64,000 nt of DNA from Candidatus Pacebacteria bacterium CG10_big_fil_rev_8_21_14_0_10_44_54 (lineage in GTDB: Bacteria; Patescibacteriota; Microgenomatia; UBA1400; PJMF01): positions 33,253 to 97,252 of the forward strand of contig PFDI01000001.1 in the NCBI GenBank assembly GCA_002772695.1, given 5' to 3'. The notes under the pieces are model-generated. The model was given only the letters and a program-made list of their open reading frames with translations, ran no database searches and was not told the DNA's origin. Shown piece after piece: positions 1 through 64,000 of the stretch. Positions within the stretch are counted from its first letter, which is position 1. Every line of letters begins with the position of its first letter. The position numbers were made by a program, and so were the translations under genes.

Positions 1-594
1 TGCAGCAATGGCTCAATGCCGACTAGTTGTACTGAACAAACTCCAACGCCACAACCAACTCCCGTCATCAATTGTGGGCAATTAGTTGGAACAAGTATTA
101 CAGAAATGTGCAAAATTGGCGATGAGCTACTTGGCCCTAGAAATTATTATGCTTGTCCTACAAACAGAGAATGTTGTAGACAAAGCACTCAATGCACTCC
201 TCTCAACGAAGATCCTGCTACATCTCCAAACCCAAACGAAAATAACAATCCTGCAGACGATGTTGTTGACCCCCCATTCCAAGGTCCAACTGTTGCCACA
301 TTCAATGCCCTCAACCCGCTTATTATAGGAAACAGCGAGTATGCTGTTCATCTGTCGACCCCAGGTGGGATTGTGTCTCGCTTCCTCATTTTTGCATTCC
401 CAATCGCCGGCCTCATTCTCTTTGGCATGCTCGTCTGGGCTGGATTTGAGATTTTGGCCGGAGCAAGCAACCAAAAGTCCCTTGATGCGGGCAAGCAGCG
501 CGCGACTGCAGCTATCGTCGGTTTCCTCTTGCTCTTTGCTTCATACTGGCTTATGCAGATTGTGGAAGTAATTTTTGGAATTTCGATTCTATAA
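1..594 (+). CDS. T4SS-pilin-like small membrane protein, paralog P0. The frame is open from base 1, so the gene is probably 5'-truncated by the window edge.
   Basis: C-terminal two-helix core (FLIFAFPIAGLILFGMLVWAGFEILAGASNQKSLDAGKQRATAAIVGFLLLFASYWLMQIV) is paralogous to the 5.3-9.4 kb array. N-terminal part is Cys/Pro-rich. Frame is open back to position 1. Confidence 0.5.
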   Translation, partial: CSNGSMPTSCTEQTPTPQPTPVINCGQLVGTSITEMCKIGDELLGPRNYYACPTNRECCRQSTQCTPLNEDPATSPNPNENNNPADDVVDPPFQGPTVATFNALNPLIIGNSEYAVHLSTPGGIVSRFLIFAFPIAGLILFGMLVWAGFEILAGASNQKSLDAGKQRATAAIVGFLLLFASYWLMQIVEVIFGISIL

Positions 595-663
595 ACTTAA
601 CGGAGTTCATGAAGCTTTTATGTATTTCAATAAAATATACAATAGTGTATAGTTTAATGAAAC

Positions 664-1206
664 ATGAATAAATATCAAACCCTATTGTCTCAGCCACATA
701 AACTATTTCATGCCTCTGATTTGGCATTGCTATGGGAAATTGATAATAAGGACACACTCAATATGACCCTAAAAAGGTATGTTGATCGTGGAATCTTAAG
801 AAGGATTCATAAAGGTTTCTATACCACCACAGATTTAGACCACTTAGACCTTATTGATTTAGGTTTTTCATACCTACATGTGTACGGCTACCTCTCTCTA
901 GAGAGCATACTAGTGAGGGAGGGTGTTATTTTCCAGGAAACACCCTATATTACTTTTGTGAGTTCCAAAAGCACCACCTTTTCTATTGGTGAAAGAGTGT
1001 ATAAGTCAAGACAGCTAAAAGATGTATGTCTACTAAACACCCTTGGCATAGAAAAAGTTGCTGGTCACTACGAGGCTAATCTAAACAGGGCAGTTGCCGA
1101 CATGCTCTACTACAATCCACAGTACCATTTTGATGCAACAAGCGCCATTAACTTTGACGCAGTCGCAACATTTCAAAAAGAAATAGGCTATGTTAAAAGC
1201 GAATAA
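664..1206 (+). CDS. AbiEi-like antitoxin / transcriptional regulator (type IV TA, abortive-infection family)
   Basis: About 180 aa, placed immediately upstream of and overlapping a DUF1814/AbiEii-like nucleotidyltransferase. The pairing and size are typical of AbiEi. No strong motif of its own. Confidence 0.45.
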   Translation: MNKYQTLLSQPHKLFHASDLALLWEIDNKDTLNMTLKRYVDRGILRRIHKGFYTTTDLDHLDLIDLGFSYLHVYGYLSLESILVREGVIFQETPYITFVSSKSTTFSIGERVYKSRQLKDVCLLNTLGIEKVAGHYEANLNRAVADMLYYNPQYHFDATSAINFDAVATFQKEIGYVKSE

Positions 1207-1927
1207 GCAACAAGCATTGCACAAATCAATCATTTTTAGAGTTTTGACTGCGATCTTGGATGATGCTTTCTTGTCTAGAGCTCTGTTTTTCAAAGGTGGA
1301 ACTTGTGCCAGTATGATCGGAATCCTAGATCGCTTTAGCGTCGACCTAGACTTTGATCTGAAAGAAAAAAGTCTGTCCACAAGAGCTGTCTTGTCTCTGG
1401 AGAGCATCTTCAAGAAACTTGATCTTACGATCAAAGATCAGAGTCACAACACGCTGCAGTATTTCTTGAAGTATGAAGCTGCAAAACAATCTCGAAATAC
1501 CTTAAAAATTGATGCAGTAAGCACACCGTTTTCGAACAATACATATCAAACAGTGCTGTTAAACGACATTAATCGCTATGCTATTTGTCAAACAAAAGGA
1601 ACTATATTTGCCAACAAGCTTGTTGCCTTAATAGACCGGCACAAACAAAACCAAACAATTGCCGCTCGAGATTTATATGACATTCATTATTATCTTGTGA
1701 ATGAGCTTGAATATAATCATCTGCTAATTACGGAACGAACAAATAAGGATCCAAAAACATACCTGATGGATGTAATCTCCTTCATTGAAAACAAAATCAC
1801 ACAAAAGATTATAGATCAGGATTTGAACTATCTATTGGAGTACAAGAAATTTACTGTTATTCGAAAAACGCTTAGACAAGAAACGATTGCTCTGCTTAGA
1901 GATAGGGTCGCCATGTTAGAGGGGTAA
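1190..1927 (+). CDS. AbiEii/AbiGii-family nucleotidyltransferase toxin (DUF1814)
   Basis: Motif FFKGGTCASMIGILDRFSVDLDFD matches the hallmark of the family (KGGTAL...RfSeDlDf). It overlaps the upstream partner by 17 nt. Confidence 0.6.
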   Translation: MLKANKQQALHKSIIFRVLTAILDDAFLSRALFFKGGTCASMIGILDRFSVDLDFDLKEKSLSTRAVLSLESIFKKLDLTIKDQSHNTLQYFLKYEAAKQSRNTLKIDAVSTPFSNNTYQTVLLNDINRYAICQTKGTIFANKLVALIDRHKQNQTIAARDLYDIHYYLVNELEYNHLLITERTNKDPKTYLMDVISFIENKITQKIIDQDLNYLLEYKKFTVIRKTLRQETIALLRDRVAMLEG

Positions 1928-2026
1928 ACAAAATAATTTTCCATTACTTTTGGAAGTTCTGTCCTGTAAATAACTGCTAACTGCGCCATAAATACTATAG
2001 GCACACCCAGCCTTATTCAGATGACC

Positions 2027-2740
2027 TCACCCCGCCCCAAACCTACGCTTCCGTTTGGCAAAATCAGCCAATACCTCGTCTAGTTTGTCTGGAGTAAATT
2101 CTGGAAAATCAAATTTTGGAAAACAAAATTCTGCATAGTTACTCTGCCAAGACATAAAGCCCGACAGCCGCTGCTCACCGCTGGTGCGAACAATAAAATC
2201 TGGTTCTGGCATGTCGGCAGTATCTAGGTGGCTAGCTATCACTTGCTCGGTGATTTCCTCTGGCTTGAGCTTTCCTACTAGTACTTTTTTACCAATTTTT
2301 TGTATTGCCCGCTGGAGCTCATCGTGCCCACCGTAGTTCATGGCAAACGTCAAGGTCAAGCCAGTATTTTTTTTGGTTAGCGCCACCCCATCAGCGATGC
2401 GCTTTTGAATATCTTTTGGCAAACCAGCTACATTACCAATGTGCTTGATGCGATAGTTTTTCTCGTGGAGCCTGGGTACTTTTTCGTCAAACACCTTGCG
2501 AAACAAGTTCATGAGGGCAGTCACCTCACGTCTTTCTCGATCCCAATTTTCGGTACTAAAGACCCAGAAGGTAATGTAGTCTATCCCAAGCGTAGCCGCG
2601 TGATCCGCCAAGGGCTCAAAGATCTCGTCAATTGCAAACTGGTGCCCACGCAGAACGTCCCAACCGTGCGACTTGGCCCACCGCCGGTTGCCGTCACAAA
2701 TGATTGCGAGGTGGGTGGGGAGGATTTTACTGTTACTCAT
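2027..2740 (-). CDS. uppS: Undecaprenyl diphosphate synthase (cis-prenyltransferase)
   Basis: HLAIICDGNRRWAK substrate-binding motif near the N-terminus and RTSGEQRLSGFMSWQSNYAEF near the C-terminus. Length 237 aa. Confidence 0.85.
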   Translation of the reverse strand: MSNSKILPTHLAIICDGNRRWAKSHGWDVLRGHQFAIDEIFEPLADHAATLGIDYITFWVFSTENWDRERREVTALMNLFRKVFDEKVPRLHEKNYRIKHIGNVAGLPKDIQKRIADGVALTKKNTGLTLTFAMNYGGHDELQRAIQKIGKKVLVGKLKPEEITEQVIASHLDTADMPEPDFIVRTSGEQRLSGFMSWQSNYAEFCFPKFDFPEFTPDKLDEVLADFAKRKRRFGAG

Positions 2741-3534
2741 GCTTCTATTCTTGTACCAAGCACTGCTTTGCCCGCCACGGCTTTTGAAAGACTGCCGTGT
2801 TCAATACCATCAATAATAAGACCAGGGATACCTCGCTGCGCCAGCCCCAGTGTCTCTCGCACTTTGTGCAACATCCCACCGGTGACATCAATTCCTCCTG
2901 ATCCCTGCAACACTTTTGCGTATGTGGCAACATTGTTCGAATTTATAAGTGGAATTGTCTCACCATTTTCATCATACACGCCATTAGTTTGGCCGCAATG
3001 AATTACTCGTTTAATCTGATATTTTTTCTGTTTTAAAGCAACCGCAATATAAGTCAAAACTGTTTCTGTCGAGAAGATAGTGCAACCTTTTTCTTCATCT
3101 AGTATTTGGTCACCATATACAACTGGTAGTAACCCAAGAGAGAGCAGCTGTTCGATGCTCTCAGTAAAAATCTTGTTGAGAACAAAGTTTTTCGCTGTCA
3201 TCATACTCAGAGGACTGACGGAAACCGCCAGCACTCCCGCTGCAATCAATTCTTGCAATACTATATCGTTTAGCTGCCGTGCGGCGTTTGCCACTTCTAC
3301 AAATCCTTGTCTCGCTTCTGGGTGAACCAGGCCCTTGTGGGTCTGGTATTTTTTTGCCGGGACGTGACCAAAGGAGCCAGCACCATGTCCAATGATCAGC
3401 TGAGTTCCCGACTGGGTAGCTTTTTTTACTTCCGCCGCAATTGTTCTCAGTGCAACTTCTTTAACCGTGAATGGTTTTGTCTTATCAGTGATGAGAGAGC
3501 CACCAAGCTTGATAAAGGTTAGTGATTTTTTCAT
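2737..3534 (-). CDS. ipk: Isopentenyl phosphate kinase (amino-acid kinase superfamily)
   Basis: N-terminal FIKLGGSLITDK and GHGAGSFGH motifs typical of isopentenyl phosphate kinase. Has a 4-nt overlap with uppS downstream and with the ORF upstream, so translational coupling is likely. Confidence 0.65.
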   Translation of the reverse strand: MKKSLTFIKLGGSLITDKTKPFTVKEVALRTIAAEVKKATQSGTQLIIGHGAGSFGHVPAKKYQTHKGLVHPEARQGFVEVANAARQLNDIVLQELIAAGVLAVSVSPLSMMTAKNFVLNKIFTESIEQLLSLGLLPVVYGDQILDEEKGCTIFSTETVLTYIAVALKQKKYQIKRVIHCGQTNGVYDENGETIPLINSNNVATYAKVLQGSGGIDVTGGMLHKVRETLGLAQRGIPGLIIDGIEHGSLSKAVAGKAVLGTRIEA

Positions 3535-4154
3535 CGCAACTCACCATTCTGGACCAGGGCATTTAGGATATAAACTAACGATGGTCTTAATTTGCTTTCA
3601 TCATTCTTGACAAAATTGCGTACTTCTCCATCTGGAACTACTATCTTTTTCTGTCCTAGTTCTTTGATCTGATCCGCAGTCAATCGAATAATACCTATTT
3701 GCACCCTATAAAGAGATGGCTCCCCGCCATTTTTTTGCAGTACCGGAACATTCATGGGTAAAAGCTGAATTTGCGAGCCCTCGATGCTGAGCGATCTTTC
3801 CTCCAACAACTTGCGAACCAAAGCTTTGCCATACGAACCATTATCAGCTTCGTCCATGCCTCCGGAGACAGCTTCAAATTTATTGCCAATTGCCAGCATT
3901 TCAGATTTATCACCCAACACCCTTTCTACTTTGCCAGCGTTCTCTTTGGCAGACGGCACTATAATTAACTCTCTTTGCGGACCAATAAACACTGCTAACA
4001 CACCTTCTCTCTCTGGAATTCTTAAACTTTCTACTGTATTCATATGTCGTATATATCTAAGCACTCCATTCGGCGCAGCATCTCCCATAGCCCGCAGTCC
4101 CAGATTCCACCCTCTCACCCTATGTAGGCTAGCAGAGCTTTCGTGGGACAGCAT
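3531..4154 (-). CDS. Hypothetical protein co-operonic with ipk and uppS; possibly a Nudix-fold protein. True start is likely an internal Met near 4043.
   Basis: No cysteine. Contains a degenerate Nudix-box-like segment SGGMDEADNGSYGKALVRKLLEERSL (compare Gx5Ex7REUxEExGU). Overlaps the ipk start by 4 nt. Confidence 0.3.
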   Translation of the reverse strand: MLSHESSASLHRVRGWNLGLRAMGDAAPNGVLRYIRHMNTVESLRIPEREGVLAVFIGPQRELIIVPSAKENAGKVERVLGDKSEMLAIGNKFEAVSGGMDEADNGSYGKALVRKLLEERSLSIEGSQIQLLPMNVPVLQKNGGEPSLYRVQIGIIRLTADQIKELGQKKIVVPDGEVRNFVKNDESKLRPSLVYILNALVQNGELR

Positions 4155-4198
4155 ATCTCATTAGTCGCAAAAGTGGGTGAAAATCACGCAAGTACTCG

Positions 4199-4567
4199 TT
4201 ACTCTCGAAAAGCAATCGCAAAGCGCAGCGTCAAGTACAGCAGTAATATTTGCCAATACACACAAAACAGCACTAGCCAATTGGCGATAAATGAAATCAA
4301 GTCACAACCAAAAAATCCAGAAGTGCTGCAAGAGAAAATATAACGAACTATAGGAACAAGTACAAAAAACCAAACAGCTTTTGCCAATACGAACACCGCT
4401 GTTGGCAACAATGCAAGCCACAAAAAAACATGCTCCCGCACCAGCGACTGCATGGTTTGATAAGGATGCAAAAGCAAGCCAACGGTAATTTTGCTACAGG
4501 CATATACAAACGAAATGGTGAAATGAAGTGCTTTCATGAACCCTCTCGCAACCAGAGCTTCAAACAC
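4199..4567 (-). CDS. Small polytopic membrane protein (candidate anti-sigma factor or membrane partner downstream of the ECF sigma gene)
   Basis: 122 aa, mostly hydrophobic helices. Sits between the ECF sigma gene and the ipk/uppS operon on the same strand. Confidence 0.3.
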   Translation of the reverse strand: MFEALVARGFMKALHFTISFVYACSKITVGLLLHPYQTMQSLVREHVFLWLALLPTAVFVLAKAVWFFVLVPIVRYIFSCSTSGFFGCDLISFIANWLVLFCVYWQILLLYLTLRFAIAFRE

Positions 4568-4736
4568 TCAAGTGCCAAGGCAGTTACTCCAGAGCCAAAT
4601 AACAAAACCTGCCAAGTGTATCTCCCAATAAATGACGAGACGGCATCAAGCTGCGACGGCAAAAGTTTTTTTGCCTCAAGCTTTGCTTGTAGCGACGCCT
4701 CTTTTTCGAGTATTTGGAGAAAATCGACGGTATTTT

Positions 4737-5333
4737 TCACATCATACTTTCAACCAAAACTTGCGAATACACGATACGAAATTCTTCACGAGCGCGAAAC
4801 AACTCCGACTCAATCGCCTTAACAGTCTTGCCGAACACACCGGCTATCTCTGTCACGCGCTTTTTGTCGATGTACTTAAGACGCAACAACTCTGCCGAGT
4901 GCGCCTGCATTCGAGCAAGGCAAGTAGTAACTAGCTGGGAAATCTCGGAAGTATCGTCGAGTGGCTTAGTCAAGAGTGCGTCGAGCAGTGGTACAGTATG
5001 CAGAGCTTTTTTTGCGTAGCGTTTGCGGTAGTAATCGGCTATCTCATGGCGAGCAATCGCGATCATCCATGTCCAAAGTGAAGCATCACCGCGAAACAGC
5101 GGCAGCTGCCGCAATGCATTGAGAAATGTTTCTTGAACTAGTTCCTCGCCGTCCTGCGGATCGCCCACTTTGTTTCTGACGTATCGCAACATCCTGTCGT
5201 GATACAGCGTAAACCACTGCCGCACGGCACTCGACTGACCACGCTTCAGCCTCACTATCAGCTGCTTTTCACTAGACATGAGTATATCGTATACTACTTG
5301 TATATGTTTGGCTTCCTTGTACCTGTTGCCCAT
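4737..5333 (-). CDS. ECF-type RNA polymerase sigma-70 family factor; true start is probably near 5279
   Basis: Region 2 (LVQETFLNALRQLPLFRGDASLWTWMIAIARHEIADYYR) and region 4 HTH (RVTEIAGVFGKTVKAIESELFRAREEF). Confidence 0.7.
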   Translation of the reverse strand: MGNRYKEAKHIQVVYDILMSSEKQLIVRLKRGQSSAVRQWFTLYHDRMLRYVRNKVGDPQDGEELVQETFLNALRQLPLFRGDASLWTWMIAIARHEIADYYRKRYAKKALHTVPLLDALLTKPLDDTSEISQLVTTCLARMQAHSAELLRLKYIDKKRVTEIAGVFGKTVKAIESELFRAREEFRIVYSQVLVESMM

Positions 5334-5666
5334 GCTATTACCGACTGCAAACCCGGCGAAGGTACTGAAGGTATTGATCTTGGCAATTGTCTCCGCCTTA
5401 GCAACGATAGCGCAATCAAAGACGTCTACTCCGAACCGGCTTTCTTGGTCAACCTCATCGTTCGCAATGCATTCGTCGCCGCCGGTGTTATTTTGTTTTT
5501 AATGATTTTCTTGGCAGGATTTAAGTTTGTTTCGCAGGGCAAAAAAGGCATGGAAGAAGCCAAAAACATCTCCAAGTCTGTTCTCATCGGCGCAATCTTG
5601 ATGTTTTGTGCCTACTGGATTGTACAAATTGTCCAGCTTTTGACTGGTGTTGATGTAGGGCTGTAA
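5304..5666 (+). CDS. T4SS-pilin-like protein, paralog P1 (TrbC/VirB2-like two-helix topology). The ORF-track start at 5199 overlaps the sigma gene, so ATG 5304 is more likely.
   Basis: Short signal-like N-terminus MFGFLVPVAHA. Core reads ...LFLMIFLAGFKFVSQGKKGMEEAKN...IGAILMFCAYWIVQIVQLL, with a charged loop between two hydrophobic helices. Confidence 0.5.
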   Translation: MFGFLVPVAHAITDCKPGEGTEGIDLGNCLRLSNDSAIKDVYSEPAFLVNLIVRNAFVAAGVILFLMIFLAGFKFVSQGKKGMEEAKNISKSVLIGAILMFCAYWIVQIVQLLTGVDVGL

Positions 5667-5667
5667 T

Positions 5668-6036
5668 ATGTCACAACTCGCAGCAAACAACCTTGGTATC
5701 GGCAAAATTGCTCAACCTCCTGGTGTAGACAAATACCAAGCTGCTGCTGGCAGCGAAATTGGTATCATGCTGTTTATCTCCATGCTCGTCAAGTTTGCCA
5801 TGATCGTGGCTGGTATTTGGGCAATGCTCAATATCTTTTTGGCCGCCTACATCTATATTAATGGCAAAGGTGATCCAGGCAATCACGAAAAAGTGGCCAA
5901 AGTTGTGACAAATACTACCATGGGCTTGGTGCTTCTTATTAGCCTCTATACAATCGTAGCCATTATTGGGCTTGTGTTCTTTGGGGATGCAAATTATATT
6001 TTGCGCCCAACACTAGCGCCGGTACCAGGTTTATGA
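5668..6036 (+). CDS. T4SS-pilin-like protein, paralog P2
   Basis: 122 aa with two hydrophobic helices (FISMLVKFAMIVAGIWAMLNIFLAAYIYINGKGDPGNHEKVAKVV...LVLLISLYTIVAIIGLVFFG). Tightly packed after P1. Confidence 0.5.
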   Translation: MSQLAANNLGIGKIAQPPGVDKYQAAAGSEIGIMLFISMLVKFAMIVAGIWAMLNIFLAAYIYINGKGDPGNHEKVAKVVTNTTMGLVLLISLYTIVAIIGLVFFGDANYILRPTLAPVPGL

Positions 6037-6599
6037 TCAAAATCATAACATTTCTTACTGCGTTCAGTTTATTTCACATATTTTCTGTTTCTGTAGTGCA
6101 GGCAGGTAGTTGCACAAGTGTTGGTGAGTGTGTGGATGGTCGTATCTGCGTCAAAGACACGCAATCAAACTTAATTTATAAAGGAAGTGAGTCATGTGGA
6201 GATGGCTCTGGACAAAGAATAATTGGCGAAATCACTCCCCCAAAATCAATTCGCAATTTAAATAATCTAGCAAGAATTAGAGATGGAGAATCTGTTGGCA
6301 TTGGCCTGATCATTTTCCTCTCGCGCGCACTGCGGCTGTTTACTATTGGGGTGGGATTATTTGTTATTGCCAACGTCGTCATGGCCGCCTACACCTACAT
6401 ATCAGAGTCAGATAGCAGTGACGTCATGACCAAAGTAAAAGAAAAGTTTACCTATACCGCTGTTGGGCTTGCTATAATTGTTGGCGCGTACACGCTTGCT
6501 GCGATCATTGGCTTACTCTTTTTTGGCGACGCAACATTTATCCTCTCACCAGAATTAACATCTGCGCTCGACCTCGCCGAAACTGCAGCCACACCATAA
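6033..6599 (+). CDS. T4SS-pilin-like protein, paralog P3, with a Cys-rich N-terminal extension
   Basis: Signal peptide plus a Cys-rich segment (AGSCTSVGECVDGRICV...SESCGDGSGQR), then the two-helix pilin core. Has a 4-nt overlap with P2. Confidence 0.5.
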   Translation: MIKIITFLTAFSLFHIFSVSVVQAGSCTSVGECVDGRICVKDTQSNLIYKGSESCGDGSGQRIIGEITPPKSIRNLNNLARIRDGESVGIGLIIFLSRALRLFTIGVGLFVIANVVMAAYTYISESDSSDVMTKVKEKFTYTAVGLAIIVGAYTLAAIIGLLFFGDATFILSPELTSALDLAETAATP

Positions 6600-6602
6600 A
6601 AC

Positions 6603-7007
6603 ATGTATAATAATGTCGTCATGAATACCCCACTCACCAGACTCGCGCAATTTGGCTCATTTGAACCACCAGTGGAGAATAAATTTACAACTGGTGCCAA
6701 CTCTGGCACTGGCGCCTTTACCAATCTAGAGCTGCTCATCTCTCATGCCTTTGGTGTCTTGACTGTTTTTGGTGGCTTATTTTTTATCGTCACCTTTCTG
6801 ATCGCTGGCATTAACTGGATTACCGCTGGCGGAGATACTGGCAAGATTGAGAAAGCACGCGGCAGCATGGTCCAGGGGACACTCGGTCTGGTAGTTATCG
6901 TCGCAGCCTATGCCGTGATTGGTGTTATCGGCTCTATCGTTGGCCTCAATTTGCTCAATCCTGCCGAGAGCCTGACTTCTTTGGTTACAAGAATACAAAC
7001 GCCATGA
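6603..7007 (+). CDS. T4SS-pilin-like protein, paralog P4
   Basis: Conserved loop motif INWITAGGDTGKIEKARGSMVQG lies between the two helices. Confidence 0.55.
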   Translation: MYNNVVMNTPLTRLAQFGSFEPPVENKFTTGANSGTGAFTNLELLISHAFGVLTVFGGLFFIVTFLIAGINWITAGGDTGKIEKARGSMVQGTLGLVVIVAAYAVIGVIGSIVGLNLLNPAESLTSLVTRIQTP

Positions 7008-7399
7008 AAAAAATACTAACTGCACTCGCATTTCTTGCGCTATCTACCTCAACCGTTTTGGCTGAGGTAACAAATCCAGCAGTGGGAACACTTGGTGCTG
7101 ATGCTGATGCAGCCGCAAGTGGCGCAACGTTTGCTCGCTACTTCATAATTCTCTGGCGCGCCCTCATTAGTGTTGGTGGTCTTGCGGTCGTTGTGCTCTT
7201 TTTGCAAGGTGGCATCGAGTGGGTTACCTCTGGTGGTGATTCTGGCAAGCTCGAAAAGGCACGCAATCGAATGGTACAGGGTGCGATTGGCTTGTTTGTG
7301 TTGGTAAGCTCCTTCACTCTGATAGCGTATATAAGCAAGTTGTTTTTTGGTCAAGAATTCCAAATTCTACAACTTACTTTTCCATCAGCGATTAAGTAA
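7004..7399 (+). CDS. T4SS-pilin-like protein, paralog P5
   Basis: Signal peptide. Loop motif IEWVTSGGDSGKLEKARNRMVQG. Confidence 0.55.
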   Translation: MKKILTALAFLALSTSTVLAEVTNPAVGTLGADADAAASGATFARYFIILWRALISVGGLAVVVLFLQGGIEWVTSGGDSGKLEKARNRMVQGAIGLFVLVSSFTLIAYISKLFFGQEFQILQLTFPSAIK

Positions 7400-7401
7400 C
7401 C

Positions 7402-7749
7402 ATGCCACCAACAGACGAAACCACCATCGACCTCTTCGAACAAGCAAAAACCCAAGAGCTTCCTGGCAGGAATGGTATTACTGATATCTCGAGTCCACAA
7501 GTTGGCTTGGGCAACCTCACTTCCAACCTTCTAAACATCGCCATGACTATTGCCGCCCTCCTGGTATTCATTTACTTGCTCTGGGGTGCGATTGGTTGGA
7601 TTACTGCTGGCGGCGACAAAGGCAAGATTGAAACAGCTCGCAATAAAATCACCACAGCCGTCATCGGTGTTGTAGTTTTAGCTTCGGTCGTGGCTATATT
7701 CAAAGTCTTACAGCTGGTTCTTGGTATTGAAGTCCTGACGTTTATCTAA
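7402..7749 (+). CDS. T4SS-pilin-like protein, paralog P6
   Basis: Loop motif IGWITAGGDKGKIETARNKITT flanked by hydrophobic helices. Confidence 0.55.
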   Translation: MPPTDETTIDLFEQAKTQELPGRNGITDISSPQVGLGNLTSNLLNIAMTIAALLVFIYLLWGAIGWITAGGDKGKIETARNKITTAVIGVVVLASVVAIFKVLQLVLGIEVLTFI

Positions 7750-7781
7750 TAAACTGATATTTGCATCTAGAAAATCAGAAG

Positions 7782-7790
7782 TGCTATAAT
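7782..7790 (+). promoter_or_regulatory. Extended -10 promoter element TGcTATAAT upstream of pilin P7, embedded in a small inverted repeat (TCAGAAG...CTTCTGA)
   Basis: The sequence agtgctataatc lies about 40 nt upstream of ATG 7831. An AAAGGA ribosome-binding site sits 7 nt before the start. Confidence 0.4.
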
Positions 7791-7830
7791 CTTCTGAACA
7801 AGACGTAGTACAGAGTACTAAAAGGAAAAC

Positions 7831-8304
7831 ATGACCAACTCATTTTCAAAAATTGCAAGTAAAGCAAGCGCTCTAGGCACTGCTGGGTATATTGCCTTAT
7901 CAAACACTCTTGGAAATGTTCTAGCCCAGAACACTGGCATAGGTACTAGCGCCTCTCGTCCAGCACCAGGGGTAGATAATGCTGGTGGCAACGTTCGTCT
8001 TGCCAAGGGTTATGCGGATAATGTTGGTAGTCTTATCACTTCTGTTCTGACGTTTGTTATGTTGATCGCTGCTCTTTTGATCCTTATGTATCTCATTTGG
8101 GGTGGTATCCAGTGGATTACTTCTGGTGGAGATAAAGGAAAGACTGAAGAAGCACGAAATAAGATTACTTCAGCCGTCATTGGTCTGATCATCCTAGCGG
8201 CAGCTTGGGCAGTCTTTTTAATTGTGCTCAAGTTCCTAGGATTTTCAAATTACAATGATCTGTTTAATAATATTCAAAGCATCAATACACCTTCTGCAGG
8301 CTAA
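7831..8304 (+). CDS. T4SS-pilin-like protein, paralog P7
   Basis: Loop motif IQWITSGGDKGKTEEARNKITS. C-terminal tail ...FLGFSNYNDLF is shared with P8. Confidence 0.55.
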   Translation: MTNSFSKIASKASALGTAGYIALSNTLGNVLAQNTGIGTSASRPAPGVDNAGGNVRLAKGYADNVGSLITSVLTFVMLIAALLILMYLIWGGIQWITSGGDKGKTEEARNKITSAVIGLIILAAAWAVFLIVLKFLGFSNYNDLFNNIQSINTPSAG

Positions 8305-8333
8305 TAATGCAGCTTTAGCTTTTTAACATTATG

Positions 8334-8358
8334 ACCCCCGCCGCTGGCGGGGGTTTTT
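8334..8358 (+). terminator. Rho-independent terminator after pilin P7
   Basis: GC stem cccccgcc / gcggggg with loop gctg, followed by TTTTT. Confidence 0.7.
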
Positions 8359-8375
8359 GTACATCATATTCCCAG

Positions 8376-8387
8376 ATGTAGTATAAT
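8376..8387 (+). promoter_or_regulatory. -10 element (TATAAT) upstream of pilin P8
   Basis: gtagtataat with TATAAT at 8382-8387, just upstream of ATG 8395. Confidence 0.35.
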
Positions 8388-8394
8388 ACCCAAC

Positions 8395-8871
8395 ATGATC
8401 AAATGGTATCAAAGTGTCTTTCTATGTCTGGTGGTTTTTGCCTACTTTTTGGCGCCAGCAGCAATCTCTGCTAGCGGTAGCTCGCTCGGTGTTGTTCGTG
8501 ACGGCGACTCTGTCTACCTCTCTACCACCGCTGCAACGCAATCAGCTACTGCAAGTGGTACAGCATTTGGAGACGTCACACTTTTTAAGGGCTACGCTCT
8601 TACACTTGGCGGCCTCATCACCTCGTTGCTCACTTTAATTATTCTTGTATCGGCTCTTCTTGTTTTTCTCCAACTCATCACCGCCGCCTTCCAATGGCTC
8701 ACCTCGGGCGGAGATAAGGGTAAAACAGGCGAAGCCAGAAGTAAAATTGTCGCTGCGATCATTGGCCTTGTTATTGTCGCTGCTTCTTGGGCTGTCTTTA
8801 TGGTGGTACTCAAATTCCTTGGTTTTGAGTCGTACGACGACTTGTTTGCCAATATGCGATCGATTAGTTGA
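8395..8871 (+). CDS. T4SS-pilin-like protein, paralog P8
   Basis: Loop motif FQWLTSGGDKGKTGEARSKIVA. Closest paralog of P7. Confidence 0.55.
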   Translation: MIKWYQSVFLCLVVFAYFLAPAAISASGSSLGVVRDGDSVYLSTTAATQSATASGTAFGDVTLFKGYALTLGGLITSLLTLIILVSALLVFLQLITAAFQWLTSGGDKGKTGEARSKIVAAIIGLVIVAASWAVFMVVLKFLGFESYDDLFANMRSIS

Positions 8872-8945
8872 TGTAAACCTTACTTTTTTTACTATAAAGC
8901 AAGAATACAAACACTCTAAAGCTAGTTTTATTGATCATTTCTGCC

Positions 8946-8954
8946 TGCTATACT
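8946..8954 (+). promoter_or_regulatory. Extended -10 promoter element TGcTATACT upstream of pilin P9
   Basis: ctgctatact ends 8 nt upstream of ATG 8963. Confidence 0.35.
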
Positions 8955-8962
8955 ACTAAGTG

Positions 8963-9409
8963 ATGCGCACACAGGCACTTTTTTTCAAAATGTACAAAAA
9001 TTTTACCACAGCTTTCGCCCTGTTCTTGATCAGTGTGCAGCCAGTCTTTGCCCAAACAGCTGCTTGGGGCGGCAAATGTGTGGATGGTGAACAAGATGAC
9101 GTCGCCACCATCCAAGGTCTTGAGTGTTTGTTTGCCAATGTATTTTTAGTCATTATTCCTCTCATTGGCCTGGCTGCGTTTGTCATGTTTCTGGTCGGAG
9201 CATTTCGCTGGCTCACCTCGGGCGGAGACACCAAACACACTGGTCAAGCCAAACAAACAATGACGTTTGCGGTGATCGGCATCGTAGTAGCACTCAGCGC
9301 TTTTATAATTTTAAACCTCATTGCCAATTTTACCGGTGTCGAGAAAATCAAAGAATTTAGGATTCCTCGCTCAAATGAGCCGCCCGAACAAACGCAATTT
9401 GTCGATTGA
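8963..9409 (+). CDS. T4SS-pilin-like protein, paralog P9, with a Cys-containing N-terminal segment
   Basis: Signal peptide, then AAWGGKCVDGEQDDVATIQGLEC, then loop motif FRWLTSGGDTKHTGQAKQTMT between helices. Confidence 0.5.
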   Translation: MRTQALFFKMYKNFTTAFALFLISVQPVFAQTAAWGGKCVDGEQDDVATIQGLECLFANVFLVIIPLIGLAAFVMFLVGAFRWLTSGGDTKHTGQAKQTMTFAVIGIVVALSAFIILNLIANFTGVEKIKEFRIPRSNEPPEQTQFVD

Positions 9410-9481
9410 GCTGGCATGTAGCTTGTAAATCATAGTAATCACCGAGAAGAGAATGTCTCTATATTCGGTTATACTAGTTGG

Positions 9482-12400
9482 GTGAGAATTTTTGCGAAAT
9501 TTATTGTGCCCCTTTGTCTGACGCTTGTTTTGGGCGCAGCACCTGCTTCTGTACAAGCTGTAGCTTGTGGGATAAATATTGACCCTACAAATCCTGCTGG
9601 ATATCCCAGCCCAAATGCTCTACCTGCTGGCAGTTGGGTACGACTTGAATACAAAGATTGTAGCACTCAAGAACCCGCAACTAACTCTGTTGAAATGTAC
9701 AAAGACGTGCTACAGACATATCGAAATGCCGGAATAAAAACCCTCGTCATTCTTGATTATCTCACCTATCCGGGAGCGGACAAAAATACACAAGCACTAG
9801 CAACACGAACAACATATATTAACGAAGAACTCGGTAGTCTAGTCGATGCCTACGAAATTTGGAATAAACCCGATATAGAACAGGGTGGCAATCTTGCGCC
9901 CAAAAATTTTGCAAAAATACTCGACGCAATCGTGCCAACCCTGAGTGGAAAAACGGTTGTTCTCGGTGGACTTGCATCGGGACAAACCAGCTACCTCGAT
10001 GAAACGCTGCGCGCTGTATCTGAGAACACACTGGGTGGAATTTCCGCCATAGGAATTCATCCTTATGCAAAGTCTGTCGATGGTTTTCCTGGACCAATGA
10101 CGGGAGATATGGGGTTTTTGCTGTCTCAATACAAGGCTTTATCTCAGGGAAAACCACTCTGGATAACCGAGATCGGTATCAACACCAAAAATGCTGAGCA
10201 AATAACCGGTTATCTAGATCGAGTGTTTGCTGCTGGTTATGGAGACCCTACTTTCTGGTTTGCGTGGAGTGATGGTATGGTACAGAATTTTGGCATTGTT
10301 GATGCAGATCAAAATCCAAAAGCTAACTTTTCAAACTACTTTCGGGCATGTGGCGCAGTCGCTCCCTCAGGAAAACAACAAACACTGCCAGCTATTACCC
10401 CAGTTGGAGGGCAAGGCTGTGGGGTAGCAATTTCAAAAAATAACTACAAAGATACCAAGTCAGATGATCCAAACCTATTTCACTTATCACCTTTTGATGG
10501 CTTGTATCCCGATCCAGGCACGCGCGACTATGATCAGTTGCGTCTCGATCTTGTTCAACAGGGCTACCAAGCATACTGTGCCATCCCAGATCAAGAAATT
10601 GTTGGTACCCTGAGTCCGGCAGAGATCGTCAAGTACTTTGTATCAAATGGGGGAGAAAAGGAACTTGAAATAAATCCCATTCTTACACTTGATTACTCGA
10701 AGGCACAAACACCTCTATTTCGCGACAGCGAAAGAAAATACCAAATAAAAAGTGACATAGAAGAATACTGGGTATATCAAGAATCAGAGGGAGATAGTTT
10801 CTCTCAGATCGAATTGCAGTCTGCTCCTATCGAATCAATTCTTTCAGAAGATCAGCGCTGTAGCCAAGGGGTAAAAAACTTGTACTCTCAAGATGATATG
10901 TGCTCAAAACTAACTGAGCCTAAAAGGTGTTCTCTCTATGCATCGCTTATCCCCAATACATCCCACACTGTTGAGAGTATTCTTGAAGAATATAAGTCTC
11001 ATGGGGGATCAAAAGAGAATGGACTTGAAGTATGCAAAAAACTGAGACTCGCAAATGAAAACACTCAGCGAAAACTTTTTTCTGACCTTACTCAAGTTCC
11101 TCTGAGCATTGATACGGGGTTTCGATTTGCTTTTTTGGTGCTCGCATTTCAAGAGCTGAAACCTGCCCCACTAGAGTTATTTCGCTTTTTTGGGCACGGT
11201 GCTCCACCCAGAGACGAAGTGCTGGTGATAGCGTTCAAAATTCCTGATATTATCACCAATAAACCTGAAGGAACTTCCTTCTCGGACTCAAACTCCTTTG
11301 CATATCCGGCCTTCTCTGATGGTGCGCTGCTCGCTAGAGATTCGCTGCTGAGCACCAAACAGCAAGCTGTGGCTCAAGAACAAAAAAAAGAACTCAAACA
11401 AGAGTTAACGACAACTATCGGGAGCGTTGCTGGTCAAAACAATGGTAGTCTCATTTACTGTCTTGATGGAACGCCGCCAAATGGCACTGGCAGTATCGCT
11501 TGCAATGATCAGCTGGTCAAAGCGCTTACAGATATCATCAACGCCCAACACGTCATCGACGATTCACAGCTTGTGTGTGTGGGTAAAGACGAAATTGATG
11601 CTTCATTTGTAATTGATGAACCAGCTGCTGCTCGTATACAGTCTCCTCCCGCTCTGTTTTCTGACCGTCTGGGGGCGCAAATCATTTCGCAGCTATTTTT
11701 AAGCCAAGCGAACACAGCTACCGACGCTCTTGCCAAAGAATTTTTTAGTTCTTTTTTGATAAATATTTCGACTACTGAGGGAGGAAACAAGCTGTCTGGC
11801 AACACAAAACTAAGAAGCTACATAGTCTACCCCGTTGGCTATGAACTTAAAGAAGTAGAAAATGTGCTTGCCAACAGTTTTTTGACCAAACAGCAAATCA
11901 CAGCATTGCAAAAAGATACAAACAACAACGAGCGTTTTGAAATGTACGGCGGCACTACAAAACTTACAGAAACTGAAGCTGGCTTTAGTGTTTTTTATCC
12001 CATAAACTGCATTCCCTCGATTGACTCTTGTTATAGAACTATCACGGGTGCTATCGACATGGGCGTTCTCAAGCCAATCCAGTTTCTTGGCGCCAAACTT
12101 GGCTACTATCTGCGCGCGGTACAGCGCACGCTTGCCAAAGAAGCTAGTTCTGTCCAAGCCTATCTCGCAAACTGCAAAACAACAGAGCAATTCCTGCTTG
12201 ATCGCTGTGCTAGCGTCCAACAAAAACCACCAAAGCAAGCACTGACATACTGCAGCATGAATGAGCTACCGATCACAAACGAGACTACCGAATCTTTCAA
12301 AATCTGTAAGGCAACCGAAAATTGGAGAGAATGCGAGCTTGTTGACGCAGGTAGCCCTACCTATTTTGTTGATGGTGGTTCAGACAACACACTCGAGTAT

Positions 12401-13789
12401 GTGGTACGCATCCTCGATGGCGCAACACTTGTTACCACCGGCAGTGTTGTGACAATGAATCCCGGCCAGGGCTATGATAAGGTTGAAGGCTCATACAAAC
12501 GCTGTGGAGTCGGCGATAGCGAAAGTGCCCCAGGCGAAGTGTGGTATTTGCCCCCAGGTACTCCCGCCGACGAGAGTATTGAGTCTTTTCGAACTTGGGC
12601 GAAGTATGGATCAAAGCTCATGCCGATTATCGGAAGCAACGCTTGGACAAATCTAACCGTCAGCTTGCGGGTGAAACCAGGCTACTACCACATTCCAAGC
12701 TGGACGTTTGGTTGCCTTAGTCGAGGTAAATGGTGGATTAACTCAAAGGGAGAGAAATCTGATGATGGTTTTACTCTTGGCAAGGGTATTATTCCTGTTG
12801 GAATCACTGCTTCCGGTAAACAATCCTACTGTGCGAAAGTCACGCTAAACTCAAATATGCCAGGAGGACCAAGTGACTCCGATGAAATCTTGCTGGACTC
12901 AAGCTACTCCTGCAGTATAGCTGATCCTGGTTATAACCTCACACTCAATAATAATTGTGGTGGACTCAATAGTAGTGGAGATGGACAGCTCTGGAGAGAC
13001 TTGTTTTCGGCGGATGACGAAAGGGGGACAAATAAACTCCCCGGGCTAGCCCTATATGAGAAAATTTTTGGAATAGCGTTCACTGTACCAAGCGATAATA
13101 TCGGCTGTGATCAGTTATTCCCCAACACTATCCGTGAAGTTGCTTGCGATGAGGTGAGTAATTCTGACGTGGGTAGTATTGCCAATTTTGGCAGTGATGT
13201 GTCGTTTGATATCGAGTACTGGAATCACAGTATGGTAACGTTCAAGCCGCCGTCTCAGGAAATTTGGAGTGCCATTCAAACTGCCTCTGCCAAGCATCGC
13301 TGCGATCCGTATCTAGTCTTGGCAGTGGCTCACTCTGAAAGTTCTCAGTATCGCAATGATACGGTCAGTTCAGCGGGAGCAAAAGGTGTCTGGCAATTTA
13401 CTGATGACACCTGGGACACGTGGAAAACTCCACACGCTGCAAGTGCAAATGAATGTCAGGCACACCAGCCACCAACCTTTTCTACCGAGGGTTTGGATTT
13501 TAGCTCTCCAACAAACATCCAGGCGGCCGCCGACTCAGCTTGTCGCAAAATTATGTGGATTGGTATGCAGCGGTATCCAGGTAATCTCAATAGCTTTGCA
13601 CGCGTCTTTGCGGTCAATGGTGATAACCCATATAGTCAGATTTGGAATGCGCACATCGAGCAAGGAAAGTACGTCTGGAGATTGTGGAAAAAACTGAGAG
13701 AGATCATTCCAGATGCCAAAACTCCTAGATCGCATCCTGCCAACTATCCTCAGGCAGGATGGGAAAGCTGTCCACAACGAAGAAATTAG
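9482..13789 (+). CDS. Giant secreted protein (1435 aa). N-terminal part is glycoside-hydrolase-like (TIM-barrel type). C-terminal part is a VirB1-like lytic transglycosylase (SLT) domain.
   Basis: Signal peptide MRIFAKFIVPLCLTLVLGAAPASVQA. GH-type nucleophile context GKPLWITEIGINTK near aa 225. C-terminal SLT signature CDPYLVLAVAHSESSQYRNDTVSSAGAKGVWQFTDDTW. Confidence 0.55.
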   Translation: MRIFAKFIVPLCLTLVLGAAPASVQAVACGINIDPTNPAGYPSPNALPAGSWVRLEYKDCSTQEPATNSVEMYKDVLQTYRNAGIKTLVILDYLTYPGADKNTQALATRTTYINEELGSLVDAYEIWNKPDIEQGGNLAPKNFAKILDAIVPTLSGKTVVLGGLASGQTSYLDETLRAVSENTLGGISAIGIHPYAKSVDGFPGPMTGDMGFLLSQYKALSQGKPLWITEIGINTKNAEQITGYLDRVFAAGYGDPTFWFAWSDGMVQNFGIVDADQNPKANFSNYFRACGAVAPSGKQQTLPAITPVGGQGCGVAISKNNYKDTKSDDPNLFHLSPFDGLYPDPGTRDYDQLRLDLVQQGYQAYCAIPDQEIVGTLSPAEIVKYFVSNGGEKELEINPILTLDYSKAQTPLFRDSERKYQIKSDIEEYWVYQESEGDSFSQIELQSAPIESILSEDQRCSQGVKNLYSQDDMCSKLTEPKRCSLYASLIPNTSHTVESILEEYKSHGGSKENGLEVCKKLRLANENTQRKLFSDLTQVPLSIDTGFRFAFLVLAFQELKPAPLELFRFFGHGAPPRDEVLVIAFKIPDIITNKPEGTSFSDSNSFAYPAFSDGALLARDSLLSTKQQAVAQEQKKELKQELTTTIGSVAGQNNGSLIYCLDGTPPNGTGSIACNDQLVKALTDIINAQHVIDDSQLVCVGKDEIDASFVIDEPAAARIQSPPALFSDRLGAQIISQLFLSQANTATDALAKEFFSSFLINISTTEGGNKLSGNTKLRSYIVYPVGYELKEVENVLANSFLTKQQITALQKDTNNNERFEMYGGTTKLTETEAGFSVFYPINCIPSIDSCYRTITGAIDMGVLKPIQFLGAKLGYYLRAVQRTLAKEASSVQAYLANCKTTEQFLLDRCASVQQKPPKQALTYCSMNELPITNETTESFKICKATENWRECELVDAGSPTYFVDGGSDNTLEYVVRILDGATLVTTGSVVTMNPGQGYDKVEGSYKRCGVGDSESAPGEVWYLPPGTPADESIESFRTWAKYGSKLMPIIGSNAWTNLTVSLRVKPGYYHIPSWTFGCLSRGKWWINSKGEKSDDGFTLGKGIIPVGITASGKQSYCAKVTLNSNMPGGPSDSDEILLDSSYSCSIADPGYNLTLNNNCGGLNSSGDGQLWRDLFSADDERGTNKLPGLALYEKIFGIAFTVPSDNIGCDQLFPNTIREVACDEVSNSDVGSIANFGSDVSFDIEYWNHSMVTFKPPSQEIWSAIQTASAKHRCDPYLVLAVAHSESSQYRNDTVSSAGAKGVWQFTDDTWDTWKTPHAASANECQAHQPPTFSTEGLDFSSPTNIQAAADSACRKIMWIGMQRYPGNLNSFARVFAVNGDNPYSQIWNAHIEQGKYVWRLWKKLREIIPDAKTPRSHPANYPQAGWESCPQRRN

Positions 13790-13807
13790 CTGAGCAACTT
13801 GATAAGC

Positions 13808-14671
13808 CTAGCCGCGTGCAATCGACATGCTCTTGGCTAATGATGCAGTCGAGTTGGTAAGGAGTTTCTTCTTGGTTGACGTTTCTTTTGTGGCCTCAGG
13901 CTGCGACTCTAGTTGTGACACAGTAGATTTTTGTTCAAAACCAACCCTGCGCGCGCCCTGACGCAATAATTGCCCCACTGTTTCAAACGTTTCGGCGCTA
14001 ACACTACGCGACGCCAAACCTCGTGTTGCCATCTCAATCCCATAAAGTAGTTGGGTGGCAGAATCTGCTGACAGTGAAAACCCAAGATCTGCAATAAGCC
14101 GGGCCACTTCCTGACTGACGCTCGCGGCGCTCCCGGTGTTTATACTCAGCGTAGCAAACGCTGGTTCATGCGTGGTGATCGAGATGATTGGCACCTTGGC
14201 ATAGACATCTTCGTAGCTCATGTAGAGTTGCTCGAGTTCAACTAGCTCTTTGACACCTACGGTAAAAATCAGGTCTGCCTCTGCCCCCGTATAGGAAAAC
14301 TCGACTGATTCGGGATCAAGTGGTCTCTCACCTTTTTGTGGTTTGATAGTGAGATAAAAACGACCTGTTTCTTCGCCAATATGATAATTGACATTGTCCA
14401 CCTGCTCCGGCTGATACGCAAAACTCAGCACCAAGTTTTGGTTACCAAGCTCGGTCAAAATAGTTGTATCAACAGACTCAGGATAGCGTGATTTTTCTGG
14501 TTGGCGCGGACTCAATAATCGCACTTCCTTTCCGGCGGCAGCCAGACTTGCTGCCAAAGCCTCGGCAGCGGCTCGCTTGTCTGGTGTGGCAGTGCTCGGG
14601 AAAATAACAAAAATGGAGTTGGCTTGTGCGACCAAATCGGTTAACTGAGTCAGCGTTGCAGCATCAATCAT
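13808..14671 (-). CDS. Hypothetical protein with a DHH-phosphoesterase-like layout but degenerate catalytic motifs
   Basis: N-terminus ANSIFVIFPSTATPDKRAAAEALAASLAAAGKEV parallels the NrnA-type I(V)IxxHxxPDGDAxGSxLAL segment, but the DHH / GGGH motifs are absent. Locally high GC content. Confidence 0.3.
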   Translation of the reverse strand: MIDAATLTQLTDLVAQANSIFVIFPSTATPDKRAAAEALAASLAAAGKEVRLLSPRQPEKSRYPESVDTTILTELGNQNLVLSFAYQPEQVDNVNYHIGEETGRFYLTIKPQKGERPLDPESVEFSYTGAEADLIFTVGVKELVELEQLYMSYEDVYAKVPIISITTHEPAFATLSINTGSAASVSQEVARLIADLGFSLSADSATQLLYGIEMATRGLASRSVSAETFETVGQLLRQGARRVGFEQKSTVSQLESQPEATKETSTKKKLLTNSTASLAKSMSIARG

Positions 14672-14698
14672 AACTATATCAGTGGTATACCATGTATT

Positions 14699-15211
14699 TC
14701 AGAGTGTATCAATGGGGAGGTGTCTACTAGCTGCTCGAACATACTTGAGAGAGAGCATGAGAACAGTTTTACTAATTAGCGATGGTAGAAAACCAAAATG
14801 TAGATAAAAAGCAGCAGCTTCCTTGTGTAGAGCATGAACTAAGATCGCTCGGACACCAATCTTTTCTGCAACCTGCAACGTTCGCAGAATAGCGTCCCGA
14901 AGTAATGCCCTACCAAGCCCTTTGCTTTGCCATACCTCTGCAACAGCCAGTCTGCCCAAAATTACCACTGGAATAGGATTGGGCATATTTCGCCTCACTC
15001 TACCTGGAGTCGCTTGAGCCATAACGGAGCCGCTAGCAAGTGAGTAGTAGGCAACTACCTTGTTCTCTGCCACAGCAACATAGGTGCGCGATGCTCCAGA
15101 AAGCTGGTTCTGCAGTGCTCTGCGCCGCAACCACTGATCCAACTCTAGATCGCCAGAGGAAAAATCGGATAAGTTGTATGATTTGATGAGTAGGGTTGGT
15201 CTCAATCCCAT
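14699..15211 (-). CDS. tacT: GNAT-family acetyltransferase toxin (TacT/AtaT-like). The ORF-track start at 15292 overlaps the antitoxin, so Met near 15211 is more likely.
   Basis: GNAT core VVILGRLAVAEVWQSKGLGRALLRDAILRTLQVAEKIGVRAILVHALHKEAAAFYLHFGF. Sits immediately downstream of, and slightly overlapping, the DUF1778 antitoxin. Confidence 0.6.
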   Translation of the reverse strand: MGLRPTLLIKSYNLSDFSSGDLELDQWLRRRALQNQLSGASRTYVAVAENKVVAYYSLASGSVMAQATPGRVRRNMPNPIPVVILGRLAVAEVWQSKGLGRALLRDAILRTLQVAEKIGVRAILVHALHKEAAAFYLHFGFLPSLISKTVLMLSLKYVRAASRHLPIDTL

Positions 15212-15486
15212 GGAGCTGGAGTAGCTAGCAATGTCTGAAGTGCTTTTGGATGACGGATAGGAGCATCGAGAATTGCGGCAAACTCCTCCCACTTTGTATC
15301 ATCTAACAAAAATAACTGCTGGTCGAGCAATGCGCTCTCGGCTTCTCGTGCAGCTACATCTAAAATAAATTCTGAGCGTGTTTTGCCCCGTACTCGAGCG
15401 GCCTGGTCAATCAAGTCTCGCTGGACTGGAGCTATACGAATATTGATGTGGATGCTTTTTGCAGTTGGTGTTTTCTGTGTTTGCAT
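15202..15486 (-). CDS. tacA: DUF1778 / TacA-family RHH antitoxin
   Basis: 94 aa. IRIAPVQRDLIDQAARVRGKTRSEFILDVAAREAE ribbon-helix-helix segment, typical of partners of GNAT toxins. Confidence 0.6.
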   Translation of the reverse strand: MQTQKTPTAKSIHINIRIAPVQRDLIDQAARVRGKTRSEFILDVAAREAESALLDQQLFLLDDTKWEEFAAILDAPIRHPKALQTLLATPAPWD

Positions 15487-15598
15487 GTTTATATCTTACA
15501 GAATAGTTGTGAGATGTCAACACATTGTGTGTACAAATAAAGATGAATGTACTTTTTATCTTGATATTTTGTGCATCCTGATGTACAATTAGTCAAAT

Positions 15599-16759
15599 AT
15601 GAAATATACTAGACACTTAGAAGCAAATCTGCTTTCTCATTTTTCCAACTACAAACAAGCAATCGTACTGCTTGGAGCACGCCAAACAGGTAAGACAACG
15701 TTGCTCAGGCGGCTGTTTCCAGATGCGCTCTACATCCTACTCGACAACGAGCAAACAAAAAATGTTCTTGAAACATATGACATCTCAACCTATAAGCAAG
15801 CTATTGGTCGCACCAAACAACTCATTATTGACGAACTTCACCTATTACATGACCCTGGGAGGGCCGTTAAAATCATCTACGATCAGGTCCCTGGTTTGCA
15901 ACTTATTGTCACCGGCTCATCCGCACTCCACATAAAAAACAACTCGACAGAAAGTATGGCGGGTCGAAAAATCGAATACAACTTATTTCCACTCACTTTT
16001 TCTGAGTATCTTGTGCAAAAAAATATAGAGACCGTCCTTAATCACTCTGTACTGACCAATGTACTAGAACAAACAACTCCTCCCAAGCATCTGTTCTCCC
16101 CATCAGGACTGCTCGAGCAGGTTCTACTTTACGGTTTGTATCCTGATGTGCTCAACCTACCAGAACCTCGACAATATCTACTCAATTTGGCTGAAAGCGC
16201 TATTTTTAAAGATATAGTCGAGCTAAACCTCATCGACAATCGCAGTAAAGCAAAATCGCTCCTTGAGCTACTCGCGTATCAGATCGGCAATCTTTGCAAC
16301 TACTCAGAGATCGGCGCCAGATTATCTCTAGATAGACGAACAGTAGAGCGATACATAGACATTTTTGAACAAAGTTTTATTGTATTTCGCATCTTTCCTT
16401 ATGCAAACAACAAAAGAAACGAAATAGGAAAAACGCCAAAAATTTACTTTCATGATTTGGGCCTGCGTAATGCTCTGATCGATAACTATGACTCCATCAC
16501 AGTGCGGTCGGATGCAGGCGCGCTGTTTGAAAATTTTATAATTGCGGAACTCAAAAAAAACATTTCTTATCAACAAAGTGATTTCTCACTCAATTACTGG
16601 CGGACAAATAATGGTGCTGAGGTAGATATTGTTCTCAGTAATAACCACACAGTTATTGGCGCAGAAGTTAAAATGCAGAGTGGTTCAGTTTCTACAGCAT
16701 TTACCAATCGCTATCCTGATGCAAAGACGCACGTTATAACCAGACATACTTTTTATTAG
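15599..16759 (+). CDS. AAA-family ATPase with C-terminal DUF4143 domain (COG1373-like)
   Basis: Walker A LLGARQTGKTTLL. Walker B-like LIIDELHLL. C-terminal DUF4143-like region (SEIGARLSLDRRTVERYIDIFEQSFIVFRIFPYANN...). Confidence 0.65.
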   Translation: MKYTRHLEANLLSHFSNYKQAIVLLGARQTGKTTLLRRLFPDALYILLDNEQTKNVLETYDISTYKQAIGRTKQLIIDELHLLHDPGRAVKIIYDQVPGLQLIVTGSSALHIKNNSTESMAGRKIEYNLFPLTFSEYLVQKNIETVLNHSVLTNVLEQTTPPKHLFSPSGLLEQVLLYGLYPDVLNLPEPRQYLLNLAESAIFKDIVELNLIDNRSKAKSLLELLAYQIGNLCNYSEIGARLSLDRRTVERYIDIFEQSFIVFRIFPYANNKRNEIGKTPKIYFHDLGLRNALIDNYDSITVRSDAGALFENFIIAELKKNISYQQSDFSLNYWRTNNGAEVDIVLSNNHTVIGAEVKMQSGSVSTAFTNRYPDAKTHVITRHTFY

Positions 16760-16815
16760 CAACGTATACAAATCCCCCGTTCTCTCCCCCCTCCCAATCC
16801 TGCTATAATACCGGA

Positions 16816-18573
16816 ATGCTCAAGCGGATTCTCACCACCGCCGTTTTGTTTTCGATGGTTTTTTTACCGAATGTTATTTATGCACAACAAGGCGAGTCAG
16901 CATCGCTAGATTACGCCCAATTTAGCACCGAAGAATTTGCCGCCTACAAAGAAGCCACCGAAAATTGTGATAGCCCGTCCCTCGAGTGTTTGACCAAAAA
17001 CACCACCCGCTTCGTCGCTATGGAGTGGATCCATGATATTTTGGGCCAGCCGACAAAAGATCAAGCAACAAGTGAGGTGAGTGCTAACTCACCAACAGAA
17101 ATGCTTGTCAATTCAAACACCGGCCTCATGGGCGGCATGACCAAACTCATCGCCGGTATGTACTCCTACCCACCCGCTCGGACCAGCCGCTTTGTGGCAG
17201 ACGTCGCCCAATCTGCTGGCGTAACTCCAGCTTATGCCCAAGGGCTCGGCTTTGCCGCTCTTGATCCGGTGCTTGATCTTTGGAAGAAGTTTCGCAACCT
17301 TGCCTACTTCTTTTTTATAATCATGTTTCTTGTCATCGGCTTTATGATTATGTTTCGCTCCAAGGTGGGCGGCCAAGCGGCCATCACTGCCCAACAAGCG
17401 ATTCCCTCTATCCTCATTAGCCTGATTCTCGTCACTTTTTCGTATGCGATCTCGGGGTTTCTTATTGACCTCATGTACTTAAGCATGTACCTCATCGTAG
17501 GATTGTTTGGTGAGCTCACTACTGATAGCGGAGCCTCGTCAAGCCTCATTAGTATGAATATCTTTCAACTTGGTGGACAACTTCTCAAAGAATCGGCAGG
17601 AAATTTGGGACAAACGACTGACATTGTAAACCAGGTAATCGTAGGACTTATTGGTACCAGCAATGCAGTCACGGGCTTAGTATCAATCATCTCTGGTCTC
17701 ACTTTGTCACTTGTCTTGGCGGTCGCAATAGTGATCGCCCTGTTTCGACTCTTTTTTGAACTACTCAAATCGTACGCCAGTATCGTGGTTGGTGTCGTCA
17801 CCGCTCCTATCTACCTGATGATGGGAGCTATTCCTGGCAAAAATGCCTTTGCTGGCTGGATTAAAAGCATGATTGGCAATCTAGCTGCCTTCCCCACCGT
17901 ACTTCTGGTTGTCGTGCTTTTTTATGAGTTTACCCAAGCTGGCAGTGCCGGCTCGAGTGTGCGCTCTGGTGGCTTCTTGCCGCCGTTTCTAATTGGTGGT
18001 GGCCAGTCGAGTGTGGCGAGTGCACTGCTTGGCTTTGCCCTGCTCCTTGCGCTGCCAGAAGTGGTGAAGAAAATCAAAGAAGCACTGGGTGCCAAAGCTG
18101 GGTTGGGTGAACAGATTGCTGGGTGGGCGGGTGGTAGAATGAAGGATGCTTGGAGTGGTAAATATGGTGCAAAATCAATAATGAGAGAGGGTGCAAAACT
18201 GCCAGTTCGTGGTGTAGGTGCTTACTATGGAGCAAAATTGGGCTCAAACTTTGCCGAAAAAGCAGGGCTTACAGGATGGAAGAGAAATTTGGCGACTATA
18301 GCTGGATCAGGAGTTGGCTTTCAAGCGGCGCCGTCTGTCCCGGGTTTTGCTATTAACACTTTAAAATCTACTGGAAACCAAGTTCGGGATGCCTATATTA
18401 AAGAACAGCTCGAAGATGTTAAAACTGCAATTGATAAGACTATTCGCAGAAAAGATGCAGACGCATATCGGGATGCTGCAGTTAAATCTCAAGACAATAT
18501 CAAACACCCAGAGTCATCCCAAGCAAAACAGGGTGATGGTATATCTTCTAAGCAAAGATCTACGTTTAGTTAA
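16816..18573 (+). CDS. VirB6/TrbL-like polytopic membrane protein
   Basis: Signal peptide, an extracytoplasmic segment of about 150 aa, then 5 or more long hydrophobic helices and a hydrophilic Gly/Lys-rich C-terminal tail. Located inside the T4SS locus. Confidence 0.45.
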   Translation: MLKRILTTAVLFSMVFLPNVIYAQQGESASLDYAQFSTEEFAAYKEATENCDSPSLECLTKNTTRFVAMEWIHDILGQPTKDQATSEVSANSPTEMLVNSNTGLMGGMTKLIAGMYSYPPARTSRFVADVAQSAGVTPAYAQGLGFAALDPVLDLWKKFRNLAYFFFIIMFLVIGFMIMFRSKVGGQAAITAQQAIPSILISLILVTFSYAISGFLIDLMYLSMYLIVGLFGELTTDSGASSSLISMNIFQLGGQLLKESAGNLGQTTDIVNQVIVGLIGTSNAVTGLVSIISGLTLSLVLAVAIVIALFRLFFELLKSYASIVVGVVTAPIYLMMGAIPGKNAFAGWIKSMIGNLAAFPTVLLVVVLFYEFTQAGSAGSSVRSGGFLPPFLIGGGQSSVASALLGFALLLALPEVVKKIKEALGAKAGLGEQIAGWAGGRMKDAWSGKYGAKSIMREGAKLPVRGVGAYYGAKLGSNFAEKAGLTGWKRNLATIAGSGVGFQAAPSVPGFAINTLKSTGNQVRDAYIKEQLEDVKTAIDKTIRRKDADAYRDAAVKSQDNIKHPESSQAKQGDGISSKQRSTFS

Positions 18574-18833
18574 TAACCAACCGAGAACGGAACAAAATGA
18601 AACTTTCTTCTCTATTGAAAAAATTTTTTTTAGGAAATCTGAATAGAAAACCAGCTTTCAAAAATCTGAGACAGAATTTATCAAAAAAACCACAAGAACC
18701 AAAAAAAAGTAGGGATTATTTATCAATTGGCCTAGGCATTGGCAAAAAATACAGAGATTTGTTTCAAACAAATTGATACAAAACTACTTATAGTCGAAAA
18801 TTTGTGTGAGTGTGGCTAAATTTAATACAAAAT

Positions 18834-21800
18834 TTACTTAAAGATATTGGAAAAGTTAATCTGTTTTATTGTTCCGTCTACGATCGCTCTAACCCTTGAT
18901 GACTGTGAAAAACCTGCCTCTAATGCCTCGACTATAGCCTCTTGCTCTTCGTCAAAAAGAGTATTTTGTAATCCGTAAATCCATCTTTTTACCTCATTCA
19001 TCTCCTTGCCATTTCTCAGCTGTAAAATTGCGGAAGCGAAAGCAATTACATGAATCACTGCATCACGCACCTTGTCACCATTAAGAAAACCCGCCAAAAT
19101 CTCGGGGCCAAACTCAGGAAGAGTCGTTACAGCATATTTATCTTTTTTCTTTAATCCAGCAAGTTTTGATCTTGGAACACCTGAGACTGCAAAGGTTTCC
19201 TCTTCGGCTTTCAAAATTCCAGCGAGAAAATCATGAATATTTTTTGCATTATTGTAATAAGCTCTTATATCATCTTGCTGTGGCCTTAATGTAGAAAAAG
19301 GCATTAGTTCGTAATACAGCTCGCCATCCTCACCAACATAATCAGAAAAAGAAACCAGTTTACCTAAGTTGCCGTTCTCTTCAGGAGCGAACCTCTGGAA
19401 GCTCCCATCACCATTTCTTGACATAAAATACTTTAGGGGAGGTTGAAATATAGTAAATTTGCCTTGGTCATCTGGTTTAACGTCAATGAGTGGAAGCTCA
19501 ACAAGATACCAAAATCTATCATACAGCCCCTTCTCTATGAATCGTTCTTCGATTTTGCTTCTAACCTCTGAAGGATTGACTAGATTTGAAATAAATGTTT
19601 CTACAACACCTGACTTACCAACCACCTGCTCTGGAGCATCTAATGCATAATTTTTCTCTGCTCCCAACGCTCCAAAAAGCACTCTTGTTATAAAAGTGTT
19701 GTATCCATGAACTCCTTGTAGAATTTCTTTGTCAAGATAGTCTAACCAACGAAATGCATAAAAAATATTATCCGGAACAAACGAGCTACTCGGCGCCAAC
19801 CAAGCTTGATTCAGAAACAACACATGAAGCAAAAATGCTCGTTTAACGTGGTTCTCATTTATTCTGCTCTGGTATTTTTGATTAGTTCTTTCAGGAAGCG
19901 GGCTGCCTTTGCTTTTGGCAATTACAAGATCTTCTTCAAATTTGTTGTCCAATCTTCTTTGTTCTAATATCAACACCGTACGTCTAATTAAATCCATGTT
20001 GAAGTTCAGAGATTGTCCAGTTAGTCCAAACTCATCTTCATGATCTCCTCGATAAATTGCGTCTAAATGCCTCATAACTTGACCATACGCTGTCACGTTT
20101 ACTTCAACTTCTTTCGGGTTTCTGGTTTCCCAATCAGCCATCACAATCTTCCTCTTCTCCAGAACTGGATTTGTTTCAATTTCCTCTCGGTAAAGAACTT
20201 CTGCTGGTTTTCCCACCACACTAGTTGACCTTCTAATAAATTGTTCCGCTTGCTTTCCCTCAATCGCAAACAGATCGCTAAGAGCAAGGGGAAAGTCTTT
20301 AGGCACAACAGAATCGCCCGATCCCCAACCCATAATTCTTGAATTTACGCTTTGTTCTGTTAGATAAACCACCATTCTGAGACCTAAATCTGTTTTAAAC
20401 TCTTCAAAGTCGGCTACAAATTTAGCAGATTCATCTGGATGAATGGCTCCAACAATCCGACTAACTCTTGCAAAAATTCTCTGACCAAAAATAACATCCT
20501 TTACCTCATTTCCAACCAAGGCGACTGCGCCTTTATCATCACCCTCGTATGCGGTCATAGTATTGTTTGCGCACTCCTTTGTCTTTCGATAATCTGCTTT
20601 CAAAACTAATTGCTCAAGATCATTAATAGCGTTTTTGTCAAAACTCCTATCTCTTGCTTGGCGAATCGATTCGTACAAACTATCAAAAGTTTCCAAAGGA
20701 TTGTCTTCTTTTGTCATTAAGTACGGCGCCTCACTCTCAATTTGAGCAATCCTTAAAGATATATCGGAAACAAATTGCTCAAAATTCTCAATATTCTCAA
20801 GTGCCTTATTTCTTAGGTCTTTAAAAAGAGACTTTGCTCGCTCTATTTCAGCAGACAAAAGTGATGTTGTAGTGCTATCTTGTTTTACAAGAATGAGAAG
20901 TGTGTCAATTGCACTACCCAAGCTTTTCTCACGTTCAACAATACTTTGTTTGTCATAAACACCCACTCTCGCACTAAGAATCGCTTCTGCCTGAGCAGCT
21001 TCGCTTCTTAAAGAGATGATTTCATCTGATGCCTCCAAAATCGTTAAAATTTGGGCTTCTAGTTGAGATTTTGCAGTCAAGTATCCAGTTTTCCCTTTTA
21101 TATAAATTTCATTTAGGTGGTCAATTGCTTCAAGCCTATTTCTGACTGAACTAAAAAAACCATAGTCAAGATCTTCTAAATACCTTGAATAAAGTAGTCT
21201 TGCATCAACAAGTTTTTGCGTTAGATTTATTAATGAGTCAAGGTCGCCCACACTTTGCCCAGAAACTTGACTTAATACTTCAACACAAACTTTTTCTAAA
21301 TCTAAAGCAAAAACTGGGTGATCATCTTTTTTCCAGTTAGCTAAGTCAACGACTCCTACTAATTGAGACTCAATTTGAAACTTACTGTCTATTTCTTGAG
21401 CTACAGAGGAAATTGTTGTTCTAAGCTCAACCGAGACACGCTCATCATATTGAAAGTCTCTTATAGTTGCAAGAATTCTAGCAGCAGCTGAGATATCTTT
21501 TTCATCGATAGCAATCCTTATACTTCTTAGCCTGGATTCAATCAGAGTTTGCAATTGCTTTGGCTGCTCAAAATATTCGGACGCAACATTTCTTTGCTCC
21601 GATACTGCGCTTCCATCGCTAGAAACAAGATTTTTTTCTAAAAACTCTGCTATCAATAAATTTAGCAATCCCTCTTCCTCATAAAGTAGTTGTTCAGTTG
21701 TCCAAATCTCGTCCCCGTCCAGCTCTTGAAAAAATCCAAGAGATGCTGCGCCCGCAATTTCATTAAGCTTGTCAAGAATTACTCCTATTCTTTCTGCAAC

Positions 21801-22058
21801 TTGTTGCTGAATGGACTCAAGCAACTGGCCAATATCGCCCCCAGAAAGAAGTTTTTGTGCTGCTGCTGCTGCTGCAATATATATTCTCTTAGTTTCAGGA
21901 AAATCCGTGAGTCCCTCTACAATTTTCCGTTGTGTTGAGTGATCAGTTGTGAGTTGCAAAGAATTAACGGATGCCTCCAATCGCCGCACAGATTCTTCCA
22001 CCAGTTCTCTGCGATCATACTGTCGATGACCTAATACACCAACTTCATTAGTTTCCAT
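18834..22058 (-). CDS. Large (1074 aa) predicted cytoplasmic, alpha-helical/coiled-coil protein of unknown function, inside the T4SS locus
   Basis: Long uninterrupted ORF with no transmembrane segment and no P-loop. Contains an in-frame Ala6 run from a (GCT)6 repeat. Confidence 0.5.
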   Translation of the reverse strand: METNEVGVLGHRQYDRRELVEESVRRLEASVNSLQLTTDHSTQRKIVEGLTDFPETKRIYIAAAAAAQKLLSGGDIGQLLESIQQQVAERIGVILDKLNEIAGAASLGFFQELDGDEIWTTEQLLYEEEGLLNLLIAEFLEKNLVSSDGSAVSEQRNVASEYFEQPKQLQTLIESRLRSIRIAIDEKDISAAARILATIRDFQYDERVSVELRTTISSVAQEIDSKFQIESQLVGVVDLANWKKDDHPVFALDLEKVCVEVLSQVSGQSVGDLDSLINLTQKLVDARLLYSRYLEDLDYGFFSSVRNRLEAIDHLNEIYIKGKTGYLTAKSQLEAQILTILEASDEIISLRSEAAQAEAILSARVGVYDKQSIVEREKSLGSAIDTLLILVKQDSTTTSLLSAEIERAKSLFKDLRNKALENIENFEQFVSDISLRIAQIESEAPYLMTKEDNPLETFDSLYESIRQARDRSFDKNAINDLEQLVLKADYRKTKECANNTMTAYEGDDKGAVALVGNEVKDVIFGQRIFARVSRIVGAIHPDESAKFVADFEEFKTDLGLRMVVYLTEQSVNSRIMGWGSGDSVVPKDFPLALSDLFAIEGKQAEQFIRRSTSVVGKPAEVLYREEIETNPVLEKRKIVMADWETRNPKEVEVNVTAYGQVMRHLDAIYRGDHEDEFGLTGQSLNFNMDLIRRTVLILEQRRLDNKFEEDLVIAKSKGSPLPERTNQKYQSRINENHVKRAFLLHVLFLNQAWLAPSSSFVPDNIFYAFRWLDYLDKEILQGVHGYNTFITRVLFGALGAEKNYALDAPEQVVGKSGVVETFISNLVNPSEVRSKIEERFIEKGLYDRFWYLVELPLIDVKPDDQGKFTIFQPPLKYFMSRNGDGSFQRFAPEENGNLGKLVSFSDYVGEDGELYYELMPFSTLRPQQDDIRAYYNNAKNIHDFLAGILKAEEETFAVSGVPRSKLAGLKKKDKYAVTTLPEFGPEILAGFLNGDKVRDAVIHVIAFASAILQLRNGKEMNEVKRWIYGLQNTLFDEEQEAIVEALEAGFSQSSRVRAIVDGTIKQINFSNIFK

Positions 22059-22138
22059 ACCCCAAATTATACCCCAGCCAGACCAGGTGTATCAAGCGCC
22101 CAACCACCAACCACAACTGCAGGTATAATCACCCCCAC

Positions 22139-22534
22139 ATGACTTCGCAATCGACCAACACCACTGCTGACGACTGGATTGCTGCCACCGTCCTACGCGG
22201 CGACCAAACTGGCCGTACTATCAACTTCCCTAGCCTCAATCTAGACGCCGCCCTCTGGCCAAAGGCCCTACAGGCACAACCTGGTGTGTATGCTTCGCTC
22301 GTGCAGATTGCAGGCAGGCGGTACAAAGGCGCGCTCTACTACGGCCCAAGGTTAGTAAAAAAAGAAGTACACAACGTGCTTGAGATCCATGTTTTTGATT
22401 TTGCTGAGGAAATCTATGACCAGACAATCGAGTTTCAGATTGGTGCGTTTGTGCGACCACCCCTAGATTTTGACTCGCTCGATGGGCTCAAGCAGCAGTT
22501 GGCGGAGGATGTGGCGAGGGTTGTGGGCTTATAA
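22139..22534 (+). CDS. Monofunctional riboflavin kinase (RibF C-terminal-domain type)
   Basis: GRTINFPSLNL...PGVYASLVQIAGRRYKGALYYGPRLVKKEVHNVLEIHVFDFAEEIYDQTIEFQIGAFVRP matches the riboflavin kinase domain. Only 131 aa, with no FMN-adenylyltransferase domain. Confidence 0.7.
   Translation: MTSQSTNTTADDWIAATVLRGDQTGRTINFPSLNLDAALWPKALQAQPGVYASLVQIAGRRYKGALYYGPRLVKKEVHNVLEIHVFDFAEEIYDQTIEFQIGAFVRPPLDFDSLDGLKQQLAEDVARVVGL
22487..22520. repeat. Direct repeat copy 1 (34 bp) at the 3' end of the riboflavin kinase gene
   Basis: ctcaagcagcagttggcggaggatgtggcgaggg. It matches 23480-23513 at 31 of 34 positions. Confidence 0.8.
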
Positions 22535-23116
22535 CAAGTGGCGCCAATAATTACCCCTGTCGACCTGTTCAACAGTGCTTCCCGGATATGCGTTCAAGAA
22601 ATCTCGAGGTATTTTTGCAGTTCGTTTTGAACTCCACTTGAACTCAAAGCCTGAAAGCTTTCCGTCTCGTTCTTCAATATAATCTATTTCTTTTTGGTCA
22701 TATGTACGCCAGAAATAGCGATTGCTGAAAATTCTAGAGTGGTTAGCTTTTTTTAGAAACTCAACCACGCAAAAATTTTCCCACAGCACGCCCACATCAT
22801 TGCGCAGCGACAGTGGTGCAAATGCCTGCAAAAGTGCGTTTCTCGCCCCCACATCATAAAAGTAAATCTTCTGTGTTTTGCCGACTTCTTTCCGCAGATT
22901 GCGACTAAATCCGCTCAAAGTAAAAACGACAAACGCTTGCTCTAACACAGAGATATACGACTGTACAGTTCTTCTATCAATACCGATAATTGTTCCTAGC
23001 TCTGCGTATGAAACCTCATTGCCGACTTGCAACGCTAACAGTCGCAACAAATCAATTATCACTTTAGAGCGCTTAACACCCAGATACATCAGTGCGTCTT
23101 TGTAATTGTGACGCAA
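22529..23116 (-). pseudogene. Truncated DUF4143 paralog. It is C-terminal-domain only and lacks the AAA/P-loop half.
   Basis: LLRLLALQVGNEVSYAELGTIIGIDRRTVQSYISVLEQAFVVF...KIYFYDVGARNALL aligns with the C-terminal half of the 15599-16759 protein. No Walker A is present. Confidence 0.5.
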
Positions 23117-23119
23117 ATA

Positions 23120-23527
23120 TCAAATAAACCTCAATTGTAATTTTTTATCCATCGCAGATGCAAGCGAAAGCAGTGTGCTAATCGTCGGGTTATAACTGCC
23201 TGACTCAATCTTTGTAATTGTTGTTCTTGGCATAGCAGCTTTTTGCGCCAACTCCGCCTGGGTTAAGCCCAGCTGCTTTCTCAGATCGCGCAATTGCAAA
23301 AGCAAGTCATATCTATAGACCTCATTTGCAACGCGTTCTTCTTGAATTGGGGTAAAATGACCAAATACCTCCGCTAGCGAAATGGCACTCTTCTTTACGG
23401 TTTTCTTCACTAGTAAATTGTTCCTTAAAAAGAACATTTTGTCAAGAACGCGTAAATTGGTGTCTATAAACTTGCAGAACTCAAGCGGCAGTTGGCGGAG
23501 GATGTGGAGAAGGCTAAACCAACCCAA
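23120..23527 (-). CDS. XRE-family helix-turn-helix transcriptional regulator. True start is likely internal, near 23437.
   Basis: C-terminal HTH LRKQLGLTQAELAQKAAMPRTTITKIESGSYNPTISTLLSLASAM. Confidence 0.55.
   Translation of the reverse strand: MGWFSLLHILRQLPLEFCKFIDTNLRVLDKMFFLRNNLLVKKTVKKSAISLAEVFGHFTPIQEERVANEVYRYDLLLQLRDLRKQLGLTQAELAQKAAMPRTTITKIESGSYNPTISTLLSLASAMDKKLQLRFI
23480..23513. repeat. Direct repeat copy 2 (34 bp). It encodes a remnant riboflavin-kinase C-terminal peptide in the same frame as the downstream EamA gene.
   Basis: ctcaagcggcagttggcggaggatgtggagaagg. The frame reads ...ELKRQLAEDVEKAKPTQDKKTSHY-stop, parallel to the RibK end ...DGLKQQLAEDVARVVGL. Confidence 0.8.
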
Positions 23528-23659
23528 GATAAAAAAACATCACACTACTAGAAACAATCATCTGTTCAAGCTACACTACAACTTCTGAAGTTCAAACAAC
23601 CGCTCCCCACCGGCTCGCTGCTGATCGTCCTCGCCGCAACGCTCTGGGCGCTGGATGGG

Positions 23660-24502
23660 TTGCTCAGAAGAAGCCTCTACTCACTGCCGCCTATTACCAT
23701 CGTTTTTCTCGAGACACTCATCGGTAGTATTATTCTGTTGCCTGTTTTTGTCCGCCAGCTAAACAAAGAAAAAATCACCCGGCTCGGCCTGGTTCAGGCA
23801 GCGGCGGTGGCTCTCCTCAGTGGTTTGCTTGGCACACTCTGGTTTACGGCTGCGCTGGTTAAGGTCAACTTTATTTCGCTCAGTGTGGTGTTTTTGCTGC
23901 AGAAACTCCAACCACTGTTTGCCATTTCCACTGCGCGGATTTTCCTCAGAGAATCACTGCCAAAATCATTTGTTATTTGGGCCGGAGTCGCCTTGGTGGC
24001 TGCCTATTTTGTCACCTTCCCAGGCGGAGTAGTGAACCTCAACACTGGCGCTGGCACTGCGCACGCTGCCCTCTTGGCCCTGGGTGCCGCGGCGGCTTGG
24101 GGCTCAAGCACAACACTGTCAAAATCTCTGCTTACCAAACAATCTGGTGCCATGAGCACCAGCTTGCGCTTTTTTATTACTACCGCTCTGGCTGGTGGTG
24201 CGCTGTTACTATTTGGACAATCGTCGAGCATTGCTCAAGTCACTCCGCCACAAATAGGCATGCTCACGCTTATCGCAGTCTCGACTGGCATGGTGGCTCT
24301 CTACATCTACTACCAAGGACTCAAGCGGACGCAAGCTAAAGTAGCAACTATTCTAGAGCTTACCTTTCCGCTACTGGCAATTGTTATTGATGCGTTTGTC
24401 TACAAAATCTTCCTCTCGCCAATCCAACTCATTGCTGCTGTAGTATTGCTGTTTGCGATACTGCGGGTGGGGAAAACAAAATTGTTCTTTGATGACTGCT
24501 GA
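23660..24502 (+). CDS. EamA/DMT-family transporter (10 transmembrane segments)
   Basis: Two EamA-like halves of hydrophobic helices. The frame is open upstream to the stop at 23549-23551 (LIVLAATLWALDG...), so the real start is uncertain (TTG 23660 or earlier). Confidence 0.6.
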   Translation: MLRRSLYSLPPITIVFLETLIGSIILLPVFVRQLNKEKITRLGLVQAAAVALLSGLLGTLWFTAALVKVNFISLSVVFLLQKLQPLFAISTARIFLRESLPKSFVIWAGVALVAAYFVTFPGGVVNLNTGAGTAHAALLALGAAAAWGSSTTLSKSLLTKQSGAMSTSLRFFITTALAGGALLLFGQSSSIAQVTPPQIGMLTLIAVSTGMVALYIYYQGLKRTQAKVATILELTFPLLAIVIDAFVYKIFLSPIQLIAAVVLLFAILRVGKTKLFFDDC

Positions 24503-24602
24503 TTGCTCTGGATTTCTATCTCGATCGTGCCGTTTTTCGTCTGAGAAATGATTACTTTGGCGTGATCGAGCTTCAGGGCTCGACGCAGTGCAATGGGGTT
24601 TG

Positions 24603-24631
24603 CATTAGATTTTTATTTTCCCATTAGATTT
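24603..24631 (+). promoter_or_regulatory. Two direct 10-bp repeats CATTAGATTT, spaced 19 bp apart, upstream of the giant gene. A TATAAT -10 follows at 24661-24666.
   Basis: gCATTAGATTTttattttccCATTAGATTTcgc, then cacgTATAATcacaaggtATG. Confidence 0.3.
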
Positions 24632-24674
24632 CGCATTTCCTGTCATCCCCCACAACCACGTATAATCACAAGGT

Positions 24675-27600
24675 ATGGCGGATTCTGATAGAGATCAAAC
24701 TACCACAACAACGGGATCTGATTTAAAAGACCAAGCTCGACAAGCATTTGGCTCGATTTTTTCATCAGCAAACATCATTCCACTCGACAAGGTTAAGCGC
24801 CTTGGTGTGTATAGGCCAGAAGAACGACCGCAGCTGGCAGCTGTCTTTGATCGACTCACCAAATTTATAAATGCACAGTATCGCTTGATAGATAACCAAA
24901 AAATAATCATTAGGTTGCTCGATCAAGGCGCGGTAGAGTTAACTACCGAAGACCAGCGACAATACAGTGAAGTACCAGAAGCAGAGCGACGCACTCGCCT
25001 CTTTATGGCCGACCTCATTCAGCTTGCCAGTGACATCGGTAAAACACTCTGGAGCTGGGAACAAAGCGAACAATTGCGCGAATTTGGCGAGGTTGATGAG
25101 TGGTATTGGCTCAAAGAGCTCGGCGAAGAGGCTGGTACTAACCAGATTTCAAATTTTTTTGCTAAAGAAAAAATTGCCAAACTGCAACGCGAGCTCTTCG
25201 CTGATATTTGGCATGCATTCAAAGTCGGCGAACCAGAACCAACTGACGAACCAGCGGCAGCTGTCCCCGATGCTTCTGGCGCTACAGTCCCTGGCGAAAA
25301 ACTCGAAGCAATAACAGCTGCCTATGCTGCGAGTGGTAAGGGAGGAGATTCCGACGCTCAAACAGATACAAGCGAAACAGTGACGGCCAAAGAAAGAACT
25401 CCTGCAGAGGAGCTTGGTATTAGAGAGCGGCAAATAGAGCAACAAACCCTACTTATCAAACTACAACAAGAACTCTTTGAAAATATTGTTGGGGACCTAA
25501 CCACAAAAGAGATCGATCAGATGTGGAGTGATCTCGAACCTGGTTTGATCGCAGAAATTACTGATTTTTTTGCTACTCACCCCGAATTGCGAGAAAAGTT
25601 GGCTGTGGCATCGGCTGGTGACAGTCTAGTTCGAAGCGAAATTTATCAACAATTTTTACTTGCTTTACACACAAATGCAAATCTTATAAATAGGTTGACG
25701 CAAATGTATACAGCAGCCAGCGACCGAGCGGTGGTTGTCGGCCCTAATCGAGCTGTTGAACTAGAAAAAAGCCTCAAGCAAGCTGTAGATATTCTCGGAG
25801 AGAACCAAGTTTCGCGGATTATCTCTCATATTGAACAAACAGCGACAATTGCCCAAATCCCCAAGACAAAACCTGCTCCAATTACTACCGAAGCTTCGCC
25901 GCTTGACCAACAAGTATTGCTAGAACCCGAGAGCAAACTGCAGAAGTCTGCTTTTGAGTACCTCACTTCACACGCAGAGTACGAAATATTTCGCAAAACG
26001 CGCATTTTTTTGCACCAGCTTTCGCCAGAGCTTGATCTATCTGCCCAAAACATTCACACAGCGATTGCCGAATTTGCCCGACAAGAGACACTTAGCCTAA
26101 CCACCACCCAACTTCGTTTGGCCCAAGCAGATCCAGCATATCTCAGATCACTTTACGAGCGCTTTGCCAGCAACCTACAGAGACAATATCCAGAAATTAC
26201 CAATTTTCTCATCGACTATGGCTGGTTTATTTCTCAGACAAGCCCCGCTGAGGCAGCCCAGTTTGAACATATCTACCGCAATGGCATTTTGGGCAAAACA
26301 CTGTCTGCCAAAGATGCGCTCAAAACAGAGTTGCAAAATACCCTCAAGGGTGCTGCAACTGCCGTAGTCATCGAAAACACGATCACAACCATCGACGCGA
26401 TGATTCTTGAGTTTGGGGACAAGGCGCCAGAGTTTGTGGAGAGCATATCTATCGATCGACTTGAGCTCGCTTTTGGTCTAGCCAGCGGCACGCTGACAAG
26501 CGAAACAGCTCCGCTCTTTCTGACAACTTTGCGCGGTCAAATGCAGTTGCGTCTCACAGAACTGCGCATGGCTGGTAATCCAGAATTTTTGGCAGCTGGT
26601 GGTTTCCAGGGCGGCGTGCTACCAACCACACCAAAACAAACTGAGACTGTGTTGGCGGCAGTACCACTGTCAAGACAACTGCTAACCACCACACAATCAG
26701 ACACAGAAACAACAATAGCAGCCCTCGGTGCCCCGACGAAGCCTGTTGAAAAAAACCATGCTGCTTGGTGGAGTTCACTGCCCAAGGACGCACAGCTGCA
26801 AGTGTACGCGAAACTCATGGGTTCTGCAGCAGCTGGTGAGTATGCTGCGTTTAGCGCCGTGCCGTTCCCAGATAAATTGTCTGCCTTGAGCAATACTGAG
26901 ATTCGCAAAATGTTGGTTGGAATTTGGTCTGAGTCTCCCCAATTAACGCCAGATCAAACAGCACAATTTCAAACAATTGATCGTGAGCTTGAAACACTCG
27001 ATCGCCTCGTCATTGCACAAGTCAAAACAGCTGAGCTACACAAACAAGTTGTGGCGGCAATCATGCAAGACATCAAGGATGAACAAGCAGCAATAATTGC
27101 TGCTCAACTTGGTCTGCAGGTTGCAGAAAAGGCTTCGGCTCAAGCAACAATTATCGCAGCGGTCAATTCTGGCCAAGCTCCGATTCCAGCTCAAAATCTG
27201 GTAACCATGAATGAAGCACTGGTGCAAGGCGGCTCAAATGCTTTAGTAGGTGCTGATCCGTATGCTAGCAATTTTGCGCAACAATTTGCTGGTCGAGCTG
27301 GTTCGCTTGCGAGCTCGCTGCGATCTGCAGCTATGGAAAAACTCAAAAAAAAGTTGGCAGGCAATCTTTTGAAAGGAGCTGCTACGAAAGCAGGGCTGGC
27401 TGCAACCGGTGTTGGCCTGCCTGCTGCAGCAATTCTCACGCTGCTACAGAATAAAACAGCAAGAAAAATTGTGCTTGGTGGTGGAGCTCTGCTTGTTGCA
27501 AAAACACTATATTCATTGACGACATATGGTGGAGCTCTCGGAGCCATAGCTGGGGGGCTTATTGGAGGACCGATTGGCGCACTGATTGGAGCAAATGTTG

Positions 27601-29021
27601 GGGCAATGATTCCTGGCCTTGGAGGTCAATGGACTGGCCTAATGGGCTGGACTCCCCATGCTCCCACTTCACCATTCTCTACTTCTGGCAGCACCGCCGG
27701 AAGCTTGTCGTCATCGGGTACTAGTTCGCTTCGAGCGCTCAGATCAGAGGGCGCTGCAAACTCAAGCACTGCCGCGCATTCCGTCTCGAGTACTGGAGGA
27801 GAGTCGTTTTCTGCCGCCAACCAAACTGCAACAGCGGCGACACCGGCTTCGGGTAGCACTTTTGTCCAAGGCGACCCAACGGCCGCCACAACCGCAGCAG
27901 GCTCCTCGTCTCTTACTGGATTACTTGGTGCTACTACCGCCACAGTTGTTGCCACCGCTGCCCCTCTTCTCGGTATTGGAGTTGGCTTATTTTTATCAAT
28001 TCAAGTTTTGTTTATAATTTACGGCGCATTTTTGGTTGATGTGCCATCGGAGGGTCTGGGTGGTCCAACTGCAGAACTTTCAAAGTATGCCACACTCACC
28101 AAAAAAGCTAATCCCAATACGCTTCCCATTAATATTCCAAGCGAGGTAACATATACAGTTGAATTTGCCCCGAAAAGCAAATACCGTCTGCAGATCACTC
28201 GGGTTGAAGATGTTTTCTCATATCAGGGCTGTGATAAGACTCAAGCTAATAGTTGCGACCTTAGCCTTGAATCACCTCTCGAACTTGGATCGTTTCCCAC
28301 CGAATCTATAACTAGCCCTGCAGAGGTAGGCTATTCGGTCACAATAAATGGTAGTGATGTTATGGTCATCAATTCACTCACTATCACCTTTGATGTGTAT
28401 GATTCTGCGGGCACCAAGCTTGCCACCAATGAAAGTATTACGGCGCTAGAGTCAGTTGTTGTCGGCAATCCACAGGTGGGTTGCTTTGTGCCTGGAGAGT
28501 CGGGGGAGGCGTTTATAACTAATTTCGGAACAATCTATTCTATGTCGTGGAACGACAAAAACTCTGCTAGTGACTTTAACAAAATTTTATCTGCTTATAG
28601 CAATACTGTTGGAGCCAACGAACAATTTACCAACTTGCTTTGCGCCAAAGGGCCTATCACTCTTTATAGACTTGATAAAAACCCCAATAACTACTATGGC
28701 TGGGCCATGGGATATAGCAAAATTGGTTTTTACGCAGATACGTTTAACAATGTAGTTGGTACCGAATACACACTTGTTCACGAACTAGGACACATCATTG
28801 ATTATCGCAACGCAGGGCTGCGCGCTTCTTTTACCACACTACTTCCCAGAAATCTCTATGCCTGTTTTGATTATCCTGGAAGCACTTGTTCGGATGGTGA
28901 GGCATTTCCCGAAGCTATTGCTCGCTATGCTACAAATTATAAAAACTACAACTTAAAACAAAAACACCCCAAAGTACACACTTGGCTTAAAAATAACATC
29001 TTTGGGGGTATAGAATATTAA
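24675..29021 (+). CDS. Giant (1448 aa) membrane protein. It has a long coiled-coil N-terminal region, glycine-zipper transmembrane segments, a Ser/Thr/Ala-rich linker, and a C-terminal domain with a HExxH zincin motif.
   Basis: Transmembrane/Gly-zipper segments GLAATGVGLPAAAILTLL...GGALGAIAGGLIGGPIGALIGANVGAMIPGLGG and APLLGIGVGLFLSIQVLFIIYGAFLV. C-terminal YTLVHELGHIIDYRN, with downstream acidic residues (GEAFPEAIARY). Confidence 0.5.
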   Translation: MADSDRDQTTTTTGSDLKDQARQAFGSIFSSANIIPLDKVKRLGVYRPEERPQLAAVFDRLTKFINAQYRLIDNQKIIIRLLDQGAVELTTEDQRQYSEVPEAERRTRLFMADLIQLASDIGKTLWSWEQSEQLREFGEVDEWYWLKELGEEAGTNQISNFFAKEKIAKLQRELFADIWHAFKVGEPEPTDEPAAAVPDASGATVPGEKLEAITAAYAASGKGGDSDAQTDTSETVTAKERTPAEELGIRERQIEQQTLLIKLQQELFENIVGDLTTKEIDQMWSDLEPGLIAEITDFFATHPELREKLAVASAGDSLVRSEIYQQFLLALHTNANLINRLTQMYTAASDRAVVVGPNRAVELEKSLKQAVDILGENQVSRIISHIEQTATIAQIPKTKPAPITTEASPLDQQVLLEPESKLQKSAFEYLTSHAEYEIFRKTRIFLHQLSPELDLSAQNIHTAIAEFARQETLSLTTTQLRLAQADPAYLRSLYERFASNLQRQYPEITNFLIDYGWFISQTSPAEAAQFEHIYRNGILGKTLSAKDALKTELQNTLKGAATAVVIENTITTIDAMILEFGDKAPEFVESISIDRLELAFGLASGTLTSETAPLFLTTLRGQMQLRLTELRMAGNPEFLAAGGFQGGVLPTTPKQTETVLAAVPLSRQLLTTTQSDTETTIAALGAPTKPVEKNHAAWWSSLPKDAQLQVYAKLMGSAAAGEYAAFSAVPFPDKLSALSNTEIRKMLVGIWSESPQLTPDQTAQFQTIDRELETLDRLVIAQVKTAELHKQVVAAIMQDIKDEQAAIIAAQLGLQVAEKASAQATIIAAVNSGQAPIPAQNLVTMNEALVQGGSNALVGADPYASNFAQQFAGRAGSLASSLRSAAMEKLKKKLAGNLLKGAATKAGLAATGVGLPAAAILTLLQNKTARKIVLGGGALLVAKTLYSLTTYGGALGAIAGGLIGGPIGALIGANVGAMIPGLGGQWTGLMGWTPHAPTSPFSTSGSTAGSLSSSGTSSLRALRSEGAANSSTAAHSVSSTGGESFSAANQTATAATPASGSTFVQGDPTAATTAAGSSSLTGLLGATTATVVATAAPLLGIGVGLFLSIQVLFIIYGAFLVDVPSEGLGGPTAELSKYATLTKKANPNTLPINIPSEVTYTVEFAPKSKYRLQITRVEDVFSYQGCDKTQANSCDLSLESPLELGSFPTESITSPAEVGYSVTINGSDVMVINSLTITFDVYDSAGTKLATNESITALESVVVGNPQVGCFVPGESGEAFITNFGTIYSMSWNDKNSASDFNKILSAYSNTVGANEQFTNLLCAKGPITLYRLDKNPNNYYGWAMGYSKIGFYADTFNNVVGTEYTLVHELGHIIDYRNAGLRASFTTLLPRNLYACFDYPGSTCSDGEAFPEAIARYATNYKNYNLKQKHPKVHTWLKNNIFGGIEY

Positions 29022-29022
29022 T

Positions 29023-29592
29023 ATGCATAATTTGCAGACAACTCACTGGATTTTTGCTCGCTGGTATTACACGCTAGCTGCAGCTGCTTTTATCCTATTG
29101 GCGAGCGCTGCAATACTACAGCTTCTCACACCAAAACCAGAAAAAACTGCCACTAGTTTTTCTGCACTCATGCCAGGAAACACCTTTTCGAGTAAAAAAC
29201 AACAAGAGCTTGGAGAGCCTATTGAAAGCGCAATAACCGAACAAGGCGACACAAAATATCTCTATCAATCGAGTTTCGCTGCACTGCCAAACGAGTTGTA
29301 TATTAGTAAAGAAAATAAGGTAGTGTTTATAAAGGAGTTTGTTTTACCAGATCACGAACACACCGTCTCACAATATGCGGCAGAATACGGTGAGCCCGAC
29401 CTGGTTATGTATGACTCTAGCTCGCCCGACTCGGTACGAGCGCATGTATTTTTGGAAGCTGGCTTGGTAGTGGTAGCCCATGTAGACGGCGACATTGTCG
29501 AACAAAAATGGCTTTTTGAACCAACCACGAAAGAGAAGTTTTTGGCAGGATATGGCGATACACTCTCAGAAATTGGCTCTGGACCAGAATAA
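29023..29592 (+). CDS. Small bitopic protein: one N-terminal transmembrane helix plus an extracytoplasmic domain of about 150 aa. Possibly a VirB8/PrgL-like T4SS component.
   Basis: Transmembrane helix WIFARWYYTLAAAAFILLASAAILQLL. Size and topology match VirB8-like proteins. Located between the giant protein and the PrgI-like gene. Confidence 0.3.
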   Translation: MHNLQTTHWIFARWYYTLAAAAFILLASAAILQLLTPKPEKTATSFSALMPGNTFSSKKQQELGEPIESAITEQGDTKYLYQSSFAALPNELYISKENKVVFIKEFVLPDHEHTVSQYAAEYGEPDLVMYDSSSPDSVRAHVFLEAGLVVVAHVDGDIVEQKWLFEPTTKEKFLAGYGDTLSEIGSGPE

Positions 29593-29621
29593 TCAAATGG
29601 TTCTCTATTGATCTTGGCTCT

Positions 29622-30833
29622 TTGCTTCATTACCTCTACAATGAAATAACCCGTATGCGAGAACATCCGATCCCACAAGACATAACCGGTTACCGCTTTC
29701 ACATCGTTGGCAGCATGACGCTCAAGCAGTTTGGGGAGCTCGCACTTGGCGCCATAATTGCTTTTATTATTTATAGCACCAATCTTTTTCCTGTCATCAA
29801 GTGGCCGCTCATGTTTGTCGCCTTTGGCTTGGGGGCGTTGGCAGCGTTTGTCCCGATCGCAGAGCGTCCAATCGACCACTGGATCATCACGTTTTTTAAA
29901 GTGTTGTACAAGCCAACACAGTACTATTGGAAACGAAAAGAAAAAATTCCCGATGTATTTTTGTTCAAACCAGGCAAAATTACCGAGGCTCCAGAAGATG
30001 AGGTCGACCTCACCCCGCTGCGTCGACAGCGAATTAGAGAATACCTCTCCTCCACACAATACGAGACTCCTAGCGACGACCTATTGGTAGAAGAACGTGC
30101 TCAAATCCAAGAAATTACAAAGTTATTTGGCGCCACCCATGTACGTCCAAAAGATATGTCAAGCACACAGCCAAAAATAACCCAACGACCCAACCTCACA
30201 ACTCGGGTAAGAGAAATGAGACAAGATGCTTCATTTGACCAAGTCTTTACTATATTTTCACAAGGAGATGCTCGGTCCGCACCAGTAGAGAAGGCTCGGG
30301 GCGTGCAAGACTTGGTTCAAGAAACGACTAATAGCAACAAAAAGTCTATGTACCTTACTACAGAACAGGTGGCGCAAAACATAGAAGTGCCCGAAACCGA
30401 CTCTATTGCTGTAGAAAAAAACCAAGCAAACAAATCTCTAGAGAGAGCAACTGCTTCGTCTGCACCAGAAGAGCAGTTTTTTATTGCCGATCAAAGCGAA
30501 GCAGATTCTGGACCTGCCGCAGCGGGAGCGGCCACTTACAACACGAGTCTGCCATTTCCAGACAAACCAAGCGTGCCAAATAAGTTGGTTGGCATGGTTC
30601 TCTCTGCACAAAACGAGCTGATTCCCGACGCAATTGTAGAAATTCGCACAGCAAGCGGCTCGATTGAGCGCGCGGTCAAAAGCAATGCTTTGGGTCAATT
30701 TTTTATTACCACTCCTCTGGCAAACGGCGAGTATGTGATTGAGGCAGAAAAAGATCGGCTGCAATTCCCAGCCCAAAGTTTTGTTTTGACTGGCAAGCCA
30801 GTTGATCCAATCGAAATCAGAAGCAGCGCATAA
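29622..30833 (+). CDS. PrgI/VirB3-like T4SS membrane protein with a C-terminal carboxypeptidase-regulatory-like beta-sandwich extension
   Basis: Two closely spaced transmembrane helices near the N-terminus (LALGAIIAFIIYSTNLF, WPLMFVAFGLGALAAFVPI), directly upstream of VirB4. The C-terminus (LVGMVLSAQNELIPDAIVEIRTASGSIERAVKSNALGQFFITTPLANGEYVIEAEKDRL) resembles a CarboxypepD_reg-type fold. Confidence 0.45.
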   Translation: MLHYLYNEITRMREHPIPQDITGYRFHIVGSMTLKQFGELALGAIIAFIIYSTNLFPVIKWPLMFVAFGLGALAAFVPIAERPIDHWIITFFKVLYKPTQYYWKRKEKIPDVFLFKPGKITEAPEDEVDLTPLRRQRIREYLSSTQYETPSDDLLVEERAQIQEITKLFGATHVRPKDMSSTQPKITQRPNLTTRVREMRQDASFDQVFTIFSQGDARSAPVEKARGVQDLVQETTNSNKKSMYLTTEQVAQNIEVPETDSIAVEKNQANKSLERATASSAPEEQFFIADQSEADSGPAAAGAATYNTSLPFPDKPSVPNKLVGMVLSAQNELIPDAIVEIRTASGSIERAVKSNALGQFFITTPLANGEYVIEAEKDRLQFPAQSFVLTGKPVDPIEIRSSA

Positions 30834-30884
30834 CTTGCCGCCTGCCTTGAAACACGCTACGATACTACACAGAGACAAACTTGC

Positions 30885-31916
30885 ATGCCCGATACAATTA
30901 CCACCACCCAATCGTTTTTGGATATTTACGACATCACCAACGACCTACTGTTGATGAAAGACGGCACTACTTCACTAGTGATGATCGTCGACGCGATGAA
31001 CTTTGGCCTGCTTGCAGAATCAGAACAGGACGCCATTATGTATGCCTACGCGGGCCTGCTCAACTCAATCAATTATCCCATTCAAATTGTTATCAACTCG
31101 CGCACCAAAGATGTAACAACCTATCTACATTTACTCGAGCAGCAAGAGTCTGAAACTGCTTCGCCCATTATGCAGGGTCGCATTCGTGCATATCGAGAGT
31201 TTGTTGGCAATCTCATCCACGATCGCAATGTGCTCGACAAAAAGTTTTATGTCGTCATCCCCGCCACTCCGCTAGAGCTCGGTATGATCGCGCCCTCAAG
31301 CGTTCTGCCTGGTAAACAATCGCCGGGGATCGAAAGTATGGAGAGATCTGTTATCATTGAAAAAGCGGTAAACCTGCTTGAGCCAAAACGAGATCATCTT
31401 GCAGCACAGTTTGCGCGAATCGGCCTTTTTTCTCGCCAACTGACTACGCAAGAAATTATCCAATTGTTTTATATCAAGTACAACCCAGAGGCTGCCGAAG
31501 GGCAGCACATCGCTGAAAGTAGTAGTTATAGCGCGCCGCTAGTACACGCGCGCATTCAAGGAGAACATATGGATGCTCCAACACCAACCAACCCAACACC
31601 CACGGCCGTGCCGGAACCAACTGCGACGCCAGTGACTCCGCAGCCAGCTGCTGCAGAACCCACTCCACCAACACCTGTGGCTCAACCTACTTCGCCCACT
31701 CCGCCAGAGCCAGCTGCTGCTACAGCACCTGCTGTATCGCCTGCCCCAACTGCCACAGACGAGAGCGCAATACAAGCAGATCTCAACGCAAGTGTTCAAT
31801 CTATGGGACAGGCGCCAATCACACCAATTCCGCCAGGAGGACCAGCGGCAACAACACCAACTACTCCTGATACTGCGGTTCAACCAGCAACACCCGCGCA
31901 ACTGCCAGAGATTTAG
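30885..31916 (+). CDS. VirB4/TrbE N-terminal domain ORF, ending in a Pro/Thr/Ala-rich low-complexity tail (first part of a split VirB4)
   Basis: FLDIYDITNDLLLMKDGTTSLVMIVDAMNFGLLAESEQDAIMYAYAGLLNSINYPIQIVINS matches the VirB4/PrgJ N-terminal region. The tail is PTPTNPTPTAVPEPTATPVTPQPAAAEPTPPTP... Confidence 0.55.
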   Translation: MPDTITTTQSFLDIYDITNDLLLMKDGTTSLVMIVDAMNFGLLAESEQDAIMYAYAGLLNSINYPIQIVINSRTKDVTTYLHLLEQQESETASPIMQGRIRAYREFVGNLIHDRNVLDKKFYVVIPATPLELGMIAPSSVLPGKQSPGIESMERSVIIEKAVNLLEPKRDHLAAQFARIGLFSRQLTTQEIIQLFYIKYNPEAAEGQHIAESSSYSAPLVHARIQGEHMDAPTPTNPTPTAVPEPTATPVTPQPAAAEPTPPTPVAQPTSPTPPEPAAATAPAVSPAPTATDESAIQADLNASVQSMGQAPITPIPPGGPAATTPTTPDTAVQPATPAQLPEI

Positions 31917-31938
31917 GATTTGGCCAATAAACAATACT

Positions 31939-31967
31939 CAACCCACAACTTTCATTGTTGTGGGTTG
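31939..31967 (+). other. Perfect 11-bp stem / 7-nt loop hairpin in the 70-bp gap between the two VirB4 ORFs
   Basis: caacccacaac-tttcatt-gttgtgggttg. No following T-tract, so it is not a canonical intrinsic terminator. Confidence 0.6.
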
Positions 31968-31986
31968 TTGCGTACAATAGCTTGTA

Positions 31987-33909
31987 ATGCCCAGTCTAAG
32001 CTCGCTCCTACCATTTGCAAAAAAACCAAAAGAAGCAGATCGCTCTTTGCAAGATAACGCGGCGGCTCGCTCGCTCGAAAAAATTCAAGAATTTTCTCGA
32101 GGTCTAGTGACGATTCAAGATATTATTGCACCCGAGGCTATTGAAGTAGATTTTACCTACCAAAAAATTAATTCTACATACACCCGCACCCTATTTGTGG
32201 CCGGTTATCCCCGCAGTGTTCCAGCAAACTGGCTTGGTCCGCTCATCAATTTTCCCCATCAAATGCACGTCTCTATGTTTATTTTTCCAGTTGATTCTGG
32301 AGAAGTGCTCGACAACCTTAAACGCAAAATTACCGAGATGGAAGCAGAAATTCAATCTGACTTACGAGCGGGCAAAATCAGTAACATCAATACCGAGGTA
32401 AAGCTCGAGGACGCTCGCTTTATTCGCGAAGAGCTCGCCAAAGGTTCGGAGCGGTTTTTTCAATTTGGCTTATATGTCACTGTCACCGCCCAATCACTCG
32501 AAGAGCTGAACCGAGTCACCAAGAGTATTCAATCCTCACTTGGTTCATTGCTTATCGTCTCAAAAAATGCCACTCTCCAAATGGATGAGGGATTCAAAAC
32601 CACACTACCAATGGGTGTTGATAAGCTGCTTGTAACTCGCAATATGGATACCACCTCGCTTGCGACAACCTTTCCTTTTACCTCGTCTGAACTCACGATG
32701 GAGAGCGGCATAATGTATGGGATCAATGAACACAACGACTCGCTTGTCATTTTTGATCGATTTGAAATGGAAAATGCCAATATGATTATTTTTGCCAAAT
32801 CTGGTGCTGGCAAGTCCTACACAGTCAAACTCGAAATTTTGCGTCAACTTATGTTTGGAATTGATGTCATCGTGCTCGACCCAGAGCATGAGTATGAAGA
32901 ATTATCCAAAGCAGTTGGTGGTGAGTACCTCAATTTCACCTTTAGTTCAAAAGCGCGCATCAACCCCTTTGATCTCTCCAATATTTATGAAGAGGGAGAA
33001 AATGAGCTAGGACAAAAAATTATCTCACTCCACGGTTTGCTCAAAGTCATGCTCGGCGAGATGACGCCACAACAAGACGCGCTACTCGATCGAGCGCTTG
33101 TGGCAGCTTACAAAGCCAAAGGAATTACTCCTGATCCTGCCACTCAAACACTCGAGCCACCCCTCATGGAGGATGTATATAAGGCACTCATTGGCATGGA
33201 AAATGAGGATGCCAATAACATTGCTGCACGCCTCGAAAAGTTTATCACCGGCTCATTCCGCGGCATTTTTGATCAACCTTCCAATTTTAATATTACTAAT
33301 CAACTCACTGTTTTTTCGGTCAAAGAAATGGAGGAGGGTCTGCGACCAATTGCTATGTACATAATACTCGACTATATCTGGACAAAAGTAAAGAAAAATC
33401 TCAAAAAGCGAATTTTGGTTATTGATGAAGCCTGGTACTTCATGACAAGCAAAGACTCGGCCTCATTTATTTACTCAATGGTAAAACGAGCCCGCAAGTA
33501 CTACCTTGGTATAACCACTATTACGCAAGATGTTGAAGACTTCGTTTCTAACGACTACGGCAAGGCTATTATCTCTAATGCCTCTATTCAGTTTTTGATG
33601 AAACAATCAACCGCCTCTATTCCTGTTCTGGCCGAAACTTTCTACCTTTCTCAGGGAGAAAGACAACTCCTCATCACCGCCGACATTGGTGAAGGTATCT
33701 TTTTTGCTGGACAAAATCACGTTGCGCTTCGTGTGGTGGCCTCGCCAGAAGAGCACGGGATTATTACTACCAATCCGGAAGAGATTCTTAGAAAAAACAA
33801 ACAACGCACGCTTGTTGCTTCCCAAGAAGCAACCAATCAAAATAAATCGCCAGTTACACAAGAAAGTCTGTCGAGTAGTATTGATGACTATTCCCCGCCC
33901 CCAAACTAA
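31987..33909 (+). CDS. VirB4/TrbE/CagE-family T4SS ATPase (central and C-terminal ATPase domains)
   Basis: Walker A IFAKSGAGKSYTV. Walker B LVIDEAWYF. Upstream CagE/TrbE-type region (YTRTLFVAGYPRSVPANWLGPL). Confidence 0.8.
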   Translation: MPSLSSLLPFAKKPKEADRSLQDNAAARSLEKIQEFSRGLVTIQDIIAPEAIEVDFTYQKINSTYTRTLFVAGYPRSVPANWLGPLINFPHQMHVSMFIFPVDSGEVLDNLKRKITEMEAEIQSDLRAGKISNINTEVKLEDARFIREELAKGSERFFQFGLYVTVTAQSLEELNRVTKSIQSSLGSLLIVSKNATLQMDEGFKTTLPMGVDKLLVTRNMDTTSLATTFPFTSSELTMESGIMYGINEHNDSLVIFDRFEMENANMIIFAKSGAGKSYTVKLEILRQLMFGIDVIVLDPEHEYEELSKAVGGEYLNFTFSSKARINPFDLSNIYEEGENELGQKIISLHGLLKVMLGEMTPQQDALLDRALVAAYKAKGITPDPATQTLEPPLMEDVYKALIGMENEDANNIAARLEKFITGSFRGIFDQPSNFNITNQLTVFSVKEMEEGLRPIAMYIILDYIWTKVKKNLKKRILVIDEAWYFMTSKDSASFIYSMVKRARKYYLGITTITQDVEDFVSNDYGKAIISNASIQFLMKQSTASIPVLAETFYLSQGERQLLITADIGEGIFFAGQNHVALRVVASPEEHGIITTNPEEILRKNKQRTLVASQEATNQNKSPVTQESLSSSIDDYSPPPN

Positions 33910-33976
33910 CACTCGTTTTCTCACTTGCTAATTGTGGAAAAGACTGTGTATAACTAAGTGCTCTGCCCCAGTTATT

Positions 33977-35458
33977 ATGGAATCTCGTACGCTCTCACCA
34001 GAAGAAACTTCGCGCGTGTGGCAACAATGTTGTGCACAACTCAAAAAAGACCTAAGTGCGGCTGTTTATAACACGTGGATTGTGGCAAATCCTCTTACCC
34101 ACCTAGAATATATTGATCTGTCTCGGGCAGTTGCAAACATTACAAGCCCAACGGCATTTCACTCAACCAATGTCAAAAAAAACTTTCATACCCAATTAAC
34201 ACAAACTTTGTCTGAACTCACTCAAAGACAAGTAGAAATTTCCTACTACATTGGTTCGCTGCCACAAAACACTGCTGGAGTAATAAAAACAATTAAACCG
34301 GGCAACAACCCTTCCTCAAGACCAATCCTCACCAAACCAGAGTTTTCGCCGTCTCCTCGAGTTGAAGAGCTCTTTTCTCCAAATACAATCGAGTCTGCTG
34401 GTGTGGATCGGATTGCACTAAAAAGTAAACAAATTGGTTTGCGTACCGACTTCACGTTTGAAACTTTTGCCGTCTCAACAAGTAATGAAATGGCACACGC
34501 AGCGGCTACAGCAGTCTCAAATCAGCCAGGAAGCTCTTATAACCCCCTCTTTCTTTATGGTGGCGTCGGCGTCGGCAAAACCCACCTGATGCATGCTATT
34601 GCCAATAATATTCTACAAACAAACCCACAGTCTCGCATGATTTACTGCACTGGTGAGGAGTTTACTAATGAAATTGTTCAGGCGATTCAAACTAAAAGAG
34701 CGGGTGTTTTCAAAGATCGCTATCGCTCAGCACAAGTTTTGCTTATTGATGATATCCAGTTTATCGCTGGAAAAAATGCAGTACAGGAAGAATTTTTTCA
34801 CACGTTCAACGCCCTAACCAAAAAAAGTCATCAAATTGTGCTCACCTCAGACCGACCCCCACAAGAAATTCGACTACTCGAAGATAGGCTGCGGTCGAGA
34901 TTTGAAGCCGGACTTATGATTGATATCCAAGAACCGTCGTTTGAACTGCGAACGGCCATAATTTTACTCAAAAGCCAAGCTCAAAATATAACAATTTCCA
35001 TTGATCTTGCCAAAAAAATTGCTGAAACTGTTGATTCTGCTCGAAGAATTGAGGGTATTATCACCCTGATTCGATCGGCGGTTGAGTTGCAAGGTCGAAA
35101 AATTGATCTTGAACTAATCGAACAGATTATAAAAACTTCCCAACCACTTGAGCAGCGAGGCGTGCTGAAAAAATCTCCTAGTGAAGTCATCAAAACTGTC
35201 GCGACTCACTTTTCTGTCAAACAATTAGCAATCAAAGGCAAAAGTAGAGTAAAGAATCTGGTTACAGCGCGTCATATTGCTATGTATCTTCTCAAAACAG
35301 AGCTTTCACTCCCATTAGTAGAAATTGGTCGTTGGTTTGCAAACCGTGATCACACAAGCGTACTACATGCCGTCAAAAAAATTGAAGCAGAACTCTTGCG
35401 AGACACACAATTACAGCGAGAAATATCATTTATTCGCAAGTCTCTTCAAACCACCTAG
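33977..35458 (+). CDS. dnaA: Chromosomal replication initiator DnaA. ATG 33977 is preferred; the ORF track begins at TTG 33932.
   Basis: AAA+ motif GGVGVGKTHLMHAIAN. Sensor and box motifs. C-terminal DNA-binding domain (VTARHIAMYLLKTELSLPLVEIGRWFANRDHTSVLHAVKKIE). DnaA-box-like TGTGGAAAA and TGTGTATAA at 33934-33954, just upstream. Confidence 0.9.
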   Translation: MESRTLSPEETSRVWQQCCAQLKKDLSAAVYNTWIVANPLTHLEYIDLSRAVANITSPTAFHSTNVKKNFHTQLTQTLSELTQRQVEISYYIGSLPQNTAGVIKTIKPGNNPSSRPILTKPEFSPSPRVEELFSPNTIESAGVDRIALKSKQIGLRTDFTFETFAVSTSNEMAHAAATAVSNQPGSSYNPLFLYGGVGVGKTHLMHAIANNILQTNPQSRMIYCTGEEFTNEIVQAIQTKRAGVFKDRYRSAQVLLIDDIQFIAGKNAVQEEFFHTFNALTKKSHQIVLTSDRPPQEIRLLEDRLRSRFEAGLMIDIQEPSFELRTAIILLKSQAQNITISIDLAKKIAETVDSARRIEGIITLIRSAVELQGRKIDLELIEQIIKTSQPLEQRGVLKKSPSEVIKTVATHFSVKQLAIKGKSRVKNLVTARHIAMYLLKTELSLPLVEIGRWFANRDHTSVLHAVKKIEAELLRDTQLQREISFIRKSLQTT

Positions 35459-35711
35459 TCCTTGTTGATAACTTTGGTGATATCTTTGTATTACTGTTAA
35501 TAAAGTTGGTATAAAAATCGATAATAATTACTACGTGTTCACAAGTACTCACAATTGTTCCCTACAAATTCACAAGCTTTTCCCCGCAGTTGTACATTTG
35601 TTATCCACACCTTACTACTTGGCTAAAACACTCTGTTATACCCAAAGTATCTGCTCTCTACTACTACTATGACTACTAATTAGAACTGGATAAATACAGT
35701 ACAATGCACAC
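35459..35711. other. Putative oriC: the AT-rich dnaA-dnaN spacer with DnaA boxes
   Basis: Perfect TTATCCACA at 35601-35609. Box-like TGTTCACAA (35536-35544), CTCACAAT and TTCACAAG. AT-rich stretch 35464-35534. Confidence 0.6.
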
Positions 35712-36815
35712 ATGAAGTTTTTAGTTTCCAAAACAACATTTCACACAACACTACAAAAGTTGCAGCGAGTACTTCCAAATAAACCACAACTACCTACTTT
35801 GGCTGCAATTCATATTTTGGTAAAAAAAAATCGAGTAATACTTACAGCCACAGACCTGTATCTAGGTATTCAAGCGCCACTTGAATCTCAGATTGAATCA
35901 GAGGGAGTGGTTGTAGTGCCGGGTAAGTTACTTCTAGCTGCCGTCAGTTCGTTTCCGGAAGGCGAGATTGTGGTAACAGAAACAGCCGGAACACTAAACC
36001 TAGTGTCTCGCGCAAGTAAGGTGAAGTTGCAAACCCTCTCACTCGAAGAATATCCAGAATTTCCCGAGGTAAGCGGAGAAAGTGTTTTGCTTGCCACAAG
36101 TGATTTACTTTCTGTTGAACAGTATGTACTACCAAGTGTTTCAAAAGACATTACTAGACCAGTGCTCACGGCGGTACAACTCGAATTGACAACAACTACT
36201 TTTCGCGCCGTTGGTACAGATGGTTTTCGTTTATCTGTGTTTGGTACAACCACCGAGTCAGAACACGCAAAGACACTACTAGCCCCCGCCCGTACACTCC
36301 TTGAATATATTAAACTTGCCCAGGCAGAGGAAGTATCCAATGTAGAGCTGCTCGTTTCGAGTAAGCTACAACAAGTATTGGCAAAAATTGGCGACGTATT
36401 GGTATTTTCTCGACTTGTTACGGGGGAGTATCCACCATTCGAACAGATTATTCCCAGTGAAAGTACGACAGAAGTTGTTTGTGAAGCCGATGAGTTGCTC
36501 GAGCAGGTGCGACGAGCACACGTGTTAACCAGCGGTTCTTCACATATAGTGCAGTTTCGTATTTCACCTGAATTAGTTGAGATTTCTACCCCGACGACAA
36601 CAGAGGGCTCGTTTGAAGGAGTGTTAACCTCAGCAAAAGTGACAGGAAATCCATTGAAAATAGCCTTTAATGCTGTGTATTTACTTGATATGTTAAAACA
36701 ATTTTCATCACAAGAATTGCGTCTTGGTATGACTGAGGCACTAAAACCAGTGATTTTTCGCTCTCAAACGCTTTCATCGTTTCTCTACGTCGTTATGCCA
36801 TTTCGAGTGGTATAA
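35712..36815 (+). CDS. dnaN: DNA polymerase III beta sliding clamp
   Basis: 367 aa with a three-domain clamp-like sequence. Canonical position after dnaA. Confidence 0.8.
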
Positions 36816-36825
36816 TTCGCACTCT

Positions 36826-36966
36826 ATGTCAAAAAGAACTTTTCAACCAAAAAAAAAGAAACGAGTCAGAAAACATGGCTTTTTAGCAAGAATGAGGTCT
36901 ATTGGTGGTAGAGCGACAATCAAGCGACGTCGAGCAAAAGGTCGCAGTTCACTCGCTGTTTCGTAG
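36826..36966 (+). CDS. rpmH: 50S ribosomal protein L34. Below the ORF-track length cut-off, so found by eye.
   Basis: Translates to [46 protein letters not shown]. Confidence 0.85.
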
Positions 36967-36969
36967 TTT

Positions 36970-37317
36970 ATGCTTAAAAAACGCAATCGATTGCGCTTGC
37001 GCCAAGAAAAAAACTTTTTTTCTCAAGCAGTCCGTTTTCCTTTGTCCGGATACAGCTTATTTATTCGCAACAAAGTTTGTAAACAACCACAAATTGCGGT
37101 GGTAGTAGGAAAAAAGATAGCGCCGCTCGCTTCGAGAAGACAAGTGATTTTGCGCAAAGCTCGAGTTTGCTGCGGGCGGGCAATTAGAAGTTCTCTACTC
37201 GCTCCGCTAGAGTATGTGCTCGTACTCAAAAAAGAATTTGTTCGATTGCCAGAAAAACAAGTAGTTCAGGAGTTGCAAGAAAAAGCGAACAAGGTATACT
37301 CCTCGACAGGAAAATAA
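36970..37317 (+). CDS. rnpA: RNase P protein component
   Basis: LKKRNRLRLRQEKNFF... basic N-terminus typical of RnpA. Position directly after rpmH. Confidence 0.75.
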   Translation: MLKKRNRLRLRQEKNFFSQAVRFPLSGYSLFIRNKVCKQPQIAVVVGKKIAPLASRRQVILRKARVCCGRAIRSSLLAPLEYVLVLKKEFVRLPEKQVVQELQEKANKVYSSTGK

Positions 37318-37499
37318 TGTTGCTTGCGTTCTATTCATTTACCAGAGCATTTCGTCAAGCTGTGCTTACAAGTATGTTTGGCGTGGTAATACCTTGCAAA
37401 CATACACCAACATGTGGGCAGCGCATGCTTGTTGCAGTGCGAACACACTCATGGAGCGCAATGCTCCAGGCAGGAAAACAATTAGTAACTTGTATATAA
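37317..37499 (+). CDS. yidD: Membrane protein insertion efficiency factor YidD
   Basis: CKHTPTCGQRMLVAVRTHSWSAMLQAGKQLVTC resembles the YidD Cys motif. Position between rnpA and yidC. Confidence 0.55.
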   Translation: MLLAFYSFTRAFRQAVLTSMFGVVIPCKHTPTCGQRMLVAVRTHSWSAMLQAGKQLVTCI

Positions 37500-37504
37500 C
37501 TTTT

Positions 37505-38251
37505 ATGCAGTGGATTACACAACTTTTTACTTTTGGCATCGTTGAGTTTTATACCCTAACCGGCAATCTTGGTTGGGCAATCATTATTTTTACCCTCTTG
37601 TTGAGATCACTACTCTTTCCCCTCAGTCTTTCGTCTCAACGAGCAATGCAAAAAATGCGCGAGCTTCAGCCAGCACTCGACAAACTCAAAACAAAGCATG
37701 GCAAAGATAAAAAAGCTATACAGCAAGCACAACTTGAGTTATACCAAAAAAATAAAGTTAATCCAGTAGCCGGTTGCATTCCTCAAATTATCCAGCTGGT
37801 TATTCTGATTGTTTTATATAGGTTTTTCCTCGATTTTCTTGGCCATGATGTTAGTAATGGCGTGACGATCAACCCAACTTTTTATTGGCTCGATCTGCGT
37901 CATCCCGACTCACTGTACATTTTGCCGATACTTGCAGGATTAACACAATTGGTGTTGTCGCTTATGATGGCGCCGCTCAAGAGTCCTGAAGCCAAAAAGC
38001 ACAAGTCGACCAAAAAAGAGCCGGCTCCAGAAGGTATTGCAGATATGGCACAAACCATGCAGAAGCAAATGGTTTTTATGATGCCGCTGTTTACTGCTTT
38101 TATTGCGCTACAGTTTCCATCAGGGCTCGCGCTTTACTGGGTTGTAACGACTATTTTTAGTATTATTCAGCAGTATTATGTTTCAGGTTTTGATAGTCTA
38201 AAGCAACAAGTGTCTGGAGCACTACAGAAGATACAAGGAGCTAGATCATGA
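37505..38251 (+). CDS. yidC: YidC/Oxa1-family membrane insertase, short form. The ORF-track start at 37394 overlaps yidD, so ATG 37505 is more likely.
   Basis: Multi-transmembrane segments with a conserved polar segment (QKNKVNPVAGCIPQIIQLVILIVLYRFF). Position in the rnpA-yidC-jag cluster. Confidence 0.75.
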   Translation: MQWITQLFTFGIVEFYTLTGNLGWAIIIFTLLLRSLLFPLSLSSQRAMQKMRELQPALDKLKTKHGKDKKAIQQAQLELYQKNKVNPVAGCIPQIIQLVILIVLYRFFLDFLGHDVSNGVTINPTFYWLDLRHPDSLYILPILAGLTQLVLSLMMAPLKSPEAKKHKSTKKEPAPEGIADMAQTMQKQMVFMMPLFTAFIALQFPSGLALYWVVTTIFSIIQQYYVSGFDSLKQQVSGALQKIQGARS

Positions 38252-38709
38252 CGACAAAAACTTTTTTGACACAACTTTGTGAACATTGTGGACTAACCAC
38301 AGACTCTGTCTCGTATTCCGAAGAGCAGGTTGAAAATACTAAAAAAATTACACTCACTGTTCCCGAAGAAGACTCGGGCTTATTCATCGGCTTTCACGGC
38401 GAGACACTCGACTCACTACAACGATTATTGCGCATAATTTTTCAGGAATCTGCAGATGAAAAAATTATTGTAAACATAAATGATTATCGCCAACAACGAG
38501 AGACACACCTACAAGAATTGACAAAATTAGCGGTTGAGCGAGTGTTGCAAGGTGAGTCGGTGTACACTTTTCATTCTTATTTACCAGCTTATGAGCGATT
38601 TATTATTCATACTGCCTTGGCGGAAATCCCGGAGGCAGCAGAATTAGAAAGCGTTTCGACTGGCAGTGGTAGAGACCGACGGCTGAGTATCCAGCGCAAA
38701 CAAGCATGA
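38248..38709 (+). CDS. jag: Jag/KhpB-like RNA-binding protein (KH + R3H)
   Basis: C-terminal R3H-like segment TFHSYLPAYERFIIHTALAEIPEAAELESVSTGSGRDRRLSIQRK. Position after yidC. Confidence 0.65.
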   Translation: MTTKTFLTQLCEHCGLTTDSVSYSEEQVENTKKITLTVPEEDSGLFIGFHGETLDSLQRLLRIIFQESADEKIIVNINDYRQQRETHLQELTKLAVERVLQGESVYTFHSYLPAYERFIIHTALAEIPEAAELESVSTGSGRDRRLSIQRKQA

Positions 38710-39119
38710 AACTATGCGTGTTTTCGGATGGCGGATCTCGAGGTAATCCAGGTCCAGCGGCAGTTGGCGTTGTGTGTTATCAGGATAAGAAAATTGTATT
38801 TGAGTTTGGCAAGCTGTTGGGAGAAACAACCAATAATGTAGCTGAATATACTGCAGTTATTGAAGGACTGAAACGATTACAAAAGCTTTTGGAGAGTAAT
38901 TCTGGGGTAACGCAAGTACTGTGGCAGCTTGATTCAAAACTTGTGGTGGAACAGCTCGCGCGCCGCTGGAAGATTAAAGAACCACACTTACAACAGCTCG
39001 CAACAACATGTTGGCAGGCCCTTGATGAACTAAAAATTCCTTGCACTTTTGTCCACATTCCTCGAGAAAAAAATTCATATGCTGATGGTTTAGTCAACAC
39101 CGCACTCGACGCACCTTAG
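38706..39119 (+). CDS. rnhA: Ribonuclease HI
   Basis: CVFSDGGSRGNPGPAAVGVV...NNVAEYTAVIEGL...HIPREKNSYADGL catalytic DEDD-type motifs. Confidence 0.75.
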   Translation: MKLCVFSDGGSRGNPGPAAVGVVCYQDKKIVFEFGKLLGETTNNVAEYTAVIEGLKRLQKLLESNSGVTQVLWQLDSKLVVEQLARRWKIKEPHLQQLATTCWQALDELKIPCTFVHIPREKNSYADGLVNTALDAP

Positions 39120-39145
39120 TCGCTCAACTATACTTCTTAAAAGAT

Positions 39146-41980
39146 ATGTCTGCCCTCCTTACGCAAGCGATCAGCGATCAGCCTGAAGTGATTTTTTTTA
39201 GCGATGACACTTTACTCGCGAAGCAAATTACCACAAAACTACAAACACAAGGCTTGACGGTGCGTAGTTTTGGTTTTAGCGAAATTAGAGATGCCGCCAT
39301 TGTCTCTTTGTGTGAAACTGCCTATAAAACAATTTTTTTGCTTGAACCAACCAAAAAAAATTTACTCGAAAAAATTGCTCAAAACATCCCACAACAAGTC
39401 TTGGCTCAATGCATTGTTCCTGTAATTACGCCCTGTTTTTCGAGCGCACCAAAACTGCAGTTTTGGCAAAAAGTCAGCCACCTTCAGGCAGATTTCTTGT
39501 CACAGCTTAATTATCTACTGCCAAACACGCAGTGTATTTTTTTGCGAGATTGTATCGATATCCCTATCGTCTCACCACTGGCTGAGGTGTTTTCACAACT
39601 GCCAGCGCAACAACTTCTACTTCCAGAACTGAGTATTGCTCCAACCAAACTGTCGGTGTCATTGGAAGAAATACAACGAGCGATTTTTCACCCCACTCGA
39701 TCAAGTATTCTAATTCAGGGCACCGAGGTATCTGGCGCAGCGTTTTTTGCCCAGGCGATTGAGATATATTCACGCATCCATCAGTGTAAGTTACAAACAA
39801 GTGTTACACCAGTTGAAACAACCACAACAATTCCTTTCTACGTTGTGGTCGAAGAAGTAGAGATAAATTTAGAAAGTCTCAGTACCGAATATATTAAGAC
39901 ACTCCCCTCACCACAACACTGGCGACCACTTTTTTCTTTGGCAAGCGAACAAAAGAAGACCGAAGTAGTCGAATCACAAGCTGCTACTTATCCTGAGCCC
40001 GCACCCCCTCCAGCTGTCAAAAAATTTTCACCATCAGTAGCGACCAACGTAGTGTCGGATATTACTTCGCTGTTTACTCTCTCACATCAAAAGCACCAAG
40101 CTGTTCGTTCTAAAGAAGTGAGTACAGTTGAGAAAAAAATCTCTAAAAAAAAGAAAAAAAACACCGCACTTTTTTTACTCGGCTTGGTTTCAACCGGAGT
40201 TACCTTGGGAACCTTGTTTTTAGCCGGGTTTTTTTGGTTGAGCGTTTTTTTGACCGAGCGAACAGTTTTACAAGAACTTGCCAACTTGTTTTCTGATTCA
40301 GGTGAACAAGCTGAGACAGGAGGTTGGAGTCAGCGTTGGAACTCGCTTTTAGCTGTACAAGCAGACAGCTATGGTTCTATTCTTGATATAGCACTCGTCT
40401 CAAAAGCAGAAAAAATTCTTGCGGTGGCAGCAGTGCTTCAGTCATATAGAGAGCTTGTGCCACAAGCTCGTCAAACAGAACAAACTCTTGTACAACACTT
40501 GTTTGGACAAACTGATAGCGATCTAAGTCTATTAGCCCAAAATGCCACAACTCAGTCGCAAAGCAGCTATGAATTACTTGCCACATTAGAATCAGAATTA
40601 AGCGGTGTTTTGAGTGAGACAGAGGAACACAAACAATTGCAGACAAAACTTACCAACACCCTGCTTGAACTACGAGGCGAAGTAGCCTTAAGCCAACAGA
40701 TTACTCCCCTACTTCCTGCAATGGGTGGAATCAGAAGCAAGCAGACCTACGCTGTTTTATTTCAAAATAGCCAAGAGTTACGTCCTACTGGTGGATTTTT
40801 ACAGAGCATTGCCTTTGTCACCCTAGCGCAAGGTTCGGTTATAGATGTACAAACAATTGGTAGTTACGAGCTAGACGCTGCTATTGGCGGCGTAGTTACG
40901 CCGCCGCAGGACATAGAGCGATTATTGGGCGAGTCAAATTGGTTTGCTCGTGATGCCAATTGGGACCCTGATTTTCCAAGTACTGCCACCACAATTCGAT
41001 GGTTTGTTGATCGCGCTCGCAATATCCAGCTCTCTGGAGTGCTCGCGCTCGACACCCAGGGAATGGCAGAAATAATCGAGGCGCTTGGACCAGTAGATTT
41101 GCCAGAGTATAACGAGGTTATAACCCACAAAAACTTATTTGAGCGACTTGAGTATCATTCAGAAGCCGTTTTGGTTCCAGAGAGTGGTGCCAAAGACTAC
41201 TCTGCTGCCCTACTTGACCGAGTACTGCAAAAAATTCTTGCAGCGCCAGTTGAGAAATTTCCTACTCTACTTCAAAGCACTCGCTTGGCAGCCGAAGGGC
41301 AACACCTTCTTTTTTCGTTTACCGACGAGACACAGCAGTCTGCTTTTACGGCCCTGGGTTGGAGCGGCAGCATCTTACACCCCCCCTGCCCTTCACAGCT
41401 GACGGCTACCACCTGTGTGGTTGATCCACTTTATCAAGTTGAAGCCAATGTTGGGGTTAATAAGGCCAACTATTACCTGACGAGAGCTATTTCACATCAA
41501 GTTGCACTCAGCACGACCCAAGCACTTCACACACGGATTGTCGAGTATAACAACACCGCCCAATCAAACTCTTGGCCCAAGGGTCCTTACAAGGCATATG
41601 TTCGCTATTATCTAGCACCAAACTCCGAATTTTCTCAATTACTTGTCAACGGATCGCCTATTTCGGTGCAAAACTTAGTCGTTAGCCGAGAACACGGTCG
41701 TACTTTGGTTGGCGCAACAATCACAGTACCAGTTGGAGCTTCTGTGACAACACAACTGGAATACGTTACCCCACTAACCACCAAGAGTGGTTCGTCTGCA
41801 TACGTCTTTTTCAATCAAAAACAACCCGGCACCAACGCGGCTCCGTTGGCAGTTACTTTGTCGTATCCACCCGAGCTGCAGCCTGAAAAGATAGCGCCAC
41901 AAGCCGAAGTAACTGATACAGCAATTATTTTTAGTGACAAAGAAGAAAAAAGCCGTATGTATGGCGCTAAATTCTTCTAA
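39146..41980 (+). CDS. Large membrane-anchored envelope protein with a C-terminal DUF4012-like domain
   Basis: Cytoplasmic N-terminal region of about 330 aa, a single transmembrane helix (TALFLLGLVSTGVTLGTLFLAGFFWLSVFL), then an extracytoplasmic region including GGFLQSIAFVTLAQGSVIDVQTIGSYELD...WDPDFPSTATTIRWFVD. Confidence 0.45.
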   Translation: MSALLTQAISDQPEVIFFSDDTLLAKQITTKLQTQGLTVRSFGFSEIRDAAIVSLCETAYKTIFLLEPTKKNLLEKIAQNIPQQVLAQCIVPVITPCFSSAPKLQFWQKVSHLQADFLSQLNYLLPNTQCIFLRDCIDIPIVSPLAEVFSQLPAQQLLLPELSIAPTKLSVSLEEIQRAIFHPTRSSILIQGTEVSGAAFFAQAIEIYSRIHQCKLQTSVTPVETTTTIPFYVVVEEVEINLESLSTEYIKTLPSPQHWRPLFSLASEQKKTEVVESQAATYPEPAPPPAVKKFSPSVATNVVSDITSLFTLSHQKHQAVRSKEVSTVEKKISKKKKKNTALFLLGLVSTGVTLGTLFLAGFFWLSVFLTERTVLQELANLFSDSGEQAETGGWSQRWNSLLAVQADSYGSILDIALVSKAEKILAVAAVLQSYRELVPQARQTEQTLVQHLFGQTDSDLSLLAQNATTQSQSSYELLATLESELSGVLSETEEHKQLQTKLTNTLLELRGEVALSQQITPLLPAMGGIRSKQTYAVLFQNSQELRPTGGFLQSIAFVTLAQGSVIDVQTIGSYELDAAIGGVVTPPQDIERLLGESNWFARDANWDPDFPSTATTIRWFVDRARNIQLSGVLALDTQGMAEIIEALGPVDLPEYNEVITHKNLFERLEYHSEAVLVPESGAKDYSAALLDRVLQKILAAPVEKFPTLLQSTRLAAEGQHLLFSFTDETQQSAFTALGWSGSILHPPCPSQLTATTCVVDPLYQVEANVGVNKANYYLTRAISHQVALSTTQALHTRIVEYNNTAQSNSWPKGPYKAYVRYYLAPNSEFSQLLVNGSPISVQNLVVSREHGRTLVGATITVPVGASVTTQLEYVTPLTTKSGSSAYVFFNQKQPGTNAAPLAVTLSYPPELQPEKIAPQAEVTDTAIIFSDKEEKSRMYGAKFF

Positions 41981-42013
41981 ATGTAAGGCTCTACACTTGG
42001 TGTAAGAAAGTAG

Positions 42014-42022
42014 TGATATAAT
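42014..42022 (+). promoter_or_regulatory. Extended -10 promoter TGaTATAAT upstream of rplY
   Basis: agtgatataat is located about 30 nt upstream of ATG 42053. Confidence 0.4.
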
Positions 42023-42052
42023 GCGCCAGGACCCTCCGTTAAGCAAAAAATT

Positions 42053-42742
42053 ATGACAAAAAACACTGCGGCCTATAAATTTCACGTTTCATCTCGAGAT
42101 ATCAAAACAGATTCTATTGGCAATATGGCAAAAAATGGTGATATACCAGCCAATATTTTTGGTTTATCAAAACCGTCTATTTCGGTAAAATGTGCCAAAC
42201 AACTAGTACAAAAGCAACAAGAAGACCTCGAATCGGGTCTTTTGTATGTCGTTTTGGATACAAAAGAAGAAATCCCGGTTTTACTAGAAGAAATTCAAAA
42301 ACACCCGGTCACAAAAGAGCCACAACACGTGACCTTTAAACGTGTAAATTTGTCTGAGAAGATCGAAGCAGACGTACCACTTGAGATTATAGGGACGTGT
42401 GAGGTTAAAAATGCCAACGTGCTGTTGGTTCGAGACGAGCTGCCAATCGAAGCATTGCCATCCAATATTCCAGAGAATATTACCATTGATATCTCTGTCC
42501 TCACAGAAATTGGACAAACACTTGGCGTCGCAGATTTGCAGTTTGATCGAGCCAGCATCGCACTTAAGTTGTCAGAAGAAGAACTTGGGGCACCGCTCGT
42601 GATTGTGCAAGAACAAAAAGAGGAAGTTGTAGAGGAAACCGTGGCTCAGGATGAGGATGTTGAAAATCATCCAGAAACGCCAGATTCTAAAACCGAAGAC
42701 GCAACCTCACAAGAAGCACCTACTTCACAAGCCAAAGAGTAA
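42053..42742 (+). CDS. rplY: 50S ribosomal protein L25 / general stress protein Ctc form, with an acidic C-terminal tail
   Basis: L25-like beta-barrel N-terminal region and a Ctc-type extension ending in a Glu/Asp-rich tail. Confidence 0.55.
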   Translation: MTKNTAAYKFHVSSRDIKTDSIGNMAKNGDIPANIFGLSKPSISVKCAKQLVQKQQEDLESGLLYVVLDTKEEIPVLLEEIQKHPVTKEPQHVTFKRVNLSEKIEADVPLEIIGTCEVKNANVLLVRDELPIEALPSNIPENITIDISVLTEIGQTLGVADLQFDRASIALKLSEEELGAPLVIVQEQKEEVVEETVAQDEDVENHPETPDSKTEDATSQEAPTSQAKE

Positions 42743-42748
42743 GTTTTT

Positions 42749-43183
42749 TTAGTCACGAATAATTTTTTGAGAAGACCAAGTGTTGTTTGCTGCTCGGTTA
42801 AAGTAGTATTCAGACTCTCGAGTATTGCCAAGAGCTTCGTAGATAATCCCAATGTTGAGGAGTGTTTGTGCGTGAGTCGGTTGTTGTTTTTCTAATTCCA
42901 AAAAAAAATCCAGCTGTTCTTTGAGCTCGCTTGGACTGAGGCGATATGTCTTACTTGCTGGTTCGGTGTGGATTGCTAGAACAACTGGAGCAGGGGATTC
43001 AAGCGCTGTCTCGAGAACCTTAACTCCTTGTAGTACCGCAATTGCAGTTACGAGCAAAACAACTCCCGTTGAAACAAGTAGGAGTTTGCGCTGTGCCAGC
43101 TCAGCCAAGCAAAGACGAGAGAGAAAAGTACAAATAGACCAGACTAACTGGGTTGAGTGCCAGAGAGAGGCGAGCCAATTCAT
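42749..43183 (-). CDS. Small membrane-anchored TPR-like protein. The ORF-track start at 43405 overlaps valS, so Met near 43183 is more likely.
   Basis: N-terminal transmembrane helix (LLVSTGVVLLVTAIAVL) and a C-terminal TPR-like helix pair (TLLNIGIIYEALGNTRESEYYFNRAAN). Confidence 0.4.
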   Translation of the reverse strand: MNWLASLWHSTQLVWSICTFLSRLCLAELAQRKLLLVSTGVVLLVTAIAVLQGVKVLETALESPAPVVLAIHTEPASKTYRLSPSELKEQLDFFLELEKQQPTHAQTLLNIGIIYEALGNTRESEYYFNRAANNTWSSQKIIRD

Positions 43184-43218
43184 GGGTTCAGTATAGCAGT
43201 CTTGAGTGCTTCTCGTCG

Positions 43219-45444
43219 TTAGGTGGGCCAAGCGCTGTTGATGAGCAGCGAGTCTGGGCATAGTTCTCGCCAACAGACCTCGGTCACAAACGGCATGAAG
43301 GGGTGGAGTAGTTGCAGGAAGGTTTGTAGGGTAGCGCTCAGGCAGGTAGTTGAGATTTCTGCCTTTTTGTGTGACTCGATACAGTCGTCGCAAAACCAAT
43401 GCCAAAATGCGTCGTATGTGACATCAGCGGCTACACCAATTTTTCGAGTGAGTAACAATTTCGTCAGTTTGCTGCTCAGTTGCGCACGTTTTTTTTCTAC
43501 CACCACATCACCTGGAGCAGTGGGGGAGTCTTCTCGATCTTGTAGTAAGACATAGCGGGTGGCATTCCAGATTTTGTTCGTCAAGTTGCGCATTGCAATG
43601 AAGTCGCGCTCACCAACTGACTTATCAATACCTGGAGTAGAGCGGATAACAAGCGCCATACGAACCGCATCAGCACCATATTTTTCGACCATGTCGAGGG
43701 GATTGACGACATTTCCCTTGCTTTTACTCATTTTTTTGCCGTGGCTGTCGCGGACAAGGCCGTGCAAATACACTTCGCTGAAGGGAGATTTTCCGGTCAG
43801 GTAGATACCAAGGAGCATCATACGCATGACCCAAAAGGGCAAAATATCATAGCCAGTTTCCATGAGGGTGGTAGGGTAGAAGCGTGCAAAATCTCCCTGC
43901 TTGGTAGTCTTGAGGGTGGTGACTGGCCACTGGGCAGAAGAAAACCACGTGTCAAAAGTATCTGTTTCTGGGAGGTAGTTGTGGCTGTTGCTTGGTGCTG
44001 TATCACCGACTTGGTAGGGAACACTCGCATCTGCCAAAAGACTTTGCAAACCTTTTTTGATGGTGGCAATGCTATATTTTTTGAGTAATTCCCCAAGTGT
44101 TCCAGAGGTGTATTCTCCTTTTTTGTTTAAAAATGAAACAGTAATGGCTGCCTCGTACCCGTCAGTTTGGTACCAAACTGGCATGCGAATTCCCCACACT
44201 ATTTGACGACTGATATTCCAATCATGCAAGTTGGTAAGCCAGTGTTTGAGAATTTTTTCTCGTCCGGCGCCGTAGATTTTGGTTTCTTTGTTAGCGAGTG
44301 CTCGAAGCGCTGCTTTAGTCAAGCTGTTGTTTGGCTTATTGACCGAAACAAAAAATTGTGGCAGGGGCAGTGGCTCGATTACCCGGGAGCATTTATAGCA
44401 AATCTTAACAGTATTTTTATATGATGTATCAATCTTTTCTATCAATCCTTGTGTTTGTAAATCTGCCACTATCTGTATTCGTGCCTCAGCCACCTTGAGG
44501 CCTGCATATTTGCCCGCCAACTCAGTTAATTTGCCCTCACGAGTGATCGCGATGTGTGCGGGTAGTTTGTGTTTTTGGGCAACTGCAAAATCATTGGCGT
44601 CGTGCGCAGGGGTGAGTTTTACGATGCCGGTGCCAAATTTTGGATCGACAAATTCGTCGGCGATAATACTCATCGGTTTTTGGGTGAGTGGGTTGCACAC
44701 TTGTTTGCCAATCAATTGCCGGTGTTTTTTATCTTTGGGATGGACGGCCAAATGTGTGTCAGCAAAGATCGGCTCTGGCCTGGTGGTAGCTACTACAATG
44801 TGTTCTTTGGGAGAGTCGAGGAGGGGATAGCGCACATAGTAGAGGTTGGTGGTTTGTTCGAGTGATTGAACCTCAAGCTCCGAGTAACTAGTGCCGCATT
44901 TGGTGCAGTAGTTTACAAGTCGTATATCACGATATATCAATCCGTCTTCATGCATTTTTGTAAACGTCTCTTTGGTCAGCCGTACCACATCATCGTCGAG
45001 CATAAACTTGAAGCGCGACCAGTCGCAGCTGGCACCTAGTTTTTTTATTTGATCGACCGCGGTGTTTGAATTATCTTGGACATACTGCCAAATCATTTGA
45101 TAGAGTGTTTTGCGGTCAAATTGAAAGCGGGATTTGCCTTGTTTTTGTAGTTTTTTTTCGAAAACAAACTGAGTTTCAATGCCAGCGTGGTCGGTGCCAG
45201 GAAGCCAGAGCGTGTCGTCGCCACGCATGCGGTGAAAACGTGTCAGTGTATCTTCAAGCGCCACAAACATGGCATGGCCAATGTGGAGCGGGTCATTGGC
45301 ATTTGGTGGTGGCATAATAATAGAAAAAGGCTTGGTTTTTCCATTCTTTTTTTGCTTATTATGGTCGGGATTGAATGCTTGTGCTTGCTGCCAAAGGTCA
45401 TAGATTTTTTGCTCGTGTTCCTCTGGGATGTAGCGCGTTTGCAT
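43219..45444 (-). CDS. valS: Valyl-tRNA synthetase (short form lacking the C-terminal coiled coil)
   Basis: Class I HIGH motif PPPNANDPLHIGHA. LWLPGTDHAGIETQ. KMSKSKGN motif. Editing-domain region. Confidence 0.8.
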   Translation of the reverse strand: MQTRYIPEEHEQKIYDLWQQAQAFNPDHNKQKKNGKTKPFSIIMPPPNANDPLHIGHAMFVALEDTLTRFHRMRGDDTLWLPGTDHAGIETQFVFEKKLQKQGKSRFQFDRKTLYQMIWQYVQDNSNTAVDQIKKLGASCDWSRFKFMLDDDVVRLTKETFTKMHEDGLIYRDIRLVNYCTKCGTSYSELEVQSLEQTTNLYYVRYPLLDSPKEHIVVATTRPEPIFADTHLAVHPKDKKHRQLIGKQVCNPLTQKPMSIIADEFVDPKFGTGIVKLTPAHDANDFAVAQKHKLPAHIAITREGKLTELAGKYAGLKVAEARIQIVADLQTQGLIEKIDTSYKNTVKICYKCSRVIEPLPLPQFFVSVNKPNNSLTKAALRALANKETKIYGAGREKILKHWLTNLHDWNISRQIVWGIRMPVWYQTDGYEAAITVSFLNKKGEYTSGTLGELLKKYSIATIKKGLQSLLADASVPYQVGDTAPSNSHNYLPETDTFDTWFSSAQWPVTTLKTTKQGDFARFYPTTLMETGYDILPFWVMRMMLLGIYLTGKSPFSEVYLHGLVRDSHGKKMSKSKGNVVNPLDMVEKYGADAVRMALVIRSTPGIDKSVGERDFIAMRNLTNKIWNATRYVLLQDREDSPTAPGDVVVEKKRAQLSSKLTKLLLTRKIGVAADVTYDAFWHWFCDDCIESHKKAEISTTCLSATLQTFLQLLHPFMPFVTEVCWRELCPDSLLINSAWPT

Positions 45445-45529
45445 GGAGGTATTGTAGCAGGTGGAATGAACGTCGTTCTAAACAAATAGCGGATAATTAT
45501 AGGATTTCTTTTGAAACTTTCATTCTAGA

Positions 45530-45940
45530 TCAAAATAACAGAAGTGATTGCTGTAGTTTTGCCAACCGAAGTTTGGCGATGTGAGAAAAGTGTTTGGTGT
45601 TGAGCGTCGCCAGCTGAGAGTTATGTTCTAATGCTGTTGCAGCGATTGCGGCGTCTGCAAAAGTAATCGCTACAGACGTATCTCGAGCAAGTTCTCCTGC
45701 TCGTTTTGCGATTTTTGTATCGCACTCGAGCACAAGTAAGGGCTTGATGATTTTATACAATGCCGCAAGCTTTCTTGCGTTTTTAGTACTTTTCCCTTCA
45801 AACAACTCTTGAATTGAAATGACCGACAAGCCAAGCTTTGCATCGGGATATTTACTTGTTAGATACTCTAATTCAGATTGTTGAGCAGCTTCTTGCAAGC
45901 GTAAGTGATCGATAATTATATTGGTGTCCAAGACTACCAT
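45530..45940 (-). CDS. vapC: PIN-domain toxin (VapC-like)
   Basis: MVVLDTNIIIDHL... and a C-terminal TLNTKHFSHI PIN signature. Overlaps the upstream antitoxin by 7 nt. Confidence 0.65.
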   Translation of the reverse strand: MVVLDTNIIIDHLRLQEAAQQSELEYLTSKYPDAKLGLSVISIQELFEGKSTKNARKLAALYKIIKPLLVLECDTKIAKRAGELARDTSVAITFADAAIAATALEHNSQLATLNTKHFSHIAKLRLAKLQQSLLLF

Positions 45941-46233
45941 GCTTTTTTTGGCTTATCTGCAGCTATACGCTCGATGTTGTCTCGGCTTTTTTGCGTCTCT
46001 GGCCAGGAGTCGTTTGCCCAAGCGCCTTTCGTTTCTTCTAACACATCGGCATAGGTTTGGTTTTCAAGTAGTTTTGGAAATGTTGTATTGGTTAGTGGCG
46101 TAATGACAAAGGAGGAAGCGGAGGATACAAGGTGTAGTTGTGTGTTGCTAGTAATGCCAAGTTGCTGTCTAATTGCTTTTGGGATAACGATTTGACCTTT
46201 TTGGTTTGGTTGCACAATAGTTTGAATTTTCAT
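45934..46233 (-). CDS. vapB: AbrB/MazE/SpoVT-type antitoxin (VapB-like). Start is trimmed to the internal Met.
   Basis: MKIQTIVQPNQKGQIVIPKAIRQQLGI swapped-hairpin motif. Confidence 0.55.
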   Translation of the reverse strand: MKIQTIVQPNQKGQIVIPKAIRQQLGITSNTQLHLVSSASSFVITPLTNTTFPKLLENQTYADVLEETKGAWANDSWPETQKSRDNIERIAADKPKKAW

Positions 46234-46316
46234 ACTAGTAGTAATTTTACTACAAAATATATCTCGGGACAACATGCGCTATACTATCTATAACACTAAG
46301 TAAAGCAAGGAGCCAC

Positions 46317-47078
46317 ATGGGATCACTCATCTTTCTCGCCGTCGTAGTTATTTTCTTTCTCTCATTTCTCAAACAAATCAATCAATACGAGCGCGGGGTG
46401 GTGTACACCATGGGGCGGTTTACCAGCATAATTAATCCTGGCTGGCGTTTTATTTGGCCGATATTTCAGACTTTTCGTAAAGTAGATATTCGCACCAAAG
46501 CGGTTGATGTGCCAAAACAAGAGACGATTACGAGAGATAACGTTTCGTGCAAGATGAATGCGGTTATTTACTACAAAATTGCGGATGCAGCTAAGGCTAT
46601 CAACGAAGTAGAAGACGTGTTTTGGGCCGTGTCGCAGTTGGCGCAAACTACCATGCGGAGAGTGGCGGGCGAGGCAACCCTTGACGAACTGCTTTCTAAT
46701 CGAGAAAAAATTGCTGAGCAGATTCTCAAGTCGGTAGATAAAACAACCGACCAATGGGGTGTTGACGTTGAGGCAGTGGAGCTCAAGGATATTGAGCTGC
46801 CAGAAACAATGGTGCGGACAATGGCCAAGCAAGCTGAGGCTGAGCGTGAGAAGCGGGCGACCATTATCAGTAGTGAGGGAGAGGTAATGGCGGCTGAGAA
46901 CCTCATGCAAGCTGCCAAGATGCTAGCAACGACGCCAGGCGCACTCCACTTGAGAACTCTCAACTCAATCAACGACATTTCCTCTGATCAATCTAATACG
47001 GTTATTTTTGCCGTACCACTCGAGGTGCTTAGGGCAGTCGAGGGCATGGGCAATCTGATTGCTAAGCGAACAAAATAA
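46317..47078 (+). CDS. SPFH/band-7 (stomatin/prohibitin-like) membrane protein
   Basis: N-terminal transmembrane segment plus YERGVVYTMGRF...RTKAVDVPKQETITRDNVSCKMNAVIYYKI SPFH core. Confidence 0.75.
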   Translation: MGSLIFLAVVVIFFLSFLKQINQYERGVVYTMGRFTSIINPGWRFIWPIFQTFRKVDIRTKAVDVPKQETITRDNVSCKMNAVIYYKIADAAKAINEVEDVFWAVSQLAQTTMRRVAGEATLDELLSNREKIAEQILKSVDKTTDQWGVDVEAVELKDIELPETMVRTMAKQAEAEREKRATIISSEGEVMAAENLMQAAKMLATTPGALHLRTLNSINDISSDQSNTVIFAVPLEVLRAVEGMGNLIAKRTK

Positions 47079-47082
47079 TTTT

Positions 47083-48918
47083 TTAGACGCCCTGCAAGAA
47101 TTTAGCTGCCCATGGTCGATAGACCGAAGTGTAGGTGTCATTGTGTATCTCATTGCCGTTTTTATCTCGCACAATGTTGGTAAACTTAGCGCTGATGCCA
47201 GGCGCAGACCAGTCGACTTGTTGCAACTTGCCTTTTGGTAGTGCTGTGCTTGGGATGTATTCTGGGGGTAGGGGAGGGCGCGGATTCCAGGTGCTGTGGT
47301 CAACAATTTCGCTCGTACGCCCATCACTCGTGCCGTACAATTCAATTTTCATCGTGAGGTTATCACTATTTGCTTCGCCCGAAATCAAGACATAGTGATC
47401 AGTGTCGTTGATAAAGCGGAAATCGGTTTCTCCCGAGTAGACTGTGGCATCAATGCCGGGTTTGTTGTCGAGTTCGTAGTAGCTGACGCGGTAACTATGG
47501 GGGAGTCTGCGCGTTACTTTGAGGCCGGCATCGAGCACGGCGCGGAAGAGCGTGGTGCTGACTTGACAAACACCGCCGCCATCGCCGAGCTGTGTTTGGC
47601 CATTTTTAATCACATACGCAGAGCGAAATCCAGTTCTAGCTGATACATCACCCAAAGTTTTGTTGAATGAAAATTGTTCTCCTGGTGGGATTAGGTGTAA
47701 GGAAATTTTGTTTGTGGTGAGTGCTACATTGTGAATACGATTGGGAATTGAGTGAGCATACTCGCTGGTACCGAGGCCAATGCGTTCATTGATACCAAGA
47801 GAGTTGGTTTCTGCCAGCGATTTGGTGGGCGCAGTTCGCTGAAGTGACAATTTTGCTTGTTGTATTTCTGCTTCGTCACCCGACTCAATTTTTGCTAGTG
47901 CCGCAAGCAGGTTCTCTCTGGTTTCACGAACGAGCAGCCTTGTGCCATCGAGCGGAGCAACAAACTTGCTAACCACCAGACTATTTTGGTCATACTCAAA
48001 AACTGGCTCAACTGCATCGCGATAAAAAACACTCTCCCAGTTGGCAAGCAACTCAGTTGTTTTATGTTGACTAGCGCCGTCTGGAAAAGCGAGCAGCTCA
48101 ATGAGTGATATGTCGTCGAGTGTTATCCGCTGTTCATCGCTGCTTATGATTATTTTTTTTCCAACAAATTTCTCTGCTCGTGCCTGGGCTGCTGCGATTT
48201 CTTGATCAGACAATTCACCGGCTGTCGAGGCGACTACGGCAGTGATACCAAATGTTCCCGTATTGAGTCCTCGAAGAACACTTTCTTTTGTGGCTGCCTG
48301 ATTGAGCTTGCGACCGAATTGGCCAGGGAAGATATCGAGAGTGTGTTTGTTGCCCGATAGGCGCAACGTAGCCCCTGGCTCCTGACCTGGTTGATCTACT
48401 TTTTCTGCCAAGAGCTTGATCATACTCTCTAGCGTTTCATTTTGATACGACAGTCGAGTTTCGAATATTCTTGGTCTAAACACAACAGAAACAAACTGTG
48501 CAAAGCGATGCAGCAATGATCCTTGTCGGCCGATAGCAAAAGCTTTTTCTAGTTCTTGATCAACCAACCTAGTCAGGCCAAGTTCGGTTGAGCTTTTAGC
48601 AACGACGACGTTGTCAGCTTGTATAGTGAGCGTGTGTTCTTCAGGAAAAGTAGCTCTACTCAGTAGCAACTCGCGTGCTTCAAGCGCAGATTTGCCACCA
48701 ATATTGTGTCCGTCTATAAAGACATTGGGCAACATTTTTTGATGGTATCGAATGAAGATGGCTACGACAAAAAGTCCTACAAGTAGGGCAAAAATTGCAG
48801 CAATCTTTTGTATAATTTTGTACTGCTGATTAAAAAAAGTTGGCGACAATGACATTGTTCTTGTGCTATGATGATTTATGCTAGTCTCTCGAGAGTCGTG
48901 GTTATTAGTAGTTACCAT
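47083..48918 (-). CDS. VanW-family protein with an N-terminal membrane anchor
   Basis: C-terminal GGGVCQVSTTLFRAVLDAGL VanW signature. N-terminal transmembrane helix. Confidence 0.7.
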   Translation of the reverse strand: MVTTNNHDSRETSINHHSTRTMSLSPTFFNQQYKIIQKIAAIFALLVGLFVVAIFIRYHQKMLPNVFIDGHNIGGKSALEARELLLSRATFPEEHTLTIQADNVVVAKSSTELGLTRLVDQELEKAFAIGRQGSLLHRFAQFVSVVFRPRIFETRLSYQNETLESMIKLLAEKVDQPGQEPGATLRLSGNKHTLDIFPGQFGRKLNQAATKESVLRGLNTGTFGITAVVASTAGELSDQEIAAAQARAEKFVGKKIIISSDEQRITLDDISLIELLAFPDGASQHKTTELLANWESVFYRDAVEPVFEYDQNSLVVSKFVAPLDGTRLLVRETRENLLAALAKIESGDEAEIQQAKLSLQRTAPTKSLAETNSLGINERIGLGTSEYAHSIPNRIHNVALTTNKISLHLIPPGEQFSFNKTLGDVSARTGFRSAYVIKNGQTQLGDGGGVCQVSTTLFRAVLDAGLKVTRRLPHSYRVSYYELDNKPGIDATVYSGETDFRFINDTDHYVLISGEANSDNLTMKIELYGTSDGRTSEIVDHSTWNPRPPLPPEYIPSTALPKGKLQQVDWSAPGISAKFTNIVRDKNGNEIHNDTYTSVYRPWAAKFLQGV

Positions 48919-50759
48919 TGTGGCAAATTGCTACCCGCCTGACTAGACCAAGTTTTATTGTCATGCCCGACACCACAAACACCGCACTACCAAAACCAAC
49001 TCCTCCGCCCAGCGCAATGCCTGCTCCAAGTACCACCCCACAGCCGGTGCCACCAACCCAGCCAATACAGCGGACCCAGTCCACTCAAGCACAAACTCCC
49101 ACGCCAACCCCAGCTGCACCAGCCTCCTCTACAGTTAGCGCTTTACCACCATCAAGAGCTCAAGCAGAGTATGCGGCAAAATCGACCTCAACAACACAAT
49201 TGCCTCCAAGCACCTTGACAGCACTCTCATCTATGTCTAGCTCTAAGGTGCCAAATACGATTTTGCCAGAAACAAAGGAGTCGGTTGAGACAAAAAAAGC
49301 TGCTGCCCTGCCGCAAGCATCTGCGCCAGACTCGCTCAAGGTAGTACCAGAAAAGACTAAGAATACTGTCGCACAGTCTCGAATCAAACTGGCTAGTTTA
49401 AAAAAATCGCCTTTACGGTTTTTGCCATTTATTCTTATCGGTTTTCTCGTTATTGGCGTAGCTGTATTTGCATACAGAGCAATTAGTGGTGGCTCACGTA
49501 CTTCGGTTACTCCCCCAAGTTCGTCTGGTTCTGGTGCAAATTCAAGTGCTGGAGGCGCGAGCACTCCGAGCACTTCTGGTGGTCAGGCAGTAACCCTTGA
49601 GTATTGGGGATTATGGGAACCCGCTGAAGTAATGACGCAGGTCTTGAGTGATTTTGAAAAAGCCAATCCTGGTGTCTCTATACGCTATACCAAACAATCT
49701 TATCGAGACTATCGCCAGCGGTTGCAAACAGCTATTGCCTCTGGCAATGGACCAGATCTTTTTCGATTTCATGCCTCGTGGACGCCAATGTTATCGGCAG
49801 AGCTCGCACGTATGCCGGCATCAGTTTACTCTGCGGCAGAGTACCAAAAGACTTTTTATCCGGCAGCAGCAGCTCAACTCCAGGTACAAGGACAGCTTGT
49901 TGGTATTCCACTAATGTATGATGGCTTGGCACTTTTTTATAACAAAGAAGCATTGCAAACAGCTGCGGTAGATCCTCCAACAACCTGGTCTGAGTTGCGC
50001 ACTTTGGCTGCAAAACTAACCATCAAGTCTGGCAGTGAAATAAAACGTGGTGGTGTAGCGCTTGGTAACGCGACCAATGTTGACCATTTTTCCGATATTA
50101 TTGCTTTGCTGATGCTGCAAAACGGAGCAGATTTGGCAGAACCAAATTCTGCTGAAGGGAGAGACGCACTTTTGTTTTACACTAATTTTCAGAAAGCCGA
50201 TGGCGTTTGGAATAGTGTTTTACCCAGTTCAACTGTCGCTTTTGCTCGAGGTGAGGCGGCAATGCTGTTTGCACCTTCCTGGCGTGCGCATGATATTTCA
50301 GCGATTAACCCCGATTTACAATTTGGCATTACTTCGGTGCCACAATTGAGCGACACGAGAATCGCTTGGGCATCATTTTGGGCAGAAGGTGTTAGCCAGC
50401 AGAGCAAGCAGCAGGAGTTATCTTGGAAACTGCTCGAGTATTTGAGTAGCAAAGAGGTTCAACTTCGCCTACATGCTGATCAAGCTGGCCTGCGCGCATT
50501 TGGTGAAATTTACTCAAGAACAGATCTAGCTGATCAAGCGGCGAGCAATGAGTTTATGCGACCATACTTGCAGGACGCCCCGTTTGCAAGTGGTTGGTAT
50601 CTAAGCTCTGCGACATTTGATGCTGGAATCAATGATCAATTGATTGGTTATTATGAAAAGGCAGTTACAGGCTTGCTTGGTTCAAGCAGCATGAACACAG
50701 TGCTGACAGAATTAGAACAAGGCACGACTCAAACCCTTACCCAATACTCGGCAAAGTAG
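48918..50759 (+). CDS. Membrane-anchored extracellular solute-binding protein (ABC transporter SBP, family 1) with a Pro/Thr/Ser-rich N-terminal region
   Basis: Low-complexity N-terminal region, a transmembrane helix (FLPFILIGFLVIGVAVFAY), then an SBP_bac_1-like domain (VTLEYWGLWEP...NGPDLFRFHASW). Confidence 0.65.
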   Translation: MWQIATRLTRPSFIVMPDTTNTALPKPTPPPSAMPAPSTTPQPVPPTQPIQRTQSTQAQTPTPTPAAPASSTVSALPPSRAQAEYAAKSTSTTQLPPSTLTALSSMSSSKVPNTILPETKESVETKKAAALPQASAPDSLKVVPEKTKNTVAQSRIKLASLKKSPLRFLPFILIGFLVIGVAVFAYRAISGGSRTSVTPPSSSGSGANSSAGGASTPSTSGGQAVTLEYWGLWEPAEVMTQVLSDFEKANPGVSIRYTKQSYRDYRQRLQTAIASGNGPDLFRFHASWTPMLSAELARMPASVYSAAEYQKTFYPAAAAQLQVQGQLVGIPLMYDGLALFYNKEALQTAAVDPPTTWSELRTLAAKLTIKSGSEIKRGGVALGNATNVDHFSDIIALLMLQNGADLAEPNSAEGRDALLFYTNFQKADGVWNSVLPSSTVAFARGEAAMLFAPSWRAHDISAINPDLQFGITSVPQLSDTRIAWASFWAEGVSQQSKQQELSWKLLEYLSSKEVQLRLHADQAGLRAFGEIYSRTDLADQAASNEFMRPYLQDAPFASGWYLSSATFDAGINDQLIGYYEKAVTGLLGSSSMNTVLTELEQGTTQTLTQYSAK

Positions 50760-50789
50760 TGTGTTTCGAGTACCACGTATAATGTTAGC

Positions 50790-51683
50790 ATGACGCTTAG
50801 AAACTCATTGTTGCTGACTCTCTCGTACTCAGCCCAGTTTTCTTATCCGCTTCGTGTTTCTCAGCTGTGGTTGCGGTTGCTAACAGTGCCACACCAGCGA
50901 TTCTCAAAAAAACTGTTTGTGCAAGAAATTCTTGTTTTGGTTGGCAGAAAAAAAATTATCTATCAAGACGGCTATTTGTTTTTTCCTGGATATGAGCGTG
51001 ATATTGCTCTTAGAATTGCTCGAGAGCGGCGAGCAGAGCAGAAACAGTCGCAAATTAAAAAAGTTGTATGGTTATGTAAAAAAATTCCTTGGATTGTGGG
51101 GTTGGCGGTGACCGGGTCTGTCGCCTTACGTCAAGCGCGAGAGCAAGATGACCTAGATTTTTTGGTAGTGACAAAACATAATAGCTTGTGGTTGGCTCGA
51201 TCGCTGCTCGTTGGTTTTGGTATTTTGCTTGGCATGTATCGATCGAGGAACAACGCTCACACAGATGGTTGGTGCTTTAATATGTGGCTTGAGCGACCTC
51301 GCTTTGTATTGTCACCAGAAAGGCGCAGCCTATATACAGCTTATGAAGTGCTGCAGGCAGATTGGGTGTATGACCAAGGCGCAGTTCAACGGGAATTTTT
51401 GCTCGCAAATGCTTGGGTGTCTCAGGTCTTGCCGACATTTTATGTGCAAAAATTTTCTGCATGCAGTGTTGCTGCCAAGATCAAGATTTTTGCAAGCATC
51501 GGTAGCTTGTTATCACCAATTGGCTCGCTTCTTAACGTCTTGGCATTTATACTGCAACGCTGGCACATGCATGCAGCAATGACTCGCGAAGTTGTGGTGT
51601 TTTCGCAAGCCTACTTTCATCCTAGGAATACACAACAATATGTTACAAAGCGGTGGCGAGAGTTATTGCAAGAGATAGCATGA
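50790..51683 (+). CDS. Hypothetical protein with a polymerase-beta-like nucleotidyltransferase motif
   Basis: GLAVTGSVALRQAREQDDLDFLVVT resembles the GS...D.D minimal nucleotidyltransferase signature. Confidence 0.35.
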   Translation: MTLRNSLLLTLSYSAQFSYPLRVSQLWLRLLTVPHQRFSKKLFVQEILVLVGRKKIIYQDGYLFFPGYERDIALRIARERRAEQKQSQIKKVVWLCKKIPWIVGLAVTGSVALRQAREQDDLDFLVVTKHNSLWLARSLLVGFGILLGMYRSRNNAHTDGWCFNMWLERPRFVLSPERRSLYTAYEVLQADWVYDQGAVQREFLLANAWVSQVLPTFYVQKFSACSVAAKIKIFASIGSLLSPIGSLLNVLAFILQRWHMHAAMTREVVVFSQAYFHPRNTQQYVTKRWRELLQEIA

Positions 51684-52126
51684 AAGTAAATAGAATCGTA
51701 CTAGTAACTGGCGTGTTTGATTGTTTGCACCAAGAGCACATTCTGTTTTTGCAGAAGGCCAAACTATTGGGTACCAAATTGGTGATAGGTGTGGAGAGCG
51801 ATGAGCGTGTTAAAAAAATAAAGGGACACAATCGACCGATTTATTCTGAGAAACAGCGAGTAGAAAAATTGCGGTCGCTTCGGTTGGCTCAACAGGTATT
51901 TGTTTTACCGCAGTCATTTTCTCATCCCGATGAACATCGCATGCTCTTGCAGAAACTAAAACCAGATATTCTTGCAGTTTCCTCTCACTCGCCTCACTTG
52001 CGAGAAAAGCAACGATTGATGCAAGAAATAGGTGGTAGAGTAGTAGTCGTGCACAAACACAATCCCAAGATCTCAACTACTTTGCATTTAGCACAAAAAC
52101 AACAGGAGGCGTATGGCACGAGCTGA
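51680..52126 (+). CDS. Cytidylyltransferase-like (HxGH-type) small nucleotidyltransferase; possibly a RibL-like FMN adenylyltransferase
   Basis: VLVTGVFDCLHQEHILFL matches the G-FD-LH-GH motif of TagD/RfaE-II/RibL-type enzymes. About 150 aa. Confidence 0.45.
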   Translation: MKVNRIVLVTGVFDCLHQEHILFLQKAKLLGTKLVIGVESDERVKKIKGHNRPIYSEKQRVEKLRSLRLAQQVFVLPQSFSHPDEHRMLLQKLKPDILAVSSHSPHLREKQRLMQEIGGRVVVVHKHNPKISTTLHLAQKQQEAYGTS

Positions 52127-53504
52127 AACTGTGTTTGTATGCCAAGAGTGTGGTTGGCAAAATGCTCGTTGGCAAGGACAGTGTGCACAGTGTCGTGCCT
52201 GGAATTCATTGGTAGAAGAATTGATCACACAACCTATCTCAGCAGGAAAGAAAGCAAGTTCTGCAATTTCTAGTCTCACGCTACCAGAGGTCGAGCGCCT
52301 GAGCCGCTCATTTTCGCGTTTTTCTAGCGGATTTGATGAGTTGGACAGGGTTTTGGGCGGGAGCGGAAGCGATGTCGGTATTGTACAAGGCGCTGTTATG
52401 CTTGTGTCCGGAGAGCCGGGAATTGGTAAGTCAACAGTTTTGACCCAAATTGGGCTCTCAATGAAGGTGAGTACAAAAAGTTCTCGAAAAGAACCCCTTG
52501 TAGCCTACCTGTGTGGTGAAGAAAATCCAGAGCAAATCCTGCTAAGAATCAAGCGATTACAGAATTCTGGAACCAAAAAAAACTCGAAGCAAAAAGTAAT
52601 TCCTCCATCTTGGCATTTTTTTACTACTCAAAGCATCGACGCAGCACTGCAAGCTTTGAACAAACTAAAACCAGATCTAGTAGTGGTCGATAGTGTGCAA
52701 AGCTTTCGTAGCGAAGAGCTTAGCGGTGCAGTCGGCTCTGTTGGACAGGTGCGGGCAGTGACTACTGCAGTTACCGCTTGGGCAAAACAACAGACTACTC
52801 CGGTTTTTATTGTTGGTCATGTTACCAAAGAGGGTGGCATCGCTGGTCCCAAGGTGTTAGAGCACATTGTTGATGTGGTGCTCGATATTTCTGGCGAGCG
52901 AACCAGCGATCTTCGTCTCATTCGAACCTACAAAAATAGGTTTGGTGCCAGTGATGAAGTTGGGGTTTTTCGGATGGCAGAAGAAGGCTTTGTTGAAGTA
53001 CCAAATCCGAGCGACGTACTTGTTCAGCAGGGAACAAACAACACACCCGGATCTGTTTTGGCGGGAATTTTGGAAGGTACTCGTCCGCTGTTAATTGAAT
53101 TACAAGCGCTCGCTGTTGCTTCAAATCTCGCAATGCCTCGACGAGTGGGTCGAGGGGTGAGCTTGTCTCGTATTCAAGTCTTGGCAGCGGTACTCGAGAA
53201 ACACTGTAGATTGCCAGTTTCTAAGTACGATGTATTTTTGAGTGTAGCTGGAGGTATTGTCGTACGCGAACCAGCAATAGATCTAGGATTTGCTGTTGCT
53301 ATAGCGAGCTCCTTGGCTGGCAAGCCAATTCCACGCTCCTATGCATTTATTGGCGAGGTCGGCTTGCTTGGCGAGGTGCGCTCAGTACCATACGCAGATT
53401 CCCGAGCAAAATCAGCTCAGCGGTTGGGGGTAGAGCGGATTTTTTCTCATCAGAGTCATAGTTCGGTGGCAGAAGTGCTCAAAGAGCTTCAAATTCGTAA
53501 ATAA
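52113..53504 (+). CDS. radA: DNA repair protein RadA/Sms
   Basis: N-terminal Zn finger CQECGWQNARWQGQCAQCRAWNS. Walker A GEPGIGKST. KNRFG motif. C-terminal Lon-like domain. Confidence 0.85.
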   Translation: MARAETVFVCQECGWQNARWQGQCAQCRAWNSLVEELITQPISAGKKASSAISSLTLPEVERLSRSFSRFSSGFDELDRVLGGSGSDVGIVQGAVMLVSGEPGIGKSTVLTQIGLSMKVSTKSSRKEPLVAYLCGEENPEQILLRIKRLQNSGTKKNSKQKVIPPSWHFFTTQSIDAALQALNKLKPDLVVVDSVQSFRSEELSGAVGSVGQVRAVTTAVTAWAKQQTTPVFIVGHVTKEGGIAGPKVLEHIVDVVLDISGERTSDLRLIRTYKNRFGASDEVGVFRMAEEGFVEVPNPSDVLVQQGTNNTPGSVLAGILEGTRPLLIELQALAVASNLAMPRRVGRGVSLSRIQVLAAVLEKHCRLPVSKYDVFLSVAGGIVVREPAIDLGFAVAIASSLAGKPIPRSYAFIGEVGLLGEVRSVPYADSRAKSAQRLGVERIFSHQSHSSVAEVLKELQIRK

Positions 53505-53659
53505 TTCACCAGGCTTGTTTTGAGTTATTCACACTCTATAATTGGTAATTATCTATGTTGATAACTTTTTATTTTTCTCAATAAATTCACTCATAAAATA
53601 ACTATAAGATATTTTAACCAAAAACTATAGGTTGACTCTAAAATAGACGAGAGTTATAC

Positions 53660-53689
53660 TGCTATATCTTTGTGTACATAGATATAGCA
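53660..53689. promoter_or_regulatory. 30-bp palindrome (10-bp arms tgctatatct / agatatagca, 10-nt spacer containing TGTACA) in the radA-rho intergenic region
   Basis: tgctatatct-ttgtgtacat-agatatagca. Candidate dimeric regulator-binding site. Confidence 0.35.
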
Positions 53690-53750
53690 AGTACTCAAAG
53701 TGCTCTTTACTAAATCAGTAGTTTGGGATGATGTTTTTGAAAAGAAAAAA

Positions 53751-53792
53751 GCATTATTACCGCTGGACAGACCACGAGTAATAATGCCTTTT
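53751..53792 (+). terminator. Hairpin (10-bp stem gcattattac / gtaataatgc, 17-nt loop) followed by a CTTTT tract; possible terminator or attenuator
   Basis: gcattattac cgctggacagaccacga gtaataatgc cttttcat. Confidence 0.3.
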
Positions 53793-53939
53793 CATACGTT
53801 GTCTTCACCTTTGATAGAATCAAGAATGCGAAGACACAACATCGGTTACAATAGCAGCTGAGCTGCCAAATTGTAAATTCTATCTTTCTGGTTGTAACTA
53901 GATCAAATAAAATCGATTACAGCGTATATTCAGTTTTTA

Positions 53940-53979
53940 GTGGAGGTTCGGCGAGTTGGGCAGGCAGCCGAGCTTCCAC
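53940..53979 (+). other. Stable 13-bp stem hairpin (with two G-U pairs) in the rho 5' leader, about 150 nt upstream of the rho start
   Basis: gtggaggttcggc-gagttgggcaggca-gccgagcttccac. Confidence 0.5.
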
Positions 53980-54126
53980 CAAGGACTGAACAAGAGTTTG
54001 TTTTGACACATTCTTCTAATTCTGGCATACTAGGGGCTGTTCTACTCCTTTCAAACTTTTGTGCCTCAATACTCCAGCTTTATCAATTTTGTACACTGCG
54101 AGCATTTAGTAAATTAGGAATACTGT

Positions 54127-55353
54127 ATGACAACAAAAACCCAGAGTGAGACTCCTTCAATCAAAAAGTCTATCGGCAGACCGAAGGTAGTGCCAGTCGT
54201 GCCGTTACAAAAAAATACAACACAAGAAACAAACAAGCTCACTGGCGTACTCGATACGTCGCGCGACGGGCATGGCGTTGTGCGTGCGAGCATGTGTGGC
54301 ATTGATGATAGGGATGCCTATATTTCTACCGCAATTATCCGCAGATTCAATTTGCGACCAGGCGACTCTATCTCTGGAGTGGTGCGAGAACCCAAAGACA
54401 ACGAGCGATACTGGGGGTTTATGCAGCTTGATACGGTCAATGGTAGGCCGGCAGCTGAACACCAATCGATGCAGCGAAAAAAGTTTCAGTCATTTGTGCC
54501 AGTCTATCCAGATAAGCGGATTCATCTCGAGTCAAACGACGAGCAGATTGCGCTGCGTATTATCGATCTGATTGCCCCAATCGGAAAAGGACAGCGCAGC
54601 CTTATTGTCTCTCCACCAAAGGCGGGAAAAACATCGATTTTAAAAGACATTGCCTCTGGTGTGGCAAGCAATCATCCCGAAATTTATATCCTGGCTGTTT
54701 TGGTTGGGGAGCGTCCAGAAGAAGTGACCGACATCAAAAGACACATAGAGCGAATCACAAAGGGTACTGGTGAGGTGGCGGCAAGCAACTTTGATGAGTC
54801 TGCTTCAGATCAGTGTCATGTGGCCGAGTTGGCTTTGGAAAAGGCCAAGCGTATGGTAGAAGAGGGTAAGGACGTGCTTATTTTGCTTGATTCTATTACT
54901 CGCCTTGCCCGCGCCTACAACCTCTCTATTCCCACCTCTGGTAGAACTCTGTCTGGTGGTTTTGATCCGGCAGCCTTGTTCCCACCAAAGAAGTTCTTTG
55001 GTGCTGCACGCAATCTTGAGACGCCGGGCAGTTTGACTATTATCGGCACTGCATTGGTCGACACCGGCTCTCGTATGGACGATCTGGTTTACGAAGAATT
55101 TAAGGGTACGGGCAATCAAGAGATACACCTTGACCGCAAGCTGGCCGAGCGACGGGTGTATCCTGCCATTGATGTTCAACGCTCTAGTACGCGCAGAGAC
55201 GACTTGCTGTTTGATTCAGTCGAGTACCAATCGATCACCACACTACATCGTATGCTTGATATGCTTGATCGAGATGAAAGAACTGCCACACTCATCAATC
55301 GTTTGCGTCGAACCAAGACAAATAAAGAGTTTTTGGCTTCTTTGAAGTCGTAA
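54127..55353 (+). CDS. rho: Transcription termination factor Rho
   Basis: RNA-binding OB region. Walker A SPPKAGKTSILKDIA. Q-loop/R-loop region (LTIIGTALVDTGSRMDDLVYEEFKGTGN). Confidence 0.85.
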   Translation: MTTKTQSETPSIKKSIGRPKVVPVVPLQKNTTQETNKLTGVLDTSRDGHGVVRASMCGIDDRDAYISTAIIRRFNLRPGDSISGVVREPKDNERYWGFMQLDTVNGRPAAEHQSMQRKKFQSFVPVYPDKRIHLESNDEQIALRIIDLIAPIGKGQRSLIVSPPKAGKTSILKDIASGVASNHPEIYILAVLVGERPEEVTDIKRHIERITKGTGEVAASNFDESASDQCHVAELALEKAKRMVEEGKDVLILLDSITRLARAYNLSIPTSGRTLSGGFDPAALFPPKKFFGAARNLETPGSLTIIGTALVDTGSRMDDLVYEEFKGTGNQEIHLDRKLAERRVYPAIDVQRSSTRRDDLLFDSVEYQSITTLHRMLDMLDRDERTATLINRLRRTKTNKEFLASLKS

Positions 55354-55356
55354 GCA

Positions 55357-56472
55357 ATGCGCACTCGAATCTCGAAAACTTTTGGAAACATTACAACAGA
55401 CTTTTTGGTGTTTTTTCACTCTCTGAAGAGTTATGTGCGATTTCGTGGCTACAGATTGTTTGGACGATTCGAGGGAGTTAAAGGTGTGCTTGTCGACGTC
55501 TTGTACAAAAAGCGAGGTCGGTATGTTCGGCCATTCCTGCATGTTGGCACAATCGGTTTAATTTTTTTTACGATTATTTTGGGTCCCAAAGTCATTTCCT
55601 ATGCAGATCAAGGCAGTGAACGAGAAGGAGAGTCTGGCGTTCTTGAGAGTGGAGCCAGTGGCACCAGTTTTTATACCCAACAGGCAGAAGAAGTGCGACA
55701 GTTTCGTGGTGGAGAAATTTTGCTTCATACCGTAGTCGAAGGAGAGACGCTGTCTTCGATTGCCGAGCGCTATGGTCTTCAGGTAGAGACAATTTTGTGG
55801 GAAAATGATCTGACCGAGCGCAGTAAAATAAAGCCAGGCGATGAATTACGGATTCTTCCGGTTGATGGCATTCGTCACAAGGTTGCGCGCGGTGAAACAA
55901 TTTTTTCAATTGGCAAAAAATACAATTTGGAAGGATCGGAAGTCCAGGTGCTTGTCGACTACCCATTTAATGATTTTTTGAACGATGAAACATTCGAACT
56001 CGCTACGGGACAATTTTTGATGGTGCCAAATGGTACTAGAACTGTGGTGGCAAGTAGCTCTCGACCAACTGTTACTCGCGTCACCCCCGACGCAGGCTCT
56101 GTTACGGCTTTTGGTTCTTTTGTTTGGCCTGCTGCAGGCAGAATTACCCAAGGATACAGTTTCTTTCACAAGGCATTTGATATCGCTAATTCTTCTGGTG
56201 GCTCAATTCTTGCGGCAGACTCTGGCGTGGTGACTCAGGCAGGCTGGCTCGATGGCTTTGGTTACGGTAATCGCGTCATGATTGATCACGGCAATGGTAT
56301 GCAAACACTTTACGCACATATGTCGTCTATTCAAGTGCGAAGCGGCCAACGCGTCAATAGAGGAGATGTTTTGGGACAAATGGGAAGCACGGGCCGCTCA
56401 ACAGGAACACACCTCCACTTTGAAATTCGTCAGGGTGGGTCACTCCTCAATCCACAGAATTTTCTCCGGTAG
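55357..56472 (+). CDS. Membrane-anchored LysM-domain M23 family metallopeptidase
   Basis: Two LysM-like segments (HTVVEGETLSSIAERYG..., HKVARGETIFSIGKKYN...). C-terminal M23 motifs (NRVMIDHGNGMQTLYAHM...GSTGRSTGTHLHFEI). Confidence 0.8.
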   Translation: MRTRISKTFGNITTDFLVFFHSLKSYVRFRGYRLFGRFEGVKGVLVDVLYKKRGRYVRPFLHVGTIGLIFFTIILGPKVISYADQGSEREGESGVLESGASGTSFYTQQAEEVRQFRGGEILLHTVVEGETLSSIAERYGLQVETILWENDLTERSKIKPGDELRILPVDGIRHKVARGETIFSIGKKYNLEGSEVQVLVDYPFNDFLNDETFELATGQFLMVPNGTRTVVASSSRPTVTRVTPDAGSVTAFGSFVWPAAGRITQGYSFFHKAFDIANSSGGSILAADSGVVTQAGWLDGFGYGNRVMIDHGNGMQTLYAHMSSIQVRSGQRVNRGDVLGQMGSTGRSTGTHLHFEIRQGGSLLNPQNFLR

Positions 56473-56486
56473 GGTACAATGCTGCC

Positions 56487-57692
56487 ATGATTGATATTGT
56501 TGCGTTGCAATTTGTTGCAGGAGCCGGCGGTCGAGGCAGAGTCTCATTTTGTCGCTCTAAGTATATTTTAAAAGGTGGTCCAGACGGCGGTACGGGTGGT
56601 AGTGGTGGCTCGATTATTTTGCGGGCAGAGCGGTCGCAAAGCACGCTCAAGCGATACTCTGGTATCAAAACAATCTCGGCGGAATCAGGCAAAGATGGTG
56701 GTGCGAAAAATTGCACGGGAGCGTCGGCCAAAGACATAATCGTTTCTGTTCCGGTCGGAACAAATGTTTGGCAAATTAGTGAGAACAAGGTAGCTCAGCG
56801 ACGACGCCTTGCCAATGGATTGCGTAAAAAAAACTCGAGTAAGGCAGTGGAGCGTGAGGCATTTGTGCTCGAGCGAGAGGGAGCGGCGATACCTGTTCGA
56901 GAGCCAGACGTTGCGGAAGTACCAAAACACCTCACGACGAAAGTCCTCGCAGACGTTTCTCTAGCTACATCTGGCTACAAACTGATTGCATCACTTGCAG
57001 AGTCTGGACAAGAAATTGTTATTTGTCAGGGCGGTTTTGGTGGGCGCGGCAACGAACAGTTTAAGAGTTCTCGTGAGACAACACCCCTGCGAGCTGAGTA
57101 TGGCACCCCAGGAGAAGAGCGTTGGCTTGTGTTGGAGCAACAGCTTTTGGCCGACATTGGTCTTATTGGCCTGCCAAACGTGGGCAAAAGCACGCTGCTT
57201 TCAGTGCTTACTCAGGCAACTCCAGCAATTGGTTCATATCCGTTTACGACACTCGAACCCCAACTCGGAGTGTTATCTCAGGATGATCAGTCACAAGAAG
57301 TGGTTGTCGCCGATATCCCTGGATTGATCGCTGGTGCAAGCAAGGGTAAAGGTTTGGGTTTTTCCTTCCTGCGTCATGTGCGTCATTGTCGCGGACTTGT
57401 CTTTGTTTTGTCAGTTCCCGATGAGTTTCTTATTCGCTCTGTTTCAGAGCAAATAACAGCCCTACACGAGCAGTTTTTGCTCATTCGAAAAGAGTTGTCG
57501 GCCTATGACGTGAGTTTGACTGAAAAGAAAATGGTTGTTTGCATAACCAAGAGGGATCTATATTCGCCAGAATTGCTTACAGCACTCGAAAAAGAAGTGA
57601 TTGCTCATCAATCACCAATACTTGTGAGTGCTGCAACACACGATGGTTTGCAGCTTTTGCATCAAGCTTGTTTGCGATTGGCCAATTATTGA
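56487..57692 (+). CDS. obg: GTPase Obg, with an insertion of about 90 aa in the N-terminal Obg fold
   Basis: Gly-rich Obg N-terminus (KGGPDGGTGGSGGSIILRA). G1 motif GLIGLPNVGKSTLL. Additional FTTLEP and DIPGLI motifs. Confidence 0.8.
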   Translation: MIDIVALQFVAGAGGRGRVSFCRSKYILKGGPDGGTGGSGGSIILRAERSQSTLKRYSGIKTISAESGKDGGAKNCTGASAKDIIVSVPVGTNVWQISENKVAQRRRLANGLRKKNSSKAVEREAFVLEREGAAIPVREPDVAEVPKHLTTKVLADVSLATSGYKLIASLAESGQEIVICQGGFGGRGNEQFKSSRETTPLRAEYGTPGEERWLVLEQQLLADIGLIGLPNVGKSTLLSVLTQATPAIGSYPFTTLEPQLGVLSQDDQSQEVVVADIPGLIAGASKGKGLGFSFLRHVRHCRGLVFVLSVPDEFLIRSVSEQITALHEQFLLIRKELSAYDVSLTEKKMVVCITKRDLYSPELLTALEKEVIAHQSPILVSAATHDGLQLLHQACLRLANY

Positions 57693-59731
57693 GCGGGAGC
57701 GGGCGAAAGGCTTGTGTCTGGGGAAAGCTCGACATCATTTTCAGTTGGTTGTTGCATTCTGTCTTGACCAGCTTGGGGGACATTTTGATCGATTATGCTC
57801 GGCTGTGTTGTTTGATTCGCGCTTGCAGATGCTGACGCCGCTTGTTCTCCTATGGCTTTTTCGAGTTGCTCGAGTTCTGTTGTGATCGTAACGTAGTCTT
57901 CAGAACTAGGATCGAGTAAAGCTAAGACTTGCTGGTAGGAAGCTCTTGCTTGCTCGAGTTGATTGAGTCTGATTAGTGCTGTCGCCAAGTTGTAGTGAGC
58001 GTTGGCAAAATCTGGTTTGATCTCTACAGCTTGTTGGAAGAGGGTTGCCGCTTGAGCAAATTGTTCTTGAGAAAGAAAGATACCGCCGAGTGTAATGCGT
58101 AGGGCAGGGTTGGTGGGGTCGCTTTCGATAGCAGTCAGGTATGACTGAACTGTGAACTCCTCAGCTTGATCAGCAATGCCAATCATATTTTGATAAATCT
58201 GAGACAAGACTGCCCAATTTTGCGAGTCGTTTGGATCAAGGGCGGTGGCTGCACGAGCCTCTCGCACGGCTTGCTGCAAAAGTTCGCCGACCTGTGCTTG
58301 TTCTGCCTCGGTTGCATCTGTTTTATTTGAAAGTGCTGCAGCGATTAACATGTTGGTTAGGGCATACTGTCGGCGGAAGCTGTCGACATAGGGATTGATG
58401 GTGACAGCTCGTTGGTGTTGCTCGTATACAGCGATGCCGTCGTTTCTTTGGGCAGCGAGTGTTCCTTGGTGAATTGCTAGTTCGGCTGCGTATGCTTTGC
58501 CGACAAAAAAGAGTAGTGTGCCAAAACCGGCGGCGAAGAGTAGTGCAATGATATAAATAGGTGCGACAGCTTTGGAAGCTTGAGGAGATTGGCCGCCCTC
58601 GGTAATTAGTGATAGCGAAGGAGCTTTTAGTTTAAACATCGTATGATGTTCTGATTCTCCTGCCAAGTAGGCTGCCAAAAACACAAATTGTAAAAATGTG
58701 ACGATAACATTTGTTGGCAAGAACAGCTGCAACACACCACAAACAAGTGCAGCAAACAAAACAGGTTTGTTGCTAGCTTGCGTGTATTTTTGTGCGCCGT
58801 ACATTCTTGCGAGCAAAAATAACCAAGTAAACAGGCCAATAAAACCACCGATCGTCAGAAGGTAGAGTGGTGCGTTGGCTGCTTGGGAAAATTGGATGTT
58901 CCAGTTACTAGTCGCGTTTACCCAGAGTGGCTTAAATCGTAGGTAGGCATTGGAGTACGAAGCTGTGCCGACTCCGATGAGAGCAGTACGAGGTTCGCGA
59001 ATACTATCGAGCGCTATTGACCAACTTGCTTTAAACGACGGCAGTAGGACGGTACTTGGTTTGCCGGGAAGAATCGACCAGGTATGTAGGGCAACACCAA
59101 TGAGTAGGATAGGGAGTGTGATGGCGGCAAACTTAGAAATATGTTTGCTGTGCAGTACACCAGCAACAACACCGATTATTGCAATCACAAGGACTTGCAA
59201 AGCAATAAACGATGAACCAGCAAGGTTGAAGACGATACTATGTGGCAGAGGAACACCCAGGAGTGGTTCGATGAGTTTGCTGGGTCCAAAGCCGAGCAAC
59301 TGCAGTGCGCTACTGAGCGTGATGAGGATGGAGGCGATGACAACTGCTTTGAGTAAGACAGCTCCCGCATTCTTTGGCAAAATAACGCTACCGAGCAAAG
59401 TGATGATACTAGTGGCAACGAATACACCACCCATGCCAAGCAAGCTCTCCTGGGGGTATGAGTTGGTAAGCAGGCTGGAGGCAAGCATGCTGGCGCCAAA
59501 CAATAAAACAGGAAGTGAGAGTGGAGTCCAGAGAAAAGAAATAGCTTGTTTACTAATCGATTTGAGTGCAAAGAGCAAGCCAACAATACCAGCAAACCCA
59601 AGAACGGTGTAGAGCTTACTCAGAACGATGAAGTTGTCGGTGAAGGGAAACAATCCGACAACGGCTGCAAAGACAGCAACTACAAATACGGCAAGTGATA
59701 TTTTGGAGACAAGATCTGTATTATTTTTCAT
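57686..59731 (-). CDS. Polytopic membrane protein (O-antigen-ligase/Wzy-like region) fused to C-terminal TPR repeats
   Basis: About 12 hydrophobic helices in the N-terminal 400 aa. C-terminal TPR units (ATLFQQAVEIKPDFANAHYNLATALIRLNQLEQARASYQQVLAL). Confidence 0.45.
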   Translation of the reverse strand: MKNNTDLVSKISLAVFVVAVFAAVVGLFPFTDNFIVLSKLYTVLGFAGIVGLLFALKSISKQAISFLWTPLSLPVLLFGASMLASSLLTNSYPQESLLGMGGVFVATSIITLLGSVILPKNAGAVLLKAVVIASILITLSSALQLLGFGPSKLIEPLLGVPLPHSIVFNLAGSSFIALQVLVIAIIGVVAGVLHSKHISKFAAITLPILLIGVALHTWSILPGKPSTVLLPSFKASWSIALDSIREPRTALIGVGTASYSNAYLRFKPLWVNATSNWNIQFSQAANAPLYLLTIGGFIGLFTWLFLLARMYGAQKYTQASNKPVLFAALVCGVLQLFLPTNVIVTFLQFVFLAAYLAGESEHHTMFKLKAPSLSLITEGGQSPQASKAVAPIYIIALLFAAGFGTLLFFVGKAYAAELAIHQGTLAAQRNDGIAVYEQHQRAVTINPYVDSFRRQYALTNMLIAAALSNKTDATEAEQAQVGELLQQAVREARAATALDPNDSQNWAVLSQIYQNMIGIADQAEEFTVQSYLTAIESDPTNPALRITLGGIFLSQEQFAQAATLFQQAVEIKPDFANAHYNLATALIRLNQLEQARASYQQVLALLDPSSEDYVTITTELEQLEKAIGEQAASASASANQTTQPSIIDQNVPQAGQDRMQQPTENDVELSPDTSLSPAPAQ

Positions 59732-59811
59732 GCAGGATCATTTAAGCAATAATAAAGTGGTTTGTAAACAGGCAACCCAGAACCCAAAACTAGCAGTAAA
59801 AGTGCTACACT

Positions 59812-60525
59812 TTGCTAGTCATGAAACGCGGCTTTTCTCTCATAGAGGTACTCATTATAGTTGCTATTATTGGATTGCTTTTGACAGTCTTGTATTTTTT
59901 TTCTTTTCCACATCTGGCTCGAGGTCGCGACGGCAAGCGTTTGAGCGATCTCGATAAGTTGAAGGTTGTGTTTGAAGATTATTATAATGACAAGGGCTGC
60001 TACCCCCCAAGGAATACGCTAGAGCTGTACTGCGGCGGTGGTGGCAGCACTCTTCTCGACGCCTACATTCCAAAAGTCCCGTGTGACCCTCTCACAAAAG
60101 GGCCATACCTCTATAATGTTTTGAGCGATGACGACGTCAACCTCGACTGTCCCGTTCATGGATATAGGATTCTGGCTAATCTAGAGAGAGATGGGAGTGA
60201 GGCTAGTAATGTGATCAACTGTGGCGGCGAATATGGCTGTGGTTTTGGTGAAGATGGGGTCTTCTATGACTATGGTATCGCACAAGGTGCTGCAGTTTCG
60301 CTCTATGGTGCCGTCGCAGAATTGGAGGGTGGTGATGAAGAAGGAGGTGGTGGTGATGAAGAAGGGGGAGGCGAGGGTGGTTGGGAAGATTGGTGCTGTG
60401 CAGTGAGCACAGGAGTATGCACGGACATAACCGGAACACCAACCGCCTGCACGGGTGATCCCTTGGGAAACAGAGATTATCATGGTGCTGGCTCACAAGC
60501 ATCGTGTCTATCAAATTGCCAATGA
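59812..60525 (+). CDS. Type IV pilin-like protein (prepilin-type N-terminal cleavage/methylation domain) with a Gly/Glu-rich repeat and a Cys-rich C-terminus
   Basis: N-terminus MKRGFSLIEVLIIVAIIGLL (G-F-x-x-x-E class III signal). GGDEEGG tandem repeat. Six or more Cys residues in the C-terminal 60 aa. Confidence 0.7.
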   Translation: MLVMKRGFSLIEVLIIVAIIGLLLTVLYFFSFPHLARGRDGKRLSDLDKLKVVFEDYYNDKGCYPPRNTLELYCGGGGSTLLDAYIPKVPCDPLTKGPYLYNVLSDDDVNLDCPVHGYRILANLERDGSEASNVINCGGEYGCGFGEDGVFYDYGIAQGAAVSLYGAVAELEGGDEEGGGGDEEGGGEGGWEDWCCAVSTGVCTDITGTPTACTGDPLGNRDYHGAGSQASCLSNCQ

Positions 60526-60571
60526 TAGATCACAATTGTATAAACTATGGTACTAGGTATATGATGTTGGT

Positions 60572-61120
60572 ATGTTGCAGAAAGGTCGCTTTTCTTTGTG
60601 TGGTTTTACTTTGATTGAGCTTTTGGTGGTGATAGCTATTCTTGGCATTTTATCAACAATTGGTATTGGCTCGTTTCTCTCAAGTCAGATGAAGTCTCGA
60701 GACGCTCGTCGCAAAACAGATCTCAAAAATATAGCTATAGTGCTTGAGACGTACTATAACGATAAGAATTCCTATCCAACAGCAAGTTCGGGCAAAATAG
60801 TTGGCTGCGGTGCGGCAGGTACTGAGCCATGTTCTTGGGGTCAGGAATGGGCAGGAAATGGCGCCTTGTATATGGCAGTATTGCCCGACGATTCTTCTGC
60901 CTACAACTATACATATGTGTCAGACGGAGTTTCGTATGCTTTGTATGCACGACTTGAAAATACAGGCGATCCCAAAGCAGCCAAGGTAGGCGATGTGCCG
61001 GGTGGGTATACAGGAATTATTTGCGAAGGTACGACCACCCGCTGTAATTATGTAGTAGCAAGTAGTAATGCAACCCTCCCAGGTATTGTTGCTGATGGTT
61101 CAGAAGATCCAGAAGAATAA
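60572..61120 (+). CDS. Type IV pilin / pseudopilin-like protein
   Basis: N-terminus GFTLIELLVVIAILGILSTIGIGSF prepilin motif, then TDLKNIAIVLETYYNDKNSYP. Confidence 0.7.
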   Translation: MLQKGRFSLCGFTLIELLVVIAILGILSTIGIGSFLSSQMKSRDARRKTDLKNIAIVLETYYNDKNSYPTASSGKIVGCGAAGTEPCSWGQEWAGNGALYMAVLPDDSSAYNYTYVSDGVSYALYARLENTGDPKAAKVGDVPGGYTGIICEGTTTRCNYVVASSNATLPGIVADGSEDPEE

Positions 61121-61126
61121 TTTTTT

Positions 61127-61549
61127 ATGAGCAGCAAGAGAACTATCGATGTTGGTTTCACACTTATTGAGCTTTTGGTGGTGATTTCTATTATTGCTGT
61201 CTTGACGGCAATTTTATTGCCAAACCTGGTCGGTATCCGTGGGCGCGCAGCTGATGCGCGCAAGAAGGCAGACCTCAAAGAGTTTCAATCGGCGTTGCGG
61301 TTGTATTACAATGATAATCAGAAATATCCAGAGGAAGCAGATCTGGATGAAGCAACGGGACCTTTTCAGAACGGAACATATTCAATCTCGGTTCCAGAAG
61401 ACAGTGAGTATGTTCGTCTGAGTGACGATGCCTACAATATGTACGTCACCCTCACCAACGAAGCTGATCCTGATATCAATGAGAGCAAAACAAAATGTGG
61501 TATTTCACTTGATCCAGACAACTTTGATTACTATGTGTGCGCGCGGTAA
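61127..61549 (+). CDS. Type IV pilin / pseudopilin-like protein
   Basis: N-terminus GFTLIELLVVISIIAVLTAILLPNL prepilin motif, then ADLKEFQSALRLYYNDNQKYP. Confidence 0.7.
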   Translation: MSSKRTIDVGFTLIELLVVISIIAVLTAILLPNLVGIRGRAADARKKADLKEFQSALRLYYNDNQKYPEEADLDEATGPFQNGTYSISVPEDSEYVRLSDDAYNMYVTLTNEADPDINESKTKCGISLDPDNFDYYVCAR

Positions 61550-61576
61550 CGTCTTAGGAAAACTTCTACTTCCTGC

Positions 61577-63973
61577 TTAATTTACCATCCACCAGTTAAA
61601 CGGAACATCAACAACGGCTAGCGAGTCGAACCCGACGACAAAGAATCCATCCTGTTGGTTCTTGACGTACAACACCTGATTGTCTGTACTGCCAACTGGA
61701 GTGACGTAGATCAAACTTTGTTCTGTCAGGCCAGCAGCGTGGATAGTTAGTTCACTGGTTCCAGCTGCAATACGAGCCTTGCCAGAAGTCTTGTCGGTTG
61801 TAATTTCGCCGCTACTTGATGCAGTTTGTGTCTCGCTGCCGACGCCGATACCACCAGCAAAGTCGGCTTTGCCCTGGGCAGAGATGGTAGCCACGGGAGT
61901 GCCGAGTTCATTGATAATTTCAAAACGCGACTGCTTGACCTGGCCAGATTCGGTAGCAATACCAGCGACTTGTACCTGGAAAGGATTGCCAAAGTCGGCG
62001 GGTTGCAGGAGATTGGTGAGCAAGGTGTCCGCTTCGAGGGTACCCGCAACGTTGAGATTGCCATTGATCGCCACTGTGCCGTCGTCGCTCAATGTCATGA
62101 GACCAGCCAGGAGCGAGATTGTGCCTTTACCAGATGGTTGGATGTAGAGTGTTGGCTGTTCGACATCGGTTGGGTTGTAGGCGATGATACCATCAGAAAA
62201 CTCGAGGCCATTGCCGACGAAGAGTTTGTTGCCTACCCCGAGTGAGTCGGCGATATATCCCGTGCCGTTGACCGAAAAGTATTGATCGACAAAGAGGGCG
62301 GTGCTAGTAAGCACAACATCACCTTCGCCAAGTTGTAAATCTGCTAGTGTTGCTTGCAAAGCAGCAGACGGGGTTGCTTGGTAACCTGCTTGTTCGATGC
62401 TGGCGATAAGTTCTGAGTTTTCTGGAGTTGGTGTTTGTTGACCAATCAGTGTCTCGAGCAGGGTTGGTTCTTTTAGGCTCGTCGCTAATTTTTCTTCAAA
62501 GCCGTAAATGTTATTGGCATAGAGTGTACCCGAGATAGTAGCATCGACAATCTCTGCCGTCTGTGCGCGCACAGACTCGAGTTGGGCTATACCAGCTTCG
62601 AGTGCAGCAATCCGAGCCGAAGTGGCTTCGATTTCTCCCGCGACTAGGGTAGGAGTCTCGATTCTTTCTGCTGTTAGTGTCCCTGCGATTGTGGCGTTGT
62701 CGGCCAAAAGGGAGCCGAGTTTGGTTGGTCCAGTCACTCGGAGCGACTGGGTGGTGGTGCTGCCAGAAACAGTGGCGGTTTGGGCGGTGAGGGTCTCGAT
62801 CTGGGCGACTGGACTGACGAGGGTTTGTGATGGCGTGGTTGTAGGCGCAGTATTTTGCAGTGCTGTCTGGACGATTCCTTCGACATAGGCTTGCAGTGAT
62901 TGGCCACCAACTCTTAGTGACGTGACCGAGAGATCTGCAATGATGGCAGATTTGGTGACTACCAGATCTTGAGTGGTGATGAGACCAGCGCGGAGTTTGC
63001 CGATGACAGCTTCGGCGAGGAGCGAGATGCGAGTGATGGCGCTGCCAGATTGGGTGACGGTGTAGTTTTGGGATTGGTTGGCAATACTAACTGCTCCAGT
63101 GGAGGTGAGAGAAAGATCGGGGTCGTACCAAGAGAGCGAAACAAGCACAAGAATTTTTCCGACAGTATTTGGATTGGTGGCATTGTAATCTTCTAATGCT
63201 CGACCAACGATGAACCCAGCCTCTGTCGCTTTCTTACCAACACCTGGAGTGTTGCTAATCGTGATAGGATCTCCCATCTTAATGGTTCCATTTGTATTGC
63301 TTACTTTTACCGGAACTCTTCCGCTGAGAGCAAGTGGGCGCACTTTTGTTTTATCAACTATGCCTTCTTCGTTGAAACCATATCCTCTCATGAGCACACC
63401 AGGGTTTTCGGAAATAATGCCAATTATCCTATCTTTAGAGCTAGCCACTGCTTTGTCTGCAACAAAAGTATTGTAGTCTGGGTTCCAAGCTGGGTCCTGA
63501 CTGGCGGTATTTGCCATCACAATATCTCCTGCCTCGACATTGGTATTTTCAACGAGTACATTTTCTGCTAAGTCAAATGCGTTTGCATTGACATTGCCAT
63601 CAAAATCAGTTCTTCCATCCACGCCATGGTAGAAGCGTGCGGCATCAGAAGTGCCATCCCAAATATTAAAACTCGTGCCAGTATTGACCAGCCAAGCAAC
63701 AGCCCCAGTGGCGGGGGTAAGTAACACCGATGCATTGCCAGAGCTTGCTCGCACCCTGGCTGTGGCACTAGCGCCATACACATCGAGTGGATACGATGCG
63801 CTCGTCGTCCCGATGCCGACGTTGCCACCATTTGGTTGTAGTAGTACATAACTTGATGTTCGTGTTCCACTGGTTGTGCCTTGCAGAGTAAGATTTCCGT
63901 TGGCCGCGTCACTACCATTTATTGTCGCATTGTCAGCGGTAAAGGTAATACTAGTGGTAGTGTCCCAGTTCAT
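61577..63973 (-). CDS. Large (798 aa) Thr/Ser/Gly/Ala-rich, predicted beta-rich surface protein with a tail-fibre-like N-terminal motif
   Basis: N-terminal GNVGIGTTSASYPLDVYG segment reminiscent of phage tail-fibre/fibre-like proteins. Low-complexity T/S/G/A-rich body. Convergent with the pilin trio. Confidence 0.35.
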   Translation of the reverse strand: MNWDTTTSITFTADNATINGSDAANGNLTLQGTTSGTRTSSYVLLQPNGGNVGIGTTSASYPLDVYGASATARVRASSGNASVLLTPATGAVAWLVNTGTSFNIWDGTSDAARFYHGVDGRTDFDGNVNANAFDLAENVLVENTNVEAGDIVMANTASQDPAWNPDYNTFVADKAVASSKDRIIGIISENPGVLMRGYGFNEEGIVDKTKVRPLALSGRVPVKVSNTNGTIKMGDPITISNTPGVGKKATEAGFIVGRALEDYNATNPNTVGKILVLVSLSWYDPDLSLTSTGAVSIANQSQNYTVTQSGSAITRISLLAEAVIGKLRAGLITTQDLVVTKSAIIADLSVTSLRVGGQSLQAYVEGIVQTALQNTAPTTTPSQTLVSPVAQIETLTAQTATVSGSTTTQSLRVTGPTKLGSLLADNATIAGTLTAERIETPTLVAGEIEATSARIAALEAGIAQLESVRAQTAEIVDATISGTLYANNIYGFEEKLATSLKEPTLLETLIGQQTPTPENSELIASIEQAGYQATPSAALQATLADLQLGEGDVVLTSTALFVDQYFSVNGTGYIADSLGVGNKLFVGNGLEFSDGIIAYNPTDVEQPTLYIQPSGKGTISLLAGLMTLSDDGTVAINGNLNVAGTLEADTLLTNLLQPADFGNPFQVQVAGIATESGQVKQSRFEIINELGTPVATISAQGKADFAGGIGVGSETQTASSSGEITTDKTSGKARIAAGTSELTIHAAGLTEQSLIYVTPVGSTDNQVLYVKNQQDGFFVVGFDSLAVVDVPFNWWMVN

Positions 63974-64000
63974 AGCTGCACTGTTGCTTGCAAGGCTATA

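What the first reader, a model, noticed from the sequence alone, without database searches (positions are those of the whole stretch)
30885..33909. VirB4 encoded as two ORFs, with a perfect 11-bp hairpin between them
The 343-aa ORF carries the VirB4 N-terminal domain plus a Pro/Thr/Ala-rich tail, then stops. After a 70-bp gap containing the hairpin caacccacaac/gttgtgggttg, a 640-aa ORF begins in a different frame with the CagE/TrbE region and the Walker A/B ATPase. A simple frameshift does not reconnect them, because the frame of the second ORF has a stop at 31978-31980. This is either a genuine split VirB4 (two-subunit ATPase), a recent disruption, or a sequencing or assembly artefact. The hairpin could act in translational coupling or attenuation.
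Basis: seen in the sequence. Interest (0 to 1): 0.6.

Follow-up and report, generated by a model that had tools for sequence, protein, structure and literature searches.

The report
TrsD plus short VirB4 gene pair

Summary
ORF1 (30885-31916, 343 aa), ORF2 (31987-33909, 640 aa), the 70-nt spacer, the TAG at 31978-31980 and the perfect 11-bp hairpin (31939-31967) are all present.

ORF1 is a TrsD-family protein (Pfam PF26593 'TraC-like'). It corresponds to the first N-terminal subdomain of VirB4, followed by a disordered Pro/Ala/Thr tail. ORF2 is a TrsE-type short VirB4: the second N-terminal subdomain plus the ATPase.

The split is neither an artefact nor a recent disruption.
- Every close relative examined has the same two genes in the same synteny: PrgI-like, TrsD-like, VirB4, dnaA, dnaN.
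- 149 of the 150 best cluster representatives for the ORF1 profile are stand-alone proteins.
- Bacillota plasmids (pSK41 trsD-trsE and others) have the same pair.
- Rare fused forms in Patescibacteria (787 aa, e.g. Ca. Amesbacteria) are collinear with ORF1+ORF2. Their model superposes on full-length R388 TrwK/VirB4.

Quinonero-Coronel et al. 2025 already reported TrsD beside virB4 near dnaA across Patescibacteria.

The hairpin occurs only in this lineage and one related lineage. Other relatives have 8-12 nt spacers, so the split does not need it. Its 40-nt block is 100% conserved amid diverged flanks, and its function is unknown.

The parts
29622..30833 (+). PrgI/VirB3-like membrane protein with a C-terminal CarboxypepD_reg-like domain. 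It is the gene immediately upstream of the pair.
   Evidence: Pfam PrgI, E 6e-06, residues 16-97; CarboxypepD_reg, E 3e-05. Same position in relatives L001, L003, L005 and L007. The order matches trsC-trsD-trsE in pSK41.
30885..31499 (+). ORF1 folded domain (residues 1-205). It is TrsD-family / Pfam PF26593 'TraC-like' and equals the first N-terminal subdomain of full-length VirB4.
   Evidence: - 880 homologues were found. The 120 best are all stand-alone proteins of 243-516 aa carrying PF26593 (family name).
- 48% identical to residues 8-204 of the fused 787-aa VirB4 P0339.
- NCBIfam VirB4_plasma positions 112-235, E 2e-05; TrsD/TraD, E 0.027.
- BLASTP E 2e-26 to the Pontibacillus plasmid protein upstream of VirB4.
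- hhalign 90% probability to B. cereus 'TrsD'.
- AF2 model pLDDT 70.8. The top 10 PDB fold hits are all TrwK/VirB4.
31500..31913 (+). ORF1 tail (residues 206-343). After a short conserved stretch (SSSYSAPLVHA) comes a low-complexity Pro/Ala/Thr-rich linker of variable length, ending in the C-terminal motif LPEI (31902-31913).
   Evidence: Composition: P 23%, A 19%, T 15%. pLDDT is below 50 from residue 203. Tail length varies widely among homologues. Roughly 70 of the 120 closest homologues end in a PEI-type motif such as (D)LPPLPEI, by eye from the list; 93 of all 269 family members scanned match the motif pattern.
31939..31967 (.). Perfect 11-bp inverted repeat with a 7-nt loop in the ORF1-ORF2 spacer.
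   Evidence: The RNA fold contains this stem and the 96-nt region has z = -3.0. An identical copy is present in L003, L004 and L011 (81% ORF1 relative) and in L044. It is absent from L001, L005 and L007.
31968..31978 (+). Conserved motif TTGCGTACAAT just upstream of the ORF2 start. It contains a -10-like TACAAT.
   Evidence: Shared with L003 and with the more distant L005, L015, L022 and L041 loci. Hairpin plus motif (31939-31978) is 40/40 identical between the window and L003, while the flanks are 23-66% identical. The promoter scan did not call a promoter here.
31987..33909 (+). ORF2: a TrsE-type short VirB4 ATPase. It holds the second N-terminal subdomain (about residues 47-260) and the RecA-like ATPase domain, with Walker A at 32794-32817 and Walker B at 33412-33429.
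   Evidence: - NCBIfam conju_CD1110, E 3e-112, model positions 178-733 of 752.
- Pfam P-loop_TraG, AAA_10 and DUF87.
- PDB 4ag5 VirB4 C-terminal domain, E 1e-43; TrwK 446-736 aligns to ORF2 265-562.
- 63% identical to P0339 residues 213-777.
- 25% identical to pSK41 TrsE, E 5e-45, starting at the same domain boundary.
- Relatives are 76-92% identical, 627-810 aa, and none carries PF26593.
24675..29592 (+). Two conserved upstream genes of the same cluster: a 1448-aa multi-pass membrane protein and a 189-aa protein. Function not established.
   Evidence: Conserved synteny in L001, L003 and L005. No significant Pfam family for either. Translation.
33932..36815 (+). dnaA (33932-35458) and dnaN (35712-36815), directly downstream. 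This is the chromosomal, origin-proximal context.
   Evidence: Translations. Pfam annotation of the orthologues in L001, L003 and L005. A perfect DnaA box at 35601-35609. The cumulative GC-skew minimum lies near 40-42 kb. The literature reports the same context (PMC12102498).

Best explanation
ORF1 and ORF2 are the TrsD-like and TrsE-like (short VirB4) subunits of the chromosomal, MPF-FATA-related type IV secretion system of a Microgenomates/'Pacebacteria'-type Patescibacterium (CPR).

Full-length VirB4 has an N-terminal domain built from two successive alpha/beta subdomains with the same order of secondary-structure elements, followed by a RecA-like ATPase. Here the first subdomain is a separate polypeptide: ORF1 residues 1-205, extended by a disordered Pro/Ala/Thr tail that ends in LPEI. 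ORF2 carries the second subdomain plus the ATPase. The break lies in the naturally variable, low-complexity interdomain linker.

Shown here:
- the homology of each ORF;
- collinearity of the pair with fused homologues;
- conservation of the two-gene state;
- fold similarity of the fused homologue to TrwK/VirB4 over its whole length.

Inferred:
- ORF1 binds ORF2 non-covalently and so rebuilds the complete VirB4 N-terminal domain;
- as in R388, that domain is what VirB3 (here the PrgI-like protein encoded just upstream) wraps around, and what mediates VirB4-VirB4 dimer contacts, so the pair anchors and organises the ATPase hexamer at the membrane.

The hairpin is a lineage-specific intercistronic element. 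It is probably an RNA stem that affects mRNA stability, partial termination or ORF2 initiation. It is not part of the split architecture as such.
For: 1. Two-gene state is conserved. All of the 120 best ORF1 homologues are stand-alone proteins with PF26593. All of the 120 best ORF2 homologues lack PF26593. Identical synteny is seen in L001, L003, L005 and L007 from JGI, NCBI, ENA and Logan assemblies. The exact junction is reproduced in L044.
2. Library-wide profile search. It found 2126 clusters. Of the best 150, 149 are stand-alone with the domain at the N-terminus.
3. Fused homologues exist.
   - P0339 (787 aa, Patescibacteria MAG) matches ORF1 6-205 at 48% identity and ORF2 47-610 at 63%, in that order.
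   - It matches the CD1110 VirB4 model at positions 3-735 of 752 in one stretch.
   - About 40 further fused clusters of 780-897 aa carry PF26593 plus PF19044.
   - The junction alignment shows a variable linker exactly where ORF1 and ORF2 are separated.
4. Structure.
   - The ORF1 model's top 10 PDB hits are all TrwK/VirB4.
   - The fused-homologue model (pLDDT 78.9) aligns to full-length TrwK with TM 0.69/0.68, E 2e-26.
   - Its two N-terminal subdomains share the same order of secondary-structure elements.
5. Same pair in Bacillota plasmids. pSK41 has trsC-trsD-trsE. B. cereus pH308197_73 has TrsD-TrsE. A Pontibacillus plasmid has the same pair.
6. Literature.
   - TrsD shares remote homology with the VirB4 N-terminal portion and is the most abundant T4SS component in Patescibacteria.
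   - 1,664 of 2,272 homologues lie near virB4, and the T4SS lies near dnaA/dnaN in Microgenomatia.
   - The TrsD homologue is essential in Ca. Southlakia epibionticum (PMC12102498).
   - In R388, VirB3 wraps around the VirB4 N-terminal domain, and the N-terminal domains mediate the VirB4 dimer (PMC9259494).
Against: - No direct evidence here that ORF1 and ORF2 bind each other.
- ORF1 scores far below the NCBIfam TrsD cut-off (14 bits against 200). It is only marginally similar to the pSK41 TrsD prototype (hhalign E 0.0055, probability 6.6%). Family membership therefore rests on intermediate sequences and on the precomputed Pfam PF26593 hit. The local Pfam copy gave no hit.
- The ORF1 fold match to TrwK is weak in absolute terms (E about 1e-2, TMq 0.36-0.40).
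- In Gracilibacteria the TrsD homologues are not next to virB4, so obligatory pairing is not universal.
Confidence: 0.85

Rival explanations
1. A recent disruption, i.e. a pseudogenised VirB4. On this view an ancestral single virB4 gene was broken in this genome by a small insertion or stop, and one or both halves are decaying.
For: - Fused versions exist in related Patescibacteria.
- The window's spacer (70 nt) is longer than in most relatives and contains an insertion-like hairpin block.
Against: - Both ORFs are intact.
- The same two-gene state is found in all close relatives and in 149 of the 150 best cluster representatives.
- The ORF1 end motif (LPEI) and the ORF2 start peptide (MPSLSSLLPF..KK) are themselves conserved.
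- The ATPase is 76-92% identical across relatives, which indicates strong purifying selection.
- The same split occurs in Bacillota plasmids.
Confidence: 0.02
2. A sequencing or assembly artefact: a frameshift or mis-join at 31900-32000.
For: None beyond the a priori possibility in metagenome-derived sequence.
Against: - An independent ENA contig (L044) has the identical stop, 70-nt spacer, hairpin and ATG.
- L003 (NCBI MAG) and L004 (Logan assembly of a different run) carry the same hairpin-containing spacer.
- No single frameshift reconnects the frames.
Confidence: 0.01
3. Programmed recoding. The two ORFs would be joined into one VirB4 polypeptide by frameshifting, stop-codon read-through or ribosomal bypass, with the hairpin as the stimulatory structure.
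For: - A stable hairpin lies between the ORFs.
- In L005 and L007 the two ORFs are in the same frame, separated by one TAG.
Against: - In the window, stops block both relevant frames (TAG at 31914 and TAG at 31978).
- The hairpin lies 22 nt after the stop with no slippery site.
- The frame relation differs among relatives: same frame in L005 and L007, different in the window, L001 and L003.
- Spacer length varies from 8 to 70 nt.
- ORF2 keeps its own conserved N-terminal Met-Pro-Ser-Leu peptide.
Confidence: 0.02
4. The hairpin is a functional regulatory element, such as a partial intrinsic terminator, an mRNA 3'-end stabiliser or an operator. It would set the TrsD:VirB4 expression ratio in this sub-lineage.
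For: - The 40-nt block (hairpin plus TTGCGTACAAT) is 40/40 identical between the window and L003, although the flanks are 23-66% identical.
- The stem is stable (z = -3.0).
- It is the only such perfect hairpin in 64 kb.
Against: - Only two U residues follow the stem on the + strand. The terminator scan flags it only on the - strand, where no gene ends.
- No Rfam family matches.
- It is absent from most relatives.
- No sequence variants were found, so covariation cannot be tested.
- About 10% of random windows contain such a stem.
Confidence: 0.4

Closest known systems
TrsD + TrsE of the staphylococcal conjugative plasmids pGO1/pSK41 (MPF-FATA, pGO1 subclass), and TraD + TraE of pIP501
   Same: - The gene order is the same: VirB3-like (trsC / PrgI-like), then TrsD-like, then a short VirB4.
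- TrsE (672 aa) and ORF2 (640 aa) start at the same domain boundary and are 25% identical (E 5e-45).
- TrsD is a small protein with remote homology to the VirB4 N-terminal portion (PMC12102498).
- ORF1 gives collinear full-length alignments to TrsD proteins.
   Different: - The locus here is chromosomal, next to dnaA, with no relaxase seen nearby.
- ORF1 has a roughly 140-aa disordered Pro/Ala/Thr tail with a C-terminal LPEI motif. pSK41 TrsD (227 aa) lacks this.
- Sequence similarity to the prototype is marginal (hhalign E 0.0055).
Patescibacteria T4SS as described by Quinonero-Coronel et al. 2025 (Microb Genom 11:001409) and Wang et al. 2023 (Cell)
   Same: It has the same components (TrsD, VirB4, PrgI/VirB3) and the same origin-proximal location beside dnaA/dnaN/rnpA/rpmH in Microgenomatia. 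TrsD is adjacent to virB4 in most genomes (synteny here).
   Different: Nothing essential: this window is another instance. In the passages read here, that paper does not describe the TrsD-VirB4 fused forms, the conserved C-terminal (D)LPPLPEI motif or the spacer hairpin.
Full-length VirB4 ATPases: the CD1110/Tn916-Orf16 family in Firmicutes, and TrwK of R388
   Same: ORF1 and ORF2 together are collinear with the CD1110 model. ORF2 covers positions 178-733, and the fused relative P0339 covers 3-735. The fused relative's model superposes on full-length TrwK (TM 0.69).
   Different: Here there are two polypeptides instead of one. The linker is replaced by a long disordered tail on ORF1 and a 46-residue N-terminal extension on ORF2.

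Membership tests
VirB4 ATPase (MPF-FATA / CD1110-type), applied to ORF2 | P-loop ATPase domain with Walker A and Walker B, homologous to the VirB4 C-terminal domain | tested here: met
   Walker A is AKSGAGKS (residues 270-277) and Walker B is ILVIDE (476-481). Pfam P-loop_TraG E 3e-24. PDB 4ag5 VirB4 C-terminal domain E 1e-43.
VirB4 ATPase (MPF-FATA / CD1110-type), applied to ORF2 | Score above the curated NCBIfam cut-off for conju_CD1110 | tested here: met
   376 bits against a cut-off of 325, E 3e-112. However, only model positions 178-733 of 752 are covered.
VirB4 ATPase (MPF-FATA / CD1110-type), applied to ORF2 | A complete N-terminal domain (both subdomains) in the same polypeptide | tested here: not met
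   Model positions 1-177 are missing from ORF2. They are supplied by ORF1, as shown by the fused P0339.
TrsD/TraD family (Pfam PF26593 'TraC-like'; NCBIfam NF041427), applied to ORF1 | Significant match to the family profile | tested here: inconclusive
   - NCBIfam TrsD gives E 0.027 and 14 bits, against a cut-off of 200.
- The local Pfam copy gave no hit.
- The precomputed annotation gives PF26593 for P0001, which is 100% identical to ORF1 over the 93% of ORF1 that its shorter 320-aa gene call covers, and for all 120 best homologues.
- Relatives P0282 and P0296 hit TrsD at E 2e-07.
TrsD/TraD family (Pfam PF26593 'TraC-like'; NCBIfam NF041427), applied to ORF1 | Homology to annotated TrsD proteins of Gram-positive conjugative plasmids | tested here: met
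   - BLASTP E 2e-26 (29% identity over 207 aa) to the Pontibacillus plasmid protein in the TrsD position.
- hhalign probability 90%, E 1.7e-06, to B. cereus 'TrsD'.
- Only marginal similarity to the pSK41 TrsD prototype (E 0.0055).
TrsD/TraD family (Pfam PF26593 'TraC-like'; NCBIfam NF041427), applied to ORF1 | Encoded immediately upstream of a short VirB4 and downstream of a VirB3-like gene | tested here: met
   The window order is PrgI-like, ORF1, ORF2. The same order is found in L001, L003, L005 and L007, in pSK41, and in the B. cereus and Pontibacillus plasmids.
TrsD/TraD family (Pfam PF26593 'TraC-like'; NCBIfam NF041427), applied to ORF1 | Homology to the N-terminal portion of full-length VirB4 | tested here: met
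   - 48% identity to residues 8-204 of the fused VirB4 P0339.
- NCBIfam VirB4_plasma positions 112-235, E 2e-05.
- The Foldseek top 10 are all TrwK.
Two-subunit VirB4 complex (ORF1 bound to ORF2) | Physical association of the two polypeptides | not testable with these tools
   Only single-chain prediction was available. The fused homologue's model is a proxy, not a test.
Intrinsic terminator / attenuator (the hairpin) | GC-rich stem followed by a U-tract on the coding strand | tested here: not met
   The stem is present (11 bp, 6 GC pairs), but only UU follows it on the + strand. The scan calls it only on the - strand.

The most novel reading that the evidence does not exclude
In the split systems, the long disordered tail of the TrsD-like protein and its conserved C-terminal (D)LPPLPEI peptide would act as a flexible leash. 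The leash would dock onto the VirB4 ATPase or another T4SS component and so replace the covalent interdomain linker of fused VirB4. In this sub-lineage, the perfectly conserved 40-nt hairpin block would additionally tune the TrsD:VirB4 ratio. Together these would make the pair a regulated, dissociable N-terminal module of VirB4 rather than a mere gene fission.
Probability: 0.2. Interest if true: 0.45.

Novelty: already known. Interest (0 to 1): 0.2.

Why it matters
The T4SS of Patescibacteria is essential for their epibiotic growth, and no function has yet been assigned to TrsD (PMC12102498).

This window adds no new kind of system. The comparison does make one point concrete. Fused and split forms coexist among closely related Microgenomates, and the fused form models as a complete TrwK-like VirB4. 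TrsD is therefore best read as the detachable first N-terminal subdomain of VirB4, part of the N-terminal domain that in R388 binds VirB3 and pairs VirB4 subunits. That gives a testable functional hypothesis for TrsD.

As a scan result, it should be filed as a correctly observed but ordinary and already published arrangement.

Tried and rejected
- **Local Pfam scans.** Scans of ORF1, of its domain alone and of three homologues found no family. The name PF26593 'TraC-like' comes only from precomputed annotations.
- **Duplicate of the ORF2 N-terminal subdomain.** ORF1 was tested by sequence as a duplicate of the ORF2 N-terminal subdomain. hhalign gave E 0.25, so there is no detectable sequence similarity. 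The shared order of secondary-structure elements appears only in the model.
- **Hairpin as a repeated element.** It occurs once in the window. The only hit in 185,579 species-representative genomes is the L003 contig.
- **Search for hairpin variants.** A metagenome scan with the conserved TTGCGTACAAT...ATGCCCAG motif returned three true relatives, all without a hairpin; the remaining matches showed no VirB4-like start and look like chance matches. No covariation analysis was therefore possible.
- **Hairpin arms as DnaA boxes.** They match the consensus at only 6 of 9 positions, and the arm motif is not enriched in the window. Rejected.
- **Rfam.** No family in 31500-32400.
- **Promoter at TACAAT.** Not called by the scan, and there is no acceptable -35 element.
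- **Co-variation of the terminal peptides.** The TrsD C-terminal motif was compared with the VirB4 N-terminal peptide in 32 contig-matched pairs. VirB4 keeps its N-terminal peptide whether or not TrsD ends in PEI, so this gives no support for that particular docking pair.
- **Programmed frameshift or read-through.** Rejected on the frames and the variable spacers.


Full report
**1. Observation**

The ORF list and raw sequence confirm every element of the finding.
- ORF1 runs 30885-31916 (+, 343 aa).
- ORF2 runs 31987-33909 (+, 640 aa), shifted by +1 relative to ORF1.
- The spacer is 70 nt, and TAG at 31978-31980 closes the ORF2 frame upstream of its ATG.
- The perfect inverted repeat is CAACCCACAAC (31939-49) / GTTGTGGGTTG (31957-67) with a 7-nt loop.

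The stem dominates the predicted RNA fold of the spacer (-26.3 kcal/mol for 96 nt, z = -3.0). It is the only perfect hairpin of at least 11 bp with a 3-10 nt loop in the 64-kb window. About 10% of Markov-simulated windows contain one, so by chance alone it is only mildly unusual.

**2. What the two ORFs are**

ORF2 is a VirB4-family ATPase.
- It matches Pfam P-loop_TraG, AAA_10 and DUF87.
- It matches the NCBIfam VirB4-like CD1110 family at E 3e-112, above the curated cut-off.
- It matches the crystal structure of the Thermoanaerobacter VirB4 C-terminal domain at E 1e-43.
- The CD1110 match covers only model positions 178-733 of 752, so the first ~177 positions of a full-length VirB4 are absent from ORF2.

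ORF1 supplies the missing part.
- It has no hit in the local Pfam copy.
- In NCBIfam it weakly matches positions 112-235 of a mycoplasma VirB4 model (E 2e-05) and the TrsD/TraD family (E 0.027).
- These positions lie directly before the region of the same VirB4 model that ORF2 matches (292-880).
- All 120 best homologues of ORF1 are stand-alone proteins of 243-516 aa from Pacebacteria, Woesebacteria, Microgenomates and other Patescibacteria. All carry the precomputed Pfam family PF26593, which the look-up tool names 'TraC-like'.

**3. Real split, disruption or artefact?**

Four sets of related loci (L001/L002, L003/L004, L005/L006, L007/L008; 62-83% ORF1 identity; from JGI, NCBI, ENA and Logan assemblies) show the same gene order. 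That order is a giant 1330-1460-aa protein, a small protein, a PrgI-like protein, the TraC-like protein, a 637-641-aa VirB4, dnaA, dnaN and rnpA/yidC.
- The two genes are always separate.
- An independent ENA contig (L044) reproduces the window's stop, 70-nt spacer, hairpin and ATG base for base.
- The 120 best ORF2 relatives (76-92% identical) never carry PF26593.
- A profile of the ORF1 domain, searched against 1.84 billion cluster representatives, found 2126 clusters. Among the best 150, 149 are stand-alone with the domain at the N-terminus.

Recent disruption and assembly error are therefore excluded.

Programmed recoding is also excluded.
- Stops block the relevant frames.
- The frame relation between the two genes differs among relatives: the same frame in L005 and L007, different in the window, L001 and L003.
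- Spacers range from 8 to 70 nt.

**4. ORF1 is the detached first subdomain of VirB4**

The one exception, P0339 (787 aa, a Patescibacteria MAG seen in several assemblies), is a single polypeptide.
- Its residues 8-204 are 48% identical to ORF1 6-205 (E 5e-61).
- Its residues 213-777 are 63% identical to ORF2 47-610.
- It matches the CD1110 VirB4 model from position 3 to 735 in one stretch.

A search with P0339 found about 40 further fused clusters (780-897 aa, PF26593 plus PF19044), some named Ca. Amesbacteria. They are interleaved in score with unfused 573-667-aa VirB4s of 78-88% identity, some also from Amesbacteria.

The junction alignment shows that fused proteins connect the two parts by a linker of about 8 to 120 residues, often low-complexity. 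ORF1 ends and ORF2 begins exactly within this linker.

An AlphaFold2 model of the ORF1 domain (pLDDT 70.8) has TrwK/VirB4 of R388 as all of its top 10 PDB matches. The scores are modest (E about 1e-2, TMq 0.36-0.40).

A model of the fused P0339 (pLDDT 78.9, pTM 0.67) aligns with full-length TrwK at TM 0.69/0.68, E 2e-26. Its secondary structure shows two successive subdomains with the same element order (beta-beta-beta-alpha-beta-alpha-alpha-beta-alpha-beta-alpha) before the ATPase. ORF1 is the first subdomain, and ORF2 begins with the second. By sequence the two are not detectably similar.

**5. The arrangement is known**

tblastn of the ORF1 domain against plasmids hits proteins directly upstream of short VirB4 genes.
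- A Pontibacillus plasmid: BLASTP E 2e-26, 29% identity over 207 aa, upstream of a 621-aa CD1110-family VirB4.
- B. cereus pH308197_73, where the pair is annotated TrsD-TrsE.
- pSK41, which has trsC (VirB3-like), trsD (227 aa) and trsE (672 aa) in the same order as PrgI-like, ORF1 and ORF2 here.

TrsE aligns with ORF2 from the same domain boundary (E 5e-45). Similarity of ORF1 to the pSK41 prototype itself is marginal.

Quinonero-Coronel et al. 2025 (PMC12102498) state the following.
- TrsD is the most abundant T4SS component in Patescibacteria: 2,272 homologues, 1,664 of them near virB4.
- The T4SS lies near dnaA/dnaN in Microgenomatia and Paceibacteria.
- The TrsD homologue of Ca. Southlakia epibionticum is essential.

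The window is one more instance of this.

**6. Likely mechanism**

In the R388 structure the VirB4 N-terminal domain (residues 15-400) is wrapped by VirB3. It also forms the whole interface between the central and outer VirB4 subunits (PMC9259494).

By inference, ORF1 associates non-covalently with ORF2 to complete this domain. It would do so at the membrane-proximal face, next to the PrgI/VirB3-like protein encoded just upstream. This step is inferred, not shown.

ORF1 also has a tail of about 140 residues (P 23%, A 19%, T 15%; pLDDT below 50 from residue 203) that ends in LPEI. Roughly 70 of the 120 closest homologues, judged by eye from the list, end in a PEI-type motif such as (D)LPPLPEI, despite very variable tail length; 93 of all 269 family members scanned match the motif pattern. 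This suggests a docking peptide on a flexible leash.

The partner of that peptide is unknown. VirB4's own conserved N-terminal peptide does not co-vary with it.

**7. The hairpin**

The hairpin is absent from L001 (8-nt spacer), L007 (12 nt) and L005 (12 nt), so the split does not depend on it. It is present, identical in stem and loop, in L003/L004/L011.

The 40-nt block of hairpin plus TTGCGTACAAT is 40/40 identical between the window and L003. The adjacent spacer is 23% identical and the flanking coding sequence 55-66% identical. The TTGCGTACAAT motif alone also persists in the more distant L005-type loci. The block is therefore under constraint in this sub-lineage.

Several explanations do not fit.
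- It is not a canonical terminator, because only UU follows the stem on the + strand.
- It is not a called promoter.
- It is not an Rfam family.
- It is not a repeated element.
- It is not a convincing DnaA-box pair.

No variants were found, so covariation could not be tested. Its role remains open. It may be an mRNA stabiliser, a partial terminator, or a modulator of ORF2 initiation.

**8. Verdict**

The 'genuine split VirB4' reading is correct. The 'disruption', 'artefact' and 'hairpin-mediated coupling' readings are not.

The arrangement is the known TrsD/TrsE-type pair, already published for Patescibacteria, so novelty is low. Three points appear to be minor additions to the passages of that paper read here:
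- the TrsD-VirB4 fused forms in Amesbacteria-like lineages, which identify TrsD as VirB4's first subdomain;
- the conserved C-terminal LPPLPEI motif;
- the locally conserved 40-nt hairpin block.

Noticed in passing
related proteins P0432, P0433, P0436, P0442, P0443, P0484, P0486, P0495, P0511: Several close VirB4 relatives in Patescibacteria are 1158-1215 aa. They carry intein domains (PF14528 LAGLIDADG_3 and PF14890 Intein_splicing) inserted in the ATPase.
   Followed up: no
window 31987-32025 and 33880-33906; relatives: VirB4 of this clade keeps a conserved N-terminal peptide, MP(D/S/N)L..(S)LLPF(G/F)KKK. After a variable tail it also keeps a conserved C-terminal peptide, (Y)SI(D/E)(D/N)Y.PP (in the window...SIDDYSPPPN). 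The TrsD-like partner often ends in (D)LPPLPEI. No co-variation between the TrsD C-terminus and the VirB4 N-terminus was seen in 32 contig-matched pairs.
   Followed up: partly
window 9482-13789 (+): A 1435-aa protein with a glycosyl-hydrolase catalytic core and a C-terminal SLT lytic-transglycosylase domain lies about 17 kb upstream of virB4. It is a candidate VirB1-like cell-wall hydrolase.
   Followed up: no
window 15599-16759 (+) and 22529-23116 (-): There is a complete AAA_14 + DUF4143 ATPase (386 aa). A second DUF4143-only ORF (195 aa) sits on the opposite strand and may be a truncated paralogue.
   Followed up: no
window 24675-29021 (+): The 1448-aa multi-pass membrane protein at the head of the conserved cluster has no Pfam match and carries an HExxH-like motif (HELGH) near its C-terminus. 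Its counterpart in L005 carries a Peptidase_M23 domain instead.
   Followed up: no
window 33933-33953, 35463-35471, 35601-35609: A perfect DnaA box (TTATCCACA) and a one-mismatch box lie in the dnaA-dnaN spacer. Two one-mismatch boxes overlap the listed dnaA start, right after virB4. The cumulative GC-skew minimum is near 40-42 kb, consistent with an origin close to this locus.
   Followed up: partly
window 1-64000: ARAGORN found no tRNA or tmRNA gene in the whole 64-kb window.
   Followed up: no
window 30885 versus L044 385: The gene caller for the identical ENA contig started ORF1 at an internal Met (320 aa). However, the N-terminal residues upstream of it (TTQSFLDIYDITND) are conserved across the family. 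This supports the ATG at 30885 as the true start.
   Followed up: partly
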